Below are positions 1 through 64,000 of a stretch of 64,000 nucleotides of DNA, one piece after another. The translations under genes were made by a program, and so were the position numbers. The notes under the pieces were generated by a model. It saw nothing but the letters and a program-made list of their open reading frames with translations, did no database searches and had not been told where the DNA came from. The stretch comes from Candidatus Marinacidobacterium sp. (lineage in GTDB: Bacteria; Acidobacteriota; Vicinamibacteria; Marinacidobacterales; Marinacidobacteraceae): positions 224,001-288,000 of the forward strand of contig OZ244852.1 in assembly GCA_965220965.1 (NCBI GenBank), given 5' to 3'. Each line of letters opens with the position of its first letter. Within the stretch, counting starts at the first letter, position 1.

Positions 1-1
1 C

Positions 2-583
2 GTGATGACCGGGGTGGACTACCTGATCGAACGCGGGATGGTGGACGGCGAGCGCATGGCCAAGATGGGGTGGAGCGCCGGCGGCCACATGACGAACAAG
101 ATCATCACCCACACGACCCGCTTCAAGGCGGCCTCGTCCGGGGCCGGAGCGGTGAACTGGATCTCGATGTACGGACAGAGCGACGTCCGCCACCCCCGGA
201 CGCCGTGGTTCGGGGGAACTCCCTGGCAGGAGGACGCTCCGATCGATGTCTACTGGGAGAACTCACCCCTGAAGGACATCTACCGGGTGACCACGCCCAC
301 GCTCGTGCTCGTGGGTGAGAACGACGCCCGGGTGCCGGCGCCGCAGTCCGTCGAGCTCTACCGGGCGCTGAAGACGAACGGGGTGGACACCCATCTCTAC
401 ATGGCGCCGCGCGAGGGCCACGGTTGGGCGGAGCTGCGGCACGGGCTCTTCAAGGTGAACGTCGAGATCGACTGGTTCGAGCGCCACGTGCGCGGCGTCG
501 CCTACGAGTGGGAAACCGCGCCGGGAGATGGCGGGAGAGCTACCGAGACGACGGACGACGAGAACGAGGCCGACCGGCGGTAG
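2..583 (+). CDS. S9 family (prolyl oligopeptidase/acylaminoacyl) peptidase, C-terminal part; 5' end outside window
   Basis: GWSAGG nucleophile motif, GENDARVP Asp, EGHG His. Confidence 0.9.
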   Translation: MMTGVDYLIERGMVDGERMAKMGWSAGGHMTNKIITHTTRFKAASSGAGAVNWISMYGQSDVRHPRTPWFGGTPWQEDAPIDVYWENSPLKDIYRVTTPTLVLVGENDARVPAPQSVELYRALKTNGVDTHLYMAPREGHGWAELRHGLFKVNVEIDWFERHVRGVAYEWETAPGDGGRATETTDDENEADRR

Positions 584-591
584 CGTGAGGG

Positions 592-622
592 GCCCGGGCC
601 CGCATCGCAGTGCGGCCCGGGC
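592..622. terminator. GC-rich hairpin between convergent genes, probable bidirectional terminator
   Basis: gcccgggcc-cgca...tgcg-gcccgggc inverted repeat; no U-tract. Confidence 0.45.
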
Positions 623-628
623 TTGGTG

Positions 629-1396
629 CTAGTAGCGGATGTCGCTCCGGCCCACGGTCATACCGATGTTCCCGACCCGCCGGCCCATCGTGTAGTGCTC
701 GCCGCTTCCGGCGGTCATGCCGAAGAAGTCCACACCGGGCACGACCAGCCGGCCGTCGTCGTCCACCGCGTTCCCGGCGGCGGTCGTGGCCACGACCTCC
801 GCGATGAACACCTTGCGCACCGGCGGGACCTCGAGCGAGGCGATCACCCGGCACTCGCAGTGGATGGGTGATTCCTCGACGGTCGGCGCGTCGATCGCGC
901 TGGCGGCGCCCCGGGTCAGACCCGAGAGCGCGAACTTGTCTGCGACCCGCCCCGAGTTCATGTCGACGGTGTCGAAGGCCTCCACCATGGACGCAAGCGG
1001 GACGTTCAGCACGAACTCGCTGTGAAGTTCGAGAAGCTCCCGGGCCTGATGCTCGAGGCCGGCGCTCACGCCGATCTGCGGCGGGTCGCCATTCACAACG
1101 AAGGTCCACAGCACCGAGATCTCGTCGGGGTCGCCGGGGCGGCCGTTCACGGTGAGCAGGATCGCCGGAACCGGCGGAATCATCGGCCCCGGCGCCGCCA
1201 GCGCGCGGCGTGGACCGCTGATCGGCGGTTGTGCGGGGGGCGGGCCTCCAGGATTCTGCCCGGCTGCTTCCGGCGTGTCGGATCGCCCCGGAGCGCCCGG
1301 CGCGCAGCCCCAGACGGCCGCGACCGCGGCCGCCGCAGACCCGGTCGCAAGGAGCCGCCGCCGCGGCCAGGAGTACGGCGAGTCCGTCGTCCTCAC
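629..1396 (-). CDS. Flavin reductase-like (split barrel) protein with Tat/lipoprotein-like signal
   Basis: EFVLNVP, DKFALSGLT, APTVEESPIHCEC, VFIAEV motifs; RRRLL...WGC N-terminus. Confidence 0.8.
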   Translation of the reverse strand: MRTTDSPYSWPRRRLLATGSAAAAVAAVWGCAPGAPGRSDTPEAAGQNPGGPPPAQPPISGPRRALAAPGPMIPPVPAILLTVNGRPGDPDEISVLWTFVVNGDPPQIGVSAGLEHQARELLELHSEFVLNVPLASMVEAFDTVDMNSGRVADKFALSGLTRGAASAIDAPTVEESPIHCECRVIASLEVPPVRKVFIAEVVATTAAGNAVDDDGRLVVPGVDFFGMTAGSGEHYTMGRRVGNIGMTVGRSDIRY

Positions 1397-2442
1397 GGGT
1401 TCGGGTCCGTGGCCCGCGGGCGCGACCCGAGAAGATTCGCGAGCGCCGGCGGAACCCGAACGCCCGGCGACGCTTCGAGCGCATCCAGCGTGGGGCTGCC
1501 CCGCAGCGCGTCATCCTCGATGGCCTCGGCCTGGAGCTTCAGGTGGGCGAACTCGGTGGCGTCCGGGACGAGCCGCTCCCCGCGAAGGCGCGCGGGCAAC
1601 AGCTTCAGGCTGACCGTCCCGCGGACATTGCCTCCGATCGCCAGGATCCGCTCGCGGTCCGGCTCGAGGGCGACGACGATGTCGCAGTGCATCCGGGCGT
1701 TGACGCCGAGGTGGCTTCTCCGCTGGGCGACCGACCGGTAGCTGTTCCGGCGACTGGTGCAGAGCAGGTCGCCCGGCCCGAGGGCCGTTTCGCCGGGGTC
1801 GAAGGCGCGGAACGCGGCCTCCGGGGACGCCGCGTCGCGGGCCCGGATCGCCTGATCGACGTAGACGTGGTGGGCGATGGCGCGGCGGAAGCGGGCGGGG
1901 CGGTCGAGCCCGGCCTCGCACATAACCCACGAAATGAACGCCGCGGACCAGGCGTCCCGCCAGCGCGCGCCCAGACCATCGGGACCCTGCCAGCGGGTGT
2001 TCTGCCGTTCGACCATCCACGCGCCTTCCGGAGTGGCGGCCCAGTAGCCGGCGATCGTAGCCGCCAGCCGGGCGCCCTCCCCGGGATCGACCGGCCGTCG
2101 CCACCACCGGATCCGGCTTCGCGGACGGGGGGGCGGCTCCACGGTGCGATCCACGATCGGGAACCCGAAGAAACCCCACTCCTGGATCGCCAGGTCCACG
2201 ATGCGGCGCCGGATCTCCCCGGAGGGCGCGTCGCGGCATCCGGAGAACCGCACGCTCATGCGTCCGGGCGGGCCGCTGACGAGCGCCGAGGGGGGCGTCG
2301 CGTCCAACCGCTCGGCGGGAAGCCGGTCGAGGTAGCGGGTCTCGGCGCCGACCGGAGACGCCGTCGCCACGACGACCACGGCGGCGCCGAGGAGTCGCCC
2401 GGGTCGGCGGGGGATGATCGGGAGCATCGGGCGGGTTCCCAC
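1393..2442 (-). CDS. DUF2272-domain (CHAP/NlpC-like) exported protein; start uncertain (GTG 2442 or ATG 2427)
   Basis: WSAAFISWVM, HCDIVV, AIGGNV motifs; signal peptide. Confidence 0.75.
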   Translation of the reverse strand: MGTRPMLPIIPRRPGRLLGAAVVVVATASPVGAETRYLDRLPAERLDATPPSALVSGPPGRMSVRFSGCRDAPSGEIRRRIVDLAIQEWGFFGFPIVDRTVEPPPRPRSRIRWWRRPVDPGEGARLAATIAGYWAATPEGAWMVERQNTRWQGPDGLGARWRDAWSAAFISWVMCEAGLDRPARFRRAIAHHVYVDQAIRARDAASPEAAFRAFDPGETALGPGDLLCTSRRNSYRSVAQRRSHLGVNARMHCDIVVALEPDRERILAIGGNVRGTVSLKLLPARLRGERLVPDATEFAHLKLQAEAIEDDALRGSPTLDALEASPGVRVPPALANLLGSRPRATDPNP

Positions 2443-2453
2443 CGGGTCGCCTC

Positions 2454-3461
2454 TCAACCGCGCACCTGACGGCCGGTCTCGTCGACCAGGTTGTAGCGGC
2501 GGGCGGCGTCGCGCCACGCGGGAGATTCGATGAGCGCCTGGTACTCGTCTCCCGGGAGAGCGCGGTCGGCGTAGCCCGGCCAGGTGGCGCCCTCCTGGAT
2601 GTCCTGAAGGCCCCGCTTCATCGCCCCCAGCGCGAGCCGGAGCAACTGCCCGGCGTAGAGGACGAGCGGGACGCCGTTCTCCCTCAGGGTGTCGAGCGGC
2701 GTGTCGTGGACGCTGGCGATCGCCGGACGGCCGGCGTGTTCCGAGACCGCGCCGATGCGCTCGGGCGGCAGGCCGGCGAAGAAGAGGAGGTCGGCGCCGG
2801 CTTCGACGTAGGCGGCGGCGCGGTCCATGGCCTCCGCTTCGCCGAGACCCACCGACACCGCATCGCAGCGGGCGACGAGGACCATCCCGCCGCTCCGCGC
2901 GTCGGCGGCGGCCCGCAGCCGGTCCACCATGACGTCGGTGTCCAGCAGGATGCCCCCTTCGCCGAGGTGTTTCGCCTGGACGTGATCCTCGATCATGACC
3001 GCGGCCAGCCCGCCCCGTTCGAAGCCGCGGACCGCGCGAGAGATCATGAGCGGGCTCCCGCCGCCGTCATCGGCGTCGGCGAACACCGGGACCGGGACCG
3101 AGCCGGCGATCCGGGAAGCGACTTCGATCATCTCGGTGATCGACGCCACCCCGTAGTCCGGGACTCCGAAGTTCGCGGCGTTCCCGGCGCTCCCGCCGAT
3201 CAGGACCGAGTCGAAGCCCATGTGGACGATGAGCCGCGCCGAGATAACGTCGAACGCGCCCGGGCAGATGACCGGATCAGGCGCGTCGAGCATCCGCCGG
3301 AACCGCGTCCCCATGTCGGCGGCGGCCTCGCTCTGCGCCGGGGCGCAGGCGACGCCAGCGGCGCCGCCAGCCGCCGTCATCGCGGCGGCCCCTCCCGCGC
3401 CGGCGGAGAGACGCCGGATCGCTTCCCGGCGCGGAATGGGGTGGCGGGCAGAGTTCGTCAT
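2454..3461 (-). CDS. Isocitrate lyase/PEP mutase superfamily enzyme with Tat-lipoprotein signal
   Basis: PGAFDVISA, ADADDGGG, IED, ARCDA, YVEAGAD; RREAIRRL...GVAC leader; start overlaps upstream stop (ATGA). Confidence 0.85.
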   Translation of the reverse strand: MTNSARHPIPRREAIRRLSAGAGGAAAMTAAGGAAGVACAPAQSEAAADMGTRFRRMLDAPDPVICPGAFDVISARLIVHMGFDSVLIGGSAGNAANFGVPDYGVASITEMIEVASRIAGSVPVPVFADADDGGGSPLMISRAVRGFERGGLAAVMIEDHVQAKHLGEGGILLDTDVMVDRLRAAADARSGGMVLVARCDAVSVGLGEAEAMDRAAAYVEAGADLLFFAGLPPERIGAVSEHAGRPAIASVHDTPLDTLRENGVPLVLYAGQLLRLALGAMKRGLQDIQEGATWPGYADRALPGDEYQALIESPAWRDAARRYNLVDETGRQVRG

Positions 3462-4348
3462 GAAGCGTCCTGTCGTGGGGCATCCAGCGCGCACCGGAAG
3501 CCGATGGTGTGGACCCGGGTGTCCGGGCGGGTGAAGTTCCGGTAGAAGACGCTGGCGATCCGTTCGTCGGTGTCCGCCCAGCTCCCCCCGCGAAACACCC
3601 GGTAGGGGGCGTCCTCGGGGCCGCGGGGCGAGTCTTCGCCGCTCACCGCGTAGAAGCCGAGGTCGTAGCCGTCGGCGACCCACTCGGCGATGTTGCCCAC
3701 CATGTCGTGGAGACCGTAGGCGTTCGCCGGGTGGGATCCGACATCCGCGGGCCCGATCGGGTGCGCGAGCCGCGCGGGTGGGGCGGGGGGCGGAGCGTCC
3801 TCGGGGTGGTCTTCGGGCGGAGGTGGGCGGTAGCTCGCGCCCCAGGGCCAGGGTTCGGCCTGCTTCCCGCCGCGGGCGGCCTTCTCCCACTCGGCCTCCG
3901 TCGGCAGCCGCTTGCCCCGGAAGGCGCAGTAGTCGCGGGCGTCGGCCCACGCGACGTTGTAGACCGGTCGCCGCGCTTCGGCCGTCGGGAAGCCCTGCCG
4001 CCAATGGAAGGGTTCTTCCCTCCCGGTGGCGCGGATGAACTCGCGGTAGGCCTCCTGCGTCACTTCCGTCCGGTCGATCCAGAACCCGGGCAGGGTCACC
4101 CGGTGGACCGGCCGGTCATCCACCCGGTCGCGCACCTGCCACCCGATCTCGTCGATGAGCCAGAGGTGGTTCCGCCCCATCCAGAACGGTCCCGGCGGGA
4201 TCCAGCAGATGTCCTCGGCCCGGTCGCCGGAGCAGTGCGCCCCGGCCGGGAGCGCGTCCTCCGCCATCGTCGGGGCGAAGCCCCCGTGACCCAGCGCCGC
4301 GAGAACCGCGGCGCCCGCGAGCCATCCGCCGACCCCGGATCCGGGCAA
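3458..4348 (-). CDS. Formylglycine-generating enzyme (SUMF1/FGE-sulfatase) family protein; TTG start inferred
   Basis: RLPTEAEWEKAARGG, NAYGLHDMVGN, RGGSW, GFRCA. Confidence 0.9.
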   Translation of the reverse strand: MPGSGVGGWLAGAAVLAALGHGGFAPTMAEDALPAGAHCSGDRAEDICWIPPGPFWMGRNHLWLIDEIGWQVRDRVDDRPVHRVTLPGFWIDRTEVTQEAYREFIRATGREEPFHWRQGFPTAEARRPVYNVAWADARDYCAFRGKRLPTEAEWEKAARGGKQAEPWPWGASYRPPPPEDHPEDAPPPAPPARLAHPIGPADVGSHPANAYGLHDMVGNIAEWVADGYDLGFYAVSGEDSPRGPEDAPYRVFRGGSWADTDERIASVFYRNFTRPDTRVHTIGFRCALDAPRQDAS

Positions 4349-4389
4349 ATGGGATTCCCGTGTCGTCTCGGTGGAGGAGCGTCGGAAAA

Positions 4390-5799
4390 CTAGAAGATCT
4401 CCGCGATCTCGTCGTCGAACATCATCTCCGCGCCGCCCAGCGAGATGGAGTCCACGTAGAGGTACTCGCGGCCCGACGGAGTGTTGTGGACCGCCTTTCG
4501 CCAGTCGATGCCGAGCGCCGAGTAGATCGTGGCCACCGTGTTGTCCATGAACGGCTGGCCGGCGTGCTTCCACCCGGGGTCCACGACCTCGGAGCCGTCG
4601 TCGTTGGTGCGGCCCACCACGCGGCCGCCTACGACCCCGCCGCCGGCGAACATCGTCGTGTAGGCGAAGCGGTAGTGGTCGCGTCCCATGACCGGGTTCA
4701 TTTCCGGGGTGCGGCCGAACTCGCTCGCCACCACGACGAGGGTCTCGTCGAGGAGCGTCGTTCCCGGTTCGCTGCCGGGGCGCGCGGCGAGGTCGGCGAG
4801 CAGCGCCGAGAACCCCTTGTCCAGGCGCGGACAGGTCGTGTAGTGGTTCCAGCGCCGGGAGCGGTCGAAGATGCCGGCGTGGTGGTCCCACTTGTCCCCG
4901 TCATAGATGTAGATGAAACGGGTTCCGGCGTCCGCTTCGATCAGGTTCCGGGCCAGGATGCAGCCCAGGCCGAACTCGTCCTCGCCGTAGCGCTGCCGGT
5001 CCCCGGCCGAGGCGCGGAAGAGCTCCGGCCAGCGGGGATCGGTCAGCAGGCCATAGGCCGCGTCGTAGTAGGCCCGGTAGTCGCTCGCCTTCCGGCCCAG
5101 CGAGGCGCGCTCGGCGGCGGAGGTCTCGGCGAGCTGGTTCAGCAGCCGGAACCGCTCCTCGAGCACCCGCTGGCTCCCTTCCGCGCTCCCGCCGAAGGCC
5201 TCGAAGACCGTCGTGGGATCGAGGTCGAGCCCGGAGAACCGGGTCGGCAGGAATCCGGCGCCGATGGAGCCCGCCCGCGCCCGGGTGAGGTAGGTGCTGA
5301 CGTAGGTCGGGAAGGTGTCCGTGTCCCGCCGCTCGCCGTCGAGCTCGTAGGCGATGATGCTGCCGAAGGCGGGGATCTCGCGGGCGAGGGCCACGTTCAG
5401 CGCCCGTCCGGTCTGGGTGTGGTACTGCCCGTTGAAGTGGATCAGCTCGGGGGCCCGCATCGAGCGGACGAACGCCACCTGGTCGATCCACTGCTGGTAG
5501 TTCGGAAACAGCGTCCGGGAGAGGGAGACCTCCGGGCTGACCTGGACCATGTCGAGGTCGGGCGGGGTCCACCGGGTCAGCTTGAAGTCCCAGGTGTCCA
5601 TCGGGCTGATGGCGCCGCCCATCTCGATGAAGATGCAGTAGCGGGCGCTCCGTCGCGGATCCGCCTTCCCGGTGGCGTAGGCGTTCAGCGGCCAGATCGC
5701 CTGGTTCGCCACGGTTCCGGCGAGCGCGAGGCCGCCGTACTTCAGGACCTCGCGGCGGGCGTGGAGGGTCTCGCCGACCTTCGGGTCGCAGTCACACAT
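4390..5799 (-). CDS. DUF1501 domain protein (Tat-exported)
   Basis: RREVLK Tat motif, GAISPMDTWD, WDHH, SEFGRTP, GRDH. Confidence 0.9.
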   Translation of the reverse strand: MCDCDPKVGETLHARREVLKYGGLALAGTVANQAIWPLNAYATGKADPRRSARYCIFIEMGGAISPMDTWDFKLTRWTPPDLDMVQVSPEVSLSRTLFPNYQQWIDQVAFVRSMRAPELIHFNGQYHTQTGRALNVALAREIPAFGSIIAYELDGERRDTDTFPTYVSTYLTRARAGSIGAGFLPTRFSGLDLDPTTVFEAFGGSAEGSQRVLEERFRLLNQLAETSAAERASLGRKASDYRAYYDAAYGLLTDPRWPELFRASAGDRQRYGEDEFGLGCILARNLIEADAGTRFIYIYDGDKWDHHAGIFDRSRRWNHYTTCPRLDKGFSALLADLAARPGSEPGTTLLDETLVVVASEFGRTPEMNPVMGRDHYRFAYTTMFAGGGVVGGRVVGRTNDDGSEVVDPGWKHAGQPFMDNTVATIYSALGIDWRKAVHNTPSGREYLYVDSISLGGAEMMFDDEIAEIF

Positions 5800-5815
5800 G
5801 GATCCGTCTCCGCGC

Positions 5816-7783
5816 TCAGTGGTTCAGGAGGAACTCGGGCGAGTTCAGCAGCGCCCACTGGAGATCTTCCGCGCCGCCTTGCCGGTCCCCGTCCAGCCGT
5901 TCCAGGCCCAGCTCCGACTCGGCCGCGGTGGGCGGCCGGCTCAGCGTCCCGAGGAAGAGGCCGTCCACGACCTCGTCGCTCGTCCCCGCAGAAGCCAGCA
6001 GGTCCGCGACCCGGCCTCCCGCCTCGGCGGAGACGCGTCGGGTCACGACGCCGGACTGCATCATCAGGAGCGCCTGCAGAATGGAGCCCCGGTTCCCGAC
6101 AGGGGCCGGGGTCATCCGGTTGCTCTGGAAGAAGCTCTGCATCAGGGCGTCCACCTCGGCCCCCTCGCCCCGGCCGCGTCGGCCGCCGAGATCCGAGGGG
6201 GTGGTGAGCTGCTTGACGCGCTCCACGGTGAGCCCGGCGAACCGGAACTCGGTGGAGACGCCGGTCGCCAGCGCGAGCGAGTCCACGAGCTCGGGACCGG
6301 TGAGCACCCGCACGTAGCGCCTCGGGTAGTAACCGGTCCAGTCGTCATCCCACGCGCCGTCGTAATGCGGCGAGAGCGCGTAGGCCTCGGACTTCATGAC
6401 CGTCTTGACCAGATGCCAGAAGCTGTAGCCGCTCTCCCGGAACTCCTGCGCGAGCGCCTCGAGCAGCTCGGGGTTCAGCGGACGCGGCGGCAGCGGATCC
6501 TCCTCGCCGGGCGCGAGCGAGTCCATCCGGTCGAGGTCGAAGGCGTTGTAGGGCTCGACGAAGGCGACCGTCATCAGCTTGCCCCAGACGAGGTTCGCCG
6601 CGGCGCGGGCGAACTGCGGGTGCGCGGTGAGCATCCGGGCGTAGGCGTCGCGGGGGTTTTCCCCCGGTTTCGGGGTCTCGCCGGTCAGCATGAAGGCGGG
6701 TTCGTAGGCGAGGCCCTCGAGCCTCGGGAAGCGGCCTTCGGAGAGCGTGTGGAACGGAGCGTCGTCGCCGGTGTCGTAGCCCTTCGCCAGATCGTCCACG
6801 ATGAGGTCGACCACGACGTTCTTGGAGCGGTCGTCCCAGGTCGTGATGAGCCGGACGTCCCCGAGGAAGGCGGAGTGCCGGTAGAACTCTTCGCGGGTGC
6901 GGTTCGAGAGCCACGAGTTCAGCGGTTCGAGGTGGTCCGCGCCGTCGTGGCAGGAAATGCAGGAGGTGTTGATCCCGAGGAAGACGCGCGAGACGTCTAC
7001 GTTGAACTGGTCGAGCGCGTCGAGACGGTTGTGGATCCCGTAGTCGTCCGGGCTCATCACGATCCGGCTCTTCGCCTGGTGGGAGCGGGCGAGGAACGCC
7101 AGGGGGGAGATGCTCCCGTGCGCCTTGGAGACGCCGGTCAGCAGGTCGCGCACCATCTCGTCGTAGGGACGGTCCGTGGTGAGCCACTCCTTGACCCAGC
7201 TCTGGAACGGATTCCGGACGGCCCCGACCTGGTGGGCCAGCCGGAACAGGTCGCCGAAGAACCAGGCCCACTGCTCGGCGAACTCCTCCGAGCCAACGAG
7301 GGAATCCACCAGTCGGGCGCGCTTGTCGGGGGAGTCGTCGGCGAGGAAGGCCGCCACCTGCTCCGGCGTCGGGATGAGGCCGGTGGCGTCCAGCGTGGCC
7401 CGACGGAGGAACGCGGCGTCCGAAATCGTCGCCGCTGGCCGGATCCCCAGCTCGTTCCACTGCTCCGACAGGACCTCGTCCACGATCGTGCGGCGGGGGA
7501 AAGGCCGGAAGGCGCGAGCCTTCGCCTCCGGATCCACCGGCAGACGGTCGGCGGCGGCGATGGCCCCCCGCGCCTTCTCGGCGGCGGTCTCGGCGGCCGC
7601 GGCGTCGCGGTGAGCGCTGTCGGCGCGGCGGTCGGCGGCCGCCTGCTCGTCCTGCGAGGCTTCGGCTGGCGGCGCCGGAGGCGGCTGGAGAGCGAAGGCC
7701 GCGGCGGCGCACGTCAGGAGGGCGGCGCCGCCGAGGCCCAGCCGCCCGAATCCCGTTCGGCCGGCCGCGATTCTGATCGTCAT
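5816..7783 (-). CDS. DUF1549/DUF1553 domain protein
   Basis: FLRRATLDATGLIPT, FLGINTSCISCH, NPELLEALA, C-terminal DLQWALLNSPEFLLNH. Confidence 0.9.
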   Translation of the reverse strand: MTIRIAAGRTGFGRLGLGGAALLTCAAAAFALQPPPAPPAEASQDEQAAADRRADSAHRDAAAAETAAEKARGAIAAADRLPVDPEAKARAFRPFPRRTIVDEVLSEQWNELGIRPAATISDAAFLRRATLDATGLIPTPEQVAAFLADDSPDKRARLVDSLVGSEEFAEQWAWFFGDLFRLAHQVGAVRNPFQSWVKEWLTTDRPYDEMVRDLLTGVSKAHGSISPLAFLARSHQAKSRIVMSPDDYGIHNRLDALDQFNVDVSRVFLGINTSCISCHDGADHLEPLNSWLSNRTREEFYRHSAFLGDVRLITTWDDRSKNVVVDLIVDDLAKGYDTGDDAPFHTLSEGRFPRLEGLAYEPAFMLTGETPKPGENPRDAYARMLTAHPQFARAAANLVWGKLMTVAFVEPYNAFDLDRMDSLAPGEEDPLPPRPLNPELLEALAQEFRESGYSFWHLVKTVMKSEAYALSPHYDGAWDDDWTGYYPRRYVRVLTGPELVDSLALATGVSTEFRFAGLTVERVKQLTTPSDLGGRRGRGEGAEVDALMQSFFQSNRMTPAPVGNRGSILQALLMMQSGVVTRRVSAEAGGRVADLLASAGTSDEVVDGLFLGTLSRPPTAAESELGLERLDGDRQGGAEDLQWALLNSPEFLLNH

Positions 7784-8017
7784 GAGACGCCCCTGACCCC
7801 ACCCGCAATTTCAGGATGATACGGGAGTTTCGCGCGCCGTTTCAACGCGCTTCCCGGAAGGTTGGCGGGCCGCCGGCCTGGTGCGGCGGGGGGTCGGGCG
7901 GCGCTCCCGTTCGCCCGGGTCGGGGAGTCTGTGATACACACGCTCGCAAGGCGGCCCTCCGGCCGGCCGATCCGGCGCGGGAGCCGGGCGGGGCGCGGAG
8001 CGGCCCGGGAGCCGGCC

Positions 8018-9799
8018 ATGCGCCTCGTTCGCTCGATCCTGCTGGTGGTCCTCGTGACCTCCGCGACCCCCGTCGCGGCCGGGCAACTGGCGTCGATTCC
8101 GCCCGACCTGGACTTCGACTTCGAGGTGTGGCCGTATCCGCTCCACGCGGAGGTCTCCGCCCGCCTCGACGAGCTGGCGGCCAGCCACCCGAACCTGGCC
8201 CGGGCCCACATCATCGGGAAGAGCCGGAAGGGGCGCGATCTCCAGGTCCTCGAGATCACGAACTTCGCGACCGGTCCGGGCGAGGAGAAACCGGGTCTCT
8301 GGCTCGACGGGAACATCCACGCCCGCGAGATCACCGGCCGCCAGATGATGTGGTACCTCGCCGAAGCGCTGCTGGCGAACTACGGCAGGGACCCGGTCGT
8401 CACCGAGATCCTCGACACCCGGACCTTCTACGTCATGCCCATCTTCGACGCCGACGGCGGCGAGGAGGCGCTGACGCGCCACCCGGCGTGGCCGGGGCAC
8501 AACCCCGAGGAGCACAACGCCGAGGATCTCGACGGAGACGGGTTCATCACTCAGATGCGCGTGCGCGACCCGGAGGGGAACTACTACCCGAGCCACATCG
8601 ACGAGCGGCTCATGCTCCAGGTCCGGGACCGGACGGGCGGCCGGTGGAACTTCGTCCCCACGACGCTCGAGGAGCCCGAGGAGTTCGAGGACGAGCTCGC
8701 CCCGCCGGACCGCCGTTACCGCGTCTACGCCGAGGGCGCCGACCTGACCCCGATGGTTACCGACGAGCGCGAGGAGACGAACTTCAACCGCAACTGGTCC
8801 GCCGAGTGGCAGCGGGGCGAGCCGGGCGCCGGGCCCTATCCGTTTTCGCTTCCCGAGGTGCGGGCGGTCGCCGAGTTCATCACCTCCCACCCGAACATCT
8901 ACTTCACCTACACGATCCACTCCGGCGGCGGCGCCCGGAACTACATCGTGCGGCCGCCGATGAGCCACCCCTTCGACTACATGCCGCCGGAAGACAACGA
9001 TTTCTACACCCGGGTGGGCGGCATCTGGTCATGGCTCAGCCGCGGCGGGGTGATGAACAACAACCACTACGCCCAGGAGGTGAAGGCCGGCCGCTACGGC
9101 GAGACGATGCATGGGTTCTCGAACGACTGGGCCTACATGCAGGTGGGGATCCACAGCCTGCTGCCGGAGATCTCCGGCGCCGGGCGGGACTACGACGAGG
9201 ACGGCTACGTGACGCAGTACGAGGTTCTGCGGTGGGTGGACGAAGAGAAGGACGGCGTCCATTTCGCCCCCTGGACCCCCTACGAGCACCCGGAACTCGG
9301 AACCGTCGAGATCGGGGGATTCCGGGGTTTGCCGCAGGGGATCGACGACCGGCTCCGGTTCGAGTCCGAGATCCACTACCAGTATCTGGTCCACATCGCC
9401 GGGCTCTCGCCGCTGCTGCGGATCGAGGAGCTCGAAGTCGAGCCCGCCGGTCCCGGCGCGCACCGGGTGACCGCCGTGCTCCGGAACCACGGCTACCTGT
9501 CCACCTATGTCACCCGGAAGGCGCTCGAGATCCGGCTGGACTACCCGATCCTGGCGCGCATCCGGGCCGACGGCGGCGAGGTCGAGGGTCCCTCGGTCGT
9601 GGACGCCGGGCACATCCTGGGGAAGCTCGCCTACATTCGCCGGTGGGGCTCCGGCGCCGACGAGTCGAGAAAGCGCATCTCCTGGACGGTGCGCGGCGAG
9701 GGGCCGATCGAGGTGACCGTCGAGGCGTGGGCGAAACGCGCCGGCCGCGCCGAGAGCACGATCACGTTGGGAGTCACCGACGCCTCGGGGCGACGCTGA
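8018..9799 (+). CDS. M14 zinc carboxypeptidase, exported
   Basis: DGNIHARE (HxxE), NFNRNW, TIHS; DxDGDG Ca-binding-like loops; signal peptide. Confidence 0.9.
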   Translation: MRLVRSILLVVLVTSATPVAAGQLASIPPDLDFDFEVWPYPLHAEVSARLDELAASHPNLARAHIIGKSRKGRDLQVLEITNFATGPGEEKPGLWLDGNIHAREITGRQMMWYLAEALLANYGRDPVVTEILDTRTFYVMPIFDADGGEEALTRHPAWPGHNPEEHNAEDLDGDGFITQMRVRDPEGNYYPSHIDERLMLQVRDRTGGRWNFVPTTLEEPEEFEDELAPPDRRYRVYAEGADLTPMVTDEREETNFNRNWSAEWQRGEPGAGPYPFSLPEVRAVAEFITSHPNIYFTYTIHSGGGARNYIVRPPMSHPFDYMPPEDNDFYTRVGGIWSWLSRGGVMNNNHYAQEVKAGRYGETMHGFSNDWAYMQVGIHSLLPEISGAGRDYDEDGYVTQYEVLRWVDEEKDGVHFAPWTPYEHPELGTVEIGGFRGLPQGIDDRLRFESEIHYQYLVHIAGLSPLLRIEELEVEPAGPGAHRVTAVLRNHGYLSTYVTRKALEIRLDYPILARIRADGGEVEGPSVVDAGHILGKLAYIRRWGSGADESRKRISWTVRGEGPIEVTVEAWAKRAGRAESTITLGVTDASGRR

Positions 9800-11091
9800 T
9801 CCGCCTTCCGCGCGGCCCCGTCGCCGTCGGCCTGCTCCTCGTTGGCTTCGGCGCCTCCGGTCCGGGGGCTTTCGCCCAGGAGATCCTCGTCCCCGACCCG
9901 CCCACGGCGGGCATGGAGGCGGCGGTCGCCGAGGCGATCGCCGAAGCGCGCCGGCGGGTGGAAGCCGAGCCCGGGGCCGCGGCCGCGTGGGGCGCGCTGG
10001 GAAGGACGTTCCACGCACACGGCCTCGAGGAGGAGGCGGCGGCGAGCTACGAGCGGGCCGAGGCGCTCGCCCCCGCGGATTTCCGCTGGCCCTATCTCCT
10101 CGGCGCCGCGCTGAAGCACATCCGGCCCGGGGAAGCGCTCGCCGCCGCGCGGCGCGCCGCGGGGCGCGACCCGACGTACGCCCCGGCCCACCTGCTGGCG
10201 GCGGAGCTCCTGGAACGCGCCGGTGACGCTTCAGGAGCCATGGCGGCCTGGCGGGCGGCGCTCGCCGCGGCGCCGGAGACGCCGCTCGCGGAGCTTGGGC
10301 TCGGACGGCTGCTGCTCGGAGCGGGCGATCCGGAGGCGGCTTCCCAACACCTGACGCGCGCCGCCGGGCTCGCGCCCCGGGCGCGGCCGGTGCAGGTCGC
10401 GCTGGCCCGGCTCCACCGCCTCCGCGGCGATGGGGCCCGCGCGCGGGAGGTCTCGGAAGCCGCCGCGGCTCTCCCCGCGGCGGTCCCGGTGGAGGATCCG
10501 CTCCTCCTCGAGGTGTGGGACGCGGCGGTGTCGGCGTGGGGGGTCGAGCAGCGGGCTCTGCGCGCCGAGCAGGCCGGTGACCTCGAGGCCGCCGAGATGC
10601 TCTACGAACGTCTCGTGGAGCAGCGCCCCGGCGCTGCGAACCTCCTCTTCAACTTCGGCAACCTCCTGCTTCGGGCGCGCCGTCTCGAATCCGCGGTCGG
10701 GCGCTATCAGGAGGCGCTCGAAGCCGACCCGGATCATGTCCCGGCGCGGGTGAACCTGGGCGGCGCCCTGCTCCTCCTCGGGAGGCGCGACGAGGCGGTG
10801 GCGCAGCTCGAAGCCGCGCTCGAGCGGGATCCGGACGACGTCGACAGCCACCGGACGCTCGGCGGACTGTTCGCCTACCGGGGCGATCACGAGCGAGCGA
10901 TCCGGCACTTCCGCTCCGCCCTGGCGGGCGACCCGGGCCAGGGAGAAGTCCACCGCGACCTCGCCATCGTGCTGGCCGCCGAGGGGCGGTTCGAAGCCGC
11001 CTGGGAGCACGTGGGGCGGGCGGAGGCGCTGGGGGCGCCTCCGTCGCGGGCGTTCCTCCTCGAGCTTCAGGCGGCCCATCCCCGTCGGTGA
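9796..11091 (+). CDS. Tetratricopeptide repeat protein, exported; start uncertain
   Basis: Multiple TPR repeats (AWGALG...A...Y..A...P); signal-like N-terminus. Confidence 0.8.
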   Translation: MIRLPRGPVAVGLLLVGFGASGPGAFAQEILVPDPPTAGMEAAVAEAIAEARRRVEAEPGAAAAWGALGRTFHAHGLEEEAAASYERAEALAPADFRWPYLLGAALKHIRPGEALAAARRAAGRDPTYAPAHLLAAELLERAGDASGAMAAWRAALAAAPETPLAELGLGRLLLGAGDPEAASQHLTRAAGLAPRARPVQVALARLHRLRGDGARAREVSEAAAALPAAVPVEDPLLLEVWDAAVSAWGVEQRALRAEQAGDLEAAEMLYERLVEQRPGAANLLFNFGNLLLRARRLESAVGRYQEALEADPDHVPARVNLGGALLLLGRRDEAVAQLEAALERDPDDVDSHRTLGGLFAYRGDHERAIRHFRSALAGDPGQGEVHRDLAIVLAAEGRFEAAWEHVGRAEALGAPPSRAFLLELQAAHPRR

Positions 11092-11359
11092 GCCGGGCGC
11101 CCAGGCCCGATTGACGCGCTCCCCGGAAGGGTGATTGCCTCGGGTTCTCCCTGATCGCGTTTGCGCGCCGGCGCGTGGATCTGCTATTCCCTCACGGCAG
11201 GGAGACGGAGTTTGGAAGGGCTGCGCCTCCCGTCCGTTTCATGCGTTTCCGGAGTAGACCGCGGGGTGTCGCGGCCGCCGTGCGCGACGGGAGTCGACGC
11301 AGCGGTTCGCGGCGCCAGCGAGTTCTCCGGGCTTCAAGGCACTCGTGCGGGGGTTTGCC

Positions 11360-14242
11360 ATGCGTCTCTTCTCTCTTCTCATAGCCGGGCTTCTGCTGAC
11401 GCCAGCCGCGTTGGCCCAGGAGCAGACCGGCGCGCTCCAGGGTCGGGTCACCGACGCGTCCGCCGGCGTCCTGCCGGGCGTCACGGTCACGATCTCGGGA
11501 CCCTCGATTCTCGGGGGCGCCCGGTCCGCGGTCACCGCCGGAGGCGGCGCCTACCGGCTCGCCAACGTGCCGCCCGGGGTCTACCGCGTCTCCTTTGCGC
11601 TCAGCGGGTTCGGCGAGCGGATCTTCGAGGGGGTCCGCGTCTCGGCGGACACGACCTTCACGCTGAATGCGGAACTCGACGTGGCCGGGATCGAGGAAAC
11701 GGTCACCGTCGTCGGCGAGGCGCCGGTCATCGAAACGCAGGCGACCGATGTGGCCTTCAACTTCACCGACGAGGTCATGGAGAACGTTCCGAACGCCCGC
11801 GATCCGTGGGCGATGATCTCCCAGGTCCCCGGCGTCACGACGAACCGGATCAACGTCGGCGGGACCGAGACCGGTAACCAGCTCGCCTTCCGGGGCCACG
11901 GCGTCTTCCCCGGGCAGAACATCTATGTCCTGAACGGCGCGAACGTGACGGACAACCAGAGCAACGGCGGCTCCCAGTTCTACTTCGATGTGGACTCCTT
12001 CGAGGAGATGCAGGTGGAGGTCAGCTCCCACAGCGCGGAGGTCCAGACCCCGGGCATGGTGATGAACATCGTGCCCAAGTCGGGCTCGAACGACTTCGGC
12101 GGCACGACAAGCGTCTACTTCGGGAACGAGGGCATGCAGTCCGACAACGTGGACGACGGCCTGCGGTCGCTGGGAGTGGACCGGGCCAGCAACCTGAACC
12201 AGTACCTCGACGCCGGATTCGAGTTCGGTGGTCCGCTCGTCCGGGACCGGGTGTGGTGGTGGGGCGGCTACCGCCACCAGGTGGTCCAGAAGTTCGTTAC
12301 CGGGACCCAGTTGCCCGACGGCAGCTTCCCGATCGACGAAACCGTCCTCTGGTACCCCTCGGCCAAGCTGAACTGGGCGATCAACCAGAACCACAACTTC
12401 TCGTTCTACTTCAACATGGCGCAGAAGAAGCGGTTCAACCGCGCCCTCAGTTCGCTGCGGCCGCTGGAGACCACCTGGAACCAGCAGGGGGCGCCGGTCG
12501 CCCGCCTGTTCACGTTCCGCGACGACTGGACCCCGAGCCCGGATGTTCTGGTCGCCTTCAAGGCGAACATCATGGACCAGGGGTTTGAACTCCGCGCCCA
12601 GCCGGAAGTGGATGTCGAAAACACCCCGGCGCGGCTCGATCTCGCCACCAGACAGTGGGCGGGCGCTCCGCCGAACGAACTCGGCGTTCACAAGAACCTG
12701 CGCAACGTGGCGACGACGCTGTCGTGGTACCGGAGCGACTGGGGCGGGGATCACGACTTCAAATTCGGCTTCGAGGTGGGCCAGATCCGCGCCTTCGGGA
12801 ACCAGGGCGGGGGAGTGGCGCGGAACACCTACCCCGCGGACCATCGACTCCACTTCTTCGACGGGGAGCCATCCGAGGTCATCCTGTGGGCTTCGGGGGC
12901 GGTGGCCGCCACCGGTCCCCAGCGGTCCGCCTTCGCCCAGGACTCGTGGGCGGTCAACAACCGGCTCCGTCTGAACCTGGGGATGCGGTGGGACTGGCAG
13001 GCGAACGCGCTGGATGAGGTGACCGCTCCGGCCAGCCGCTACCTCGACCCGGTGTCCCAGGCGGGGACCGGGAACCTGATCGTCTGGAACACACTCTCGC
13101 CGCGCCTCGGCATGGTTTTCGACGTGACCGGAGATGCGCGCACGCTGCTGAAGTCGAGCTACGGCCGCTACCACTGGGTCCTGTGGCTGGACCGGGTGCA
13201 GCAGGCCAGCGTCGCCGGCGACCGGAACCGGAAGCACGTCTGGAACGACCTCAACGGCGACCGGAACTTCACCGTGGACGAGCTGGGTCCGGTCCTCAGC
13301 GTGTTCGACGCGGGAGCGAACCCGGTCACGATCGATCCGGACCTGGCCCCCTCCTACACCGACGAGCTGACCGTCGGATTCACCCGCGAAGTCGCGGCGA
13401 ATGTCTCGGCGAGCGCCACCGCGATGTGGCGAAGAGACCGGGACATCACCTGGCTCATGCGGCCCGACATCTCGCCGGCGGACTACACCGCGGTGACGGG
13501 CGCGGATCCCGGCCCCGACGGCGTGCTCGGCTCCGCCGATGATGGCGGCGCGATCACCTTCTACGAGCTCGACGCCGGGAAGACCGGTCTCTCACCCAAC
13601 TTCGTGACGACCCGCGAGGGCTTCGAGCACGAGTACCGCGGCGTCGAGTTCACGCTTCATCGCCGCCTCGCGGCGAACTGGCAGTTCATGGGTTCGGTGA
13701 CGCTCGGGGAGCAGATCGAGAACTACGGAGCGGGCTCTTACCAGAACCCCGACCGCACGATCCCGAACACCAGCGGCGGGCTGGGCAACGAACCGCAGTT
13801 CCCGATCAACAACCCCGAGTTCGTGGACGGGACCCGGATCGCCAACTCGACTCCGGTGCTGGTGAAGCTGCTCGGAACCTACCAGGCCGATTTCGGCCTG
13901 ACGCTGAGCGGCTTCTACCAGTACATCAGCGGGAACAACTTCACGCGGACGGTGAACGCGATCTCGGCGCTCGGACGCAGCCTGAACCAGGGGAATGTCC
14001 GGGCCTTCGCTGGCGAGCGCAACGCCGCGAGCTACGACGCGGCGAACGTGCTGGACCTGCGCGCCGGCTACGACCTGTCGCTCGGAGATCTCGGGATGCT
14101 GGCCATCCAGCTCGACATCTTCAACGCCCTGAACATCAACACCGTCACGAACACCCAGACGCTCGCGGGTGGCGCGTTCGGGCGGGTGCTCGGTTTCGTC
14201 CCGCCGCGCATCTTCCGCATCGGGGGCAAGCTCCGCTTCTGA
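11360..14242 (+). CDS. TonB-dependent receptor with N-terminal carboxypeptidase-regulatory-like domain
   Basis: GRVTDASAGVLPGVTVT, ETVTV box, C-terminal RIGGKLRF beta-signal. Confidence 0.9.
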   Translation: MRLFSLLIAGLLLTPAALAQEQTGALQGRVTDASAGVLPGVTVTISGPSILGGARSAVTAGGGAYRLANVPPGVYRVSFALSGFGERIFEGVRVSADTTFTLNAELDVAGIEETVTVVGEAPVIETQATDVAFNFTDEVMENVPNARDPWAMISQVPGVTTNRINVGGTETGNQLAFRGHGVFPGQNIYVLNGANVTDNQSNGGSQFYFDVDSFEEMQVEVSSHSAEVQTPGMVMNIVPKSGSNDFGGTTSVYFGNEGMQSDNVDDGLRSLGVDRASNLNQYLDAGFEFGGPLVRDRVWWWGGYRHQVVQKFVTGTQLPDGSFPIDETVLWYPSAKLNWAINQNHNFSFYFNMAQKKRFNRALSSLRPLETTWNQQGAPVARLFTFRDDWTPSPDVLVAFKANIMDQGFELRAQPEVDVENTPARLDLATRQWAGAPPNELGVHKNLRNVATTLSWYRSDWGGDHDFKFGFEVGQIRAFGNQGGGVARNTYPADHRLHFFDGEPSEVILWASGAVAATGPQRSAFAQDSWAVNNRLRLNLGMRWDWQANALDEVTAPASRYLDPVSQAGTGNLIVWNTLSPRLGMVFDVTGDARTLLKSSYGRYHWVLWLDRVQQASVAGDRNRKHVWNDLNGDRNFTVDELGPVLSVFDAGANPVTIDPDLAPSYTDELTVGFTREVAANVSASATAMWRRDRDITWLMRPDISPADYTAVTGADPGPDGVLGSADDGGAITFYELDAGKTGLSPNFVTTREGFEHEYRGVEFTLHRRLAANWQFMGSVTLGEQIENYGAGSYQNPDRTIPNTSGGLGNEPQFPINNPEFVDGTRIANSTPVLVKLLGTYQADFGLTLSGFYQYISGNNFTRTVNAISALGRSLNQGNVRAFAGERNAASYDAANVLDLRAGYDLSLGDLGMLAIQLDIFNALNINTVTNTQTLAGGAFGRVLGFVPPRIFRIGGKLRF

Positions 14243-14251
14243 TCCGCCGCC

Positions 14252-14279
14252 GGCCGCCGCCGGCTCTCCCGGCGGCGGC
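14252..14279 (+). terminator. Hairpin immediately after TonB receptor gene
   Basis: gccgccgccgg-ctctc-ccggcggcggc inverted repeat. Confidence 0.55.
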
Positions 14280-14339
14280 TGGCGCCTGAGCGATGGCGAC
14301 GCCGCTCGCCGCCCGGTCTCCGGGGGCTATGGTTGCCGC

Positions 14340-15905
14340 ATGAGCGGCTGGGGGTTCTACGGACGCAGCAGGGAGCTGGGAGTTCTCGTTGAACGAATGC
14401 GCGATCCTCGCTGGAGCTTTGGAACCATCGAGGGGCGGCGGCGCATCGGGAAGACGAAGCTGGTCCAGCGAGCCTTCGAGATCCTCGCAGCCGAACATCC
14501 GGACGCGAAGACGCCCCTGCTCGTGCGTCTGGCGGGCGACTCCCCGCAAAGCCTGGCGCACCGGTTCCGGGCGGACGCCGCGCTCCTGGGACACGGCGGT
14601 CTTCTCCCGGAGTCTCCGCCCCCCTATGAGCCGGCGGGCCTCGCCCGCGACATCGGGCGGCTATGCGAGAGGGGCATCGTGGTCGTCCTCGACGAGTTCC
14701 AGGAGTGCGACCGTGAGCCGCTCGACGCGCTGCCCTCGCTGCTTCAAGAGGAAGTGGACCGTCTGCACGAAGCTGGCGCTCCGGGAACGCTCCTGCTCCT
14801 CGGGTCGATGCAGTCCAGGATGGCCCGGCTCCTTCGGGACGCCAGAGAGCCGCTCTACGGACGAACGACCTTTCGGAGCATTCGTCTCGATCCCTGGAGC
14901 CTTCGAACCGTCTTTGAGGTGTGCGGCGACCTGGGCGTCACGGACCCCGGATGCCTGTTGACGCTCTGGACCCTCTTTGGTGGAGTCCCGAAGTACTGGC
15001 GGCACTGCTGGGAGGCGGAGCTCGGTGCGCGGGGCGATGGTTGGTCTTCCTGGGCGCAGGACGTGTGCTGGACTCTCTTCTTGTCGACCAGTGCGCCGCT
15101 GGGGGAGGAAGGGGATGTTCTTCTGGGTCCGGAGATCCGGCCGGAGGCGCGCGCGGTTCTGCAGGCCGTGGCCTACAGCGGGCCGCTCTCCGCGGACCGG
15201 GTGGCCGCGGCCGTTCCCGGCCTCGCCGATCCGAAGCGCGAACTCCGCACACTTTCGGAGGGACTCGGCCTTGTCCGGGAGGAGACTCCGTTTGGCGCCG
15301 GAGCGGGTTCGGGCCGGAGTCGCTTCGTGGTGGCGGACCCCTTTCTGCGCGCCTGGCTCAGGGTGCTGCGGCCGGCGCGCGACGCGGCGAGATTTCGCAC
15401 GGACGAGGTGGTCCGGGAGGCCCTCGTCCGGCGACTGGAAACCCTGGAGGGCCATGCTTTCGAAGACATGATCCACCGCGCGATCGTCGAGGCCTCACGC
15501 GCCGGCGCAGACTTTCCGGTCTCCGCCGCACCCCTCCGATACGAACGGAGGTCCCGTCCCGGCCGGCGCGGTGTCGAGATCGATGTGATCGCCTGGGAGG
15601 ACGAGGGTCGGCAGGTGTTGTTCGGGTCCTGCAAGCGGAGCGCCCGCGATCACGACGAGGAGTCTCTCAAAGGGTTCGGCGACGCCATCGAGACGTTCCT
15701 GAAGGCGGAGGGAGACCGGTTCCGGGCTTGGGGTCAGGAGAAGGTCCTGTTCAGCCCACACTTCTCCCGGACGGCGAGAACCCGGCTCGAAGGTCAGGGA
15801 TTCGTCTGCCGCGATCTCGAGGACTACCGGGGCTTCCTTTCGGATACATCGAACGGAGACCTGGGGCCGCCCTTTCCCGCTCCTTTGACTCCCCCCGCCC
15901 CGTGA
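14340..15905 (+). CDS. Archaeal-type AAA+ ATPase with wHTH and C-terminal DUF234-like PD-(D/E)xK domain
   Basis: FYGRSREL, Walker A GRRRIGKT, Walker B VVLDEFQ, GGVPKY, VEIDVIA...GSCK. Confidence 0.85.
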   Translation: MSGWGFYGRSRELGVLVERMRDPRWSFGTIEGRRRIGKTKLVQRAFEILAAEHPDAKTPLLVRLAGDSPQSLAHRFRADAALLGHGGLLPESPPPYEPAGLARDIGRLCERGIVVVLDEFQECDREPLDALPSLLQEEVDRLHEAGAPGTLLLLGSMQSRMARLLRDAREPLYGRTTFRSIRLDPWSLRTVFEVCGDLGVTDPGCLLTLWTLFGGVPKYWRHCWEAELGARGDGWSSWAQDVCWTLFLSTSAPLGEEGDVLLGPEIRPEARAVLQAVAYSGPLSADRVAAAVPGLADPKRELRTLSEGLGLVREETPFGAGAGSGRSRFVVADPFLRAWLRVLRPARDAARFRTDEVVREALVRRLETLEGHAFEDMIHRAIVEASRAGADFPVSAAPLRYERRSRPGRRGVEIDVIAWEDEGRQVLFGSCKRSARDHDEESLKGFGDAIETFLKAEGDRFRAWGQEKVLFSPHFSRTARTRLEGQGFVCRDLEDYRGFLSDTSNGDLGPPFPAPLTPPAP

Positions 15906-16744
15906 TGCGGGTGAGCAGCCCGGACGGGCGGATCGTCGTCCTGAACGGGAACTGGGGCGATACGACGCTGGGCGCCATCGTCGATGTCCTGGAGTCGGCG
16001 TACCGGATCATGACGGAAGCGGTCGGCGCCGAACCCGAGGCCCCCATCCATGTGTCTCACTGGACGCAGAACCCGCTTACCGTATCCGGGCGCCGGCCCT
16101 ACGAGGTCCTGTTGAGCGCGCGGTCACGGTACTGGTCCCAGTACGTCTTCCAGTTCGGCTACGCGCTCTGCCGGATCCTCACGCACCACGACCGCTACGC
16201 CGGGCGCCGCCACCGATGGTTCGAGGGGAGCATCGGCCAGCTCGCCTCGCTGTTTACGCTGCATGAGGTCGCGTCCCGGTGGCGCGACGACCCGCCCCCG
16301 CGAGTACCGGGCGCCCGTGACTTCGCGCCCCGTCACGGAACGTATCTGGACCGCCTGCGGGGGCAGATTCGTGAGTCCAACCCGAGCGGCCTCCCGGACT
16401 GGTTTCGGGAGAACCGCTCCGCGCTCGAGTCTGACGGACAACGCCACCCTCGCGAGGCCGTGATTGCGGAGGGACTGCTCGATTCCTTCCTCGACGAGCC
16501 GCGCCTGTGGCGCGAGGTCGCCCTGCTGAACGAGTGGGATCCGGGACAGGACGACGACTTCGCGGCCTACCTGGAGTCCTGGAAGCGCTGCGCGGCTTCC
16601 GCCGGGCGCCCGGGCCGGGCCGCGGCTGTCGTGGAGAGGGTTCTCGGTTTGGGTTCCCCGGAGGCTACGAACCGGAACCCGACGGGTCGATCAGGAAGAG
16701 CTCCGTCTGGGGCGGGAGGAGCCACTGGAGGCCCTCCTCGGTGA
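15905..16744 (+). CDS. Hypothetical protein, degenerate zincin-like
   Basis: TGATG coupling to upstream ATPase; YVFQFGYALCRIL and WFEGS resemble QFAHELCH/WFEE-type zincins. Confidence 0.6.
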   Translation: MRVSSPDGRIVVLNGNWGDTTLGAIVDVLESAYRIMTEAVGAEPEAPIHVSHWTQNPLTVSGRRPYEVLLSARSRYWSQYVFQFGYALCRILTHHDRYAGRRHRWFEGSIGQLASLFTLHEVASRWRDDPPPRVPGARDFAPRHGTYLDRLRGQIRESNPSGLPDWFRENRSALESDGQRHPREAVIAEGLLDSFLDEPRLWREVALLNEWDPGQDDDFAAYLESWKRCAASAGRPGRAAAVVERVLGLGSPEATNRNPTGRSGRAPSGAGGATGGPPR

Positions 16745-18095
16745 TCTGGCCGGCCTCCTCGAAGCGCGCATACCAGGTCTTGCCGTCCCATTCGGGAACC
16801 GGGATGCTCACGTGAAACTCGATCGCGACCCACTCGCTCGCCTGAAGCGGGAACCGCACGCGGTCGCCGTAGGCGAAGGGAATGTCCGCCGCGATGCGGG
16901 CGCCGATGTCGTGGGCCACGTTCCCTACCGAGTGCCCGTAGACGCCGACTTCCGGCTCGGTCGTCGTGACCGCGTCGCCTCCGGCGTCGGGACCCGTCGC
17001 GCGGTAGCCCCGCGATTCCATCTCGGTGTTGATGGCCGACCAGGTCTCGGAGCCGATCGCTCCCGGAACCATGAGGCTCGCGTAGTAGTCGCCGATCTCG
17101 TGCGTCGTCCGCCAGACCTCCTGGAGGCTCGGGGGCAGTTCGGTCTCGCCCGGCTTCAGGATGTAGGCGGTGCGCTTGATGTCGATCGCATAGTGGAGGA
17201 AGTGAAGTCCCCCGTCGATCCCGACGATGTCCCCCGGTTCGAGTGGGATGTCCGGGTCGTGGATGGGGAGCAGCTCGCCCTCCCGCACGACGCGCACCGT
17301 GCCCCAGCCTGTCAGCCCGAGCTCCAGCGCCCGGTCCTGGATCCACCAGGCGACATCCTCGGCGGTCGTGACGCCGGTGGTGACGTTCTCCGTCGAGAGC
17401 GCTTCCTCCATCCAGCGGGCGGACCACTCCAGCAGGTCCGCGTAGATCGCGGTTTCGGCCGGCGTCCGGTGGAGCCGGAAGTCCCGCACCAGAAGCTCGG
17501 CTGACACGATCCGGCTCGCGTAGTCCGGGCCGATCGCGTCTTCGAGGAAACGGCTCAGGCCCACGGTGAGCCCGTCGGCCTCCGGCAGGGTGTGCGAGGT
17601 GTTCACCCCGATCCTCTCCGGATCGCGGTCGTGAACCGCCTGGCGGAGGTGTGGCGTCAGCCCTTCGGGGCTGTAGCCGTAGTAGAGCTTCTCGTCGTAG
17701 ACCTGGGTGATCACCGAGTTCGCCGGCTGTTCGTGCGACCCGTAGTAGATCTTCTCCACGGTGTCCGAGCCGTCGTCATGGAAGATGAAGGCGCCGCGGA
17801 CGCCCGCGAACCCGCCGCCCAGTTCGACATGGAGCGGCTCCTCGTTGTTCTCGCGGTCGAGGACGATCCACATGTCGATGTCGTGGTTCCGCATCGCCGG
17901 GAGGAGCGCCGCCTCGAGCTTGCCGGCGATGGCGTCGCGCTGGAGCCGGAAGCGCTCCTTCGAGTCGGGAATGCCGTAGTCCGCCGCCGTCGGTCGACCG
18001 GGAGCCTCAGGCTCCGGGACCGCGCATCCGACGAGCCCGGTCCCCAGCGCGAGGACCAGACCGGCCCGCCATTTAACTCTCTGGAACAACAACAT
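16665..18095 (-). CDS. M24 (Xaa-Pro) metallopeptidase, lipoprotein
   Basis: IDGG...DIKRT, GHSVG...HDIG, IEF, FEE metal ligands; LVGC lipobox. Confidence 0.85.
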   Translation of the reverse strand: MLLFQRVKWRAGLVLALGTGLVGCAVPEPEAPGRPTAADYGIPDSKERFRLQRDAIAGKLEAALLPAMRNHDIDMWIVLDRENNEEPLHVELGGGFAGVRGAFIFHDDGSDTVEKIYYGSHEQPANSVITQVYDEKLYYGYSPEGLTPHLRQAVHDRDPERIGVNTSHTLPEADGLTVGLSRFLEDAIGPDYASRIVSAELLVRDFRLHRTPAETAIYADLLEWSARWMEEALSTENVTTGVTTAEDVAWWIQDRALELGLTGWGTVRVVREGELLPIHDPDIPLEPGDIVGIDGGLHFLHYAIDIKRTAYILKPGETELPPSLQEVWRTTHEIGDYYASLMVPGAIGSETWSAINTEMESRGYRATGPDAGGDAVTTTEPEVGVYGHSVGNVAHDIGARIAADIPFAYGDRVRFPLQASEWVAIEFHVSIPVPEWDGKTWYARFEEAGQITEEGLQWLLPPQTELFLIDPSGSGS

Positions 18096-19153
18096 CAAGG
18101 GGTTCCTCCATCTCCGGTTTTCGAGCTTAGCAGGCTGCCGGGAACGGGCCGGCGCCTCCCGGCGCCTGGTTTCACCAGGCGCCAGGCCGCCGGGAGGAAC
18201 GGCGCGCTGAGGGCGGCGTTCAGCAGCAGGAAGGTGAGGTGGGCCGACAGGCTGTAGGCCAGGAGCGCCGCTTCGCCAGCGGGCGCCCCGAGGGTCGCGG
18301 TGGCGGAGGCCGAATGGAACCAGAGCCAGGCCGCCTGGCTGGTCCCGACCCGCGCCACCGCGATGGGGAGCGCTCCGGCGAGGAAGATGACCGGCAGGGT
18401 GGCGATCAGCGAGAGGACTCCGATGTCGAGCCCGAAGGCGCCGAGCGCGAGGTGGTGGCCGATGGCGGCGGCCAGGAAGAGCGGCGCCTTCAGGGCGAGA
18501 ACGGCGACGTAGCGGCGCCCGCTGGCCTGGCGAAGACTCCGGAGGATCCGCCAGCGGGGCGGGGAGAGTCCCGTTCCGGCGAGCCGCCCCCGGAGGAAGG
18601 CGACGAGCAGGCCGAGCCCCGCGAGCCCGAGCGCGGCGGCCACCGGAACCCGCTCGGGCGCCTGGCTTCCGAGCGCGAGCGCGCCGATGGCGGCCCACAG
18701 AAGCAGGTGCGCCCGCTGGCAGAGATCGAGGAACAGCACGGTTCCGGCGCACTCCAGATAGCCCCCTCCCGCCGGCGTCCGGGAGAACCGGCGACCCAGG
18801 GCGCCCACCATGGCGGCCTGCGAGGCGCGCCCGTTCCAGAGACTCACCAGGTAGTCGATGGCGCGAACCGCGAGCGTATCGCCGAAGCGCAGCCCGGGCG
18901 GATGGAACCACCGCAGCACCCGGTGGAGCACCGCGGCGTCGAGCAGCACATAGGCGAGCGACACCGGAAGCAGCGCCAGGAAGAACCGGGGCAGGTCGGC
19001 CCCCGCCAGCGCCTCCAGCAGCCGCTCCGGGGGAACCCGGCGGAACAGCAGCGCGAGGATGGCCGCCGCCCCGGCGAACGGCAGCGCCGGGAGGAGGAAG
19101 CGCCGGGCGAGCGAACCGCGTTCCGCCGGACCGGGCGTGGGCGCAGCAGTCAC
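18095..19153 (-). CDS. Lysylphosphatidylglycerol synthase TM (flippase-like) membrane protein
   Basis: Multiple TM helices; LPIAVARVGTSQA motif. Confidence 0.7.
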   Translation of the reverse strand: MTAAPTPGPAERGSLARRFLLPALPFAGAAAILALLFRRVPPERLLEALAGADLPRFFLALLPVSLAYVLLDAAVLHRVLRWFHPPGLRFGDTLAVRAIDYLVSLWNGRASQAAMVGALGRRFSRTPAGGGYLECAGTVLFLDLCQRAHLLLWAAIGALALGSQAPERVPVAAALGLAGLGLLVAFLRGRLAGTGLSPPRWRILRSLRQASGRRYVAVLALKAPLFLAAAIGHHLALGAFGLDIGVLSLIATLPVIFLAGALPIAVARVGTSQAAWLWFHSASATATLGAPAGEAALLAYSLSAHLTFLLLNAALSAPFLPAAWRLVKPGAGRRRPVPGSLLSSKTGDGGTP

Positions 19154-19172
19154 GAGCGGGCGGACGGCAGGG

Positions 19173-19847
19173 TCAGGAACGCACGCCGGTGATCCGCACG
19201 CCGGCGTGGCGAGCGGGCCCGCGGTTCAGCTCGAGCAGGACTCCGAGGGCGGCCTCGGCGGCGCGGGCCCCCTGGAGCGGCCCGGCGGGCAGCGCGCGCA
19301 GCCCGGTCTGGCCGCACCACCGCACCGCCTCTTCACGGTCTTCGTCCCGGTCCGCGAAGACGAGAACATCGGGCGCGTCCCCGTCCTCCGGGTCATTCGC
19401 CGGATCACCTGCCAGCACGCCGGCGGCGACCGTCTGGAACGCGGCGGCGACGCGGACGCCGGCCGCGCCCGCCTCCCGCAGGGCCCGCGCCGCGTCTTCC
19501 GCCGCCGAGGTTTCGGGGCGGGAGCCGGGGGGCCAGATCACCCCGCAGTCGATGACCAGTTTGCCTTCGAGTTCGGAGGCCAGGCCGGCGAGCAGCGCCT
19601 CCCGTCCGCGGAAGGGAACGGTGAGGAAAACCACTTCGGACGAGGCCGCGGCCTCCTGGTTCGAGCATCCCTCCAGATCCCGCCGACCGAGGGCCGCTTC
19701 CTGCCGAAGCGCCGCCGCGACCGCCGCCGCCCGTTCCGGGCTGCGCGATCCGACCCGGACCCCGACGCCGCCGACCGCCAGCCGCTTCGCCAGCGCCCGG
19801 CCGAAGGGTCCGGTGCCGCCGACAACGGCGGCGCGGAGCGGTCTCAT
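19173..19847 (-). CDS. npdG: NADPH-dependent F420 reductase
   Basis: VVGGTGPFG Rossmann motif, GSRSPERA, AAFQTVAA; adjacent to cofE. Confidence 0.8.
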   Translation of the reverse strand: MRPLRAAVVGGTGPFGRALAKRLAVGGVGVRVGSRSPERAAAVAAALRQEAALGRRDLEGCSNQEAAASSEVVFLTVPFRGREALLAGLASELEGKLVIDCGVIWPPGSRPETSAAEDAARALREAGAAGVRVAAAFQTVAAGVLAGDPANDPEDGDAPDVLVFADRDEDREEAVRWCGQTGLRALPAGPLQGARAAEAALGVLLELNRGPARHAGVRITGVRS

Positions 19848-20590
19848 CGGAACAGGTCCTCCGCCTCGGGGCGGACGAGCGAGGCGCCGGTCCCCGCCTG
19901 ACCCGGGAGTTCGGGTTCGAGCCCCCGCACGATCGCCGCCGGCGCCCGCCGAAGCTTGCCCATTACCAGGCCGGCGGCGGCGGCGACCTGGTCCGCGAGC
20001 GCGACCTCCGTGCTGCGGAGCTCCCGCCCCGACGGATCCCGTATCCCCCGGTAGTCCAGAAGCGCCGCCATCCCGAAGACCCCGAGCGCGACCTCGACCG
20101 CGCCCCGCCGGAAAGGGCGGCCGAACGTGTCCGTGATCACGACCGCCGGCCGCGTCCCCGCCAGCCGGCCGAGTTCCCCGGCGAGTTCCCGGGCGTCCGC
20201 GTCCGGATCCTCGGGAAGCAGCGTGAAGGTTCCGGGCGGGGCGTTCGACCGGTCCACGCCGGCGTTGGCGCACACGAACCCGTGGTGGGTCCGGGAGATC
20301 AGGATGCCCCGGTCCGCCCGCACGACCCGCTGCGTCTCGGCGAGGACCGCCTGGACTTCCCGGGGGTCCCGCTCGCTCGCGCTCGCCCAGGCGGCGACGG
20401 CGCGCGTCGGTTGCAGCTTCGTCCGCTCGACCAGGCGTCCGTTCGCCTTGGAGACGACCTTCTGGCACACGACGACGATGTCTCCCGAACGGATCCCGAC
20501 TCCGGATCGGGCGGCCGCCCCGAAGAGCAGCCCGGCGAGCCCGTCGCCGGGGAGGACTTCGGGGACCCCTTCGAGGCCGAGGATCTGCAA
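19844..20590 (-). CDS. cofE: Coenzyme F420-0:L-glutamate ligase
   Basis: QKVVSKANGR, CANAGVDRSN, LLPEDPDADA, DTFGRPFRRG, AGLVMGK. Confidence 0.9.
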   Translation of the reverse strand: MQILGLEGVPEVLPGDGLAGLLFGAAARSGVGIRSGDIVVVCQKVVSKANGRLVERTKLQPTRAVAAWASASERDPREVQAVLAETQRVVRADRGILISRTHHGFVCANAGVDRSNAPPGTFTLLPEDPDADARELAGELGRLAGTRPAVVITDTFGRPFRRGAVEVALGVFGMAALLDYRGIRDPSGRELRSTEVALADQVAAAAGLVMGKLRRAPAAIVRGLEPELPGQAGTGASLVRPEAEDLFR

Positions 20591-20614
20591 GGCCGGCGCG
20601 AAGTCAGCGCGCGC

Positions 20615-21490
20615 TCAGGGAGCGCGAACCACGTCGAAGTCGAGAAAGTCGTAGTGCACGCGCCGCCGGATCCGGCGGAAAAAATACACCCGGGCGTCCA
20701 CCGTCAGCGTGACTCGCTGCGGAAGCCACATGCGGCCGTCGAAGTCGCTCTCCACGTCGGCGCGGGTCCCCTTGTGGAGGCGGCCGAAGAGGCCGGCGAA
20801 GAAGTTCTGGCTCTGGACCAGCTCGGCGCGGACCCGGGCCACCTGGAGGCTCTCCGGATCGACCCAGAGCTCGCCCTGGCACTTCGAGACCGCGGAGAGC
20901 ATCCGGTTCGGGGCGTCGTCGAATCCCGGGCGGGGGCGGAACCGGATGACCTGCATCGGACGACCGCGCCAGGGCGCGCCCTGGTAGAGCCCGCCCTCGA
21001 ACATGTCGAGCTCGACGGCCTTTTCGACGATCTGGTAGAAGAGATCCATCCCGTTTCGCGGCGCCGGCTCGTGGTCGGCGTCGTTCCGTTCGAGCGCTTC
21101 GCGGTCCCGCTCGACCTGTTCGTGCGCCGCCTCGATCGCTTCCCGGAAGCGGCGGTCCTCCCGCTGGAGGCGGCGTCCCGAGATCGGTTCGCCGTCGAGT
21201 TCGCGCAGCTTCCACAGATGGAACCCGGCGATCGGCTCGTAGGTGTAGAGCGCGGTGGCGACGGCGGTGACCTCGTGCTCGGCGTCGAGCGTCTCGGTCG
21301 TGATGAGCTGCTGGTAGCGGAGGCGGCTCTCCAGCGGCCGGACCCGGCTTCGGCTCTCGAGCACGTCGGTGAGCAGTTCGATCGCCGCCCCGGCGTCGCC
21401 GAGGCGCTCGCCCGGGCGCTGCGGCGCGGCGGGCCGCGGAACCAGGACGGCGACCGCCGCCGCCGATCCCAGGAGGATCGCGCGGAACAT
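20615..21490 (-). CDS. Exported hypothetical protein (LolA/MucB-like beta-rich fold possible)
   Basis: Signal peptide; FRPRPG...GELWVDPE...RVRAEL, WLP motifs. Confidence 0.6.
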   Translation of the reverse strand: MFRAILLGSAAAVAVLVPRPAAPQRPGERLGDAGAAIELLTDVLESRSRVRPLESRLRYQQLITTETLDAEHEVTAVATALYTYEPIAGFHLWKLRELDGEPISGRRLQREDRRFREAIEAAHEQVERDREALERNDADHEPAPRNGMDLFYQIVEKAVELDMFEGGLYQGAPWRGRPMQVIRFRPRPGFDDAPNRMLSAVSKCQGELWVDPESLQVARVRAELVQSQNFFAGLFGRLHKGTRADVESDFDGRMWLPQRVTLTVDARVYFFRRIRRRVHYDFLDFDVVRAP

Positions 21491-21498
21491 CGGCGCTA

Positions 21499-21716
21499 GC
21501 AGTCCGTTGACAAAGTCGCGTGCAGCGCCGAGAGCGGTGAGGCGCCCGGCCGACAAGGCGCGTGAGCGAGGAATATCGGGAATATTCCGAGTGAAACGCA
21601 ACGATGAGCGCCCCAAAGGGGCGCGGTTCGGGCGGGGCCAGTCCTCCCGGTGGGGGCCATCGCCGCTCGAGCCCCTACCGGGAGAACCGGGCCGCGGGAC
21701 TTTGTCAACGGGCTGT
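21499..21716. mobile_element. MITE copy 1 (218 bp), IS5-like ends, TA duplication in CTAG
   Basis: Terminal inverted repeats cagtccgttgacaaagtc / gactttgtcaacgggctg; flanked by TA; second copy at 30050-30246. Confidence 0.85.
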
Positions 21717-21720
21717 TAGG

Positions 21721-23466
21721 CTACTGCGGGTCGGGAGCGGGCCGCAGAACCCGAAGGAGCAGCACTCCCGAAGCCGCGGCGGCCGCGGCCCACGCCAGGA
21801 TCTCGGTTCCGGGCGCGCCGAACAGCACGGATCCGGCCCCGAACAGCAGGGCGTAGGTCAGCACGCAGGCGAGCGGCCAGGCGAGGAAGGCCCTTCCGGC
21901 GCGCGGCGCCTCCTGACCGAGGCGCCGGTAGACCGCCCGCCAGCCGAACCCCGGCGGCCGCGTTTCGGTGACGAAGGCGTCGAGCCGGGCGGTTGGCTCG
22001 GGGGACGTCAGGAGCGTCGTCCCCAGCCAGATCGCGGTCGTCGCGGCGAGGCCGAGGACGAGACCGGAGAGCGAACCCGGCGCGATCCCCAGCCAGGGCA
22101 GCGCCGCCGCCACCGCGAGCGACCCGGCCATCGCGGCCACCTCGCTCCAGGCGTTGATCCGCCACCAGAGCCAGCGGGCGATGAAGAGCGGACCGGTGCC
22201 GGCGCCGATCTGGAGCAGCAGTCCGAAGCCGCCCCGCGCGGTGTCGAGCGCGAGCGTCAGGAGACCCGCCGCGGCCATGAGCGCCACGGTGGCGACCCGC
22301 GCCACCGCGACCGCCTCGCGGGATCCGGCCTGCGGGCGGAAGAAACGCCGGTAGACATCCTCGACCACGTAGGAAGCGCCCCAGTTCAGGTGGGTGTCCA
22401 CCGTGGACATGTAGGCCCCGGCGAGCGACGCCGCCGCGAGGCCGAGGAGCCCCGACGGCAGCAGGCGCAGCATGAGCGGATAGGCGAGGTCGTCTCCCAC
22501 CAGTTCCGGATCCAGCCCGGGAAGCGCCTCCCGGAGCGCGGCGAGGTCGGGGTAGACCGCGAGCGACGCCAGGGCCACCAGGATCCAGGGCCACGGGCGG
22601 AGAGAGTAGTGGGCGAGGTTGAACAGCAGCGCCCCGCGCAGGGCGTCGGTCTCGGTGCGCGCGGCGAGCATGCGCTGCGCGATGTATCCGCCGCCCCCGG
22701 GTTCGGCGCCGGGATACCAGACCGTCCACCACTGGATCGCCACCGGGACCAGGAAGAGCAGCCAGAACGCCTCGGAGCCGGTTGGGGGGACGAGCGCCAG
22801 ACGGTCGCCGAAGGTCTCGGCGATCCCCGAGAGGCCGCCGACCGCCGGATGGTCGAGGGCCCAGATCGCGGCGACCAGCGCTCCCGCCATCGAGATCACG
22901 AACTGGAACAGGTCGGTCACCACGACGCCCCAGAACCCGGCCGCCACCGCGTAGGTCGCGGCGAGCGCGCCGGCGATGAGGACCGCGGAGCCCTTGTCGA
23001 GACCGAACAGGACGCCGCCGATCTTGGCCCCCGCGAGCGTCACGGTGGCGATGACCACGCAGTTGAAGAAGACCCCCAGGTAGAGAGCGCGGAAGCCCCG
23101 GAGAAACGCCGCCGGGCGTCCGGCGTAGCGCATCTCGTAGAAGCCCAGATCGGTGGCGAGCCCGCTCCGCCGCCACAGCGGGGCGAACACGAACACGGTG
23201 AGCATCCCGGTGATGCAGAACGCCCACCACGTCCAGTTCGCGGCGACGCCGTTCTGCCGGACGAGCTCGGCGACCAGGTTCGGCGTGTCCGTCGAGAAGG
23301 TGGTGGCGACCATCGAGGTCCCGAGGACCCACCACGGCAGGCTGCGGCCGGCGAGGAAGAAGGAGCCGGTGTCGGCGCCGGCCCGGCGGGCCGCGAACAG
23401 ACCGATCCCCAGCGCGACGGTTCCGTAGAGCAGGAAGACGGCCCAGTCGAGCCCGGTGAACGCCAC
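21721..23466 (-). CDS. Sodium:solute symporter family protein
   Basis: FFLAGRSLPWW, SMVATTFSTDTP, YIAQRMLAA, MSTVDTHLNWG. Confidence 0.9.
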   Translation of the reverse strand: MAFTGLDWAVFLLYGTVALGIGLFAARRAGADTGSFFLAGRSLPWWVLGTSMVATTFSTDTPNLVAELVRQNGVAANWTWWAFCITGMLTVFVFAPLWRRSGLATDLGFYEMRYAGRPAAFLRGFRALYLGVFFNCVVIATVTLAGAKIGGVLFGLDKGSAVLIAGALAATYAVAAGFWGVVVTDLFQFVISMAGALVAAIWALDHPAVGGLSGIAETFGDRLALVPPTGSEAFWLLFLVPVAIQWWTVWYPGAEPGGGGYIAQRMLAARTETDALRGALLFNLAHYSLRPWPWILVALASLAVYPDLAALREALPGLDPELVGDDLAYPLMLRLLPSGLLGLAAASLAGAYMSTVDTHLNWGASYVVEDVYRRFFRPQAGSREAVAVARVATVALMAAAGLLTLALDTARGGFGLLLQIGAGTGPLFIARWLWWRINAWSEVAAMAGSLAVAAALPWLGIAPGSLSGLVLGLAATTAIWLGTTLLTSPEPTARLDAFVTETRPPGFGWRAVYRRLGQEAPRAGRAFLAWPLACVLTYALLFGAGSVLFGAPGTEILAWAAAAAASGVLLLRVLRPAPDPQ

Positions 23467-23508
23467 CCCGAAACGGTACCGGAACGGTCCTCCGACCGGC
23501 CGACCGGA

Positions 23509-24621
23509 TCAGCGCCGTCGGCGGCGGAGCGAGTCGCGGTCCACGAGGCGGACCGAGGCGGTGAACTCCTCGTCGTCCCGCCAGACCGTCAGGCGGACCT
23601 CGTCACCGACCCGGTAGCTCGTCTCGAGGAGCAGGTTCAGATCGCGTTCGCGCTCGACCGGCTGGCCGTCGACCGCGAGGAGGTAGTCGCCGCCGTAGCG
23701 GATCCGGAGGTTGCCGAGGCGGCCGAGGCGAGCGGCGCCGCGCAGGCCGGCGCGGTCGGCGGGGCCGCCGCGCGCCACCGCCCGGACCATGAGGCCTCCC
23801 TGCCGCGGCGCGGCGATCCCGGCCCGGCGGAACGCCCGCGCCACGCTCGCCGGGATCTCCTGGACCGAGACCGCGAGATGCGGGTGGGGGTAACGCCCGC
23901 TGCGGATGAGCTCGGGGACGACACGGGTCACGGTCGACGCCGGGATCGCATAGCCGATCCCGGCCGAGGTTCCGCTCGGACTCACGATGGCGGTGTTCAC
24001 GCCGATGACCCGACCGTCGAGGTCGAGCAGGGGGCCCCCGGAGTTCCCGACGTTGATGGCGGCGTCGGTCTGGATGATCTCCCCGATGAAGCCCTGGTCC
24101 GGGCTTTCCATGACGCGCCCCAGCCCGCTCACCACCCCGGTCGTCAGGGTCTGGTCGAGGCCGAAGGGGTGTCCGATCGCGACCACGAAGCGGCCCACCT
24201 CAAGTGCGTCGGAATCGCCGAGGGTCAGCGGATCGGGCCGGTTGCCGCTCGCCTCGACCCGGATCACCGCGAGGTCGTTCGTGGGGTCGGCCCCGACCAG
24301 CCGGGCCTCCGCCACCTCGCCGTCGGCGAAGGTCACCTGAAGCTGGTCGGCGCCTTCGACCACATGGAAGTTGGTGACGATGTGGCCGTCTTCGTCGTAC
24401 CAGAACCCCGACCCCGTCCCCTCGCGGGTCACCGGACCCCGGAGCCACTCGTAGCTCTGGACGGCGGCGGTGATGTTCACCACCGCCGGGCTGGCTTCCC
24501 GGTAGACCGCGCCCACCCGTCGCTCGAGCTCAATCTGGCCGGTTGCGGCGGGAAGGACCGGGGGGAGCGCCAGCCCGAGGAGGGCGGCGCCGGTGAAGGC
24601 GAGAAGGCGTCGGGTCGTCAT
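23509..24621 (-). CDS. HtrA/DegP-like serine protease with PDZ domain
   Basis: GSGF, TNFHVV, DLAV, IQTDAAINVGNSGGPL. Confidence 0.9.
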   Translation of the reverse strand: MTTRRLLAFTGAALLGLALPPVLPAATGQIELERRVGAVYREASPAVVNITAAVQSYEWLRGPVTREGTGSGFWYDEDGHIVTNFHVVEGADQLQVTFADGEVAEARLVGADPTNDLAVIRVEASGNRPDPLTLGDSDALEVGRFVVAIGHPFGLDQTLTTGVVSGLGRVMESPDQGFIGEIIQTDAAINVGNSGGPLLDLDGRVIGVNTAIVSPSGTSAGIGYAIPASTVTRVVPELIRSGRYPHPHLAVSVQEIPASVARAFRRAGIAAPRQGGLMVRAVARGGPADRAGLRGAARLGRLGNLRIRYGGDYLLAVDGQPVERERDLNLLLETSYRVGDEVRLTVWRDDEEFTASVRLVDRDSLRRRRR

Positions 24622-24678
24622 ACGGCGAGGCGTTGCGAGTGCAAGGGACCGGCCACCGGGAATTTTGCTACGATTCCA

Positions 24679-25725
24679 ATGATGAAAACCGTTTTCACAA
24701 CCGTTTCCAGCGAGGCCGGGCGTCGTGGGCTGCTCGTCGGCGCCGGCCTCCTCCTCGGAGCGCTCTTCGCCGGCGCGTGTGGAGGTCCCGCGGCGCCGGA
24801 GTCCATCGTCGTCTATTGCGGGCGCGGCGAGAGCCTCGTCGGTCCGGTGGTGGCGGCGTTTCAGGAGGAAACCGGGATCCAGGTGGACATCCGCTATGGC
24901 GGCACCGCGGATCTGGCCGCCCAGATCCTCGAGGAGGGCGACCAGAGCCCCGCTGATGTGTATTACGGTCAGGACGCCGGGGCGCTCGGGCAACTGGCTC
25001 TGGAGGGAAGGCTGGCGCCGCTCCCGGCGGCGGTCCTCGACCGGGTCCCCGCCGGATTCCGGGATCCGGGCGGACGCTGGGTGGGGACCACCGGCCGGGC
25101 GCGGGTCTTCGTCTACAACACCGAGGCGCTCGCGCCGGAAGACGTGCCGGAGACGATCTGGGGGTTCACCGACCCGAAGTGGAGGGGCCGGATCGGCTGG
25201 GCGCCGACGAACGGCTCCTTCCAGGCGTTCGTGACCGCGCTGCGGGTCCTCGAGGGTGAGGACCGGGCCCGCGAGTGGCTCACGTCGGTGCTGGCGAACG
25301 AACCGGTCGCCTACTCCGGGAACACCGCGATCTACCGCGCGGTCGCCGACGGCGAGGTCGAACTCGCGCTGTCGAACCACTACTACCTCAACCGGTTCCT
25401 CGCCCAGGAAGGACCCGGTTTCACCGCGCGCAGCGTGAGTCCCGCCGGAGGCGGCGCGGGGGGGCTGATCAACATCTCCGGAGGCGGCGTGGTCGACACC
25501 GCAAGCAACCCCGAAGGCGCACAGCGGTTCCTGGAGTACCTGCTGACGGCCGCGATCCAGGAGCGCTTCGCCCGCGAGACCTTCGAGTATCCGCTCGTTC
25601 CCGGGATCGCGACCGACCCGTCGGTCACCCCGATGTCGGAGGTGTCTCCGCCCGAGCTGGATCTCGGAGATCTCGAGGACCTGCGGGGCACGCTGGACCT
25701 GCTGCGGGACGTCGGGGCTCTCTGA
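24679..25725 (+). CDS. Fe3+ ABC transporter substrate-binding lipoprotein (FutA/AfuA-like)
   Basis: FAGAC lipobox; EEGDQSPADV, GWAPTNGSFQ, NHYY, FEYP. Confidence 0.9.
   Translation: MMKTVFTTVSSEAGRRGLLVGAGLLLGALFAGACGGPAAPESIVVYCGRGESLVGPVVAAFQEETGIQVDIRYGGTADLAAQILEEGDQSPADVYYGQDAGALGQLALEGRLAPLPAAVLDRVPAGFRDPGGRWVGTTGRARVFVYNTEALAPEDVPETIWGFTDPKWRGRIGWAPTNGSFQAFVTALRVLEGEDRAREWLTSVLANEPVAYSGNTAIYRAVADGEVELALSNHYYLNRFLAQEGPGFTARSVSPAGGGAGGLINISGGGVVDTASNPEGAQRFLEYLLTAAIQERFARETFEYPLVPGIATDPSVTPMSEVSPPELDLGDLEDLRGTLDLLRDVGAL
24683..24697. promoter_or_regulatory. Fur-box-like 7-1-7 inverted repeat downstream of an extended -10 (TGcTACGAT, 24666-24674)
   Basis: TGAAAAC-C-GTTTTCA perfect inverted repeat at the start of an iron ABC operon. 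Confidence 0.7.
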
Positions 25726-25791
25726 CCCGCGCCCTCGGCGCACCGGACTGACCGCTCCCGGCGCGGATCCGCTTCACCGGAATCCGAGGGC

Positions 25792-27381
25792 GTGATCCAG
25801 GACTCCGGGCCCACCCCGTCCCGGCTCCTGCGCGGCGCCGGCTTCGTGGTCGGCGCCGCGTGCGTGCTGCCGTTCGTCTACCTGGCGGCGCGGGCGCTGG
25901 CGAGCGGGGGTCTGGCCGAAGTCCTGCTGCGGGAGCGAAGCCTCGGGGTGGCGGGCCGGACGCTCGCGCTCACCGCGGCCGTCACCGCCGGGTCGGTGGG
26001 GCTCGGCCTGCCGCTCGCCTGGCTGACGACGCGGTCCGATCTGCCGGGAAGGCGGGCCTTCGGGCTGCTGCTCGCGCTTCCGCTGGCGGTTCCGTCCTAC
26101 GTGGCGGCCTTCGCGGTGGCGACGGCGCTCGGTCCCCGCGGGCTGCTTCAGCAGGTCCTCGAGCCGTGGACCGGATGGGAACGCCTCCCTCCGATCTACG
26201 GCTTCCCGGGGGCCTTCCTGGTCCTCGTCCTGCTGAACTACCCCTACGTCTACCTGGCCGCCCGCGCCCGGTTCGCGGTGATGGACGGCTCGCTCTCCGA
26301 GGCGGCGCGGATGCTGGGGGCCGGGCCGCTCCGGCGCCTCCTGCGCGTCACCCTCCCGCTGGTCGGCGGGGCGGTGCTGGGGGGCGGTCTGCTGGCGGCG
26401 CTCTATACCCTCAGCGACTTCGGCGCGGTGTCGCTGCTCCGCTACGAGACCTTCACCTGGGCCATCTACAACCAGTTGCGGGGATCGCTGGACCGCCACA
26501 CCGCCGCCGGGCTCGCGCTCCTGCTGGTGTTCGCCACCCTGATGGTGCTCGCCGCGGCGCGCTGGTTCGAGGTCCGCACCGGACCTCCGCCGGCGTCTGG
26601 CGCGGTCCGGAGCCGGCCTCCACGGCGGACGCCGCTCGGAAGGTGGCGGTGGCCGGCCCTCGGCCTCTGCGTCGCCGTCCTCGCCCCCGCGCTCATCCTC
26701 CCGGTGGGAGTCTCGCTCTACTGGCTGCTCCAGGCCCCGTCCGGGGCGTCGCTCGGGCTCGGATCGGCGGCGCTCCGGACGAGTCTCGCCGCCAGCCTCG
26801 CCGCTCTCGTGACCGCCGCCGCGGCGATCCCGATCGTCTTTCTGGTCGTGCGGTTCCCCTCCCGGCTCCATACGCTTCTGCGCGCGGCGTCGCACATCGG
26901 GTTCGGGCTTCCCGGGCTGGTCGTCGGGCTTTCGCTGGTGTTCTTCTCGGTGAGCCTCGTTCCGGTTCTCTACCAGACGATGGCGCTGCTGGTGTTCGCC
27001 TACATGGTCCACTCGCTGCCGCAGGCGGTCGCTCCCCTCGAGGCCACCCTGGCGTCCCTGAGTCCGCGGTTCGATGACGCGGCGCGGACGCTCGGAGCCC
27101 GGTGGCTGCGCCGGCACGGGCGGATCACCGCTCCGCTGCTGGGGCCCGGTCTGGCCTCGGCGCTGGCGCTCGTGTTCCTGACGACGGTGAAGGAGCTCCC
27201 GGCCACCCTGATGCTCGCGCCCACCGGATTCCGCACCCTGGCCACCACGGTGTGGAGCGCGGCGGAGAACGTGGAAATGGGTCGGGCGGGGGCGGCGTCG
27301 CTCCTGCTCCTGCTGGTCTCGGCGCTGGCGCTGGCCTTCGTCCTGCGGCCGAACCGCCCGCTTCGGCCGGCGGTGCGCTGA
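25792..27381 (+). CDS. Fe3+ ABC transporter permease
   Basis: Two EAA-type loops (EAARMLG, DAARTLG); LSDFG, KELPATL. Confidence 0.9.
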   Translation: MIQDSGPTPSRLLRGAGFVVGAACVLPFVYLAARALASGGLAEVLLRERSLGVAGRTLALTAAVTAGSVGLGLPLAWLTTRSDLPGRRAFGLLLALPLAVPSYVAAFAVATALGPRGLLQQVLEPWTGWERLPPIYGFPGAFLVLVLLNYPYVYLAARARFAVMDGSLSEAARMLGAGPLRRLLRVTLPLVGGAVLGGGLLAALYTLSDFGAVSLLRYETFTWAIYNQLRGSLDRHTAAGLALLLVFATLMVLAAARWFEVRTGPPPASGAVRSRPPRRTPLGRWRWPALGLCVAVLAPALILPVGVSLYWLLQAPSGASLGLGSAALRTSLAASLAALVTAAAAIPIVFLVVRFPSRLHTLLRAASHIGFGLPGLVVGLSLVFFSVSLVPVLYQTMALLVFAYMVHSLPQAVAPLEATLASLSPRFDDAARTLGARWLRRHGRITAPLLGPGLASALALVFLTTVKELPATLMLAPTGFRTLATTVWSAAENVEMGRAGAASLLLLLVSALALAFVLRPNRPLRPAVR

Positions 27382-27395
27382 GCGGGGACGGACCG

Positions 27396-28478
27396 ATGGC
27401 CCTTGCCCTCGAATGCCGGGGGATACGCAAGCGTTTCGCCCCGGAGCGCGGCGTGCTCGACGGCGTGGACCTCCAGGTCGAAGCGGGAACGGTCGCTGCG
27501 ATCCTGGGTCCGAGCGGGGGCGGGAAGACGACGCTGCTCCGGATCGTCGCCGGCCTCGAGGGTCCCGAGGCCGGGGAAGTGGACCTGCTGGGCCGCCCGG
27601 TCGTGGGGAACGGGGTCTTCGTCCCGCCCGAGACCCGCCGGGTGGGATTCGTCTTCCAGGACTATGCGCTCTTTCCCCACATGAGCGTGTTCCAGAACGT
27701 GGCCTTCGGAGCGCCCGGTCCCGCGGGGGTCACCCGGGCGTGGGGCGCGCTCCAGCTCGTGGGACTCTCGGAGGCGGCGGAGCGGCGACCCCACGAACTC
27801 TCCGGCGGGGAGCAGCAGCGGGTCGCGCTGGCCCGCGCGCTGGCGCCGGAGCCGGGGCTGATCCTGCTGGACGAGCCATTCTCGAACCTGGACGCGGCGC
27901 TGCGCGCCGGAGTCCGGGAGGAAGTCGCCGCGCTCCTGCGCCGCCTCGGGACGACCGCCGTCCTGGTGACCCATGACCGCGAGGAGGCGTTCGCGCTGGC
28001 GGACCACGTTTCGCTGCTGCTCGACGGCCGCGTCGTCCGCACCGGAACGCCGGAGGCGCTCGCGCGCAACCCGGGCAGCCGGGAGGCGGCGCGGTTCCTG
28101 GGAGAGACCAACCTGCTGCCGGGCCACAGCGACGGAGACTCGGCCGAGTGCGAGATCGGGCGGGTCGAACTCCTCCCCTCCGCCTCGGGCGGTCCCCCGC
28201 CGCGCGGCCCGGTGGATGTGCTGTTGCCGGTCGACGGCATCCTGGTCGAGCCGTTCGCGGAGGAGGGGAGCGCCCCCGGGACGGCGGTGCTCCTCCGGGC
28301 GGCGTTCCAGGGGGCGTTCCAGCGGCTGGAGGCCCGGCTGCCAACGGGAAGGACGATCTCCGTGCGCTCCCCCGCCCGGGAAATGTGGCGGGGGCTTCTC
28401 CGTCCCGGGCAACGGGTCCGGCTCCGCCCGGCGGGGCCGGTTCCGGTGTTCGCGCGGGCCCCCGGTCACCCCGGATAG
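27396..28478 (+). CDS. Fe3+ ABC transporter ATP-binding protein
   Basis: GPSGGGKT, FQDYALFPH, LSGGEQQR, LLDEPFSNLD. Confidence 0.9.
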   Translation: MALALECRGIRKRFAPERGVLDGVDLQVEAGTVAAILGPSGGGKTTLLRIVAGLEGPEAGEVDLLGRPVVGNGVFVPPETRRVGFVFQDYALFPHMSVFQNVAFGAPGPAGVTRAWGALQLVGLSEAAERRPHELSGGEQQRVALARALAPEPGLILLDEPFSNLDAALRAGVREEVAALLRRLGTTAVLVTHDREEAFALADHVSLLLDGRVVRTGTPEALARNPGSREAARFLGETNLLPGHSDGDSAECEIGRVELLPSASGGPPPRGPVDVLLPVDGILVEPFAEEGSAPGTAVLLRAAFQGAFQRLEARLPTGRTISVRSPAREMWRGLLRPGQRVRLRPAGPVPVFARAPGHPG

Positions 28479-28525
28479 CCGATGCGCCGCCGTCATCCGG
28501 CGCCGCCGTAGAATCCGCCGCGCCC

Positions 28526-30040
28526 GTGGCGTCCTTCTACCTGACCACCGCGATCGATTACGTCAACTCGGCGCCCCACCTCGGAACCGCCTACGAGAAG
28601 ATCACCGCGGACGTGATCGCCCGCTACCAGCGGAGCGCCGGGAGGGAGACCCGGTTCCTCATGGGCGCCGATGAGCATTCGCTCAACGTCCGGCGGCGGG
28701 CCGAGGAGCAGGGGCTCGATCCGCTCGAGTACTGCGGTCGGATGGAGGACACCTTTCGCGCCGTCTGGGCGAAGCTGGACATCTCCTACGACGACTACAT
28801 CCGGACGACCGAGCGCCGCCACCACCGGGGGGTCACCCGGCTGCTCGAGGCGATCCGGGATCGGGGCGGGATCTACGAGGGGACCTACGAGGGCTGGTAC
28901 TGCGTCTCCTGCGAGGCCTTCAAGCAGGACAAGGACCTGGTGGACGGCGAGTGCCCGCTCCACCGGAAGCGGCCGGACTGGATCCGGGAAAAGAACCACT
29001 TCTTCCGGCTGTCCGCCTGGGGCGACCGGCTGCTGGAGCTCTACCGGGAGCGTCCGGATTTCATCGAGCCGGAGACCCGCCGCAACGAGCTGACGCGTCT
29101 CATCGAGGCGGGGCTGCTGGATCTGTCGGTGAGCCGCCCGGGGAGCGGGTGGGGGATCCCGGTTCCCTTCGATGACCGCAGCGTGGTCTACGTCTGGTTC
29201 GACGCGCTGATCAACTACCTCTCCGCCACCGGCTACGGCGACGACCTCGAAGGATGGGATGAGCGCTGGCCCGCCGACCTCCATATCGTCGGCAAGGACA
29301 TCACCCGGTTCCACGCGGTGATCTGGCCGGCGATGCTCATGGCGGCGGACCTGCCGCTGCCCCGCCAGGTGTTCGGGCACGGGTTCGTGAACTTCGAGGG
29401 CGAGCGGATGAGCAAGTCGCTCGGGACCGCGGTGGATCCGCTCGAGGCGGCGGATCACTTCGGACCGGACCCCCTCCGCTTCTATCTCGTGCGCGAAATC
29501 GCCTACGGACAGGACGGTGATTTCTCCTGGGAGCGCTTCGAGGCCCGCTATGACGCCGACCTCGCGAACTCGCTCGGGAACCTGGTCAGCCGGATCACCG
29601 CGATGGCCGGGCGGTACCGCGAGGGCCGGCTCAGTCCCTCCGCCCGGAGCCGGTTGCCCGACCTGGCGGCGTCGGCGACGGCCGCGCACCGCGCCGCGAT
29701 GGAGGAGCTTCGCCTCCACGACGGCGTCGCGGCCGCCTTCGGGGTGATCGGCGCGGTCAACGAGTTCCTCACCGAGCGGGCCCCCTGGACGCTCGCGAAG
29801 GACCCGGAGGCGGCGGAGGCGCTCGACGAGACGCTCTACGAGGCGGCGGAGGCGGTCCGGATCGCCGCCGTCCTGCTGTGGCCGGTCCTGCCCGGATCGA
29901 GCGCCGAGATCCTCAGCCGGCTCACCGGCGAGCGGCCGGAACTCCCCCGGCTCGCCGAGGAGACCGGTTTCCGCGCCGACCGCCCGCTGATGACGACGAA
30001 GGGGGCCCCGCTGTGGCCCCGGCTGGCCGGAGGACGCTGA
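28526..30040 (+). CDS. metG: Methionine--tRNA ligase (short form, no C-terminal dimerisation domain)
   Basis: FYLTTAIDY, HLGT (HIGH), YVWFDAL, GKDI, RMSKS. Confidence 0.95.
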   Translation: MASFYLTTAIDYVNSAPHLGTAYEKITADVIARYQRSAGRETRFLMGADEHSLNVRRRAEEQGLDPLEYCGRMEDTFRAVWAKLDISYDDYIRTTERRHHRGVTRLLEAIRDRGGIYEGTYEGWYCVSCEAFKQDKDLVDGECPLHRKRPDWIREKNHFFRLSAWGDRLLELYRERPDFIEPETRRNELTRLIEAGLLDLSVSRPGSGWGIPVPFDDRSVVYVWFDALINYLSATGYGDDLEGWDERWPADLHIVGKDITRFHAVIWPAMLMAADLPLPRQVFGHGFVNFEGERMSKSLGTAVDPLEAADHFGPDPLRFYLVREIAYGQDGDFSWERFEARYDADLANSLGNLVSRITAMAGRYREGRLSPSARSRLPDLAASATAAHRAAMEELRLHDGVAAAFGVIGAVNEFLTERAPWTLAKDPEAAEALDETLYEAAEAVRIAAVLLWPVLPGSSAEILSRLTGERPELPRLAEETGFRADRPLMTTKGAPLWPRLAGGR

Positions 30041-30049
30041 CCGGACTTA

Positions 30050-30246
30050 ACAGTCCGTTGATAAAGTCGCGTGCAGCGCCGAGAGCGGTGAGGCGCCCGG
30101 CCGACAAGGCGCGTGAGGGAGGGCCCCTACCGGGAGAACCGGCATCGGGATTTCGACTGAAACGCAACGATGAGCGCCCCGAAGGGGCGTGGTTCGGGCG
30201 GGATGCATCGCCGCTCGAACGCCGCGGGACTTTGTCAACGGGCTGT
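30050..30246. mobile_element. MITE copy 2 (197 bp), TA duplication in TTAA
   Basis: Near-identical TIRs and largely the same core as 21499-21716; between convergent genes. Confidence 0.85.
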
Positions 30247-30254
30247 TAACCCTT

Positions 30255-31136
30255 CTACTGCGGCGAAGCGGCGAGCGAGCGCTCGAAGGCCTCGATCGTG
30301 ATCTCGGCGCGCCGCGCCACCAGCGCCTCGCCGTTCGCGATCGTCCGGTCGAGCGGGTCGAGCGGGACCCCGTTGATCGAGAACTCCCCGGTCATCCGGC
30401 GCTCGTCGGTCCGGATCGCCCCGGGATCCACGGTCGCGATGATCGCGTCGTAGTGGTAGTCGTCGTGGATGTCCCCCCGCGAGGCTGACTGGACATCCGG
30501 CTCCTGGTGGACGCCGAGCTCCTTGAGCTGTTCGAAGCTCCACAGGTCCTCGGTGTAGTACTCGGGGATGTGGTGGAGGCGCACGCCAGGGTGGGGCGGG
30601 GCCTCGTTCCAGCGCTCCGCCACCGCGGCCATCCCGCGCTGGTTTCCGCCGCTGTCGCCGATCAGGAGCACATCGGTGAACCCGCTCACCGACAGACTCC
30701 GCGCCACATCGTGGAGCACCATCTCGAAGGTCTCGCTCGTGAGGCCGATCGTCCCGGGAAAGCGCATGTGTCCGGTGGGCGGGTCATGGTCGCCCTCGGG
30801 CACCAGCTTGATGATGGGGGCCACCAGGGCGTTTCCGAGGCGTCGGGCGATCGCCTCGGTCGTGGCGCGCAGCACCAGGTTGTGCTTCCCGGTCACCACG
30901 TAGGGGCCGTTCTGTTCGATACCCCCGGTCGCCACGATCGCGGTCGTGGCCCCGTCCGCGATCCGGTCGCGGACTTCCATCCAGGTGAGCTCCTCGATGA
31001 AGACGCTGTCCGCGGCCGGTATCGGCCGCTCGGCGTCGAGCGCGTTCCAGGGGTGGTCGGTCGGGCCGCCGCAGGCGGCCGCGAAAAGAACCGCCAGGCC
31101 GGCTACGCCGGCCGGAATTCGCAGACTTTCGAGCAT
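30255..31136 (-). CDS. Creatininase family protein, lipoprotein
   Basis: IEELTWMEV, GGIEQNG, FPGTI, GDSGGNQ. Confidence 0.85.
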   Translation of the reverse strand: MLESLRIPAGVAGLAVLFAAACGGPTDHPWNALDAERPIPAADSVFIEELTWMEVRDRIADGATTAIVATGGIEQNGPYVVTGKHNLVLRATTEAIARRLGNALVAPIIKLVPEGDHDPPTGHMRFPGTIGLTSETFEMVLHDVARSLSVSGFTDVLLIGDSGGNQRGMAAVAERWNEAPPHPGVRLHHIPEYYTEDLWSFEQLKELGVHQEPDVQSASRGDIHDDYHYDAIIATVDPGAIRTDERRMTGEFSINGVPLDPLDRTIANGEALVARRAEITIEAFERSLAASPQ

Positions 31137-31199
31137 GGTTCCGTCTCGCCTCCGGTGTCCAACAGGTCGGTGTCGAAGGTATCACCACCCGGAGTCCGG

Positions 31200-31228
31200 T
31201 TGACCGGGACCCGGGGGTCGGGCAGACT
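31200..31228 (+). promoter_or_regulatory. Sigma70-type promoter for amidohydrolase operon (leaderless)
   Basis: TTGACC-17 nt-CAGACT, 6 nt before ATG 31235. Confidence 0.6.
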
Positions 31229-31234
31229 CGCCTC

Positions 31235-32656
31235 ATGGCGCCCTTCGAAGCGCGTCCCGCCGGGCGCAGATTCCTGATCGCGGGGGCGCTTCTCGGCGTC
31301 CTCCTCCCCGCTTCGGTTCCTGCCCAGCTCAGCCGCCGGGCGGTTGCGGACGCCGGGCCCCGCGACTTTCTGATCCGCGGCGGGACCGTGCACATCGGGG
31401 ACGGGACGGTTCTCTCCGGCGCGAGCGTCGCGCTCTCCGGGGGGCTCGTCACGGCGGTGGGACCGGACGCGGCGGCGCCTCCCGGGGCGTGGGAGGTGGA
31501 CGCCAGCGGGAAGCACGTCTACCCGGGCTTCGTGAACGCGCTGTCCGACCTGGGGCTTCCCGCCCGGGGAGAGCGGGCCGGCGCCGGCGCTCCCCGGCCC
31601 GGCGGTCCCGGAGGGGATCAGCCGCCGCCCTCGCGCGGCCCCGAGGACCGCCCGGACACCTTTTCCTTCCGCTACGCCGCCGACTCGCTCGACCCCGGCG
31701 ACGACCGGATCGCCGCCGCCCGGAGCCGCGGCTTCACCTCGGCGGTGTCGGTGGCCGGGAGCGGGATCGTTTCGGGCCACGCCGCCTGGCTGAACCTGGC
31801 CGGAGAGGATGGCCGGGACTTCGTGGTGTCTTCGGACGCCGCGATCATGGTGCGCCTCGAGACCCGCGGGTTCCGTTCCTTTCCGGGGTCGCTGATGGGC
31901 GTCATCGCCTACCTGAAGCAGTTGTTCCTCGATGTATCCCATGACCGGGAGGCCTGGCGGCTCTACGAAGAAGACCCGACCGGGCTCACCCGGCCGCGCT
32001 ACGACCGCACCCTGGCGCCGCTCGCGGCCGCTGCGGCGGGGGAGCAGCCGGTCCTGCTTCCGGCGAACCTCGACAAGGAAATTCGCCGGATGGTGGGGCT
32101 CGCGGGAGAGATGGGTGTCCGGCCGGTCGTCTACGGCGGCCACGAAGCGGCGTCGGCGGCCGGGTTCCTCGCGGATGCCGGGGTTCCGATCCTGGTGGAT
32201 CTGGACTGGCCGGACGCCGGTCCCGACCGCGACCCGGAGGCGGCCGTTCCGCTCCGGGAGCTACGCCTGCGTGACGAGGCGCCCGCCGGACCGGCGGCGC
32301 TCGCCGCCGCCGGGGTCCGGTTCGCCTTCTACGGCGGAGAGGGTTCGGGTCGCGGTGGGCCGGGCCGGTCGGAGGGCGGGGGGCCGCTCGCGGCGGTCCG
32401 GGCCGCGGTGGAGCGCGGACTCGACCCGGAGGCCGCGGTCGTCGCGCTGACGTCGGCGCCCGCCGAGATCTTCGGCGTGGCGGGCCGGGTCGGGACCCTC
32501 GGACCCGGCAAGATCGCGAACCTCGTCATCGCGGACGGCGATCTGTTCGCCGGAGAGGGTGGGGTCGAGACGGTGTTCGTGGACGGCGTGATCCACCATG
32601 TCGGCGAGGGAGACGAGGCCACCGACGCGGGAGATTCCCGGGGAGCCAACCGATGA
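31235..32656 (+). CDS. Amidohydrolase family protein (metal motif degenerate)
   Basis: DASGKHVYPGFVNA, GTLGPGKIANLV; no HxH. Confidence 0.85.
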   Translation: MAPFEARPAGRRFLIAGALLGVLLPASVPAQLSRRAVADAGPRDFLIRGGTVHIGDGTVLSGASVALSGGLVTAVGPDAAAPPGAWEVDASGKHVYPGFVNALSDLGLPARGERAGAGAPRPGGPGGDQPPPSRGPEDRPDTFSFRYAADSLDPGDDRIAAARSRGFTSAVSVAGSGIVSGHAAWLNLAGEDGRDFVVSSDAAIMVRLETRGFRSFPGSLMGVIAYLKQLFLDVSHDREAWRLYEEDPTGLTRPRYDRTLAPLAAAAAGEQPVLLPANLDKEIRRMVGLAGEMGVRPVVYGGHEAASAAGFLADAGVPILVDLDWPDAGPDRDPEAAVPLRELRLRDEAPAGPAALAAAGVRFAFYGGEGSGRGGPGRSEGGGPLAAVRAAVERGLDPEAAVVALTSAPAEIFGVAGRVGTLGPGKIANLVIADGDLFAGEGGVETVFVDGVIHHVGEGDEATDAGDSRGANR

Positions 32657-34014
32657 AGCGCGCGCTGATCGCCGTACTGGCCCTTTCCCCCCTCCTGGTT
32701 CCGGCATGGTCCGGCGCGCAGGACCTGGTCATCCGGGGCGGAACGGTGTTGACCATCACGAACGGCGTCGCCGAGGGGCCGATCGTGATCCGGGACGGAA
32801 GGATCGCCGCCATCGGCGACCCGGCGGCGATCCCCGAGGGGGTCGAGGTCGTGGACGCGACCGGCATGTTCGTCATGCCCGGCATCGTGGACGCCCACTC
32901 GCACATCGCCGCCGAGTCGATCAACGAGGGAACGGTGGCCGTCTCCTCGATGACCGGCACCGGGGATGTCGTGGACCCCTACGACATCAACATCTACCGC
33001 GAGCTCGCCGGCGGGGTCACGACTTCCAACATCCTCCACGGCAGCGCGAATCCCATCGGCGGTCTGAACGTCATCATCAAGCACCGCTGGGGCGCCACCG
33101 CGGACGAACTCGTGCTCGAGGGGGCGCCGCCCGGCATCAAGTTCGCGCTGGGAGAGAACCCCAAGCGCTCCCGAGGCATGCCGCCGGGAGTCGAGCAGCG
33201 CTACCCGGCGACCCGGATGGGCGTCCAGGATGTGATCCGGCAGGCGTTTCTCGAGGCGGAGGCCTATCGCGAGGCCCACGCCGCGCACCAGGCCGCGCTG
33301 GCGCGGGGTGAGCGGTCGATCCCGCCGCGCCGCGACCTGAAGCTCGAGCCGCTCGTCGAGGTCCTCGAAGGCGACCGGCTGGTTCACGCCCACTGCTATC
33401 GGCAGGACGAGATCCTCCAGTTGCTGCGGGTGGCCGAGGAGTTCGGCGTCCGGATCGCCACGCTCCAGCACGTTCTCGAGGGCTACAAGGTCGCGGACGA
33501 GATCGCCGCCCACGGCGCGGGCGCCTCGACGTTTTCGGACTGGTGGGCCTACAAGGTCGAGGCCTATGACGCGATCCCTCACAACGCCGCCCTCATGACG
33601 GAGCGCGGCATCCTGGTCTCGATCAACTCGGACAGCGCCGAGGAGGCCCGCCATCTGAATCAGGAGGCGGCCAAGACGGTGAAGTGGGGCGGGATGACCG
33701 AGGAGCAGGCGCTCGCGATGATCACGATCAACCCCGCGATCCAGCTCGGCATCGGGGACCGCATCGGCTCCATCGAGGTCGGCAAGGATGCGGACTTCGC
33801 GATCTTCGACCGGCATCCGCTGAGCACCTACGCGGTGAACCAGGTGACCATCGTGGACGGCGAGGTCCTGTTCACGCTCGACAAGGACCGCCAGATGCGC
33901 GAGAGCGCGGCGGCGGAGCGGGCGCGGCTCGAGGAGCGTCTCGGCGCGGCGGAAGCAACCGACGACGGACCACCCGGCAACCGGAACCGCGGCCCGGAAG
34001 GGGGCTCGCGATGA
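32653..34014 (+). CDS. Amidohydrolase family protein (catalytic type)
   Basis: PGIVDAHSH, KFALGENPK, HCY, QHVLE, NSD. Confidence 0.9.
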   Translation: MKRALIAVLALSPLLVPAWSGAQDLVIRGGTVLTITNGVAEGPIVIRDGRIAAIGDPAAIPEGVEVVDATGMFVMPGIVDAHSHIAAESINEGTVAVSSMTGTGDVVDPYDINIYRELAGGVTTSNILHGSANPIGGLNVIIKHRWGATADELVLEGAPPGIKFALGENPKRSRGMPPGVEQRYPATRMGVQDVIRQAFLEAEAYREAHAAHQAALARGERSIPPRRDLKLEPLVEVLEGDRLVHAHCYRQDEILQLLRVAEEFGVRIATLQHVLEGYKVADEIAAHGAGASTFSDWWAYKVEAYDAIPHNAALMTERGILVSINSDSAEEARHLNQEAAKTVKWGGMTEEQALAMITINPAIQLGIGDRIGSIEVGKDADFAIFDRHPLSTYAVNQVTIVDGEVLFTLDKDRQMRESAAAERARLEERLGAAEATDDGPPGNRNRGPEGGSR

Positions 34015-35339
34015 CCGGAGCACACCGCCGCGCCGCCGCTGTCGCGCTGTCCCTCCTCATCGCCGGGGCGGCCGCGGCGGCCCAGGAAGCCGGGGAAACC
34101 GTGGTGATCCGGGGCGGCCGGATCCACACGCTCGTTGAAGGGGCCGCCCCGATCGAATCGGCTTCGATCCTGATCCGGGACGGCCGGATCGTGGAGATCG
34201 GGGATGTGGAAGTTCCCGCCGGCGCGACCGTCGTGGACGCCGCCGGCCTCGATGTCTATCCCGGGATGATGGACTCGGTGAGCCAGTTGGGCCTCACCGA
34301 GATCGGCGCGATCAGCGCCACCGTGGACACCGTAGAGCTCGGGGAGATGAATCCGCACCTCCGCGCCGCGACCGCGGTGCATCCGGCGAGCGAACACCTG
34401 CCGGTGGCGCGGGCGAACGGGATCACGCACGCGGTTGTGGCCCCCGGTCGCCTCGGCGGGTTCGGCGGGGGCGGCTCCGGAATCAGCGGGCAGGCCTCGA
34501 TCGTCCATCTCGACGGCTGGACCGTGGAGGAGATGGACATCCGGGCGTCGGCGGGCATGGTGCTGAGCTGGCCCAGCCCCCGGGTCCGGCGGGGGGGATT
34601 CGGGTTCGGAGGCGGGGCGCCCGCTTCGTTCCGCGAGGCGAAGGAGGCCTATGACCGCGAGATCGTCGAGCTCGGCGAGGTTCTCGAGGCGGCGCGGCGC
34701 CACCTGGAGGCGGCGGACGCCGGCGCCGCCGGGCGCGATCTGCGCCTCGAGGCCCTCGGGCCGGTGATCGACGGCGACATGCCGCTCCTCGTCATCGCCC
34801 AGACGGCGCGCCAGATCCGGGATGCGGTGGCGTTCGCCGGGGAGCACGGTCTCGAGATGATCCTGCTCGGCGGCGCGGAGTCCTGGAAGGTCAAGGAGTT
34901 GCTGGCGGAGGAGGAGATCCCGGTGATCCTCGGACCCACGCAGCGGCTGCCGAGGGAGGAGGACCTCCCCTACGACCGGCCCTTCACCCTGCCCGGCGAA
35001 CTCCACGCCGCCGGGGTGACGGTGGCCTTCGCCACCTTCGGGTCGTCGAACTCCCGCCTGCTGCCCTACGAGGCCGGTCACGCGGTGGGCTACGGGCTCC
35101 CGCGCGAGGAAGCGGTTCGCGCGATCACGACCGTCCCTGCGCAACTGTTCGGGCTGGACGCCGACTTCGGGACGATCGAGGAGGGCAAGGTCGCCAACCT
35201 CATCGTCATCGACGGAGACCCCCTCGAAATCCGCGCGGAGGTTCGCCACGTCATCGTGAACGGCGCCGAGGCGCCCCTCGACAACCGCCATCAGCGGCTC
35301 TACGAGACCTACCGGAACCGTCCCCGACCCGAGCGATAG
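34011..35339 (+). CDS. Amidohydrolase family protein (metal motif degenerate)
   Basis: VYPGMMDSVSQLG, GTIEEGKVANL; no HxH. Confidence 0.85.
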   Translation: MTGAHRRAAAVALSLLIAGAAAAAQEAGETVVIRGGRIHTLVEGAAPIESASILIRDGRIVEIGDVEVPAGATVVDAAGLDVYPGMMDSVSQLGLTEIGAISATVDTVELGEMNPHLRAATAVHPASEHLPVARANGITHAVVAPGRLGGFGGGGSGISGQASIVHLDGWTVEEMDIRASAGMVLSWPSPRVRRGGFGFGGGAPASFREAKEAYDREIVELGEVLEAARRHLEAADAGAAGRDLRLEALGPVIDGDMPLLVIAQTARQIRDAVAFAGEHGLEMILLGGAESWKVKELLAEEEIPVILGPTQRLPREEDLPYDRPFTLPGELHAAGVTVAFATFGSSNSRLLPYEAGHAVGYGLPREEAVRAITTVPAQLFGLDADFGTIEEGKVANLIVIDGDPLEIRAEVRHVIVNGAEAPLDNRHQRLYETYRNRPRPER

Positions 35340-35389
35340 CCGCTGTTAGACTGCGGCGGTCCCGTCGGCTCGGTACGCGTCCCGCTCTC

Positions 35390-36514
35390 ATGGTCCAGTC
35401 GTTGCGGCGCGCCGTGGGCCGCTGCCTGATCGCCTCCCTCCTGGCTCCGGCGGCGTCCGCCGGGATCGCCGCGGCGGAGGATGACGAGTCCCGGTTCCTG
35501 AGCCGCATCCGGCGGCTGACGGTCGAGGGGAAGCGCGCCGGCGAGGGGTATTTCTCGCCCGACGGGAAGGAGATCGTGTTCCAGTCGGAGCGCGAGCCCG
35601 GCAACCCGTTCTTCCAGATCTACTGGCTCTCGCTGGAGACTGGCGACAGCCGCCGCGTCTCCCCCGGCCACGGCAAGACGACCTGCGCGTTCATCTCAGG
35701 AAAGAACGGCGACATCCTCTTCGCCTCCACCCACCTCGACCCGCGCTCGCTCGAGCTCCAGCGCGAGGAGATCGCCTTCCGCGAGAGCGGCCAGGAGCGC
35801 CGCTACGAGTGGGACTACGACCCGGCGATGGACATCTTCGTCGAGCCGCGCTCCGGCGGCGAGCTGATCCGGCTGACCGACGCCCACGGCTACGACGCCG
35901 AGGCCAGCTATTCCCCGGACGGCGAGTGGATCGTCTTCACCTCGAACCGGCCCCGCTTCGAGCGCGAGCTCGACGGCCGGGAGGCCCGCCTCGCGGAGGT
36001 GGACCCGGCCTACTTCGCCGAGATCTACCGGATGCGCGCCGACGGGACCGGGCAGGAGCGGCTGACTGACGTCCCCGGCTACGACGGCGGCCCGTTCTAC
36101 TTCCCCGACGGCTCGGGGATCGTCTGGCGGCGGTTCTCGGAGGACGGCCTCACGGCCGACATCTGGACCATGAATCCGGACGGGTCCGAACCGCGCCAGG
36201 TGACGGACTTCGGCTCGATGAGCTGGGCGCCCTACGTCCACCCGTCGATGGAGTACATCCTCTTCGCCTCGAACAAGCTGGGCTTCTCCAACTTCGAGGT
36301 CTACATGGTGGATCTCGCCGGGGAGAAGGAGCCCGTCCGGATCACGACGGCGGACGGCTTCGACGGGCTTCCGGTCCCCACCCCGGACGGACGCGGCCTC
36401 GCCTGGACCTCCTCGCGACACGGCGGCGAGGGCGGACAGATCTATCTCGCGGACTGGGACCACGAGGCGGCCCTGACGGCGCTCCGCGCCGCGCCGCCGC
36501 GGCGAGGTCAGTAA
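35390..36514 (+). CDS. TolB-like PD40 beta-propeller protein, exported
   Basis: GEGYFSPDG, GYDAEASYSPDG, GYDGGP repeats. Confidence 0.85.
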   Translation: MVQSLRRAVGRCLIASLLAPAASAGIAAAEDDESRFLSRIRRLTVEGKRAGEGYFSPDGKEIVFQSEREPGNPFFQIYWLSLETGDSRRVSPGHGKTTCAFISGKNGDILFASTHLDPRSLELQREEIAFRESGQERRYEWDYDPAMDIFVEPRSGGELIRLTDAHGYDAEASYSPDGEWIVFTSNRPRFERELDGREARLAEVDPAYFAEIYRMRADGTGQERLTDVPGYDGGPFYFPDGSGIVWRRFSEDGLTADIWTMNPDGSEPRQVTDFGSMSWAPYVHPSMEYILFASNKLGFSNFEVYMVDLAGEKEPVRITTADGFDGLPVPTPDGRGLAWTSSRHGGEGGQIYLADWDHEAALTALRAAPPRRGQ

Positions 36515-37296
36515 TGCCCGCCAGCCAACTCGAGGCCCGCTCGGTCAGCTATCTGGAGCTCATCGGCAACGGTCGCTCCTTTTCGGTGCCGCCGGCCCAG
36601 CGCGACTACTCCTGGAACGTGGAGCAGTGGGGCGATCTGTGGAGCGACATTCTCAACCTGCGGGACAAGACGGACGACCGGCACTACATGGGAGCCCTCG
36701 TCGTGGAAGCCAAAGACGACCGGGACCTCCTGGTGATCGACGGACAGCAGCGGCTCGCGACTCTGGGCATCCTGACTCTGGCGGTCATCGGTCGTCTGAC
36801 GGAACTCGCTGAGGAAGGCGTGGATCCGGAGAACAACCGGTCCCGCGCCCAGATCCTGCGCGATGGGTTTGTTGCCCGGAAGCGCGCCGCATCGTTGACG
36901 GAGACCAGCCGACTCTCGCTGAATGAAACCGACAACGGCTTCTATCAGGACTATGTCGTCCAGCTCCGGACACCGGGCAATCGCAGGAGTCTGCCCACTT
37001 CCCACCGGCTGATCCACGACTGCTATCGGTTTTTCCGAAATCGACTCGCAGACTTCGAAGGGGTGTCAACCGACGGAGAGGCCCTGGGGGGCCTCATCGA
37101 GGAGGCGGTTGGGCGCCAGCTTCGCTTCACCCTGATCACCGTGGACGAAGGGGCCACCACGCACGCGATGTTCGAAGCGCTACGTGACACGGTGCGTCGG
37201 GGAATGGGCGCCCGGAGAGTCGACGCCGACTCTCGTGGTGTTTCGGCGGCGGTAGATGGCGCAGCGGGCCGTCACGATCTGGAGGGCCGACCTTGA
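36514..37296 (+). CDS. DUF262 (GmrS-like) domain protein, apparently truncated (no DUF1524/HNH)
   Basis: VPPAQRDYSW, IDGQQRLAT; ends shortly after degenerate FEALRDT. Confidence 0.75.
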   Translation: MPASQLEARSVSYLELIGNGRSFSVPPAQRDYSWNVEQWGDLWSDILNLRDKTDDRHYMGALVVEAKDDRDLLVIDGQQRLATLGILTLAVIGRLTELAEEGVDPENNRSRAQILRDGFVARKRAASLTETSRLSLNETDNGFYQDYVVQLRTPGNRRSLPTSHRLIHDCYRFFRNRLADFEGVSTDGEALGGLIEEAVGRQLRFTLITVDEGATTHAMFEALRDTVRRGMGARRVDADSRGVSAAVDGAAGRHDLEGRP

Positions 37297-39113
37297 CTGA
37301 AGCACGAAACCGGACCGCCGGCGACTGCCGGACACTCGTGACCGCGGCGGCGCTCCTGTCGTTGCTGGCCCTCACGCCGCTTCAGGTCTCGGCCCAGACC
37401 CCGGAAGAAGTGCGGGGCGATGTCCTGGCGCTCACCGCGCCCGGAACCGACGGACGGGCCGTTGGCACGCCGGGGGCGGCGCAGGCGCGGCGTTACCTGA
37501 TCGGCGAGCTGGCGGCGACCGCGGCGCGTCCGCTGCCGGGACGCGACCAGTTCGGGATCCCGTTCGCCTTCGTGGCCCGGGTCACCGATATCGGCTCGAT
37601 GCTGCGCGCCGGGGGCCACAAGCGCTTCGCCAGCGACCAGGTCCGGGCGTTCGCATTCTCGGAGACCGGGGAGGTCCGCGGCGAGCTCCACTTCGCCGGC
37701 TACGGGATCCGGCTTCCCGAGGGGACGGAACCCTCCTACGACAGCTACGCCGGCCAGGACGTGCGGGACAAGGTCGTCGTCGCGCTGCGCTACTTCCCTG
37801 ACGGCGCCGAGGGCGAGGAGCGGGCTGCGTTCCAGCGTCACTCGGGTCTGCGCGACAAGGTGATCGCCGCCCGGGAGGCGGGAGCGGCGGGCCTGGTCAT
37901 CGTCACCGGCCCCCTCTCCCCGAACCCGGGTGAGTTCGCGCCGGACGGCTTCGACATTGCGGCGCCGGGCGGACAGGGGCTGGTGGCGGTTTCGGTGGAT
38001 GGCGCCGCCGCCGAGGGACTGTTCGCCGGCAGCGGGCGGGATCTCGCCGATGTCCAGCGCGAGCTGGACGGTGGAAGTCTCGCGGATGGCGCGTTCCCGC
38101 TTCCCGGGTTCGCCACGCTGAGCGTCGATCTCGAGCGGGAGCGCGGAACCGGCGCCAACGTCGTGGGGATCCTCCCGGCTGCCGACGGAAGCTATGGGCC
38201 TCCCTGGATCGCCGTCGGGGCCCACTACGACCACCTGGGCTCGGGCGGCTCGGGATCGCTGAACCCGCACGGCTCGCCGGAGATCCACCCCGGCGCCGAC
38301 GACAACGCCTCGGGGACGGCCGCCGTCCTCGCCCTCGCCCGCCGGGTCTCGGAGACTCCGCTCGCCCGGCCGCTCCTCGTCGCCTTCTGGTCGGGAGAAG
38401 AGTCGGGCCTTCTCGGCTCGACGGCGTTCGTTCGGGACGAGATCGGCGCCTCGGACATCCTCGCCTACATCAACCTGGACATGGTGGGACGCCTCGAGGA
38501 GAACCGGCTCAGCGTTCAGGCGCTCGGCTCCTCGAGCATCTGGCCCGGCGTCGTGGAGCGGGCGAATGTCCCGGCCGGGTTCGACCTCGCGCTGAGCGAC
38601 GACCCCTACCTGCCGACCGACTCCTCGGCGTTCAACAGCGCGGGAGTCCCCACCCTGAACCTGTTCACCGGGACCCATCCGGATTACCACACCCCGGCCG
38701 ACACCGCTGACAAGCTGAACTACGAGGGGCTGGCGCGCGTCGGGCGGTTCGCCTGGCTCGTCGCCCGGCGGGTGGCGGACCTGGAGGACGCCCCGGACTT
38801 CGTTCGCGTCGAGCGCGACGCTGACCAGGTCCCGGCGCGCTCCTCGATGAGCGCCTACACCGGGACGATTCCCGAGTACGCCACCGAGATCGAGGGCCTT
38901 CTCCTCGGCGGCGTCATGGCGGGGGGCCCGGCCGAAGCGGCGGGGCTGCGCGCCGGCGACGTGATCGTGGAGTTCGCCGGGGCCGCGGTCGGCAACATCT
39001 ACGACTACATGAACGCGCTGGGAGGCGTCCGCATCGGCGTATCGATCGAGGTGGTCTACCTCCGCGACGGAGAGCGGTTCACCACGACGCTCACGCCGAC
39101 GGCCCGCCCCTGA
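37293..39113 (+). CDS. M28 peptidase with PA and PDZ domains
   Basis: GAHYDHLG, GADDNASG, GEESG, NLDMVG, YHTPAD; C-terminal PDZ. Confidence 0.9.
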   Translation: MTEARNRTAGDCRTLVTAAALLSLLALTPLQVSAQTPEEVRGDVLALTAPGTDGRAVGTPGAAQARRYLIGELAATAARPLPGRDQFGIPFAFVARVTDIGSMLRAGGHKRFASDQVRAFAFSETGEVRGELHFAGYGIRLPEGTEPSYDSYAGQDVRDKVVVALRYFPDGAEGEERAAFQRHSGLRDKVIAAREAGAAGLVIVTGPLSPNPGEFAPDGFDIAAPGGQGLVAVSVDGAAAEGLFAGSGRDLADVQRELDGGSLADGAFPLPGFATLSVDLERERGTGANVVGILPAADGSYGPPWIAVGAHYDHLGSGGSGSLNPHGSPEIHPGADDNASGTAAVLALARRVSETPLARPLLVAFWSGEESGLLGSTAFVRDEIGASDILAYINLDMVGRLEENRLSVQALGSSSIWPGVVERANVPAGFDLALSDDPYLPTDSSAFNSAGVPTLNLFTGTHPDYHTPADTADKLNYEGLARVGRFAWLVARRVADLEDAPDFVRVERDADQVPARSSMSAYTGTIPEYATEIEGLLLGGVMAGGPAEAAGLRAGDVIVEFAGAAVGNIYDYMNALGGVRIGVSIEVVYLRDGERFTTTLTPTARP

Positions 39114-39123
39114 CTCTGACCCA

Positions 39124-40950
39124 TTGAAGAAGCGGCTCGCGGCCGTCCCCACCGAGCGCGTCCGCAACTTCTGCATCATCGCCCACGTGGACCACGGGAA
39201 GTCCACGCTCGCCGACCGGCTGATCCAGCGCTGCGGCGGCGTCAGCGACCGGGAGTTCCGCGACCAGCTTCTCGACTCGATGGACCTCGAGCGCGAGCGC
39301 GGGATCACGATCAAGTCGAACACCGTCTCGCTGTTCCACGAGGGAGCGGACGGCGAGACCTACCAGCTCAACCTCATCGACACCCCCGGCCATGTCGACT
39401 TCTCGCACGAGGTGCGGCGCTCGCTCATGTCGTGCGAGGGAGCCCTGCTGCTGGTCGACGCCGCCCAGGGAGTCGAGGCGCAGACCGTCGCGAACCACTT
39501 CGTGGCGATGGAGTACGACCTCGAAGTCGTGCCGGTCATCAACAAGGTGGACCTGCCGGCGGCGGATCCGGACCGCGTGCTCGAGGAAATCGACGAGGAG
39601 CTGGGGCTCGATCCGTTCTCGGCGCTGCTCGCCTCGGCCAAGAAGGGCGATGGTGTGGACGAGATCATCGCCGCCATCGTGGAGCGGATCCCTCCGCCCG
39701 GCGGCGACGCCGGGGCGCCGCTCCGGGCGCTGATCTTCGACGCGCAATACGACGCGTTTCGCGGGGTCGTGCTGCTGCTTCGGGTCGTGGACGGATCGGT
39801 CCGGCCCGGAGACCGGGTGCGGCTCATGCGCGGGGAGAGGGTCTACCAGGTGGAGGAAGTCGGGCGGCTCGGACTGAAGCGGGCGCCGGTGGACGCGCTC
39901 GGCGCCGGGGCGGTGGGCTACGCGATCTGCGGGATCCGCCGGATCCGGGAGATCACGATCGGCGACACGCTGACGGTCGCCGGGGACACCGGGGCCGAGC
40001 CGCTTCCCGGCTACCGGGAGGCCCGCCCGGTTGTGTTCAGCTCGGTCTATCCGATGTCCACCGACGACTACGGGGTGCTGGAGAGCGCCCTCGACAGGCT
40101 GGCGCTCAACGACCCGGCGCTCACCTTCGAGCGCGAGTCCTCGACCGCGCTCGGCTTCGGATTCCGCTGCGGGTTCCTCGGCCTGCTCCACCTCGACGTG
40201 GTCCAGGAGCGGCTCCAGCGCGAGCACGGCCTGTCGCTGCTGATCTCGGCGCCCAGCGTGCGCTACCACGTCACGACGAAGGACGGGGAGACCCGGGACG
40301 TGGAGAACCCCGCCTACTACCCCGATCCGGCGGTGATCGAGGGCGCCGAGGAGCCCTACATCCGGGCGACGATCCTGATCCCCGAGCGCTCGGTCGGCCC
40401 GGTCATGGAACTCCTCACCGAGCGCCGGGTGGCGCGCACCGGGATGAACTACCTGTCCGCCCGCCGGGTGGAAATCCACGCCGAACTCCCGCTCGCCGAG
40501 GTGCTGTTCGACTTCCACGACCGGCTCAAGACCGTGACCCGAGGCTACGGGAGCTACGACTACGAGCTGCTCGACTACCGGGCCACCCGCCTGGTCAAGG
40601 TGGACATCCTGGTGAACGGGGACCGGGTGGATGCGCTCAGCCAGCTCGTCCACGAGGAGAAGGCGCGTCCCCGGGCGCTCGCCTACTGCGAGCGGCTGGC
40701 CGAGGCCATCCCGATGCACAACTTCAAGATCGCGGTCCAGGGAGCGATCGGCGGCAAGATCATCGCCCGGACGAACATCCGGGCGCTCCGCAAGGACGTC
40801 ACCGCCAAGTGCTACGGGGGGGACATCACCCGCAAGCGGAAGCTGCTGGAGAAGCAGAAGGAAGGGAAGCGGCGGATGAAGCAGGTGGGCAACGTCCAGA
40901 TCCCGCAGTCAGCCTTCGTCGCCGTCCTGAAGTCGAGTCCCTCGGCGTGA
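39124..40950 (+). CDS. lepA: Elongation factor 4
   Basis: IAHVDHGKSTLADR, DTPGH, NKVD, KCYGGDITRKRKLLEKQK. Confidence 0.97.
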   Translation: MKKRLAAVPTERVRNFCIIAHVDHGKSTLADRLIQRCGGVSDREFRDQLLDSMDLERERGITIKSNTVSLFHEGADGETYQLNLIDTPGHVDFSHEVRRSLMSCEGALLLVDAAQGVEAQTVANHFVAMEYDLEVVPVINKVDLPAADPDRVLEEIDEELGLDPFSALLASAKKGDGVDEIIAAIVERIPPPGGDAGAPLRALIFDAQYDAFRGVVLLLRVVDGSVRPGDRVRLMRGERVYQVEEVGRLGLKRAPVDALGAGAVGYAICGIRRIREITIGDTLTVAGDTGAEPLPGYREARPVVFSSVYPMSTDDYGVLESALDRLALNDPALTFERESSTALGFGFRCGFLGLLHLDVVQERLQREHGLSLLISAPSVRYHVTTKDGETRDVENPAYYPDPAVIEGAEEPYIRATILIPERSVGPVMELLTERRVARTGMNYLSARRVEIHAELPLAEVLFDFHDRLKTVTRGYGSYDYELLDYRATRLVKVDILVNGDRVDALSQLVHEEKARPRALAYCERLAEAIPMHNFKIAVQGAIGGKIIARTNIRALRKDVTAKCYGGDITRKRKLLEKQKEGKRRMKQVGNVQIPQSAFVAVLKSSPSA

Positions 40951-42167
40951 GGCCGCCCCCGGAGCCCCAGGCGCCGGGGATCTACGTCCACGTCCCCTTC
41001 TGCCGCCGCGTCTGTCCCTACTGCGACTTTGCGGTGGCGCCGCTCGGACGCTCGGGCGCCCGCGGCGTCGAGTACTACCGGGAGGCGCTGCTCGCCGAGA
41101 TCGGACTGCGGGCGGGCCCGCTCGGGGCGGACAGCATCTACTTCGGAGGCGGGACGCCGTCGCTGCTCCCTCCCGACGGGCTGGAGGAAATCGTCTCGGC
41201 GCTCGTCGCATCCGGGCTCGCCGCTCCCGACGCCTTCGTGACGCTCGAGGCGAACCCGGAGGACCTCACCCACACGCCCGACCTCGCGCGGGCCTGGGCG
41301 GGCTCCGGGGTCTCGGGCGTGAGCCTCGGCGCCCAGTCGCTCGATGAGGACCGGCTCCGGTTTCTGGGTCGCCTCCACACCGCCGACGCCGTGCGAGACG
41401 CGTCGCGGCGCCTCGCCGAGGCTGCGATCCGCTGGATTTCGGTGGACCTCATCTACGGAACCGCCGGGCAGGGGCTCGAATCGCTCGAGAGGGAACTGCG
41501 GGCCGCCGCCGACCTCCCCGGCGTGACCCACCTGTCGGCTTACGAACTCACGGTGGAAGAGGGCACTCCCTTCGGGCGACGGGCGGCTCGCGGCGAGCGA
41601 CTGGCGGCCGAAGAGGGCGCGGGCGGCGCCGCCTTTCGCCGCGTTCACGAGACGCTGGAGGACTGTGGACTCCCGGCCTACGAGGCCTCCAACTTCGCCC
41701 GCTCGGAACGCCACCGGTCCAGGCACAACCCCAAGTACTGGACGGGGACCGCCTACCTGGGACTTGGTCCCTCGGCCCATTCCTTCGACCCGTCCCGGGC
41801 GGAGCGGAGCTGGAACGAGCGCGCGGTTGGCCCGTGGCGGGACGCGGTGGAGCGACGAAGTATCCCGGTGGCCGGCCGCGAGGTCCTGTCTCTCCGGGAG
41901 CGGGCGCTCGAGGCGGTCTTCCTCGGCCTCCGGACCGCGTGGGGGATCGACCTCGACGACTTCGCCGCCCGCTACGGCGCGGAGTCGGTCGCGGCGAACA
42001 GCGATCGGTTCCATCGCTGGGAAGCCGAGGGGCTCGCCAGGATGACCTCAGGCGCAGCCGAAGGCCGCCTCGCACTCACCCTCGCTGGGCTGGCGGTTGC
42101 CGACGCGCTGGCGCGCGAGGTGGACCTCGAGTCGGTGAACGCCGATCCGCGCGCCGCGGCCGCATGA
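40947..42167 (+). CDS. hemW: Radical SAM heme chaperone
   Basis: YVHVPFCRRVCPYCDF, GGGTPS, HNPKYW; downstream of lepA. Confidence 0.9.
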   Translation: MRPPPEPQAPGIYVHVPFCRRVCPYCDFAVAPLGRSGARGVEYYREALLAEIGLRAGPLGADSIYFGGGTPSLLPPDGLEEIVSALVASGLAAPDAFVTLEANPEDLTHTPDLARAWAGSGVSGVSLGAQSLDEDRLRFLGRLHTADAVRDASRRLAEAAIRWISVDLIYGTAGQGLESLERELRAAADLPGVTHLSAYELTVEEGTPFGRRAARGERLAAEEGAGGAAFRRVHETLEDCGLPAYEASNFARSERHRSRHNPKYWTGTAYLGLGPSAHSFDPSRAERSWNERAVGPWRDAVERRSIPVAGREVLSLRERALEAVFLGLRTAWGIDLDDFAARYGAESVAANSDRFHRWEAEGLARMTSGAAEGRLALTLAGLAVADALAREVDLESVNADPRAAAA

Positions 42168-43510
42168 CCCCGGCCTCCGACACCAGGACCGCCGCCCGGA
42201 TGGCGCCGGTGGCGTCCGGCCCGCTCGGCTTCGGGCGGATGTTCCGGATGTGGCTCCCGATGGCCGCGACCTGGATCATGATGTCGATGGAGGGGCTGCT
42301 GGTCGCGGCGCTCGTGGGCCGGTTGCCCGACTCCACCGTGAACCTCGCCGCCTACGGGGTGGCGTTCGCCTTCGCGCTGATCGTCGAGTCCCCGATCATC
42401 ATGCTGCTGAGCGCCTCGACCGCGCTCTGTTCGGATCGCCAGGCGTTCCACGCGCTGCGCCGGTTCGGCGCCATCCTGAATCTCACCCTGACCGCGCTGA
42501 TGGTCGCGTGGGTTCTGTCGCCGCTGTATCCGTACGTGGCGACCGATCTCATGCGGCTCGATCCGGAGGTGGCCGAGCTGAGCCGCATCGCGATGCTCGT
42601 GCTCGTTCCGTGGCCCGCCGCCATCGGCTACCGCCGCTTCTACCAGGGGATCCTGATCCGCCAGGGCTACACCCGGCGGGTGGCCTACGGAACGGTCGTG
42701 CGCTTCGCCGGCATGGCGGTGACCGCGCTGGCCCTCTACAACGCCCCGATCCCCGGGGCGCTCGTCGGGGCGGCCGCTCTCTCGGTGGCGGTCGTGGTGG
42801 AGGCGATCTGCACCCGCTGGATGGTGGCCTCCGGGGTGCGGAAGGTCGTTCTGACGCCGCACGCGGGGGACCCGCTCACCACCCGGAAGATCCTCCACTT
42901 CTACATCCCGCTGCTCATCAGTTCCGTCATCGCGCTCGCGATCCATCCGCTCGTCAACCTGTTCCTTGGACACTCCCGGCTGGCGCTCGAATCGCTCGCC
43001 ACCTACCCGGTGGTCGCCGCGCTCTCGTTCGTGTTCCGCAGCATGGGGCTGTCGTTCCAGGAGGTCGCCATCGCCACGATGGACGGGACGCGCGCCCGGA
43101 TCCGCGAGCTGCTCCGCTTCGCGCTCGGACTCGGCCTCGTGGCGAGCGCGGCTCAGGGGCTCATCGCGTTCACGCCGCTGGCCGGCCTGTGGTTCGGCGG
43201 GGTGAACGGGCTCACCGGCGATCTGGTGGGTCTCTCCGTTGATGCGCTCGAAGTGCTCGTCGTGATGCCGCTCGCGTCCGTGTCGCTCGCGTTCTGCCGG
43301 GCGCTGCTGGTGTGGGCGGGGGAGACCCGGGCGATCACCTGGGCGGGGTTCCTCGAGACGGCGGCCGTGATCACGATCCTTTGGGTCCTCATCCAGCCGT
43401 GGGGGATGATCGGGGTCTTCGCGGCCTCCTGGGCGGTGCTGCTGTCGCGCTTCATCGACCTCCTCGCGCTCTGGGGCTGGTCCGTCCGGGTCGTGCGCCG
43501 GATGGCGTAG
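42164..43510 (+). CDS. MATE/ANKH-like multi-pass membrane protein
   Basis: About 12 TM helices; WLPMAATW, ESPIIMLL. Confidence 0.7.
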   Translation: MTPASDTRTAARMAPVASGPLGFGRMFRMWLPMAATWIMMSMEGLLVAALVGRLPDSTVNLAAYGVAFAFALIVESPIIMLLSASTALCSDRQAFHALRRFGAILNLTLTALMVAWVLSPLYPYVATDLMRLDPEVAELSRIAMLVLVPWPAAIGYRRFYQGILIRQGYTRRVAYGTVVRFAGMAVTALALYNAPIPGALVGAAALSVAVVVEAICTRWMVASGVRKVVLTPHAGDPLTTRKILHFYIPLLISSVIALAIHPLVNLFLGHSRLALESLATYPVVAALSFVFRSMGLSFQEVAIATMDGTRARIRELLRFALGLGLVASAAQGLIAFTPLAGLWFGGVNGLTGDLVGLSVDALEVLVVMPLASVSLAFCRALLVWAGETRAITWAGFLETAAVITILWVLIQPWGMIGVFAASWAVLLSRFIDLLALWGWSVRVVRRMA

Positions 43511-43520
43511 CCAGCGAGCT

Positions 43521-44618
43521 TCAGTCGGGCTGGTCGCCGCCAGGTCCGGGAGGCTCGCCGGGCAGGGGCTCCGCGAGCGAGACCTCGCGGCCGAGGCGCG
43601 AGGAGTGGCGGATCGCCTGGACCACGCGCAGCGAGCGCAGCGCCTCCTCCCCGGTGAGGACCGGGTCGCGGTCTTCGCGGACGGCGTCCGCCATGTCCTG
43701 GAGCTGGACCCGGTGGCGGGTCTGCGGGTAGGCCCAGGGATCGTCGGTGTCCACCCAGTCGGTCGTCTCCGGCAGGTTCGGGGGCCCGGGAGAACCGTCG
43801 ACCTCCCAGACCAGGAACCGGTCGTACTGGGCGTTCGCCACGACCGTCCCCCGCTCGCCGTGGATCTCCAGCCGGGAGAGCAGCGCCGGCCGCAGCGAGG
43901 TCGTGCTGGTCACCGTGCCGAGCGCCCCGTTCCCGAACCGGAGCAGCGCGACGGCGGTGTCTTCGACCTCGATCGCGTGGCGCTTCGTCGCCACCCGGCC
44001 GGTCACCGCCGCGACCGGGCCGACGAGGTGCTGGAGCAGGTCCACGATGTGGATCGACTGCGTCATCAGGCAGCCGCCCCCTTCGAGCGCCTCGGTCCCC
44101 CGCCAGGCGGCGCGGTCGTAGTAGGCGGCGGTCCGGCTGGACTTGTCGATTGCGTCGGCGAGGTAGATCTCCCCGAGGCCGCCGGAACCAAGCAGCCGGC
44201 CGAGTTCGCGGGCCACCCGCCCGAACCGCATCTGGAAGATGACGCCGAGGCGCACCCCGGCGGCCCGGCAGGCGGCGATCATCCGGTGGGCCGCCTCCAG
44301 GTTCGCTTCCAGCGGCTTCTCCACGAGGGAGTGCTTCCCCGCCTCGGCGGCGGCGATCGTCATCTCGGCGTGGCGCCCCGTCGGGGTGAGCACCGCCACG
44401 ACATCCACTTCGGGGTCCAGCACGAGCTCCCGGTAGTCGGTGGTCCACCGCCGGGCGCCGTGGGCCTCGGCGAAGGCGCGCGCCTGATCCGGATTCCGGG
44501 AGGCGACCGACACGAGCTCCGCCCCCTCGACGAAGCGCAGCTCGGAGGCGACGAACCCCCCGGACATGCCGGTCCCGATCAGCCCGAACCCAACGGGGCG
44601 GCGCGATCCGGTTCCCAC
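43521..44618 (-). CDS. Gfo/Idh/MocA oxidoreductase
   Basis: GLIGTG, EKP motif, GGGCLMTQSIH. Confidence 0.9.
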   Translation of the reverse strand: MGTGSRRPVGFGLIGTGMSGGFVASELRFVEGAELVSVASRNPDQARAFAEAHGARRWTTDYRELVLDPEVDVVAVLTPTGRHAEMTIAAAEAGKHSLVEKPLEANLEAAHRMIAACRAAGVRLGVIFQMRFGRVARELGRLLGSGGLGEIYLADAIDKSSRTAAYYDRAAWRGTEALEGGGCLMTQSIHIVDLLQHLVGPVAAVTGRVATKRHAIEVEDTAVALLRFGNGALGTVTSTTSLRPALLSRLEIHGERGTVVANAQYDRFLVWEVDGSPGPPNLPETTDWVDTDDPWAYPQTRHRVQLQDMADAVREDRDPVLTGEEALRSLRVVQAIRHSSRLGREVSLAEPLPGEPPGPGGDQPD

Positions 44619-44649
44619 GCCGCCACCGTATCAGCGGCGGCCGCTTCCC

Positions 44650-45999
44650 TCAGGCGGGGCGGGTGCGGCGGAAGACGGCGTAGGCGGCGAGGCCGAGCGC
44701 GAGGAAGCCGAGCGAGAACCAGACGCCGGAGCGGGGGCCGGTGAAGAAGAGGCCGATCCAGAGCGCGAGCGAGAGGAGCGCCGGGATCGGGTAAAGCCAC
44801 ATCCGGAACGGCTGCGGGATGTCCTTCCGGTAGCGGGCGAGGAGCAGAACGGCCACGCACTGCCACGCGAAGCGGAGCAGGATCTGGACCTGCATGAGCC
44901 AGTTCACCAGTTGGCCCAGGCTGAAGAAGCAGAACGGGATCGACGCAGCGATGAGCCAGAGCAGCGACACGTGGGGGAAGCCGCGGGTCGGGTGGACGCG
45001 CCCGAAGATCGCGAAGAACTGCCCGTCGCGGGCGGCGGCGTAGGGCATCCGGGAATACCCGAGCGCGAAGGCGAACACCGACGCCACCGCCACGATCAGG
45101 ATGAGGGCCGTGATCAGCGAACCGGCCATGGCGGCGAGCCCCGGATCGCTCACCGTGCGGGCGATGAAGATGGACGCGAGCGTCGTGCTCTGCGCCGCCT
45201 CTTCCCAGGGGATGGCCGCCAGCATGACGGTCGTCATGCCGATGTAGAGCAGCGCGACGACGAGGATCGAGACCAGGATCGAGCGGGGGATGGTCCGCGC
45301 CGGGTCCTTCACCTCCCCCGCGATGTTGCAGACCTGGTTGTAGCCCCCGAAGCTGTACATCGCGATCACCGAGGCCGCGCCGAGGGTCGTCCAGAAACCC
45401 GGTCCCCAGCCATCGGGGGGCGTGAGCGCGGGCGGCGCCGGGGAATGGAGCAGACCCGAGACGATCACCCACCCGGTCGTCGCGATCACCAGCGCCAGCA
45501 TCACCTTGGAGAGCCGCTCGACCGACTCGATGTTCCGGTAGAGCAGGAACAGCACGAGGAGACAGACGCCGGCGGCGGCGAGGTCGTGCCCCCATCCCGA
45601 CATGTCCGGCAGGTAGTAGCCGAGGTAGTCGGCGAAGCCCACCGCGCCGCCGGCGAGGGAGAGCGGCGCGACCAGCAGGATGTGGAACAGGAACAGGAAC
45701 GCCATCAGGCGTCCCAGCCCGAACGGGCGGAACGCCTCGCGGAGGTAGATGTACGGCCCCCCGGTTCCCGGCAGCGCCGCGCCGAGCTGCGCGTAGACCA
45801 GCCCGTCGGCGAGCGAGAGCAGCGCTCCGAGGAGCCACGCCCACACGATGTGCGGCCCGCCCATCGCGGCCACCATGAGCGGAATCGTCAGGAACGGTCC
45901 GATGCCGACCATCCCGATGATGTTCGTGGCGGAGGCCCCCAGCAGGCCCATCCGCCGCTCGAGCCCGTCGCCCGGAAGGCCGGTCCCCGACTGCGTCAT
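44650..45999 (-). CDS. APC family amino acid/amine permease
   Basis: MVGIGPF, GGPYIYL, GEVKDP, SRMPYAAARDG. Confidence 0.9.
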   Translation of the reverse strand: MTQSGTGLPGDGLERRMGLLGASATNIIGMVGIGPFLTIPLMVAAMGGPHIVWAWLLGALLSLADGLVYAQLGAALPGTGGPYIYLREAFRPFGLGRLMAFLFLFHILLVAPLSLAGGAVGFADYLGYYLPDMSGWGHDLAAAGVCLLVLFLLYRNIESVERLSKVMLALVIATTGWVIVSGLLHSPAPPALTPPDGWGPGFWTTLGAASVIAMYSFGGYNQVCNIAGEVKDPARTIPRSILVSILVVALLYIGMTTVMLAAIPWEEAAQSTTLASIFIARTVSDPGLAAMAGSLITALILIVAVASVFAFALGYSRMPYAAARDGQFFAIFGRVHPTRGFPHVSLLWLIAASIPFCFFSLGQLVNWLMQVQILLRFAWQCVAVLLLARYRKDIPQPFRMWLYPIPALLSLALWIGLFFTGPRSGVWFSLGFLALGLAAYAVFRRTRPA

Positions 46000-46076
46000 C
46001 GCCCCGGATGTTCTCACGGGCGGTCCCCGGCGCGATCCGGGAAGGCGCGCGCCCTTCGGCGGGAGCGCCGCCGCGA

Positions 46077-46739
46077 TCAGTCCCGGTCGGGCTGCGACAC
46101 GAGCCGCAGGTAGGGCTTCGGCGCCCGCCAGCCGTCGGGGTACTTCTTCCGGGCTTCGTCGTCGGAGACGGCCGGGACGATGATCACGTCGTCGCCGTCC
46201 TTCCAGTTCACCGGAGTGGCGACCTGGTGGGCGGCGGTGAGCTGCATCGAGTCGAGAACCCGGAGCACCTCGTCGAAGTTCCGTCCGGTCGTCATCGGGT
46301 AGGTCAGGGTCAGCCGGATCCGTTTGTCCGGCCCGATCACGAACACCGACCGGACCGTCATGTTCTCGGCCGCCGTGCGGTTCCCGCTCCCCAGCGCGTC
46401 CGGATGGATCATGTCGTAGAGCTTCGCCACCGCGAGGTCATCGTCCCCGATCAGCGGGTAGTCGACCCGGTGTCCCTGGGTCTCCTCGATATCGGACGCC
46501 CAGGCGGCGTGGTCTTCCACCGGGTCCACGCTGAGGCCGATGACCCGGCAGTTGCGCCGCTCGAACTCGGGGCGCAGTCCCGCCATGTAGCCGAGCTCGG
46601 TGGTGCAGACCGGGGTGAAGTCCTTGGGGTGCGAGAAGAGGATGGCCCAGCCGTCCCCGATCCACTCGTGGAAACGGATCGTTCCCTGCGTGGTGCGCGC
46701 GGTGAAGTCGGGCGCGATGTCGCCGATGCGGAGACTCAT
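46077..46739 (-). CDS. 1-Cys peroxiredoxin (Prx6)
   Basis: FSHPKDFTPVCTTE, GRNFDEVLR. Confidence 0.95.
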   Translation of the reverse strand: MSLRIGDIAPDFTARTTQGTIRFHEWIGDGWAILFSHPKDFTPVCTTELGYMAGLRPEFERRNCRVIGLSVDPVEDHAAWASDIEETQGHRVDYPLIGDDDLAVAKLYDMIHPDALGSGNRTAAENMTVRSVFVIGPDKRIRLTLTYPMTTGRNFDEVLRVLDSMQLTAAHQVATPVNWKDGDDVIIVPAVSDDEARKKYPDGWRAPKPYLRLVSQPDRD

Positions 46740-47518
46740 GCGGTCTGCTCCTGTCGGGGCGCCGCTCGCCGGCCTGCGACGCGCACCAGCTCGTCGAACA
46801 GCGCCTGGTCCACCCCGCCGTGGAGCCGCTCGGGGTGCCACTGGACGGCGTGGGCCCACCAGTCGGGGTCGGCGGCGCCGTTCCCGTTCCGGAACTCGAG
46901 GCCCTCGACGGTGCCGTCCGGCGCGCGGGCGACGACCGCCAGCCCGGCGCCGAGGCGGTCCACCGACTGGTGGTGGATGCTGTTCACGCTCCGTTCTCCG
47001 GCGCCGAGCGCGTCCGCGACCAGGCTGCCCGGGTCGATGATGACCGGATGGCGGAACGCCAGGGTGGCTTCCGGATCCTCGGGGATGCGGGGGTGGTTGG
47101 CCCTGCCGGAAATGTCCTGGTGGAGCGAGCCCCCGAGCGCCACGTTGAGCGCCTGGAGCCCGCGGCAGATCCCGAAGACCGGCAACCGCCGCGTCCGGGC
47201 GGCGAGCACCAGGGCGATGTCCCAGGAGTCTTCTTCGTGGTCGATGTCGGCGCTCACGCCCTCATCCTCACCGGTGTAGCACGAGGGCGAGATGTCGCCG
47301 CCCCCGGTCAGGACCAGACCGTCGAGGTGCGCGACGAGCTCGTCCGTCGCCGCGAGCGGCGCGGGGGGAAGCACGACCGGGATCCCGCCCGCCCGGCGGA
47401 CGGCGTCCACGTACTCCTCGGCGAGGGTGTAGAGCGATTCGTTTCCGAGGATCGTGTCGACCCGGCGCTTCCAGGTGGTGAGCCCGATGCGCGGTCGCGG
47501 CTGTGGCCCGTCGGTCAT
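46736..47518 (-). CDS. Gamma-glutamyl-gamma-aminobutyrate hydrolase-like (peptidase C26, PuuD-like)
   Basis: TGGGD, GICRG, VNSIHHQ, QWHPE. Confidence 0.9.
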   Translation of the reverse strand: MTDGPQPRPRIGLTTWKRRVDTILGNESLYTLAEEYVDAVRRAGGIPVVLPPAPLAATDELVAHLDGLVLTGGGDISPSCYTGEDEGVSADIDHEEDSWDIALVLAARTRRLPVFGICRGLQALNVALGGSLHQDISGRANHPRIPEDPEATLAFRHPVIIDPGSLVADALGAGERSVNSIHHQSVDRLGAGLAVVARAPDGTVEGLEFRNGNGAADPDWWAHAVQWHPERLHGGVDQALFDELVRVAGRRAAPRQEQTA

Positions 47519-47522
47519 CGTC

Positions 47523-48254
47523 TCAGCGCCGCGGGGGGCGGATCCCCCGGAACTCCCAGTCTCCTCCGAGGGCGGTGGAGCGAACTTCCTCCGACGCGGT
47601 GGGCTGGGCGCCATGGCCGCCGGGAACCGGGTTCCCCTCGGTCACCGGGTTCACCAGCCGGCCGAGGCCCTCGACCTCGACGACCACTTCGTCCCCCGGC
47701 GCCACCGGCCGCGAGCCGGCGGGCGTTCCGGTGAACACCAGGTCCCCGGGAAGAAGCGTGTGAGTGCGCGAGAGATCGGCCACCAGGTAGTGCGGATCCC
47801 ACTCCATCTCGTTGGTGTTGCCTGCCTGCCGGACCTCGCCGTTCACCAGTGTCCGGAGCGTCTTCCCCCGGAAGTCCCAGTCGCTCACGCAGGCGTCGAG
47901 CACCGGGCAGAGCGTGTCGGAACCCTTGACCCGGAGCATCGAGCCGGCGTCGGTGTCCCGGAAGTCGTGGAGACCGAAGTCGTTGCCCACCGTGTATCCG
48001 GCGATGAACCGCCCGGCGTCCCCGGGCTCGACCCCCCGGCACGCAGCCCCGATAACCGCCACGATCTCCCCCTCGAAGTTGAGGAAGCGGCATCCCCGCG
48101 GGCGGATCACCGGGTCGCCGCTACCGGTCAGCGCGCTGGGGGGTTTCATGAAATACGTAGGGGCCGGGGGGAGCCGCGCGCCGAACTCCTCGACGCGGCT
48201 GCGGTAGTTGAGATGGACGCAGAGGATCTTGCTCGGGGTTCCGAACGCGGGCAT
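47523..48254 (-). CDS. Fumarylacetoacetate hydrolase family protein
   Basis: FMKP, FEGE, GND, KGSDT, TGTPAG. Confidence 0.9.
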   Translation of the reverse strand: MPAFGTPSKILCVHLNYRSRVEEFGARLPPAPTYFMKPPSALTGSGDPVIRPRGCRFLNFEGEIVAVIGAACRGVEPGDAGRFIAGYTVGNDFGLHDFRDTDAGSMLRVKGSDTLCPVLDACVSDWDFRGKTLRTLVNGEVRQAGNTNEMEWDPHYLVADLSRTHTLLPGDLVFTGTPAGSRPVAPGDEVVVEVEGLGRLVNPVTEGNPVPGGHGAQPTASEEVRSTALGGDWEFRGIRPPRR

Positions 48255-48377
48255 TGAGCGGTGCGCCGAAGCCCCGGTCCCGGGGCGTCCGGGCGCAGCG
48301 CAACTCAGGGAGGTTAGCAGGGAGTTCGATGCTCTCCGGCGCCGGATCGCGGTCGAGTCGTACCATCCGGATCCACC

Positions 48378-49637
48378 GTGGAATCCCCGGCCTCCGGCGG
48401 ACCCTGGTCCGCGATCGTCTCGCACGACACCTATCTCGAGGGCGTCCCCTGGGACCTCTTCGCCCGGATGCGCGCCGCCGGGAGCCCGGTGTGGGTGGAC
48501 GAGCCCGAAGGTTCCGGGTTCTGGGCGCTGACGCGCCATCACCAGGTGTTCCACGCCGGGTCGACGCCCCGGCATTTCTCCTGCGCCCGCGGCATCCGCC
48601 TGGAGGAACTCGACGACGAGGAGCTCGAGGCCCGGCGCACGATGATGGAGTACGACGGCGCCGATCACGCTCGGCTCCGGCGGCTGGTGGGCGCCGGGTT
48701 TTCCAGAAAGTCGATCGCCGAGCGGGAGGCGGCGGTCCGGGGGCTCGCCGTCCAGGTCGTGGAGCGCGCGCTCGAGGCGCGCGAGTTCGACTTTGTTTCC
48801 GCCGTCGCCCGCGAACTGCCGATCCGCATGCTCTGCCGGATGCTCGGCGTCTCCGAGGAGGACGCCGACGACCTCGTCGAGTGGGGCGACGCCCTCATCT
48901 CGAACGCCGACCCGGAGCTGTCGCTCGCGGTCGTGGATCAGGTCGACACCGAGGCGTTCCGGCTCCTGCCCTTCCGGAGCCCGGCGGCGGTGGCGGTATT
49001 CGACTACGCGAGCCGGATCCGCGCCGAGCGCCTTCGTCGGCCACGCCCGGACATCCTCTCGGGGATGCTCCACGCCGACGCCGGCGGCTCGCCCCTCACC
49101 GAGCTCGAGTTCCAGAACTTTTTCCTGCTGCTCATCGTGGCGGGGAACGAGACGACGCGCCACACGCTCTCGCTCGGTCTGCTGGCGCTTCTCGAACACC
49201 CCGAGGCGTTCCGCGACATGGTGAGCGACTCCGGGGAGCGCGAGTTCTCCGAATCGGCCACCGAAGAGATCCTGCGCTGGACCTCGGTGACGATGCACTT
49301 CCGGCGGACGCTCACCTGCGACCTCGACTACGAAGGGGCGCCGATGCGGGCGGGGGACAAGGCGGTCCTCTGGTACATCGCCGCGAACCGGGACGGCGCC
49401 GCCTTCCCGGAACCCGACCGGTTCGATCTGCGTCGGGATCCGAATCCCCACCTGGCCTTCGGGGCCGGGCGCCACTTCTGCCTCGGGGCCTGGCTCGCCC
49501 GGCTCGAGATCCGGGTCACGCTCGAGGAGCTCTTCCGCCGCATCCGGGGCGCGGAACTCACCGGGGCGCCCGACCGGCTGCGCTCCAATTTCATCCACGG
49601 GCTGAAGCGGCTCCCGGTCCGCCTCGAGCTTCGCTGA
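48378..49637 (+). CDS. Cytochrome P450 (CYP125/124/142-like)
   Basis: AGNETT, EEILR (ExxR), FGAGRHFCLG heme motif. Confidence 0.92.
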   Translation: MESPASGGPWSAIVSHDTYLEGVPWDLFARMRAAGSPVWVDEPEGSGFWALTRHHQVFHAGSTPRHFSCARGIRLEELDDEELEARRTMMEYDGADHARLRRLVGAGFSRKSIAEREAAVRGLAVQVVERALEAREFDFVSAVARELPIRMLCRMLGVSEEDADDLVEWGDALISNADPELSLAVVDQVDTEAFRLLPFRSPAAVAVFDYASRIRAERLRRPRPDILSGMLHADAGGSPLTELEFQNFFLLLIVAGNETTRHTLSLGLLALLEHPEAFRDMVSDSGEREFSESATEEILRWTSVTMHFRRTLTCDLDYEGAPMRAGDKAVLWYIAANRDGAAFPEPDRFDLRRDPNPHLAFGAGRHFCLGAWLARLEIRVTLEELFRRIRGAELTGAPDRLRSNFIHGLKRLPVRLELR

Positions 49638-49672
49638 CGCCTGACGACCCCCCCCATCAGCCGGAGGTTCCC

Positions 49673-51772
49673 ATGCGCCAACCCCTGATCCATCGAACGC
49701 TCCGCGCCGCGGCCTTCCTCTCCGGTTTCCTGCTCGCCGGAGCGGCGGCCGCCGCCCAGGCGCCCTTCACCATGGCCGACGCGCTTTCGGCGCCGTTCCC
49801 GACCTCGCTGGTCGCCGCGCCCGACGGAAGCCGGGTGGCCTGGGTGTTCGACGAACGGGGCGCCCGGAACGTCTGGACCGCCGAGGCGCCGGACTTCAGC
49901 GGCCAGCGTCGGACCTCGTTCGAGGGGGACGCCGGGACCACGATCAGCGCGCTGGCGTTTTCCCGCGATGGGCGCCGACTCGCCTTCATCCGGGGGGACG
50001 GGCCGAACCGGGCGGGCGAACTGCCGAACCCCACCCATGATCCCGGCGGCGTGGAGCGGGCGCTGTGGATCCTCGACGGCGACGCGGCGCCCCGGCGGCT
50101 CACGGAACCGGCCTCGGCGCCTCTGTTCACCGCGGCCGGAGACGCCGTGCTGTTCCTGCGCGGCGGCAAGGTTCACCGCATCGGCCTCGAACCGGACGCC
50201 GAGCCGGAACAACTGATCGACGGCCGGGGATCCTTCGGAAGCCTGCGGCTCTCGCCGGACGGCGACCGGCTCGCGCTCGTGTCATCGCGGGGAGCGCACT
50301 CGTTCGTGGGGGTCTACGACTTCGAAGCGGAGTCCCTCCACTATCTGGATCCGGCGGTGGACCGCGATGGTTCGCCGGCGTTCTCCCCCGACGGCTCCGC
50401 GGTCGCCTTCCTCCGCCAGCCGCCGGTCCTCGAGCCCTACCTGTTCGTCCCTCGCCGGGAAGGCCCGCCCTGGAGCATCCGGGTGGTGGAGCTCGGCGAG
50501 AACGGTCCGGGCAAGGCGCGCGAGATCTTCCGGGCCGCTCCGGGCCCGGGGAGCGTGTTCTCCGGCACGGCGTCGGCGGACCAGTTGTTCTGGACCGCGG
50601 ACGAAAGGGTCCTCTTTCCCTGGGAGCAGAGCGGCTACCGCCACTTCTACGCAGTGAATGCGTCCGGCGGGGACCCGGAGGCCCTCGCTTCCGGAGCGTT
50701 CGAGGTGGAGTACGCCGTGTCGGACGGCGCGGGCGGCCTGATCGCCGCCACCAACCAGGGCGACATCGACCGCCGCCACCTGTGGCGGCTGGCGCCCGGC
50801 GTCGCGCCCGAGGCGCTGACCTCAGGGCGGGGGATCGAGACGCTCCCGGTCGCGGTGGCCGGCGGCGCCGCCTGGCTGGGCGGCGACGGCCGCCGCCCGC
50901 TCCAGCCGATCGTGCGGGTGGGAGACGGGCCCGAGCGCCCGATGGCACCGGAGGCGTTCCCGGCCGACTTTCCTCTCGACCACATGGTCGAGCCGGAAGC
51001 CGTGGTCTTCCACGCGGCGGACGGCATGGAAATCCACGGCCAGTTGTTCCGGCCGCCGGGAGGGGCGGCGGAGCCGGGGCCGGGGGTCCTGTTCCTCCAC
51101 GGCGGGTCGCGCCGCCAGATGCTGCTCGGCTGGCACTACATGGGCTACTACTCGAACTGCTACGCCTTCCACCAGTACCTGGCGAACCAGGGCTTCACCG
51201 TGCTCTCGGTCAACTTCCGCAGCGGCACCGGCTACGGGATGGAGTTCCGGGAGGCGCTGAACTACGGAGCGAGCGGGGCCGCCGAACACCAGGACGTGCT
51301 CGGCGCCGGACGTTTCCTCGCCGACCTGCCCGGAGTGGACCCGGAGCGGATCGGGCTCTGGGGCGGTTCCTACGGCGGGTATCTGACCGCGATGGGGCTG
51401 TCGCGGGCATCCGATCTGTTCGCCGCCGGGGTGGACATCCACGGCGTCCACGACTGGAACCGCACGATCCAGGGGTTCCTCCCGAGCTACGAGCCGGAGA
51501 ACTTTCCCGAGCAGGCCCGCCTGGCCTTCGAGTCCTCACCGCTCGCCTCGGTGGATGGCTGGCGCTCGCCGGTGCTGCTGATCCACGGCGATGACGACCG
51601 GAATGTCCCGTTCAACGAAACGGTCGAGCTGGTCGAGGAACTCCGTAAGCGCGGGGTCGAGCACGAGCTGCTCGTGTTCCCGGACGAGGTGCACGGCTTC
51701 CTGCGCCGCGCGAGCTGGGTCGAACTCTTCGAACGAAGCGCCGACTTCCTCAGTCGCCACCTGGAGCGCTGA
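49673..51772 (+). CDS. S9 family peptidase with beta-propeller, exported
   Basis: GGSYGG, HGDDDRNV, DEVHG; signal peptide; GGAGG RBS. Confidence 0.92.
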   Translation: MRQPLIHRTLRAAAFLSGFLLAGAAAAAQAPFTMADALSAPFPTSLVAAPDGSRVAWVFDERGARNVWTAEAPDFSGQRRTSFEGDAGTTISALAFSRDGRRLAFIRGDGPNRAGELPNPTHDPGGVERALWILDGDAAPRRLTEPASAPLFTAAGDAVLFLRGGKVHRIGLEPDAEPEQLIDGRGSFGSLRLSPDGDRLALVSSRGAHSFVGVYDFEAESLHYLDPAVDRDGSPAFSPDGSAVAFLRQPPVLEPYLFVPRREGPPWSIRVVELGENGPGKAREIFRAAPGPGSVFSGTASADQLFWTADERVLFPWEQSGYRHFYAVNASGGDPEALASGAFEVEYAVSDGAGGLIAATNQGDIDRRHLWRLAPGVAPEALTSGRGIETLPVAVAGGAAWLGGDGRRPLQPIVRVGDGPERPMAPEAFPADFPLDHMVEPEAVVFHAADGMEIHGQLFRPPGGAAEPGPGVLFLHGGSRRQMLLGWHYMGYYSNCYAFHQYLANQGFTVLSVNFRSGTGYGMEFREALNYGASGAAEHQDVLGAGRFLADLPGVDPERIGLWGGSYGGYLTAMGLSRASDLFAAGVDIHGVHDWNRTIQGFLPSYEPENFPEQARLAFESSPLASVDGWRSPVLLIHGDDDRNVPFNETVELVEELRKRGVEHELLVFPDEVHGFLRRASWVELFERSADFLSRHLER

Positions 51773-52994
51773 GGCTGGGCTCGTCGGGTGCGAGCGCGGC
51801 CTCGATCTCCCGCCGCGCGCCAGCGTCGGATTCCACCTCGAGGCGGGCCCTCAGCGACGCCCGGGCGCGCCTCGGGCTCAGACGGGCGAGCGCCCAGGCG
51901 GCGTGCCCCCGGACGAGCGGCTCCTCGTGGTCGAGCGCGGCCGTCAGCGCCCGGAAAGCCCCCGGGCCCCCGGTGTTGCCGAGCGCCACGGCCACGTTCC
52001 GGAGGAAGCCGGCGTAGCCCGCCCGCCGGACCGCGCTACGGCGGGTCCGCTCCCGGAAGTCCTCGCGGGAGAGCGCGAGGAGCTCGATGAGCGTCTCTTC
52101 GTGGAGGCCGCCGGGCGTCGGGGCGAGCCGGGGCTCTTCCGCCTTCCCGGCGAAGCGGTTCCAGGGGCAGACGTCCTGGCAGTCGTCGCACCCGAAGATC
52201 CGGTCGCCGATGGCCTCCCGGAATTCCAGCGGGATCGGGCCGCGGAGCTCGATCGTGAGGTAGGAGATGCATCGGCGGCTGTCCACCACGTAGGGCGCCA
52301 CGATGGCGTCCGTCGGGCAGGCGGTCATGCACCGCGTGCAGGAGCCGCAGCGGTCCGGGTGGGCGTCGTCGGGGGGCAACGCGACCGGCAGGAGGAGCTC
52401 TCCGAGGAAGAACCAGGAGCTTCCCCGGGTGGCGATGACGTTCGAGTGCTTCCCGGTCCAGCCGATCCCGGCGCGCTCGGCGTAGGCCTTCTCAAGGAGC
52501 GGGCCGTGGTCGACAAGGACGGGGATCCGGCGGCGGGCGCCCCGGGAGCGAGGCGCGAGCAGTCCGCGCTCTTCGCCGACCTCCTCCGCCCAGCGCGCCA
52601 GCGCCCGCAGCTTCGCCTCCACGACCCGGTGGTAGTCCTCGCCGCGGGCGTACTGCGAGACGACGCCGCCGCCCCCGGGCGCGGTCGCCGCCTCGCCGGC
52701 GTAGTAGTTCAGCGCGCAGACCACGACCGTCCGGTCGGAACCGGCGCGGTCGTCCTCCCCGGAGCAACGCTCCGGGGACCGGGACATCCACCCCATCTCC
52801 CCGTGCCGCCCGTCCGCGAGCCACTCGCGGAAGCGCCTGCCGGCGAGCGGCAGGCGCGAAGGCGCGAAGCCCACCGCGCTGAACCCGAGCCTGAACCCCT
52901 CCTCGCGCAGCGCCTCCCGGAAAGCGCGCCGCGTCGCTTCGTCGGGAGGGACCGAGGCTTCCGTTGGGAGCGAGTCCCGGGTCCGGACGGACAT
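51750..52994 (-). CDS. queG: Epoxyqueuosine reductase
   Basis: YARGEDYH, CGSCTRCMTACP, CISYLTIE, GCDDCQDVCPWN. Confidence 0.95.
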   Translation of the reverse strand: MSVRTRDSLPTEASVPPDEATRRAFREALREEGFRLGFSAVGFAPSRLPLAGRRFREWLADGRHGEMGWMSRSPERCSGEDDRAGSDRTVVVCALNYYAGEAATAPGGGGVVSQYARGEDYHRVVEAKLRALARWAEEVGEERGLLAPRSRGARRRIPVLVDHGPLLEKAYAERAGIGWTGKHSNVIATRGSSWFFLGELLLPVALPPDDAHPDRCGSCTRCMTACPTDAIVAPYVVDSRRCISYLTIELRGPIPLEFREAIGDRIFGCDDCQDVCPWNRFAGKAEEPRLAPTPGGLHEETLIELLALSREDFRERTRRSAVRRAGYAGFLRNVAVALGNTGGPGAFRALTAALDHEEPLVRGHAAWALARLSPRRARASLRARLEVESDAGARREIEAALAPDEPSLSAPGGD

Positions 52995-53026
52995 GGGGAC
53001 GCGGCGAGCGCCGGTCTCCCGTCCCG

Positions 53027-53836
53027 TTACTTCAACAGGATGAACCGGCGATGGAGCGGCTGGACCGGACGGGCGTTCATCGGGTAGAGGGCCCGGAAGG
53101 CGTCGACCTGCGCCTGAGAGACGGCGATGGAGTCCGTCATCACGACCCAGCTCACGACTTCCGAACACGGCGGCGTGGTCAGCGAGCCGGCGTAGCGGAA
53201 ATAACCGCGTCCTTCGGGGAGGAAGGCGTTCAGGTCGATGCCGGTGAGCGGAGCAGGCGCCTCGTCGACGCCGGGGATGGCGTCCCAGACCGCCTGCAGA
53301 GCGGGATGGGCGTCGCCGGCATCCAGAAAGACGCCGATGACCGCGAGGTCTCCCTCTTCGGCCTGGTGGACGAAGTGGACCTCCAGGGGAAAGGCCGCGC
53401 TTTCGACGGTGTGCTCGCTGGGGGCGTGGAAGTGGAACTGGACGAGCGAGAACCGCCGCCCCTCGAGCGTGATCGAGCTTCCGGCCGACATGTTGACCTG
53501 GATCGTGTGTCCGTTGTCGATGACCTCGCCGTCGGTGGGCGCCCACTCGATGTCGAGCCCGCCGCCGCCGGCTGGAATCGCGCCCGTCAGGTCGATCGGG
53601 GACTGCTGGACGCCGGCGTCACAGATCGCGAACGAGGGGTGGAGGGCGCCCCACCGGTCCGGACCGATGTCCCCCTCGTAGCCCCAGTGAACCTCGGCGC
53701 TCTCGGCCTCCTCGGTGTGTTCCGCATCCATGGATTCCCCCTCGGCCGGGTCCGGCCCATCCGCCTGGCACGCTATCTGAGCGCCCGCCAGGCAGACGAT
53801 GGCGAGGCCCATCCGGATCGAGTGATGGTCTGTCAT
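53027..53836 (-). CDS. Alpha-class carbonic anhydrase, lipoprotein
   Basis: HWGY, QSPID, QFHFH, EH, EVH, GSLTTPPC, NARP; QIAC lipobox. Confidence 0.95.
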   Translation of the reverse strand: MTDHHSIRMGLAIVCLAGAQIACQADGPDPAEGESMDAEHTEEAESAEVHWGYEGDIGPDRWGALHPSFAICDAGVQQSPIDLTGAIPAGGGGLDIEWAPTDGEVIDNGHTIQVNMSAGSSITLEGRRFSLVQFHFHAPSEHTVESAAFPLEVHFVHQAEEGDLAVIGVFLDAGDAHPALQAVWDAIPGVDEAPAPLTGIDLNAFLPEGRGYFRYAGSLTTPPCSEVVSWVVMTDSIAVSQAQVDAFRALYPMNARPVQPLHRRFILLK

Positions 53837-53880
53837 GTTGCTCCTCCGCACACTGTGTCGACGGCCCGGCGCGCCGTTAT

Positions 53881-53994
53881 TCCGACGGCCTCACCGCGAC
53901 CCCCTCCTGGACGCTGTCGCCCGGGTAGACGATAACCCGGTCCTCCGCTTCGAGTCCCTCGAGCACCTGCGCTTCCCGCTGGTTGCGCTCGCCG
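53881..53994. repeat. 114-bp direct repeat, copy A (duplicated 3' end of efflux adaptor gene, with its own TAA stop at 53877-53879)
   Basis: 111/114 identical to 55005-55118 by manual alignment. Confidence 0.95.
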
Positions 53995-54000
53995 CGCAAC

Positions 54001-54291
54001 TCACTCGGCCTGCTCCAGTCGCTGGCGCAACGCCTCCGCTTCCAGCTCCAGCTCTTCGAGGATACGCGGAAGGATCTTCTGTTCCCGCTCGATCCTCAGA
54101 CTCGTGCCCACGCCGGTCGCCGAGAAGAACTGCTGCTGGTTCGTTCGCGCGCATTCCGGACACATCGCGACAAGGACCGCCAGGATGAGAAACGGAACGA
54201 GCGCGCCGGCGATCACCCAGTACTGACCCCCTCGCCGATAGCCGTCAAGAATGCGGCGCGCCAGACCGCGGGCCGCTTCGATCCGCCTCAT
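54001..54291 (-). CDS. Small orphan membrane protein (TM + coiled coil), paralog of 54288-54905 N-terminus
   Basis: ATGA overlap with upstream ORF; ARRILDGYRRGG-W, TM, TSLRIE, coiled coil. Confidence 0.65.
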   Translation of the reverse strand: MRRIEAARGLARRILDGYRRGGQYWVIAGALVPFLILAVLVAMCPECARTNQQQFFSATGVGTSLRIEREQKILPRILEELELEAEALRQRLEQAE

Positions 54292-54905
54292 GGCGTGAAG
54301 TCCGGCTCCGTCGGCGGAGCCCAGCCCATGCAGACCGCAACACACTCGGTCTGCCACTCGCCGTCCGGCCACAGCAGAACGGATCCGCCAGCCAGAACAC
54401 CTGCGTGGGGCCACAGCGTGCTCAACAACGTCGCGCCGGCCAGAACACCGGCCAGGGGGTACTTGACCTGCCGCCTTCGGGTGTCGCATCCCTTGCTGCA
54501 CCACGAATACTGGAGACCCGTATCCCCGATTGGCTCATAACGGATCGAAGCCTGTGGGTCAGAGTCGATTCCGGGAGCGCTGACAGATGGAGCGCTCGCC
54601 CCGTCCCACTGCGGTGGGCCCGGTGAGACTTCGGATGCAACGCCTGCGATCACTGCTCGCTCCCGAAGTTCCTCGATTTCGCGGGACAGGGATTCGACCC
54701 TGCGCCAGTCTTCCCGCCATTCGTCCTCCATACGAAGCGACGTGTTCATGGACAGGATCTGTCCCACAAAGCCACTGGCGAAGAACGATGTGAAGACCAG
54801 GCCCACTACCAGGAAATACGCGGTCGCCATCCAGGGTCGGCCAGACCGCCGATAGCCTGCGGCCATGCGCCTGGCGACCTGCCGCAATGAGAACCTATGG
54901 TTCAT
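54288..54905 (-). CDS. Orphan membrane protein with CxxxC-flanked AGVLAG hairpin
   Basis: ARRMAAGYRRSG-W, TM, TSLRME, coiled coil, CSKGC...AGVLAG x2...CVAVC. Confidence 0.65.
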   Translation of the reverse strand: MNHRFSLRQVARRMAAGYRRSGRPWMATAYFLVVGLVFTSFFASGFVGQILSMNTSLRMEDEWREDWRRVESLSREIEELRERAVIAGVASEVSPGPPQWDGASAPSVSAPGIDSDPQASIRYEPIGDTGLQYSWCSKGCDTRRRQVKYPLAGVLAGATLLSTLWPHAGVLAGGSVLLWPDGEWQTECVAVCMGWAPPTEPDFTP

Positions 54906-54997
54906 GGAATGTTGACGACGGTCTCGTCAGGAACGCAGCCAAGGCGATTCCACCGACAGTATTCCGTGTTTGGCGCTCGCCCCGGTGAAGGCCTCGT

Positions 54998-56227
54998 TCA
55001 CGGCTCCGACGGCCTCACTGCGACCCCCTCCTGGACGCTGTCGCCCGGGTAGACGATAACCCGGTCCTCCGCTTCGAGTCCCTCGAGCACCTGCGCCTCC
55101 TGCTGGTTGCGCTCGCCGATGCTGACGGTCCGCTCGCTCGCCTGACCGTCTGCGAGCACAAAGACGGCCCAGTCTTCCCCGCGGCGGAAGAGCGCGCCCA
55201 CCGGGACCTTGAGAGCGTCGTCGGTCTCCCAGACGACGACCCGGGTCTCCACCCGGTAGCCGTCGCCCAGACGGCTGCGCGCCTCGAACGGCTCCTCGAG
55301 CGCGATGACCACGTTGACGCGCTGCTCCTCGACGCCGAGCGCCGAGATCTTCGTGAACCCGTGGGGCTCCACCCGCAGGACGCGACCCTCGAGCGGCCGG
55401 TCGCCGCCCCAGCGATCCACCAGCGCGCGCTGGCCGGCGCGCATCCGCACGGCGTCGTTCGAGAGATAGTCGGTCACGACTTCGAGCTCCCGGGGATCTC
55501 CCACCTCGAGCAGGGGCTCGCCGGCGGGGACCACGGCTTCGCTCTCGCGCAGCCGCCGCAGCACGACGCCGTCGACCGGCGAGAAGATCCGGAGTTCCTC
55601 CGGATTCTGGCCGGGCGCGCTGTCGCGGGGACCGGTAACGCGGGCCGGATGGAACCGAAGCAGCCGGGCGCGCGCCGCGGCGAGGCGGCCCCGGGCGTCG
55701 CGGGCCGCGAATTCCGCCGCCTCGAGGGCCTCCTGCCGGGTGTCGAGCGCGAGCCGCGCGGCGTCCAGCCGGTCCGCCGAAACCACCCCGTCCTCACGGA
55801 GGCGGGTGAGACGGTCCAGCGTCGCCTGGGCGTGCGCCCGTTCGGCGGCCGCCTGCTCGTGCAGCGCTTCCGCCTGACCCACCGCGGCCTCCGCCGCCTC
55901 GACGGCGGCCTCCGATTCGGCGCGCCGGCGCGGATCCAGCGGGATCGGCGCGGCCGGCAGGAAGGCGGCGAGGATCGTTTCCCCGGCGAGCACCGGGTCG
56001 CCGGGTTCGAACTCGATGCGGAGAACCCGTCCGGCGACCGGCGCCGAGACCAGGAACCGGTCCCGGACCCGCGTTTCTCCCTCATCGTCGAGCGTGACCT
56101 CGAGCGGGCCTCGGACCACCGGCGCGAGCTCCACCGGAACCGGGCGCGGGCGGGAGGCGAGGGCGATGAGCGCCACGAGGATGAGTCCCCCGAGGCCCCA
56201 GACCACGAGCCGCCTTCGGTTCTTCAT
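54998..56227 (-). CDS. Efflux periplasmic adaptor (HlyD/MacA-like)
   Basis: VSAPVAG, SPVDGVVL, TKISALGVEEQRV. Confidence 0.9.
   Translation of the reverse strand: MKNRRRLVVWGLGGLILVALIALASRPRPVPVELAPVVRGPLEVTLDDEGETRVRDRFLVSAPVAGRVLRIEFEPGDPVLAGETILAAFLPAAPIPLDPRRRAESEAAVEAAEAAVGQAEALHEQAAAERAHAQATLDRLTRLREDGVVSADRLDAARLALDTRQEALEAAEFAARDARGRLAAARARLLRFHPARVTGPRDSAPGQNPEELRIFSPVDGVVLRRLRESEAVVPAGEPLLEVGDPRELEVVTDYLSNDAVRMRAGQRALVDRWGGDRPLEGRVLRVEPHGFTKISALGVEEQRVNVVIALEEPFEARSRLGDGYRVETRVVVWETDDALKVPVGALFRRGEDWAVFVLADGQASERTVSIGERNQQEAQVLEGLEAEDRVIVYPGDSVQEGVAVRPSEP
55005..55118. repeat. 114-bp direct repeat, copy B (within the adaptor gene 3' end)
   Basis: Matches 53881-53994. Confidence 0.95.
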
Positions 56228-56251
56228 TCGGTCTTCATCCTTCCCCGGTGA

Positions 56252-58618
56252 TTATTCCCGCGTCTTCAGGACTTCCACCAGGTCGAGACGGCGCAGCCGG
56301 TGGCGCACCAGGATGGCGGAGAGCGCGGTGGCGACCGCCACCGCGGCGGCCGACAGCGCGAAAGTGGCTGGCTCGGCCACCAGCGGCATGCGGAAGAGCT
56401 CCGTCTCGTAGGCGGCCAGCATTCCGGCGAGCATCGAGTAGCCGAGCGCCAGGCCGACCGGGATGGCGACCGCGGTCAGGACTCCCAGCTCGCCGAAGAG
56501 CACGACCCCGATCTCGGCGCGGGTGAAGCCCATGACCCGCATGCTCGCCAGTTCGCGGCTTCGCTCCGAAAGCGAGATCCGCGCCGTGTTGTAGATCACC
56601 CCGAAGGCGATCACCAGCGCGAAGAGGAGGTTGATCGCCATCGTGTTGCTCATGTTCTCGGCCACGAAGGTCTCGAAGTTCTCGATCATCGCGTGCTGAA
56701 GGGCAACGGCGGCGACGACCGGCATCGCCTTGAGAGCGGCGTAGACCGACTCCCGCTCCAGTGGATCGATCCCGAGCGCCGCCCCGGTGAGGTTCGCCGA
56801 GTCCTGGAGGAAGCGCTGGAGATCCTCCGTCTCCATGTAGGCGGAAACGCCCATCAGGTCGTCCACCAGTCCGCCGACGATCATGTCGCGCTCCGGGCGG
56901 GTTCCCTGGAGCGCCTCGACGCGGATCGTGTCGCCCGGCCGCACTCCGAGCGTCTCGGCGAGCATCCGGGAAAGGATCAGCCCACCGCCGTCGAGTTCGA
57001 CCGGCCGCGAGTCCACCCCGACGACGCGCATGAGCCGGGCGTCGGGTCGGGTCGCCTGGATCGCCACCTGCCGGCTGCGATTCCCGTGACGGAGCCGCGC
57101 GGGCGCGCCCCCGGTGGGCTCCACTTCGAGGATCCCCGGGAGCGCCGCCAGCTCGTAGGCGGCGGCCTGGCCCTCCGGCTCCACGAAGGTGACGGTGAGG
57201 TCCTGCCGCTGGACCACATCGAACTGGATCCGCATCAACTCCTCGATGGAGTCGAGGGAAGCGCCGGCGAGAACCATGATCGCGCCGGAAAACGCGATCC
57301 CGACGATGGACATCACCGCGCGGCCGGGACGCCGGGAGAGGTTCCGCAGGACCATCCGCGCCGGCTGGCTCAGCCACCGCCGCAGGCCCAGCCGTTCGAG
57401 CCACGACACGCGAAACGCCTCGGGCGCCGCCGGGCGCATCGCCTCCGCGGGAGGGAGCCGCACCACGCTGCGCACCGCGGTGGCCGCGCCCAGGGCGGCC
57501 GCCCCGCCGCAGGCGAGGAGGGCCGCCGAGATGTGCGCCCAGTTCCAGTCCGGGACGAGCGCCGGGAACCGGTAGTAGTCCATGTAGAGACCGAGCATCG
57601 CCGAGCTCAGGAGCGCTCCGAGGGCGATCCCGAGCGCGCCCCCGGCGACCGAGACGAGGATGGCCCAGTGCGCGAAGTGGGCGCCGAGGCGCGCGCTGGA
57701 GTAACCGATCGCCTTGAGAACGGCGATCTGCTCGCGCTGGACGGCGACCAGCCGCCGCAACACCACGTTCAGCAGGAATGCGGCGATCCCCAGGAAGATC
57801 ATCGGCAGAAGCAGCGCCATGCCGCGAAGCCCGGTGAGCTCGTTCTGGAGGTACCAGTTGGAGACCTGCTGCGCGCGGGGAATCGCGCCGAGGCCGCCGT
57901 AGGGCTCGAGGAGACGGTCCAGTTCGGTGATGGCCGGGCCGGCGGGCGCGCCCTCGGCGAGGGACAGCAGGATGTCGTTGAAGCCGCCCTCCATGTCGAA
58001 TGCGGTGGCGATGTGCTCCCGCGTCATCCAGAAGATCCCGAAGCGACGGGGATCGGGAATCAGGTCCCCGCCTCCGATCGCGTAGACGAACTCGGGCGAC
58101 AGGGCGGTCCCGACGATTTCGAGCCGCTGTCGCCGGCCGTTCAGCACCGCGAAGACGGCGTCGCCCGGCTCGAGGCCGTGCGCCGCCGCGAAGCGTTCGT
58201 TGACGAGGGTCTCCTCGGCCCGCTCCGGGTCGGGCCAGCGTCCCGAACGGAGCGTCAGGTCGTTCAGCGCCGGCCGGCCGCGGTCCGGGATCGAGATGAG
58301 CCTGCCGTTCACCGGTTCGCTGACTCCGGGCACGTCGAGCGTGACGCCGGCGACCACGCGGGTGGCGACGCGGTCCACGCCCGGGAGTCGGGCGAGTTCC
58401 GGAGTCACCCACCGGGGGACCCGCTTGGCCGACGCGAAGACATCGGCGAACGCCGCCCGCGCGTAGTAGCTGTCGCGGGTCCGCTCCAGCGTGTCGAAGC
58501 AGGTGAGCGACGCGACCAGCAGCGCGATGCCGGCGGCGACCACGACCGAGATGGCGAGCGCCATCGAGCGCATCCGCCAGAGGTCGCGGAACAGCTTGCG
58601 GTCGAGCGCCGGGATCAT
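56252..58618 (-). CDS. ABC transporter permease (MacB/FtsX-like, two repeats)
   Basis: QREQIAVLKAIG and ERSRELASMRVMG motifs. Confidence 0.9.
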   Translation of the reverse strand: MIPALDRKLFRDLWRMRSMALAISVVVAAGIALLVASLTCFDTLERTRDSYYARAAFADVFASAKRVPRWVTPELARLPGVDRVATRVVAGVTLDVPGVSEPVNGRLISIPDRGRPALNDLTLRSGRWPDPERAEETLVNERFAAAHGLEPGDAVFAVLNGRRQRLEIVGTALSPEFVYAIGGGDLIPDPRRFGIFWMTREHIATAFDMEGGFNDILLSLAEGAPAGPAITELDRLLEPYGGLGAIPRAQQVSNWYLQNELTGLRGMALLLPMIFLGIAAFLLNVVLRRLVAVQREQIAVLKAIGYSSARLGAHFAHWAILVSVAGGALGIALGALLSSAMLGLYMDYYRFPALVPDWNWAHISAALLACGGAAALGAATAVRSVVRLPPAEAMRPAAPEAFRVSWLERLGLRRWLSQPARMVLRNLSRRPGRAVMSIVGIAFSGAIMVLAGASLDSIEELMRIQFDVVQRQDLTVTFVEPEGQAAAYELAALPGILEVEPTGGAPARLRHGNRSRQVAIQATRPDARLMRVVGVDSRPVELDGGGLILSRMLAETLGVRPGDTIRVEALQGTRPERDMIVGGLVDDLMGVSAYMETEDLQRFLQDSANLTGAALGIDPLERESVYAALKAMPVVAAVALQHAMIENFETFVAENMSNTMAINLLFALVIAFGVIYNTARISLSERSRELASMRVMGFTRAEIGVVLFGELGVLTAVAIPVGLALGYSMLAGMLAAYETELFRMPLVAEPATFALSAAAVAVATALSAILVRHRLRRLDLVEVLKTRE

Positions 58619-58664
58619 GTCGACAACCGTGGCGCGCCCTCGCGCGCGGCGGAAAGGCGCCGGG

Positions 58665-59405
58665 TCACCACTGGACCGAGGAGGTCGCGGCGCGCGTGGC
58701 GTTGCGCCGCTCCCGGGAGATGCGGCCGTCGGCGAGCGAGACGACCCGGTCGGCGATCGCCGAGATCGCTTCGTTGTGGGTGATGATCGCGGTCGTCGCT
58801 CCGTATTCCCGGTTCACGCGCGCGATCGCCTCGAGCACCTGGACGCCGGTCGTCACGTCGAGCGCGCCGGTCGGTTCGTCGCACAGGAGGATATCCGGCC
58901 GTTTCGCGATCGCGCGGGCGATGGCCACCCGCTGCTGTTCGCCTCCGGACATCTGCGAGGGGAAGTGGTCGGCGCGGGGCCCCAGGCCGACGATGTCGAG
59001 CGCCTCCCCGGCGGGCAGGGGGTCGTCGGAGATTTCGGTCACCAGCTCGACGTTCTCGCGGGCGGTGAGCGAGGGGATCAGGTTGTAGAACTGGAAAACG
59101 AAGCCCACCCGGCGGCGCCGGTAGCGCGTCAGCGCGGTCTCGTCGGCCTCGGTCAGATCCCGTCCCCGGTAGAACACCTTTCCGGCGGTCGGGACGTCCA
59201 GTCCGCCGAGGATGTTCAGCAGGGTGGACTTGCCGCTTCCCGACGGGCCGAGGAGCACGACGAACTCGCCGTCCCGGAAATCGAAGCTCACGCCCCGGAG
59301 CGCGTGCACCTCGACCTCGCCCATCTGGTAGACCTTGGTCACTTCCCGCATCGAAACCGCGGGTTCACCGTTCCGGGAGGCGCGGCCGTCCGGGGACCCG
59401 CTCAT
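58665..59405 (-). CDS. ABC transporter ATP-binding protein (LolD/MacB-like)
   Basis: [26 protein letters not shown]. Confidence 0.93.
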
Positions 59406-59406
59406 T

Positions 59407-60633
59407 TCAGGGTTGGCCGGCCGAAGGACCGGGCGCCGCCGCTTCGCTGTCGCCGAGCCGCCGCATCAGGCAGTCGGCGAACAGCGGCGCGGTGAAGGCG
59501 GTGTCTCCGTGCGCCGGACTCCAGATCATCCCCTTGTTGATGAGTGTCTTGCGGGTTGGCCCGAGCGCGGTCACCGGTCTGCCGAGGACCCGGGCGATCG
59601 CCCCGGAACGATGCGGTCCCTCGCCCAGACTGGCCATCGCCTGCAGATACTTGCGCTCGGAAGGCGTCAACCGCCCCATCCGCACCCGGAAGAACCCTTC
59701 ATCGAGAGCCGCCCTTGCTGCTGTCGACGCCCGCTCCACATCCTCGACGGAGATCGGCGGTCCGCTGGCGACATCCCACGCGTGTTTGCCCCATTCCTGC
59801 AGAAAGTACGGGTACCCGCGGGTTTCTTCAAAGATCCTCTGGACAGCGGCGTCGCTGATCGCGACCCCCTGAGCCCAGGCGGGCCTGCGAACGGCTCGCT
59901 CCGTCGCCGCGCGGTCGAGGGGCCCGACGAAGGCGAAGTCGAACAGCCGCTCGGCGCAGGACTTCGCCCGCGCCGTCCTCCCCACGAGCTCGGGGAGACC
60001 CGCCCCCACCAGCGCCACCGGGCTCTCCTCCTGGGAGGTCCGGTGGAGCGCGACAACCAGCGCCGCCAGTTCATCCTCGCGGACGTGCTGGAGCTCGTCC
60101 ACGAACAGCGCGAGCGCGGTCCCGGCCTTGTGGGCGGCGGCGCCGGCGGCGAGAAGCAGCGCGGTGAGGTCCTGCTCCAGATCCCCGTTGTCCGCGAGCC
60201 CCGGCTCCGGGTTCGCGTCGTCCGCAATGTGGATGTCCTGGTACTGCGCCTTCAGGCCGCGGGCGAACCCCGCCAGACCGCGCAGGGCGCGCCGGGCGAG
60301 ATCCCGGGTCTTCTGGCTCCGGGACAGCTTCAGCAGAACTTCGCGGAGCGGCGGGCCCAGAAGGGCCGGGAGGGAGCGCCCTTCGGAGGCCTCCAGAAAG
60401 AGTGTGGAGAGCCCCGCGGACTCCGCGTCGTTCCGCATCCGGATGAGCAGGACGGTCTTGCCGACGCCTCGGAGACCAGCCATGAGGACGCTCCGGGCGG
60501 GGCGTCCGACCCGGGTCCGGTGGAGCGCGACCCGGACCCGCTCGCGCAGGTCGTCCCGCCCGGCCAGCTCCGGTGGCGGCGTTCCCGCGCCTGGGGAGAA
60601 CGGGTTGTTGATCGGATCCACGCTGCGGTCCAC
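59407..60633 (-). CDS. AAA+ (AAA_16-like) ATPase with C-terminal winged helix
   Basis: [48 protein letters not shown]. Confidence 0.85.
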
Positions 60634-60638
60634 CCGTC

Positions 60639-60701
60639 ATTTATGCAGATCTTATCCAGGTTTATCGATACCCAATAAACCGTCCAAAGGAATCCATAAA
60701 T
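60639..60701. promoter_or_regulatory. AT-rich 63-bp nested palindrome, candidate operator
   Basis: ATTTATG...GGTTTAT / ATAAACC...CATAAAT symmetric boxes directly upstream of GTG 60633. Confidence 0.6.
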
Positions 60702-60747
60702 CGCCTTGGCGCGGGTCGGAGGACGCCGTTCAGGCGCACTCGCCTGC

Positions 60748-61938
<1,191 letters not shown>

Positions 61939-61982
61939 GGGCGTCCTCCGGGAGGCCGGACTCTACCCGAGGCTCTTGGCGA

Positions 61983-64000
61983 TCAGGCGGCGAGCGCCGG
62001 CGCCGGGGCCGGCGCCAGGCGCACGCGCCCGTCGGGGGTGGCCTCCAGCCGGAGCGCGCGCCCCGGACCGGCGTCGCCCGAGAGCAGCAGCCGGGCCGCC
62101 GGAGTCTCGACCCGCTGCTGCAGCACCCGACGAACCTCGCGGGCGCCGGAAGCGGGCGCGTAGCTCTCCGCAGCGAGGATGCGCACCGCCTCGTCGGTGG
62201 CCTCGAGTGCGATGGACCGCTCCCGGAGACGCGTCTCGAGCCGTTCGAGCTGGAGCCGGACGATCGCCTCGATCTCCTCGCGGGTGAGGCTGCGGAAGAC
62301 GACCGTCTCGTCGATCCGGTTCAGGAACTCCGGCCGGAAGGAGCGCCGCAGTTCGCTCAGCACCCGCCGACGGACCTCCTCCCAGGAGGAGCCCCGCTCG
62401 GTGAGGTCGAGGATGTCGCGGCTGCCCACGTTCGAGGTCAGGATGAGGACGGTGTTCCGGAAGCTCACGACCCGTCCGTGCGAGTCCGTGAGGCGGCCGT
62501 CGTCGAGCACCTGGAGGAGCACGGTGTGGACCTCGGGATGCGCCTTCTCGATTTCGTCCAGAAGCACGACCCGGTAGGGGCGGCGGCGCACCGCTTCGGT
62601 GAGCTGGCCGCCCTCCTCGAAGCCGATGTAGCCCGGAGGCGCGCCGGTGAGGCGCGAGACCGAGTGCTTCTCGGTGTACTCGCTCATGTCGAGCCGGACG
62701 AGCGCGCCTTCGTCGTCGAGGAGTTCGGCGGCGAGGGCCCGCGCGAGTTCGGTCTTGCCGACGCCGGTGGGGCCGGCGAACAGGAAGGCCCCGAGGGGTC
62801 GGTCCGGGTCCTGGACGCCGGCGCGGGCCCGCACGACTGCGTCCGCCACCGCCCGCACCGCATCGTCCTGTCCCACGACCCGCCGGTGGAGCAGCTCGTC
62901 CAACTGGAGCAGCTTGTTGCGCTCGCCTTCCAGAAGGCGTTCCACCGGGATCCCGGTCCACCGGGCGACCACCGCGGCGACATCGCCTTCGGAGACCTCT
63001 TCGCGGAGCAGCCGCCCGTCCTGGGCGCCGAGACGGGCTTCCGCCTCGCGAAGCTCGTCGCGGAGCGCGGTGATCGTTCCGAAGCGGAGCTCGGCGGCTC
63101 GCGTCAGGTCGCCCTCGCGTTCCGCCCGCTCCATGGCCGTTCCCGCTTCCTCGATCCGTTCGCGCAGCGACCGGACCTCGCTCAGCCGGTCCTTCTCTCC
63201 CTGCCACCGGGTCCGCAGCGCCCTCGCCGCTTCCTCGCGGTCGGCGACGGTCCGCTCGAGCGATTCGAGCCGGCTGCGGGAGTCGGCGTCCTCTTCCTTC
63301 TTGAGCGCTTCGCACTCGATCCGGAGCGACAGCAGCTCGCGCTCCACCTGGTCCAGCTCGGTGGGGACGCTGTCGATCTCCGTCCTCAGGCGGGCGGCCG
63401 CCTCGTCCACCAGGTCGATGGCCTTGTCCGGCAGGAACCGGCCCTGGATGTAGCGCCGCGACAGGGCGGCGGCGGCGCGCAGCGCGGCGTCCTGGATCCG
63501 GACGCCGTGGTGGATCTCGTAACGTTCCTTGAGTCCGCGCAGGATCGTGACGGTGTCGGCCGCGTTCGGCTCGTTCACCGTCACTGTCTGGAAGCGGCGC
63601 TCCAGCGCGGCGTCCTTCTCGATGTGCATCCGGTACTCGTCGAGGGTCGTGGCGCCGATGCAGTGGAGGTCGCCGCGCGCGAGCGCCGGCTTCAGCAGGT
63701 TCGAGGCGTCCATTGCGCCGTCGGTCTTTCCGGCGCCGACGACGGTGTGGAGCTCATCGATGAAGAGCAGGATCCGGCCCTCCGATTCCGTGACCGCGGC
63801 GAGCACCGCCTTGAGCCGCTCCTCGAACTCGCCCCGGTACTTCGCTCCGGCGATCAGCGCCCCCATGTCGAGCGCCACGAGCTGGCGGTCGCGCAGCCCT
63901 TCGGGGACGTCGCCCTTCACGATCCGGACGGCGAGGCCCTCCGCGATGGCCGTCTTGCCGACGCCGGGCTCGCCGATGAGGACCGGGTTGTTCTTCGTGC
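61983..64000 (-). CDS. clpB: ATP-dependent chaperone ClpB; 5' end outside window
   Basis: GEPGVGKT, middle coiled coil, [16 protein letters not shown]. Confidence 0.95.

Follow-up and report, generated by a model that had tools for sequence, protein, structure and literature searches.

FtsB and FtsL are small bitopic proteins of N-in topology with periplasmic helices that are suited to pairing, and coiled-coil partners dock on transporters of the FtsEX type. The holin T and antiholin RI of phage T4 and i-spanins such as lambda Rz are N-in single-pass proteins as well, with a periplasmic helical part and periplasmic cysteines; to our knowledge, T is no paralogue of RI. Class II bacteriocins combine GxxxG motifs and disulfides with ABC export, and the small Tim proteins of mitochondria have a helix-loop-helix fold with twin CX3C motifs. 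With respect to how genes are gained, a model of an anchor plus an illegitimate end was proposed for the displaced 3' ends of Vibrio cholerae T6SS effector genes, in effector-immunity arrays, and the same article also mentions the idea for Rhs/CDI orphan arrays (PMC5361080).

The two open reading frames considered here, ORF A and ORF B, were found in a window of 64,000 nucleotides, which is the whole stretch of DNA that was analysed (Table 1). The preferred reading, to which a probability of roughly 0.45 is assigned, takes A and B to be genuine genes, coupled in translation, that form a promoter-less cassette recently imported into this lineage, and that encode paired membrane proteins of the envelope in the arrangement proposed below. 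The earlier note had described the two frames as ATGA-coupled and had listed their motifs, and this description was confirmed: the TGA of A and the ATG of B overlap as ATGA at 54288-54291, A carries AGVLAG twice together with CSKGC and CVAVC, and B carries CPEC. A motif close to the amino terminus reads RQVARRMAAGYRRSGRPW in one ORF versus RGLARRILDGYRRGGQYW in the other, and TSLRMEDE in A corresponds to TSLRIERE in B.

Table 1. Features of the A/B locus and of its neighbours (nucleotide positions are those of the window)
Feature	Position	Strand	Description
Carbonic anhydrase gene	53027-53851, probable start 53836	minus	alpha-type; Carb_anhydrase E 2.9e-40
Repeat copy R'	53881-53994 (53877-53994 with stop)	minus	displaced orphan copy of the adaptor gene's final 38 codons
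ORF B	54001-54291	minus	96 aa, ATG start; truncated paralogue of A
ORF B, parts			arginine-rich N-terminus, predicted transmembrane helix with CPEC at its outer end, TSLRIERE, amphipathic helix
ORF A	54288-54905	minus	205 aa, ATG start; predicted membrane protein with an arginine-rich N-terminus and C-terminal cysteine motifs
ORF A, N-terminus	residues 1-25		arginine-rich, predicted cytoplasmic
ORF A, transmembrane helix	residues ~26-50		predicted
ORF A, TSLRMEDE and helix	up to residue ~86
ORF A, linker	residues ~88-119		rich in Pro/Ser/Ala
ORF A, C-terminal part	~85 aa		CSKGC, two AGVLAG (GxxxG) hydrophobic segments, CVAVC
ORF A, internal tandem duplication	54386-54458	minus	16 codons (48 nt); source of both AGVLAG segments
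Adaptor-to-A spacer	54906-54997	minus	92 nt, from adaptor stop codon to start of A
Adaptor gene	54998-56227	minus	HlyD family (macA-like); 92 nt upstream of A
Repeat copy R	55005-55118	minus	last 38 codons of the intact adaptor gene
Permease gene	56252-58618	minus	double-FtsX permease, upstream of the adaptor gene
ATPase gene	58665-59405	minus	ABC ATPase, upstream of the permease gene

The paralogy of A and B that had been claimed on reading holds up under comparison. BLASTP of A against B gave an E value of 6e-6, and in a search of the whole genome as 35,819 six-frame ORFs the two match only each other (E 0.002), no further match appearing up to E 10. The similarity is collinear (residues 8-83 of A, 8-91 of B) and belongs to the annotated frames, which scored 37.7 bits in a set of 36 frame-by-frame comparisons where the exact antisense scored 23.9 and the remainder no more than 20.8. 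No significant similarity is present at the DNA level, the best blastn match being an 11-nt word (E 0.07). Different codons are used at 15 of the 33 identical aligned residues, including TCG versus AGT for serine, and identity over the 82 aligned codons is 0.52, 0.56 and 0.38 at the first, second and third codon positions, the third positions being the least conserved. By these comparisons A and B are true paralogues. Since their similarity is frame-specific, is not seen in the DNA and is lowest at third positions, both look like real coding genes; as judged from the aligned codons, the frame-specific paralogy and the third-position excess of change show long protein-level constraint. The amino-acid composition scores per residue are +0.18 for A and +0.25 for B, at the 40th and 76th percentiles of 790 confident genes. 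None of the 9,092 wrong-frame ORFs scores above A or B, and the scores of the four ORFs that compete with them for this DNA run from -0.14 to +0.05. The GC content at codon positions 1/2/3 is 0.62/0.55/0.72 in A and 0.71/0.44/0.78 in B, with the order GC3 > GC1 > GC2 holding in both.

The earlier note's outline of a transmembrane helix followed by a further helix in both proteins also agrees with prediction. The 19-residue Kyte-Doolittle maximum is 1.98 in A and 2.81 in B, six arginines lie upstream of the hydrophobic segment in A and likewise in B, and AlphaFold2, run without an alignment, placed helices at residues 7-20 and 24-86 of A with modest confidence. For both proteins we infer an N-in, C-out single-pass topology in the inner membrane. 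The AlphaFold2 models are of low confidence beyond the N-terminal helices of A, with a mean pLDDT of 55.3 for the whole protein, values below 50 for residues 88-119, and a mean of 49.6 when the last 91 residues were modelled alone. A prediction of the complex of A (residues 1-100) with B gave a score of 0.03, short of the mark of 0.34 at which a verdict is given. The tandem duplication within A is visible as two 25-nt cores (54386-54410 versus 54434-54458) that are 84% identical at a spacing of 48 nt. By hand calculation, the AGVLAG segments that it produced average about 1.1 over 19 residues versus 1.98 for the anchor of A, and on this measure they have neither the length nor the hydrophobicity that a transmembrane helix needs.

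Like FtsB and FtsL, A and B are two related small proteins of predicted N-in single-pass topology that are encoded together, each with a predicted periplasmic helix. In contrast to that pair, A and B are lineage-specific and not universal, and A is extended by a linker and by a head rich in cysteines. Pfam and NCBIfam gave no match to the DivIC/FtsL families, and no credible match was found in 40 relatives or in 400 other genomes of the phylum. The two CxxxC motifs of A could pin an antiparallel hairpin by two disulfides in an oxidising compartment, much as in the small Tim proteins; however, they lie about 55 residues apart, the putative hairpin would be hydrophobic and glycine-rich, and there is no sequence relation.

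Neither protein had been assigned to a family in the earlier note, and the searches gave the same result. In a word-indexed search of 5.8 billion proteins, A returned 904 candidates with none at E <= 0.01, B returned itself as the sole match, and a profile built from A and B returned B and nothing else. An exhaustive phmmer search with A against 1,835,955,588 representatives gave no matches, the ESM Atlas gave no usable match to either protein, and no relative of A or B was found in viral contigs. The best Pfam matches (E 0.092 for A, 0.12 for B) and NCBIfam matches (E 0.088 and 0.057) were all to unrelated families. PHROGs contained no family for A and only phrog_20468, which has no assigned function, for B (E 0.017); PADLOC had no family for either at E values up to 1, and the PDB sequences gave no significant match. 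The 'recognition' values from a protein language model, 1735 for A and 1793 for B, fall below 2300, a value reached by 91 of 100 proteins of known families.

Several weak matches were set aside. Three matches to A in a six-frame search of the 40 relatives (E 0.001-0.008) proved to be its low-complexity linker aligned with long unrelated frames. When the 400 other genomes of the phylum were searched in six frames, the A/B profile gave five matches (E 0.003-0.009), about the number expected by chance. The 65 pattern matches in genome contigs, with a single tblastn match over just 16 residues, were discarded, and none of 220 pattern matches in metagenome contigs was confirmed. In 54 further genomes of the order, the insert DNA met with nothing but chance matches of 35-44 nt.

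The possibility that the shared N-terminus heads a family with variable C-termini was not borne out, as no other member was found in any search, and with no relative anywhere there is no between-species conservation to draw on. According to the earlier note, a lack of homologues, of transcription and of codon conservation would count against its proposal; homologues are indeed lacking, while codon-level conservation is present between the two paralogues. The novelty of A and B is an absence of detectable relatives, and it demonstrates no mechanism. Despite clear marks of long protein-level selection on the pair, an exhaustive search of 1.8 billion protein clusters was blank, from which it follows that the mobile gene pool of this poorly cultured lineage is in part unsampled.

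In the earlier note, A was described as bacteriocin-like. Like a class II bacteriocin, A has hydrophobic GxxxG segments and paired cysteines, and an ABC exporter adjoins. Unlike these bacteriocins, it has no leader peptide, and its tail lies behind a membrane anchor of 50 residues and a coiled coil; no bacteriocin family matched, and the anchor looks uncleaved. In its wider form the same proposal makes A a tethered, membrane-active toxin precursor whose disulfide-closed GxxxG hairpin would damage membranes; B, as a headless immunity protein or decoy, would neutralise it, and the MacB-like pump would export it. A coupled two-gene cassette that was horizontally acquired and carries fast-evolving orphan sequence is typical of toxin/immunity pairs, the GxxxG segments and paired cysteine motifs of A would suit a toxin, and the insertion architecture is as described for effector-immunity modules in PMC5361080. 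Even so, it is rather improbable. No family of bacteriocins, toxins, immunity proteins or defence proteins was matched (E > 0.05 in Pfam and NCBIfam, none in PADLOC, none for A in PHROGs), the hydrophobic segments of A are too short and weak to span a membrane, and the pump genes give generic matches only. In place of a double-glycine or cleavable leader, the N-terminus of A is a cytoplasmic tail of 25 residues, followed by a long anchor; by reading, the N-termini of A and B consist of an Arg-rich segment of 23-25 residues and a hydrophobic anchor of 21-27 residues, with no GG and no small-x-small after it. The toxin/immunity and bacteriocin reading is without positive support, and the pump is kept without the pair in three relatives (G001, G002 and G003).

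The pair is bracketed by a 114-nt direct repeat whose copies are 97.4% identical, with no further copy in the genome. The displaced copy, R', keeps its own in-frame TAA (53877-53879) and starts 7 nt past the stop codon of B; about 40 nt after the stop of R' come GGAGGAG, a Shine-Dalgarno sequence, and the start of the carbonic anhydrase gene. These flanking repeats had been missed in the earlier note. The insert between them measures 1,010 nt, holds A and B only, and has a GC content of 0.61-0.66 versus 0.71 for the genome. In run X1 the unique 1,107-nt piece has a depth of 99.8 versus 99.7 and 108.9 for its flanks, and the repeat core stands at about twice the depth (200 in X1; 11 versus 5.3 in X2). 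The insert is really present in the DNA. The short-read unitigs fit either integration or an empty site with an equal-copy 1.1-kb circle, and what argues for integration is the long assembled contig together with the equal depth. In two relatives the site is empty: in G001, tblastn put residue 404 of the adaptor at 3455 and residue 20 of QueG at 3492, with no A or B, and in G002 the gap from the adaptor gene to queG is about 290 nt and both ORFs are absent.

The arrangement suggests that the adaptor gene offered incoming DNA a homologous anchor and that an illegitimate join followed 114 nt before the stop codon of that gene. With such a join, the adaptor gene would now end in R, the copy that came in, and R', the end that it had before, would have been shifted 1,124 nt downstream. 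The process would be homology-facilitated illegitimate recombination, or 'C-terminal displacement', and the marks of this process are seen here in an orphan 3' end with its own stop, an empty site in G001 and G002 and no recombinase among the scanned neighbours. The likeness to the Vibrio T6SS displacements (PMC5361080) extends to a conserved upstream gene that serves as the homologous anchor, a module that brings its own gene end and leaves the resident 3' end orphaned downstream, and a site that lacks an integrase or transposase and is empty in relatives. The two differ in that a housekeeping efflux adaptor gene serves as anchor here in place of a toxin gene of variable C-terminus, the displaced stretch adds no new coding content, and the cargo is no recognisable effector-immunity pair.

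Other routes of insertion were considered and rejected. The scanned genes at 49601-63920 contain no domain of an integrase, transposase or other recombinase, no tRNA is nearby, and Rfam and tRNA scans around the pair gave no match. An integrative element with att sites in the 3' end of a gene was rejected, the 1,010 nt between the repeats containing neither integrase nor excisionase. A diversity-generating retroelement with variable and template repeats (VR/TR) was likewise rejected, as the mismatches (A/G, G/A and A/G) run in mixed direction and no reverse transcriptase domain occurs among the neighbours. No donor lineage with the order adaptor-A-B was found among the genomes, metagenome contigs and viral contigs searched.

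An imported cassette need not have a function, and A and B may be donor genes that are now silent or decaying passengers, or A may be no gene at all. Several properties of A would fit. Its coding statistics are weak in the linker (GC3 0.60, residues 96-135) and in the tail, where the composition score of residues 136-205 reaches only the 3rd percentile of real genes. It also lacks a clear Shine-Dalgarno sequence upstream. In addition, A is missing even as itself from both protein collections searched while B is present, which indicates that the gene caller behind these collections, having called B, did not predict A. The codon usage of the pair is atypical as well, the GC3 of both ORFs lying below the 0.87-0.92 of neighbouring genes, and neither has relatives. 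Against this, both frames are intact with the ATGA junction kept, no frameshift or stop codon is visible, and the constraint read from the paralogy is of long standing. The repeats differ at 3 of 114 positions, so the insert is young and has had little time for decay. Loss or absence of function is regarded as unlikely, though it retains some weight.

Within the preferred reading of a recently imported cassette, expression has to be considered from the flanking operon. Scans of 53000-56500, including the 92-nt spacer, found 0 promoter-like (sigma-70-like) and 0 terminator-like sites, and A and B would most likely be expressed by read-through from the pump operon. The earlier note had placed a MacB-like exporter directly upstream of the pair on the same strand, and this position is correct. 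The functional link that it suggested found no support, as the pair lies in a recent insert and the ATPase-permease-adaptor operon (54998-59405) occurs without it, at 75-79% amino-acid identity, in G001, G002 and G003. In domain scans the pump genes matched only generic ABC, FtsX and HlyD models, and the remaining neighbours are carbonic anhydrase and QueG.

A and B might instead be dedicated accessory subunits or a substrate of the MacB-type pump, with their coiled coils docking on the permease or the adaptor. They follow the adaptor gene on the same strand with no terminator-like site between, and the import model implies that the donor, too, had the pair directly behind its adaptor gene. 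However, the insertion mechanism already accounts for the adjacency, the operon is conserved in relatives that lack the pair, and the content of the junction is variable, with queG following the adaptor gene in G001 and G002, its place being taken by a different gene of 418 aa in G003 and by carbonic anhydrase here, all of which makes a dedicated pump role highly improbable. Homologues of the carbonic anhydrase (about 50% identity) sit elsewhere in G001 and G003; since the gene is missing at this position in the genomes of the same genus, it represents an earlier insertion at the same junction. The junction 3' of the adaptor gene appears to be a hot spot of gene gain.

A remnant of a phage lysis or exclusion system, in the form of a class III holin with its antiholin or of a spanin-like protein, is hardly to be expected. 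A 205-aa N-in protein with a cysteine-bearing periplasmic part and a 96-aa anchored partner do recall T4 T/RI and the i-spanins in predicted topology, in periplasmic cysteines and in sizes of about 200 and about 100 aa, and the DNA is foreign and of lower GC content. A and B are paralogous, though, unlike T and RI, and no lysis genes lie nearby: the scanned neighbours include no endolysin, integrase or other phage gene. The PHROGs and viral-contig searches gave no phage relative, phrog_20468, of no assigned function, being the only entry matched, and that by B.

To return to the preferred reading, A and B would pair through the part that they have in common, namely GYRRxGxxW, the transmembrane helix, TSLR(M/I)E and the helix that follows. 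A would present a small hydrophobic periplasmic head on a flexible linker of about 35 residues, and this head, which two disulfides could pin, has its two GxxxG segments between two CxxxC motifs. B, which has no head and carries CxxC at the predicted membrane surface, may serve as a partner or regulator of A. The best guess is a hetero-oligomer of two N-in single-pass proteins in which A bears a cysteine-stapled hydrophobic periplasmic head, and the role of the pair is most likely an envelope-acting accessory function of the kind found on mobile DNA. With respect to function this is a testable guess only, of modest value for now.

A second locus in the same genome (G000:C1 2821873-2822419) also contains an orphan copy of a gene end, again of exactly 38 codons. 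A genome-wide search for further 'orphan gene end' scars gave two further candidates; the search is noisy, in that tandem paralogues dominate its output and the crude gene set missed one known case, and the count is not exhaustive. A flanked 2,142-nt repeat that resembled a long target duplication was rejected as an insertion inside a CRISPR-like array. It is distinctly improbable that A and B are the first sampled members of an otherwise unsampled family in which a tethered, disulfide-stapled hairpin protein (A) is checked by a headless one (B), an envelope effector and its regulator carried by an integrase-free cassette into the ends of conserved operons. If this were true, the 38-codon orphan end at the second locus would hint at an insertion that is measured and non-random.

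ORFs A and B, a pair of orphan membrane-protein genes downstream of a pump operon, are tentatively read as real genes of recent import that encode N-in bitopic proteins with a probable pairing between them. A probability of about 0.45 is given to this reading. As claimed by the earlier note, the two ORFs have the four bases ATGA in common and every motif that it quoted was found in their sequences. The AGVLAG doublet of A is the product of an internal 16-codon duplication (repeat family D6).

Coordinates of ORFs A and B, the flanking repeat copies and neighboring genes
Feature	Position	Strand	Size or remark
AAA_16/STAND-like NTPase gene	59407-60633	minus	408 aa
ABC ATPase	58665-59405	minus	upstream of A/B
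Permease	56252-58618	minus	two FtsX domains; upstream of A/B
HlyD-family adaptor	54998-56227	minus	upstream of A/B
R (upstream repeat copy)	55005-55118		114 nt
ORF A	54288-54905	minus	205 aa
ORF B	54001-54291	minus	96 aa
R' (downstream repeat copy)	53881-53994		114 nt
Alpha-carbonic anhydrase gene	53027-53851		between R' and queG

Since the genome is 71% GC and rich in long spurious ORFs, an open frame by itself is weak evidence of a gene. The proposed paralogy of A and B was borne out by a BLASTP comparison (E = 6e-6). Among 35,819 six-frame ORFs from the whole 3.25-Mb genome, the sole match of each up to E = 10 is its partner (E = 0.002). When the six frames of each region were compared in all 36 pairings, the annotated pair scored 37.7 bits (residues 8–83 versus 8–91). 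The runner-up, the exact antisense pair, reached 23.9 bits, and no other pairing exceeded 20.8 bits. No significant DNA similarity between A and B was found by blastn. Among 33 aligned positions with the same residue in both proteins, the codons differ at 15, in four cases by two or three bases, and identity at codon positions 1, 2 and 3 was 0.52, 0.56 and 0.38 over 82 aligned codons.

A composition log-odds score was trained with 790 confident genes of this genome against 9,092 of its wrong-frame ORFs, and gave +0.18 per residue for A and +0.25 for B. Both values are within the range of real genes, and none of the 9,092 spurious ORFs scored as high; the four ORFs that compete with A and B for the same DNA scored from -0.14 to +0.05. 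In both genes, GC3 > GC1 > GC2. Taken together, the paralogy, frame specificity, codons and composition indicate that A and B arose by a duplication long ago and have since diverged with selection acting on the protein in the annotated frame. Both are taken as likely genes with three reservations, all of which concern A: its linker and tail are statistically weak in coding and composition, no Shine-Dalgarno sequence is visible ahead of it, and it is absent from protein collections that contain B, suggesting that it was skipped by the automatic gene caller.

In both A and B, an N-terminal segment of approximately 24 residues that includes six arginines leads into a hydrophobic region. Hydropathy over 19 residues peaks at 1.98 in A and 2.81 in B, values reached by only 1.4% and 0.08% of spurious ORFs, respectively. 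By the positive-inside rule, the N-termini are predicted to be cytoplasmic with the remainder facing outward. The two proteins share GYRRxGxxW ahead of the membrane helix and, behind it, TSLR(M/I)E, which leads into an amphipathic helix. In B, CPEC marks the outer end of the membrane helix and belongs to an 11-residue stretch that is missing from A. Beyond the shared part, a linker rich in Pro, Ser and Ala connects A to a head of 85 residues, composed of a possible β-hairpin, CSKGC, a basic stretch, two GxxxG segments of 14–17 residues bounded by Trp-Pro, and CVAVC. The GxxxG segments have a mean hydropathy of only ~1.1 (hand calculation), which is under the usual level for a membrane helix. 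AlphaFold2, run without an alignment, produced a single helix for residues 24–86 of A, disorder for 88–119, and a tail with no confident fold. The head could be pinned by two disulfides, while A and B could pair through their common part.

An exhaustive phmmer search of 1,835,955,588 cluster representatives with A gave no matches at E ≤ 0.001, and word-indexed protein searches with A, B and an A/B profile returned only B itself. Nothing was found in the ESM Atlas for either protein. Six-frame searches with A (40 relatives) and with the A/B profile (400 further genomes from the phylum) gave only matches at chance level, as did the insert DNA against 54 other genomes of the order. Scans of genomes, metagenomes and viral contigs confirmed no relative of A or B, and Pfam, NCBIfam, PHROGs, PADLOC and PDB sequences gave no significant match. 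With all of these searches blank, the shared N-terminus, suggested earlier as the head of a family, heads no detectable one. Of the overall interpretation in the earlier note, the paralogous orphan membrane proteins stand; no support was found for a toxin system or for a functional tie to the pump. That A is a toxin and B its partner is decidedly unlikely given that no bacteriocin, toxin, immunity or defense family was identified (Pfam, NCBIfam, PADLOC, PHROGs). A remnant of a phage lysis or exclusion function is less probable still, as the same libraries identified no phage lysis family.

The pair is flanked by a direct repeat of 114 nt (97.4% identity, 1,124 nt spacing). R comprises the final 38 codons of the adaptor gene, which is intact, and A starts 92 nt past the adaptor stop codon. 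R', an orphan copy that starts 7 nt past the B stop codon, has retained both its frame and its own stop. About 40 nt past its end, a GGAGGAG ribosome-binding site precedes the alpha-carbonic anhydrase gene. No terminator-like or sigma-70-like sites were found in 53000-56500. The 1,010-nt insert between R and R' has a GC content of 0.61–0.66 compared to 0.71 for the genome, and the GC3 of A and B is 0.72 and 0.78 compared to 0.87–0.92 in neighboring genes. At the opposite end of the operon, the NTPase gene is directly upstream of the ABC ATPase.

An assembly artefact does not account for the R/A/B/R' arrangement. In two sequencing runs, depth over a unique 1,107-nt piece matched that of its flanks and roughly doubled over the shared repeat core; no variant without the insert was among the unitigs listed for these runs. 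Integration is favored by the equal depth and by the long contig; the unitigs alone are also compatible with an equal-copy circle.

A and B were not found in the three relatives G001, G002 and G003. In G001, a genome of the same genus, the adaptor gene directly abuts queG, in G002 approximately 290 nt separate them, and in G003 a different gene follows the adaptor with an ATGA overlap. The carbonic anhydrase gene is also not at this junction in same-genus genomes, where homologues (~50% identity) are at other places. From these comparisons, the post-adaptor junction would therefore have gained genes twice, the carbonic anhydrase first, and A and B later.

The scar fits a recombination in which homology within the adaptor gene would have anchored one end of the incoming DNA and the other end would have been joined illegitimately, leaving the resident adaptor end stranded as R'. 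A passage of a published study proposes the same model for displaced 3' ends in Vibrio T6SS effector-immunity arrays (PMC5361080). The insertion architecture is thus of a known kind; its cargo has no known relatives. Since no integrase, transposase, tRNA or reverse transcriptase was found in or near the insert, and the three mismatches between R and R' are not adenine-specific, neither an integrative element nor a DGR repeat pair is supported. Compared to three outgroups, two of the three changes are in the orphan copy and one is in the functional copy, too few to polarize the event. As R and R' differ by 2.6% while same-genus adaptor genes are only ~76–77% identical, the insertion is judged to be recent. 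Under this model, a close relative with adaptor-A-B would have been the donor; none was found in genome, metagenome and viral searches.

This mechanism also explains the adjacency of the pair to the pump, the sole tie between them. A role as a pump accessory is accordingly very unlikely, ranking between the toxin and phage readings. That the imported pair is a silent passenger is somewhat less improbable than any of these, though still unlikely. As a guess, A and B may form a hetero-oligomeric, envelope-acting accessory module that is read through from the pump operon.

A genome self-comparison identified a second locus of similar layout (G000:C1 2821873-2822419; L025 1574-2120), in which the exact last 38 codons and stop of a DAO-family oxidoreductase gene are repeated downstream (2822306-2822419 versus 2821873-2821986, 114 nt, 95.6% identity). 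Between the copies is a convergent 89-aa ORF with no Pfam match. Since a partial homologue of this ORF is in the same place in G001, the block is not a lineage-specific import. The common length of 114 nt may be chance. In a third case (G000:C1 2595140-2596694; L026), 122 nt close to the 3' end of a gene for a double-AAA ATPase recur 1,434 nt downstream with 85% identity. The copies enclose a 404-aa orphan gene with no Pfam match, a PD-(D/E)XK-like gene follows, and the whole may represent an earlier event of this type.

Other repeats were also observed. An interspersed repeat of ~220–240 nt has at least 10 genome copies (87–98% identity), one of which is at window 21494-21719 (G000:C1 245494-245719). 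A very large tandem array with a period of 285 nt and 92–97% identity extends for many kb (G000:C1 about 1205000-1228000) and is probably a giant repeat-protein gene. Finally, a 2,142-nt element is found in two copies with 99.8% identity (G000:C1 1459115-1461256 and 2291937-2294078), the first of which lies inside an array of ~75-nt period that resembles a CRISPR array.
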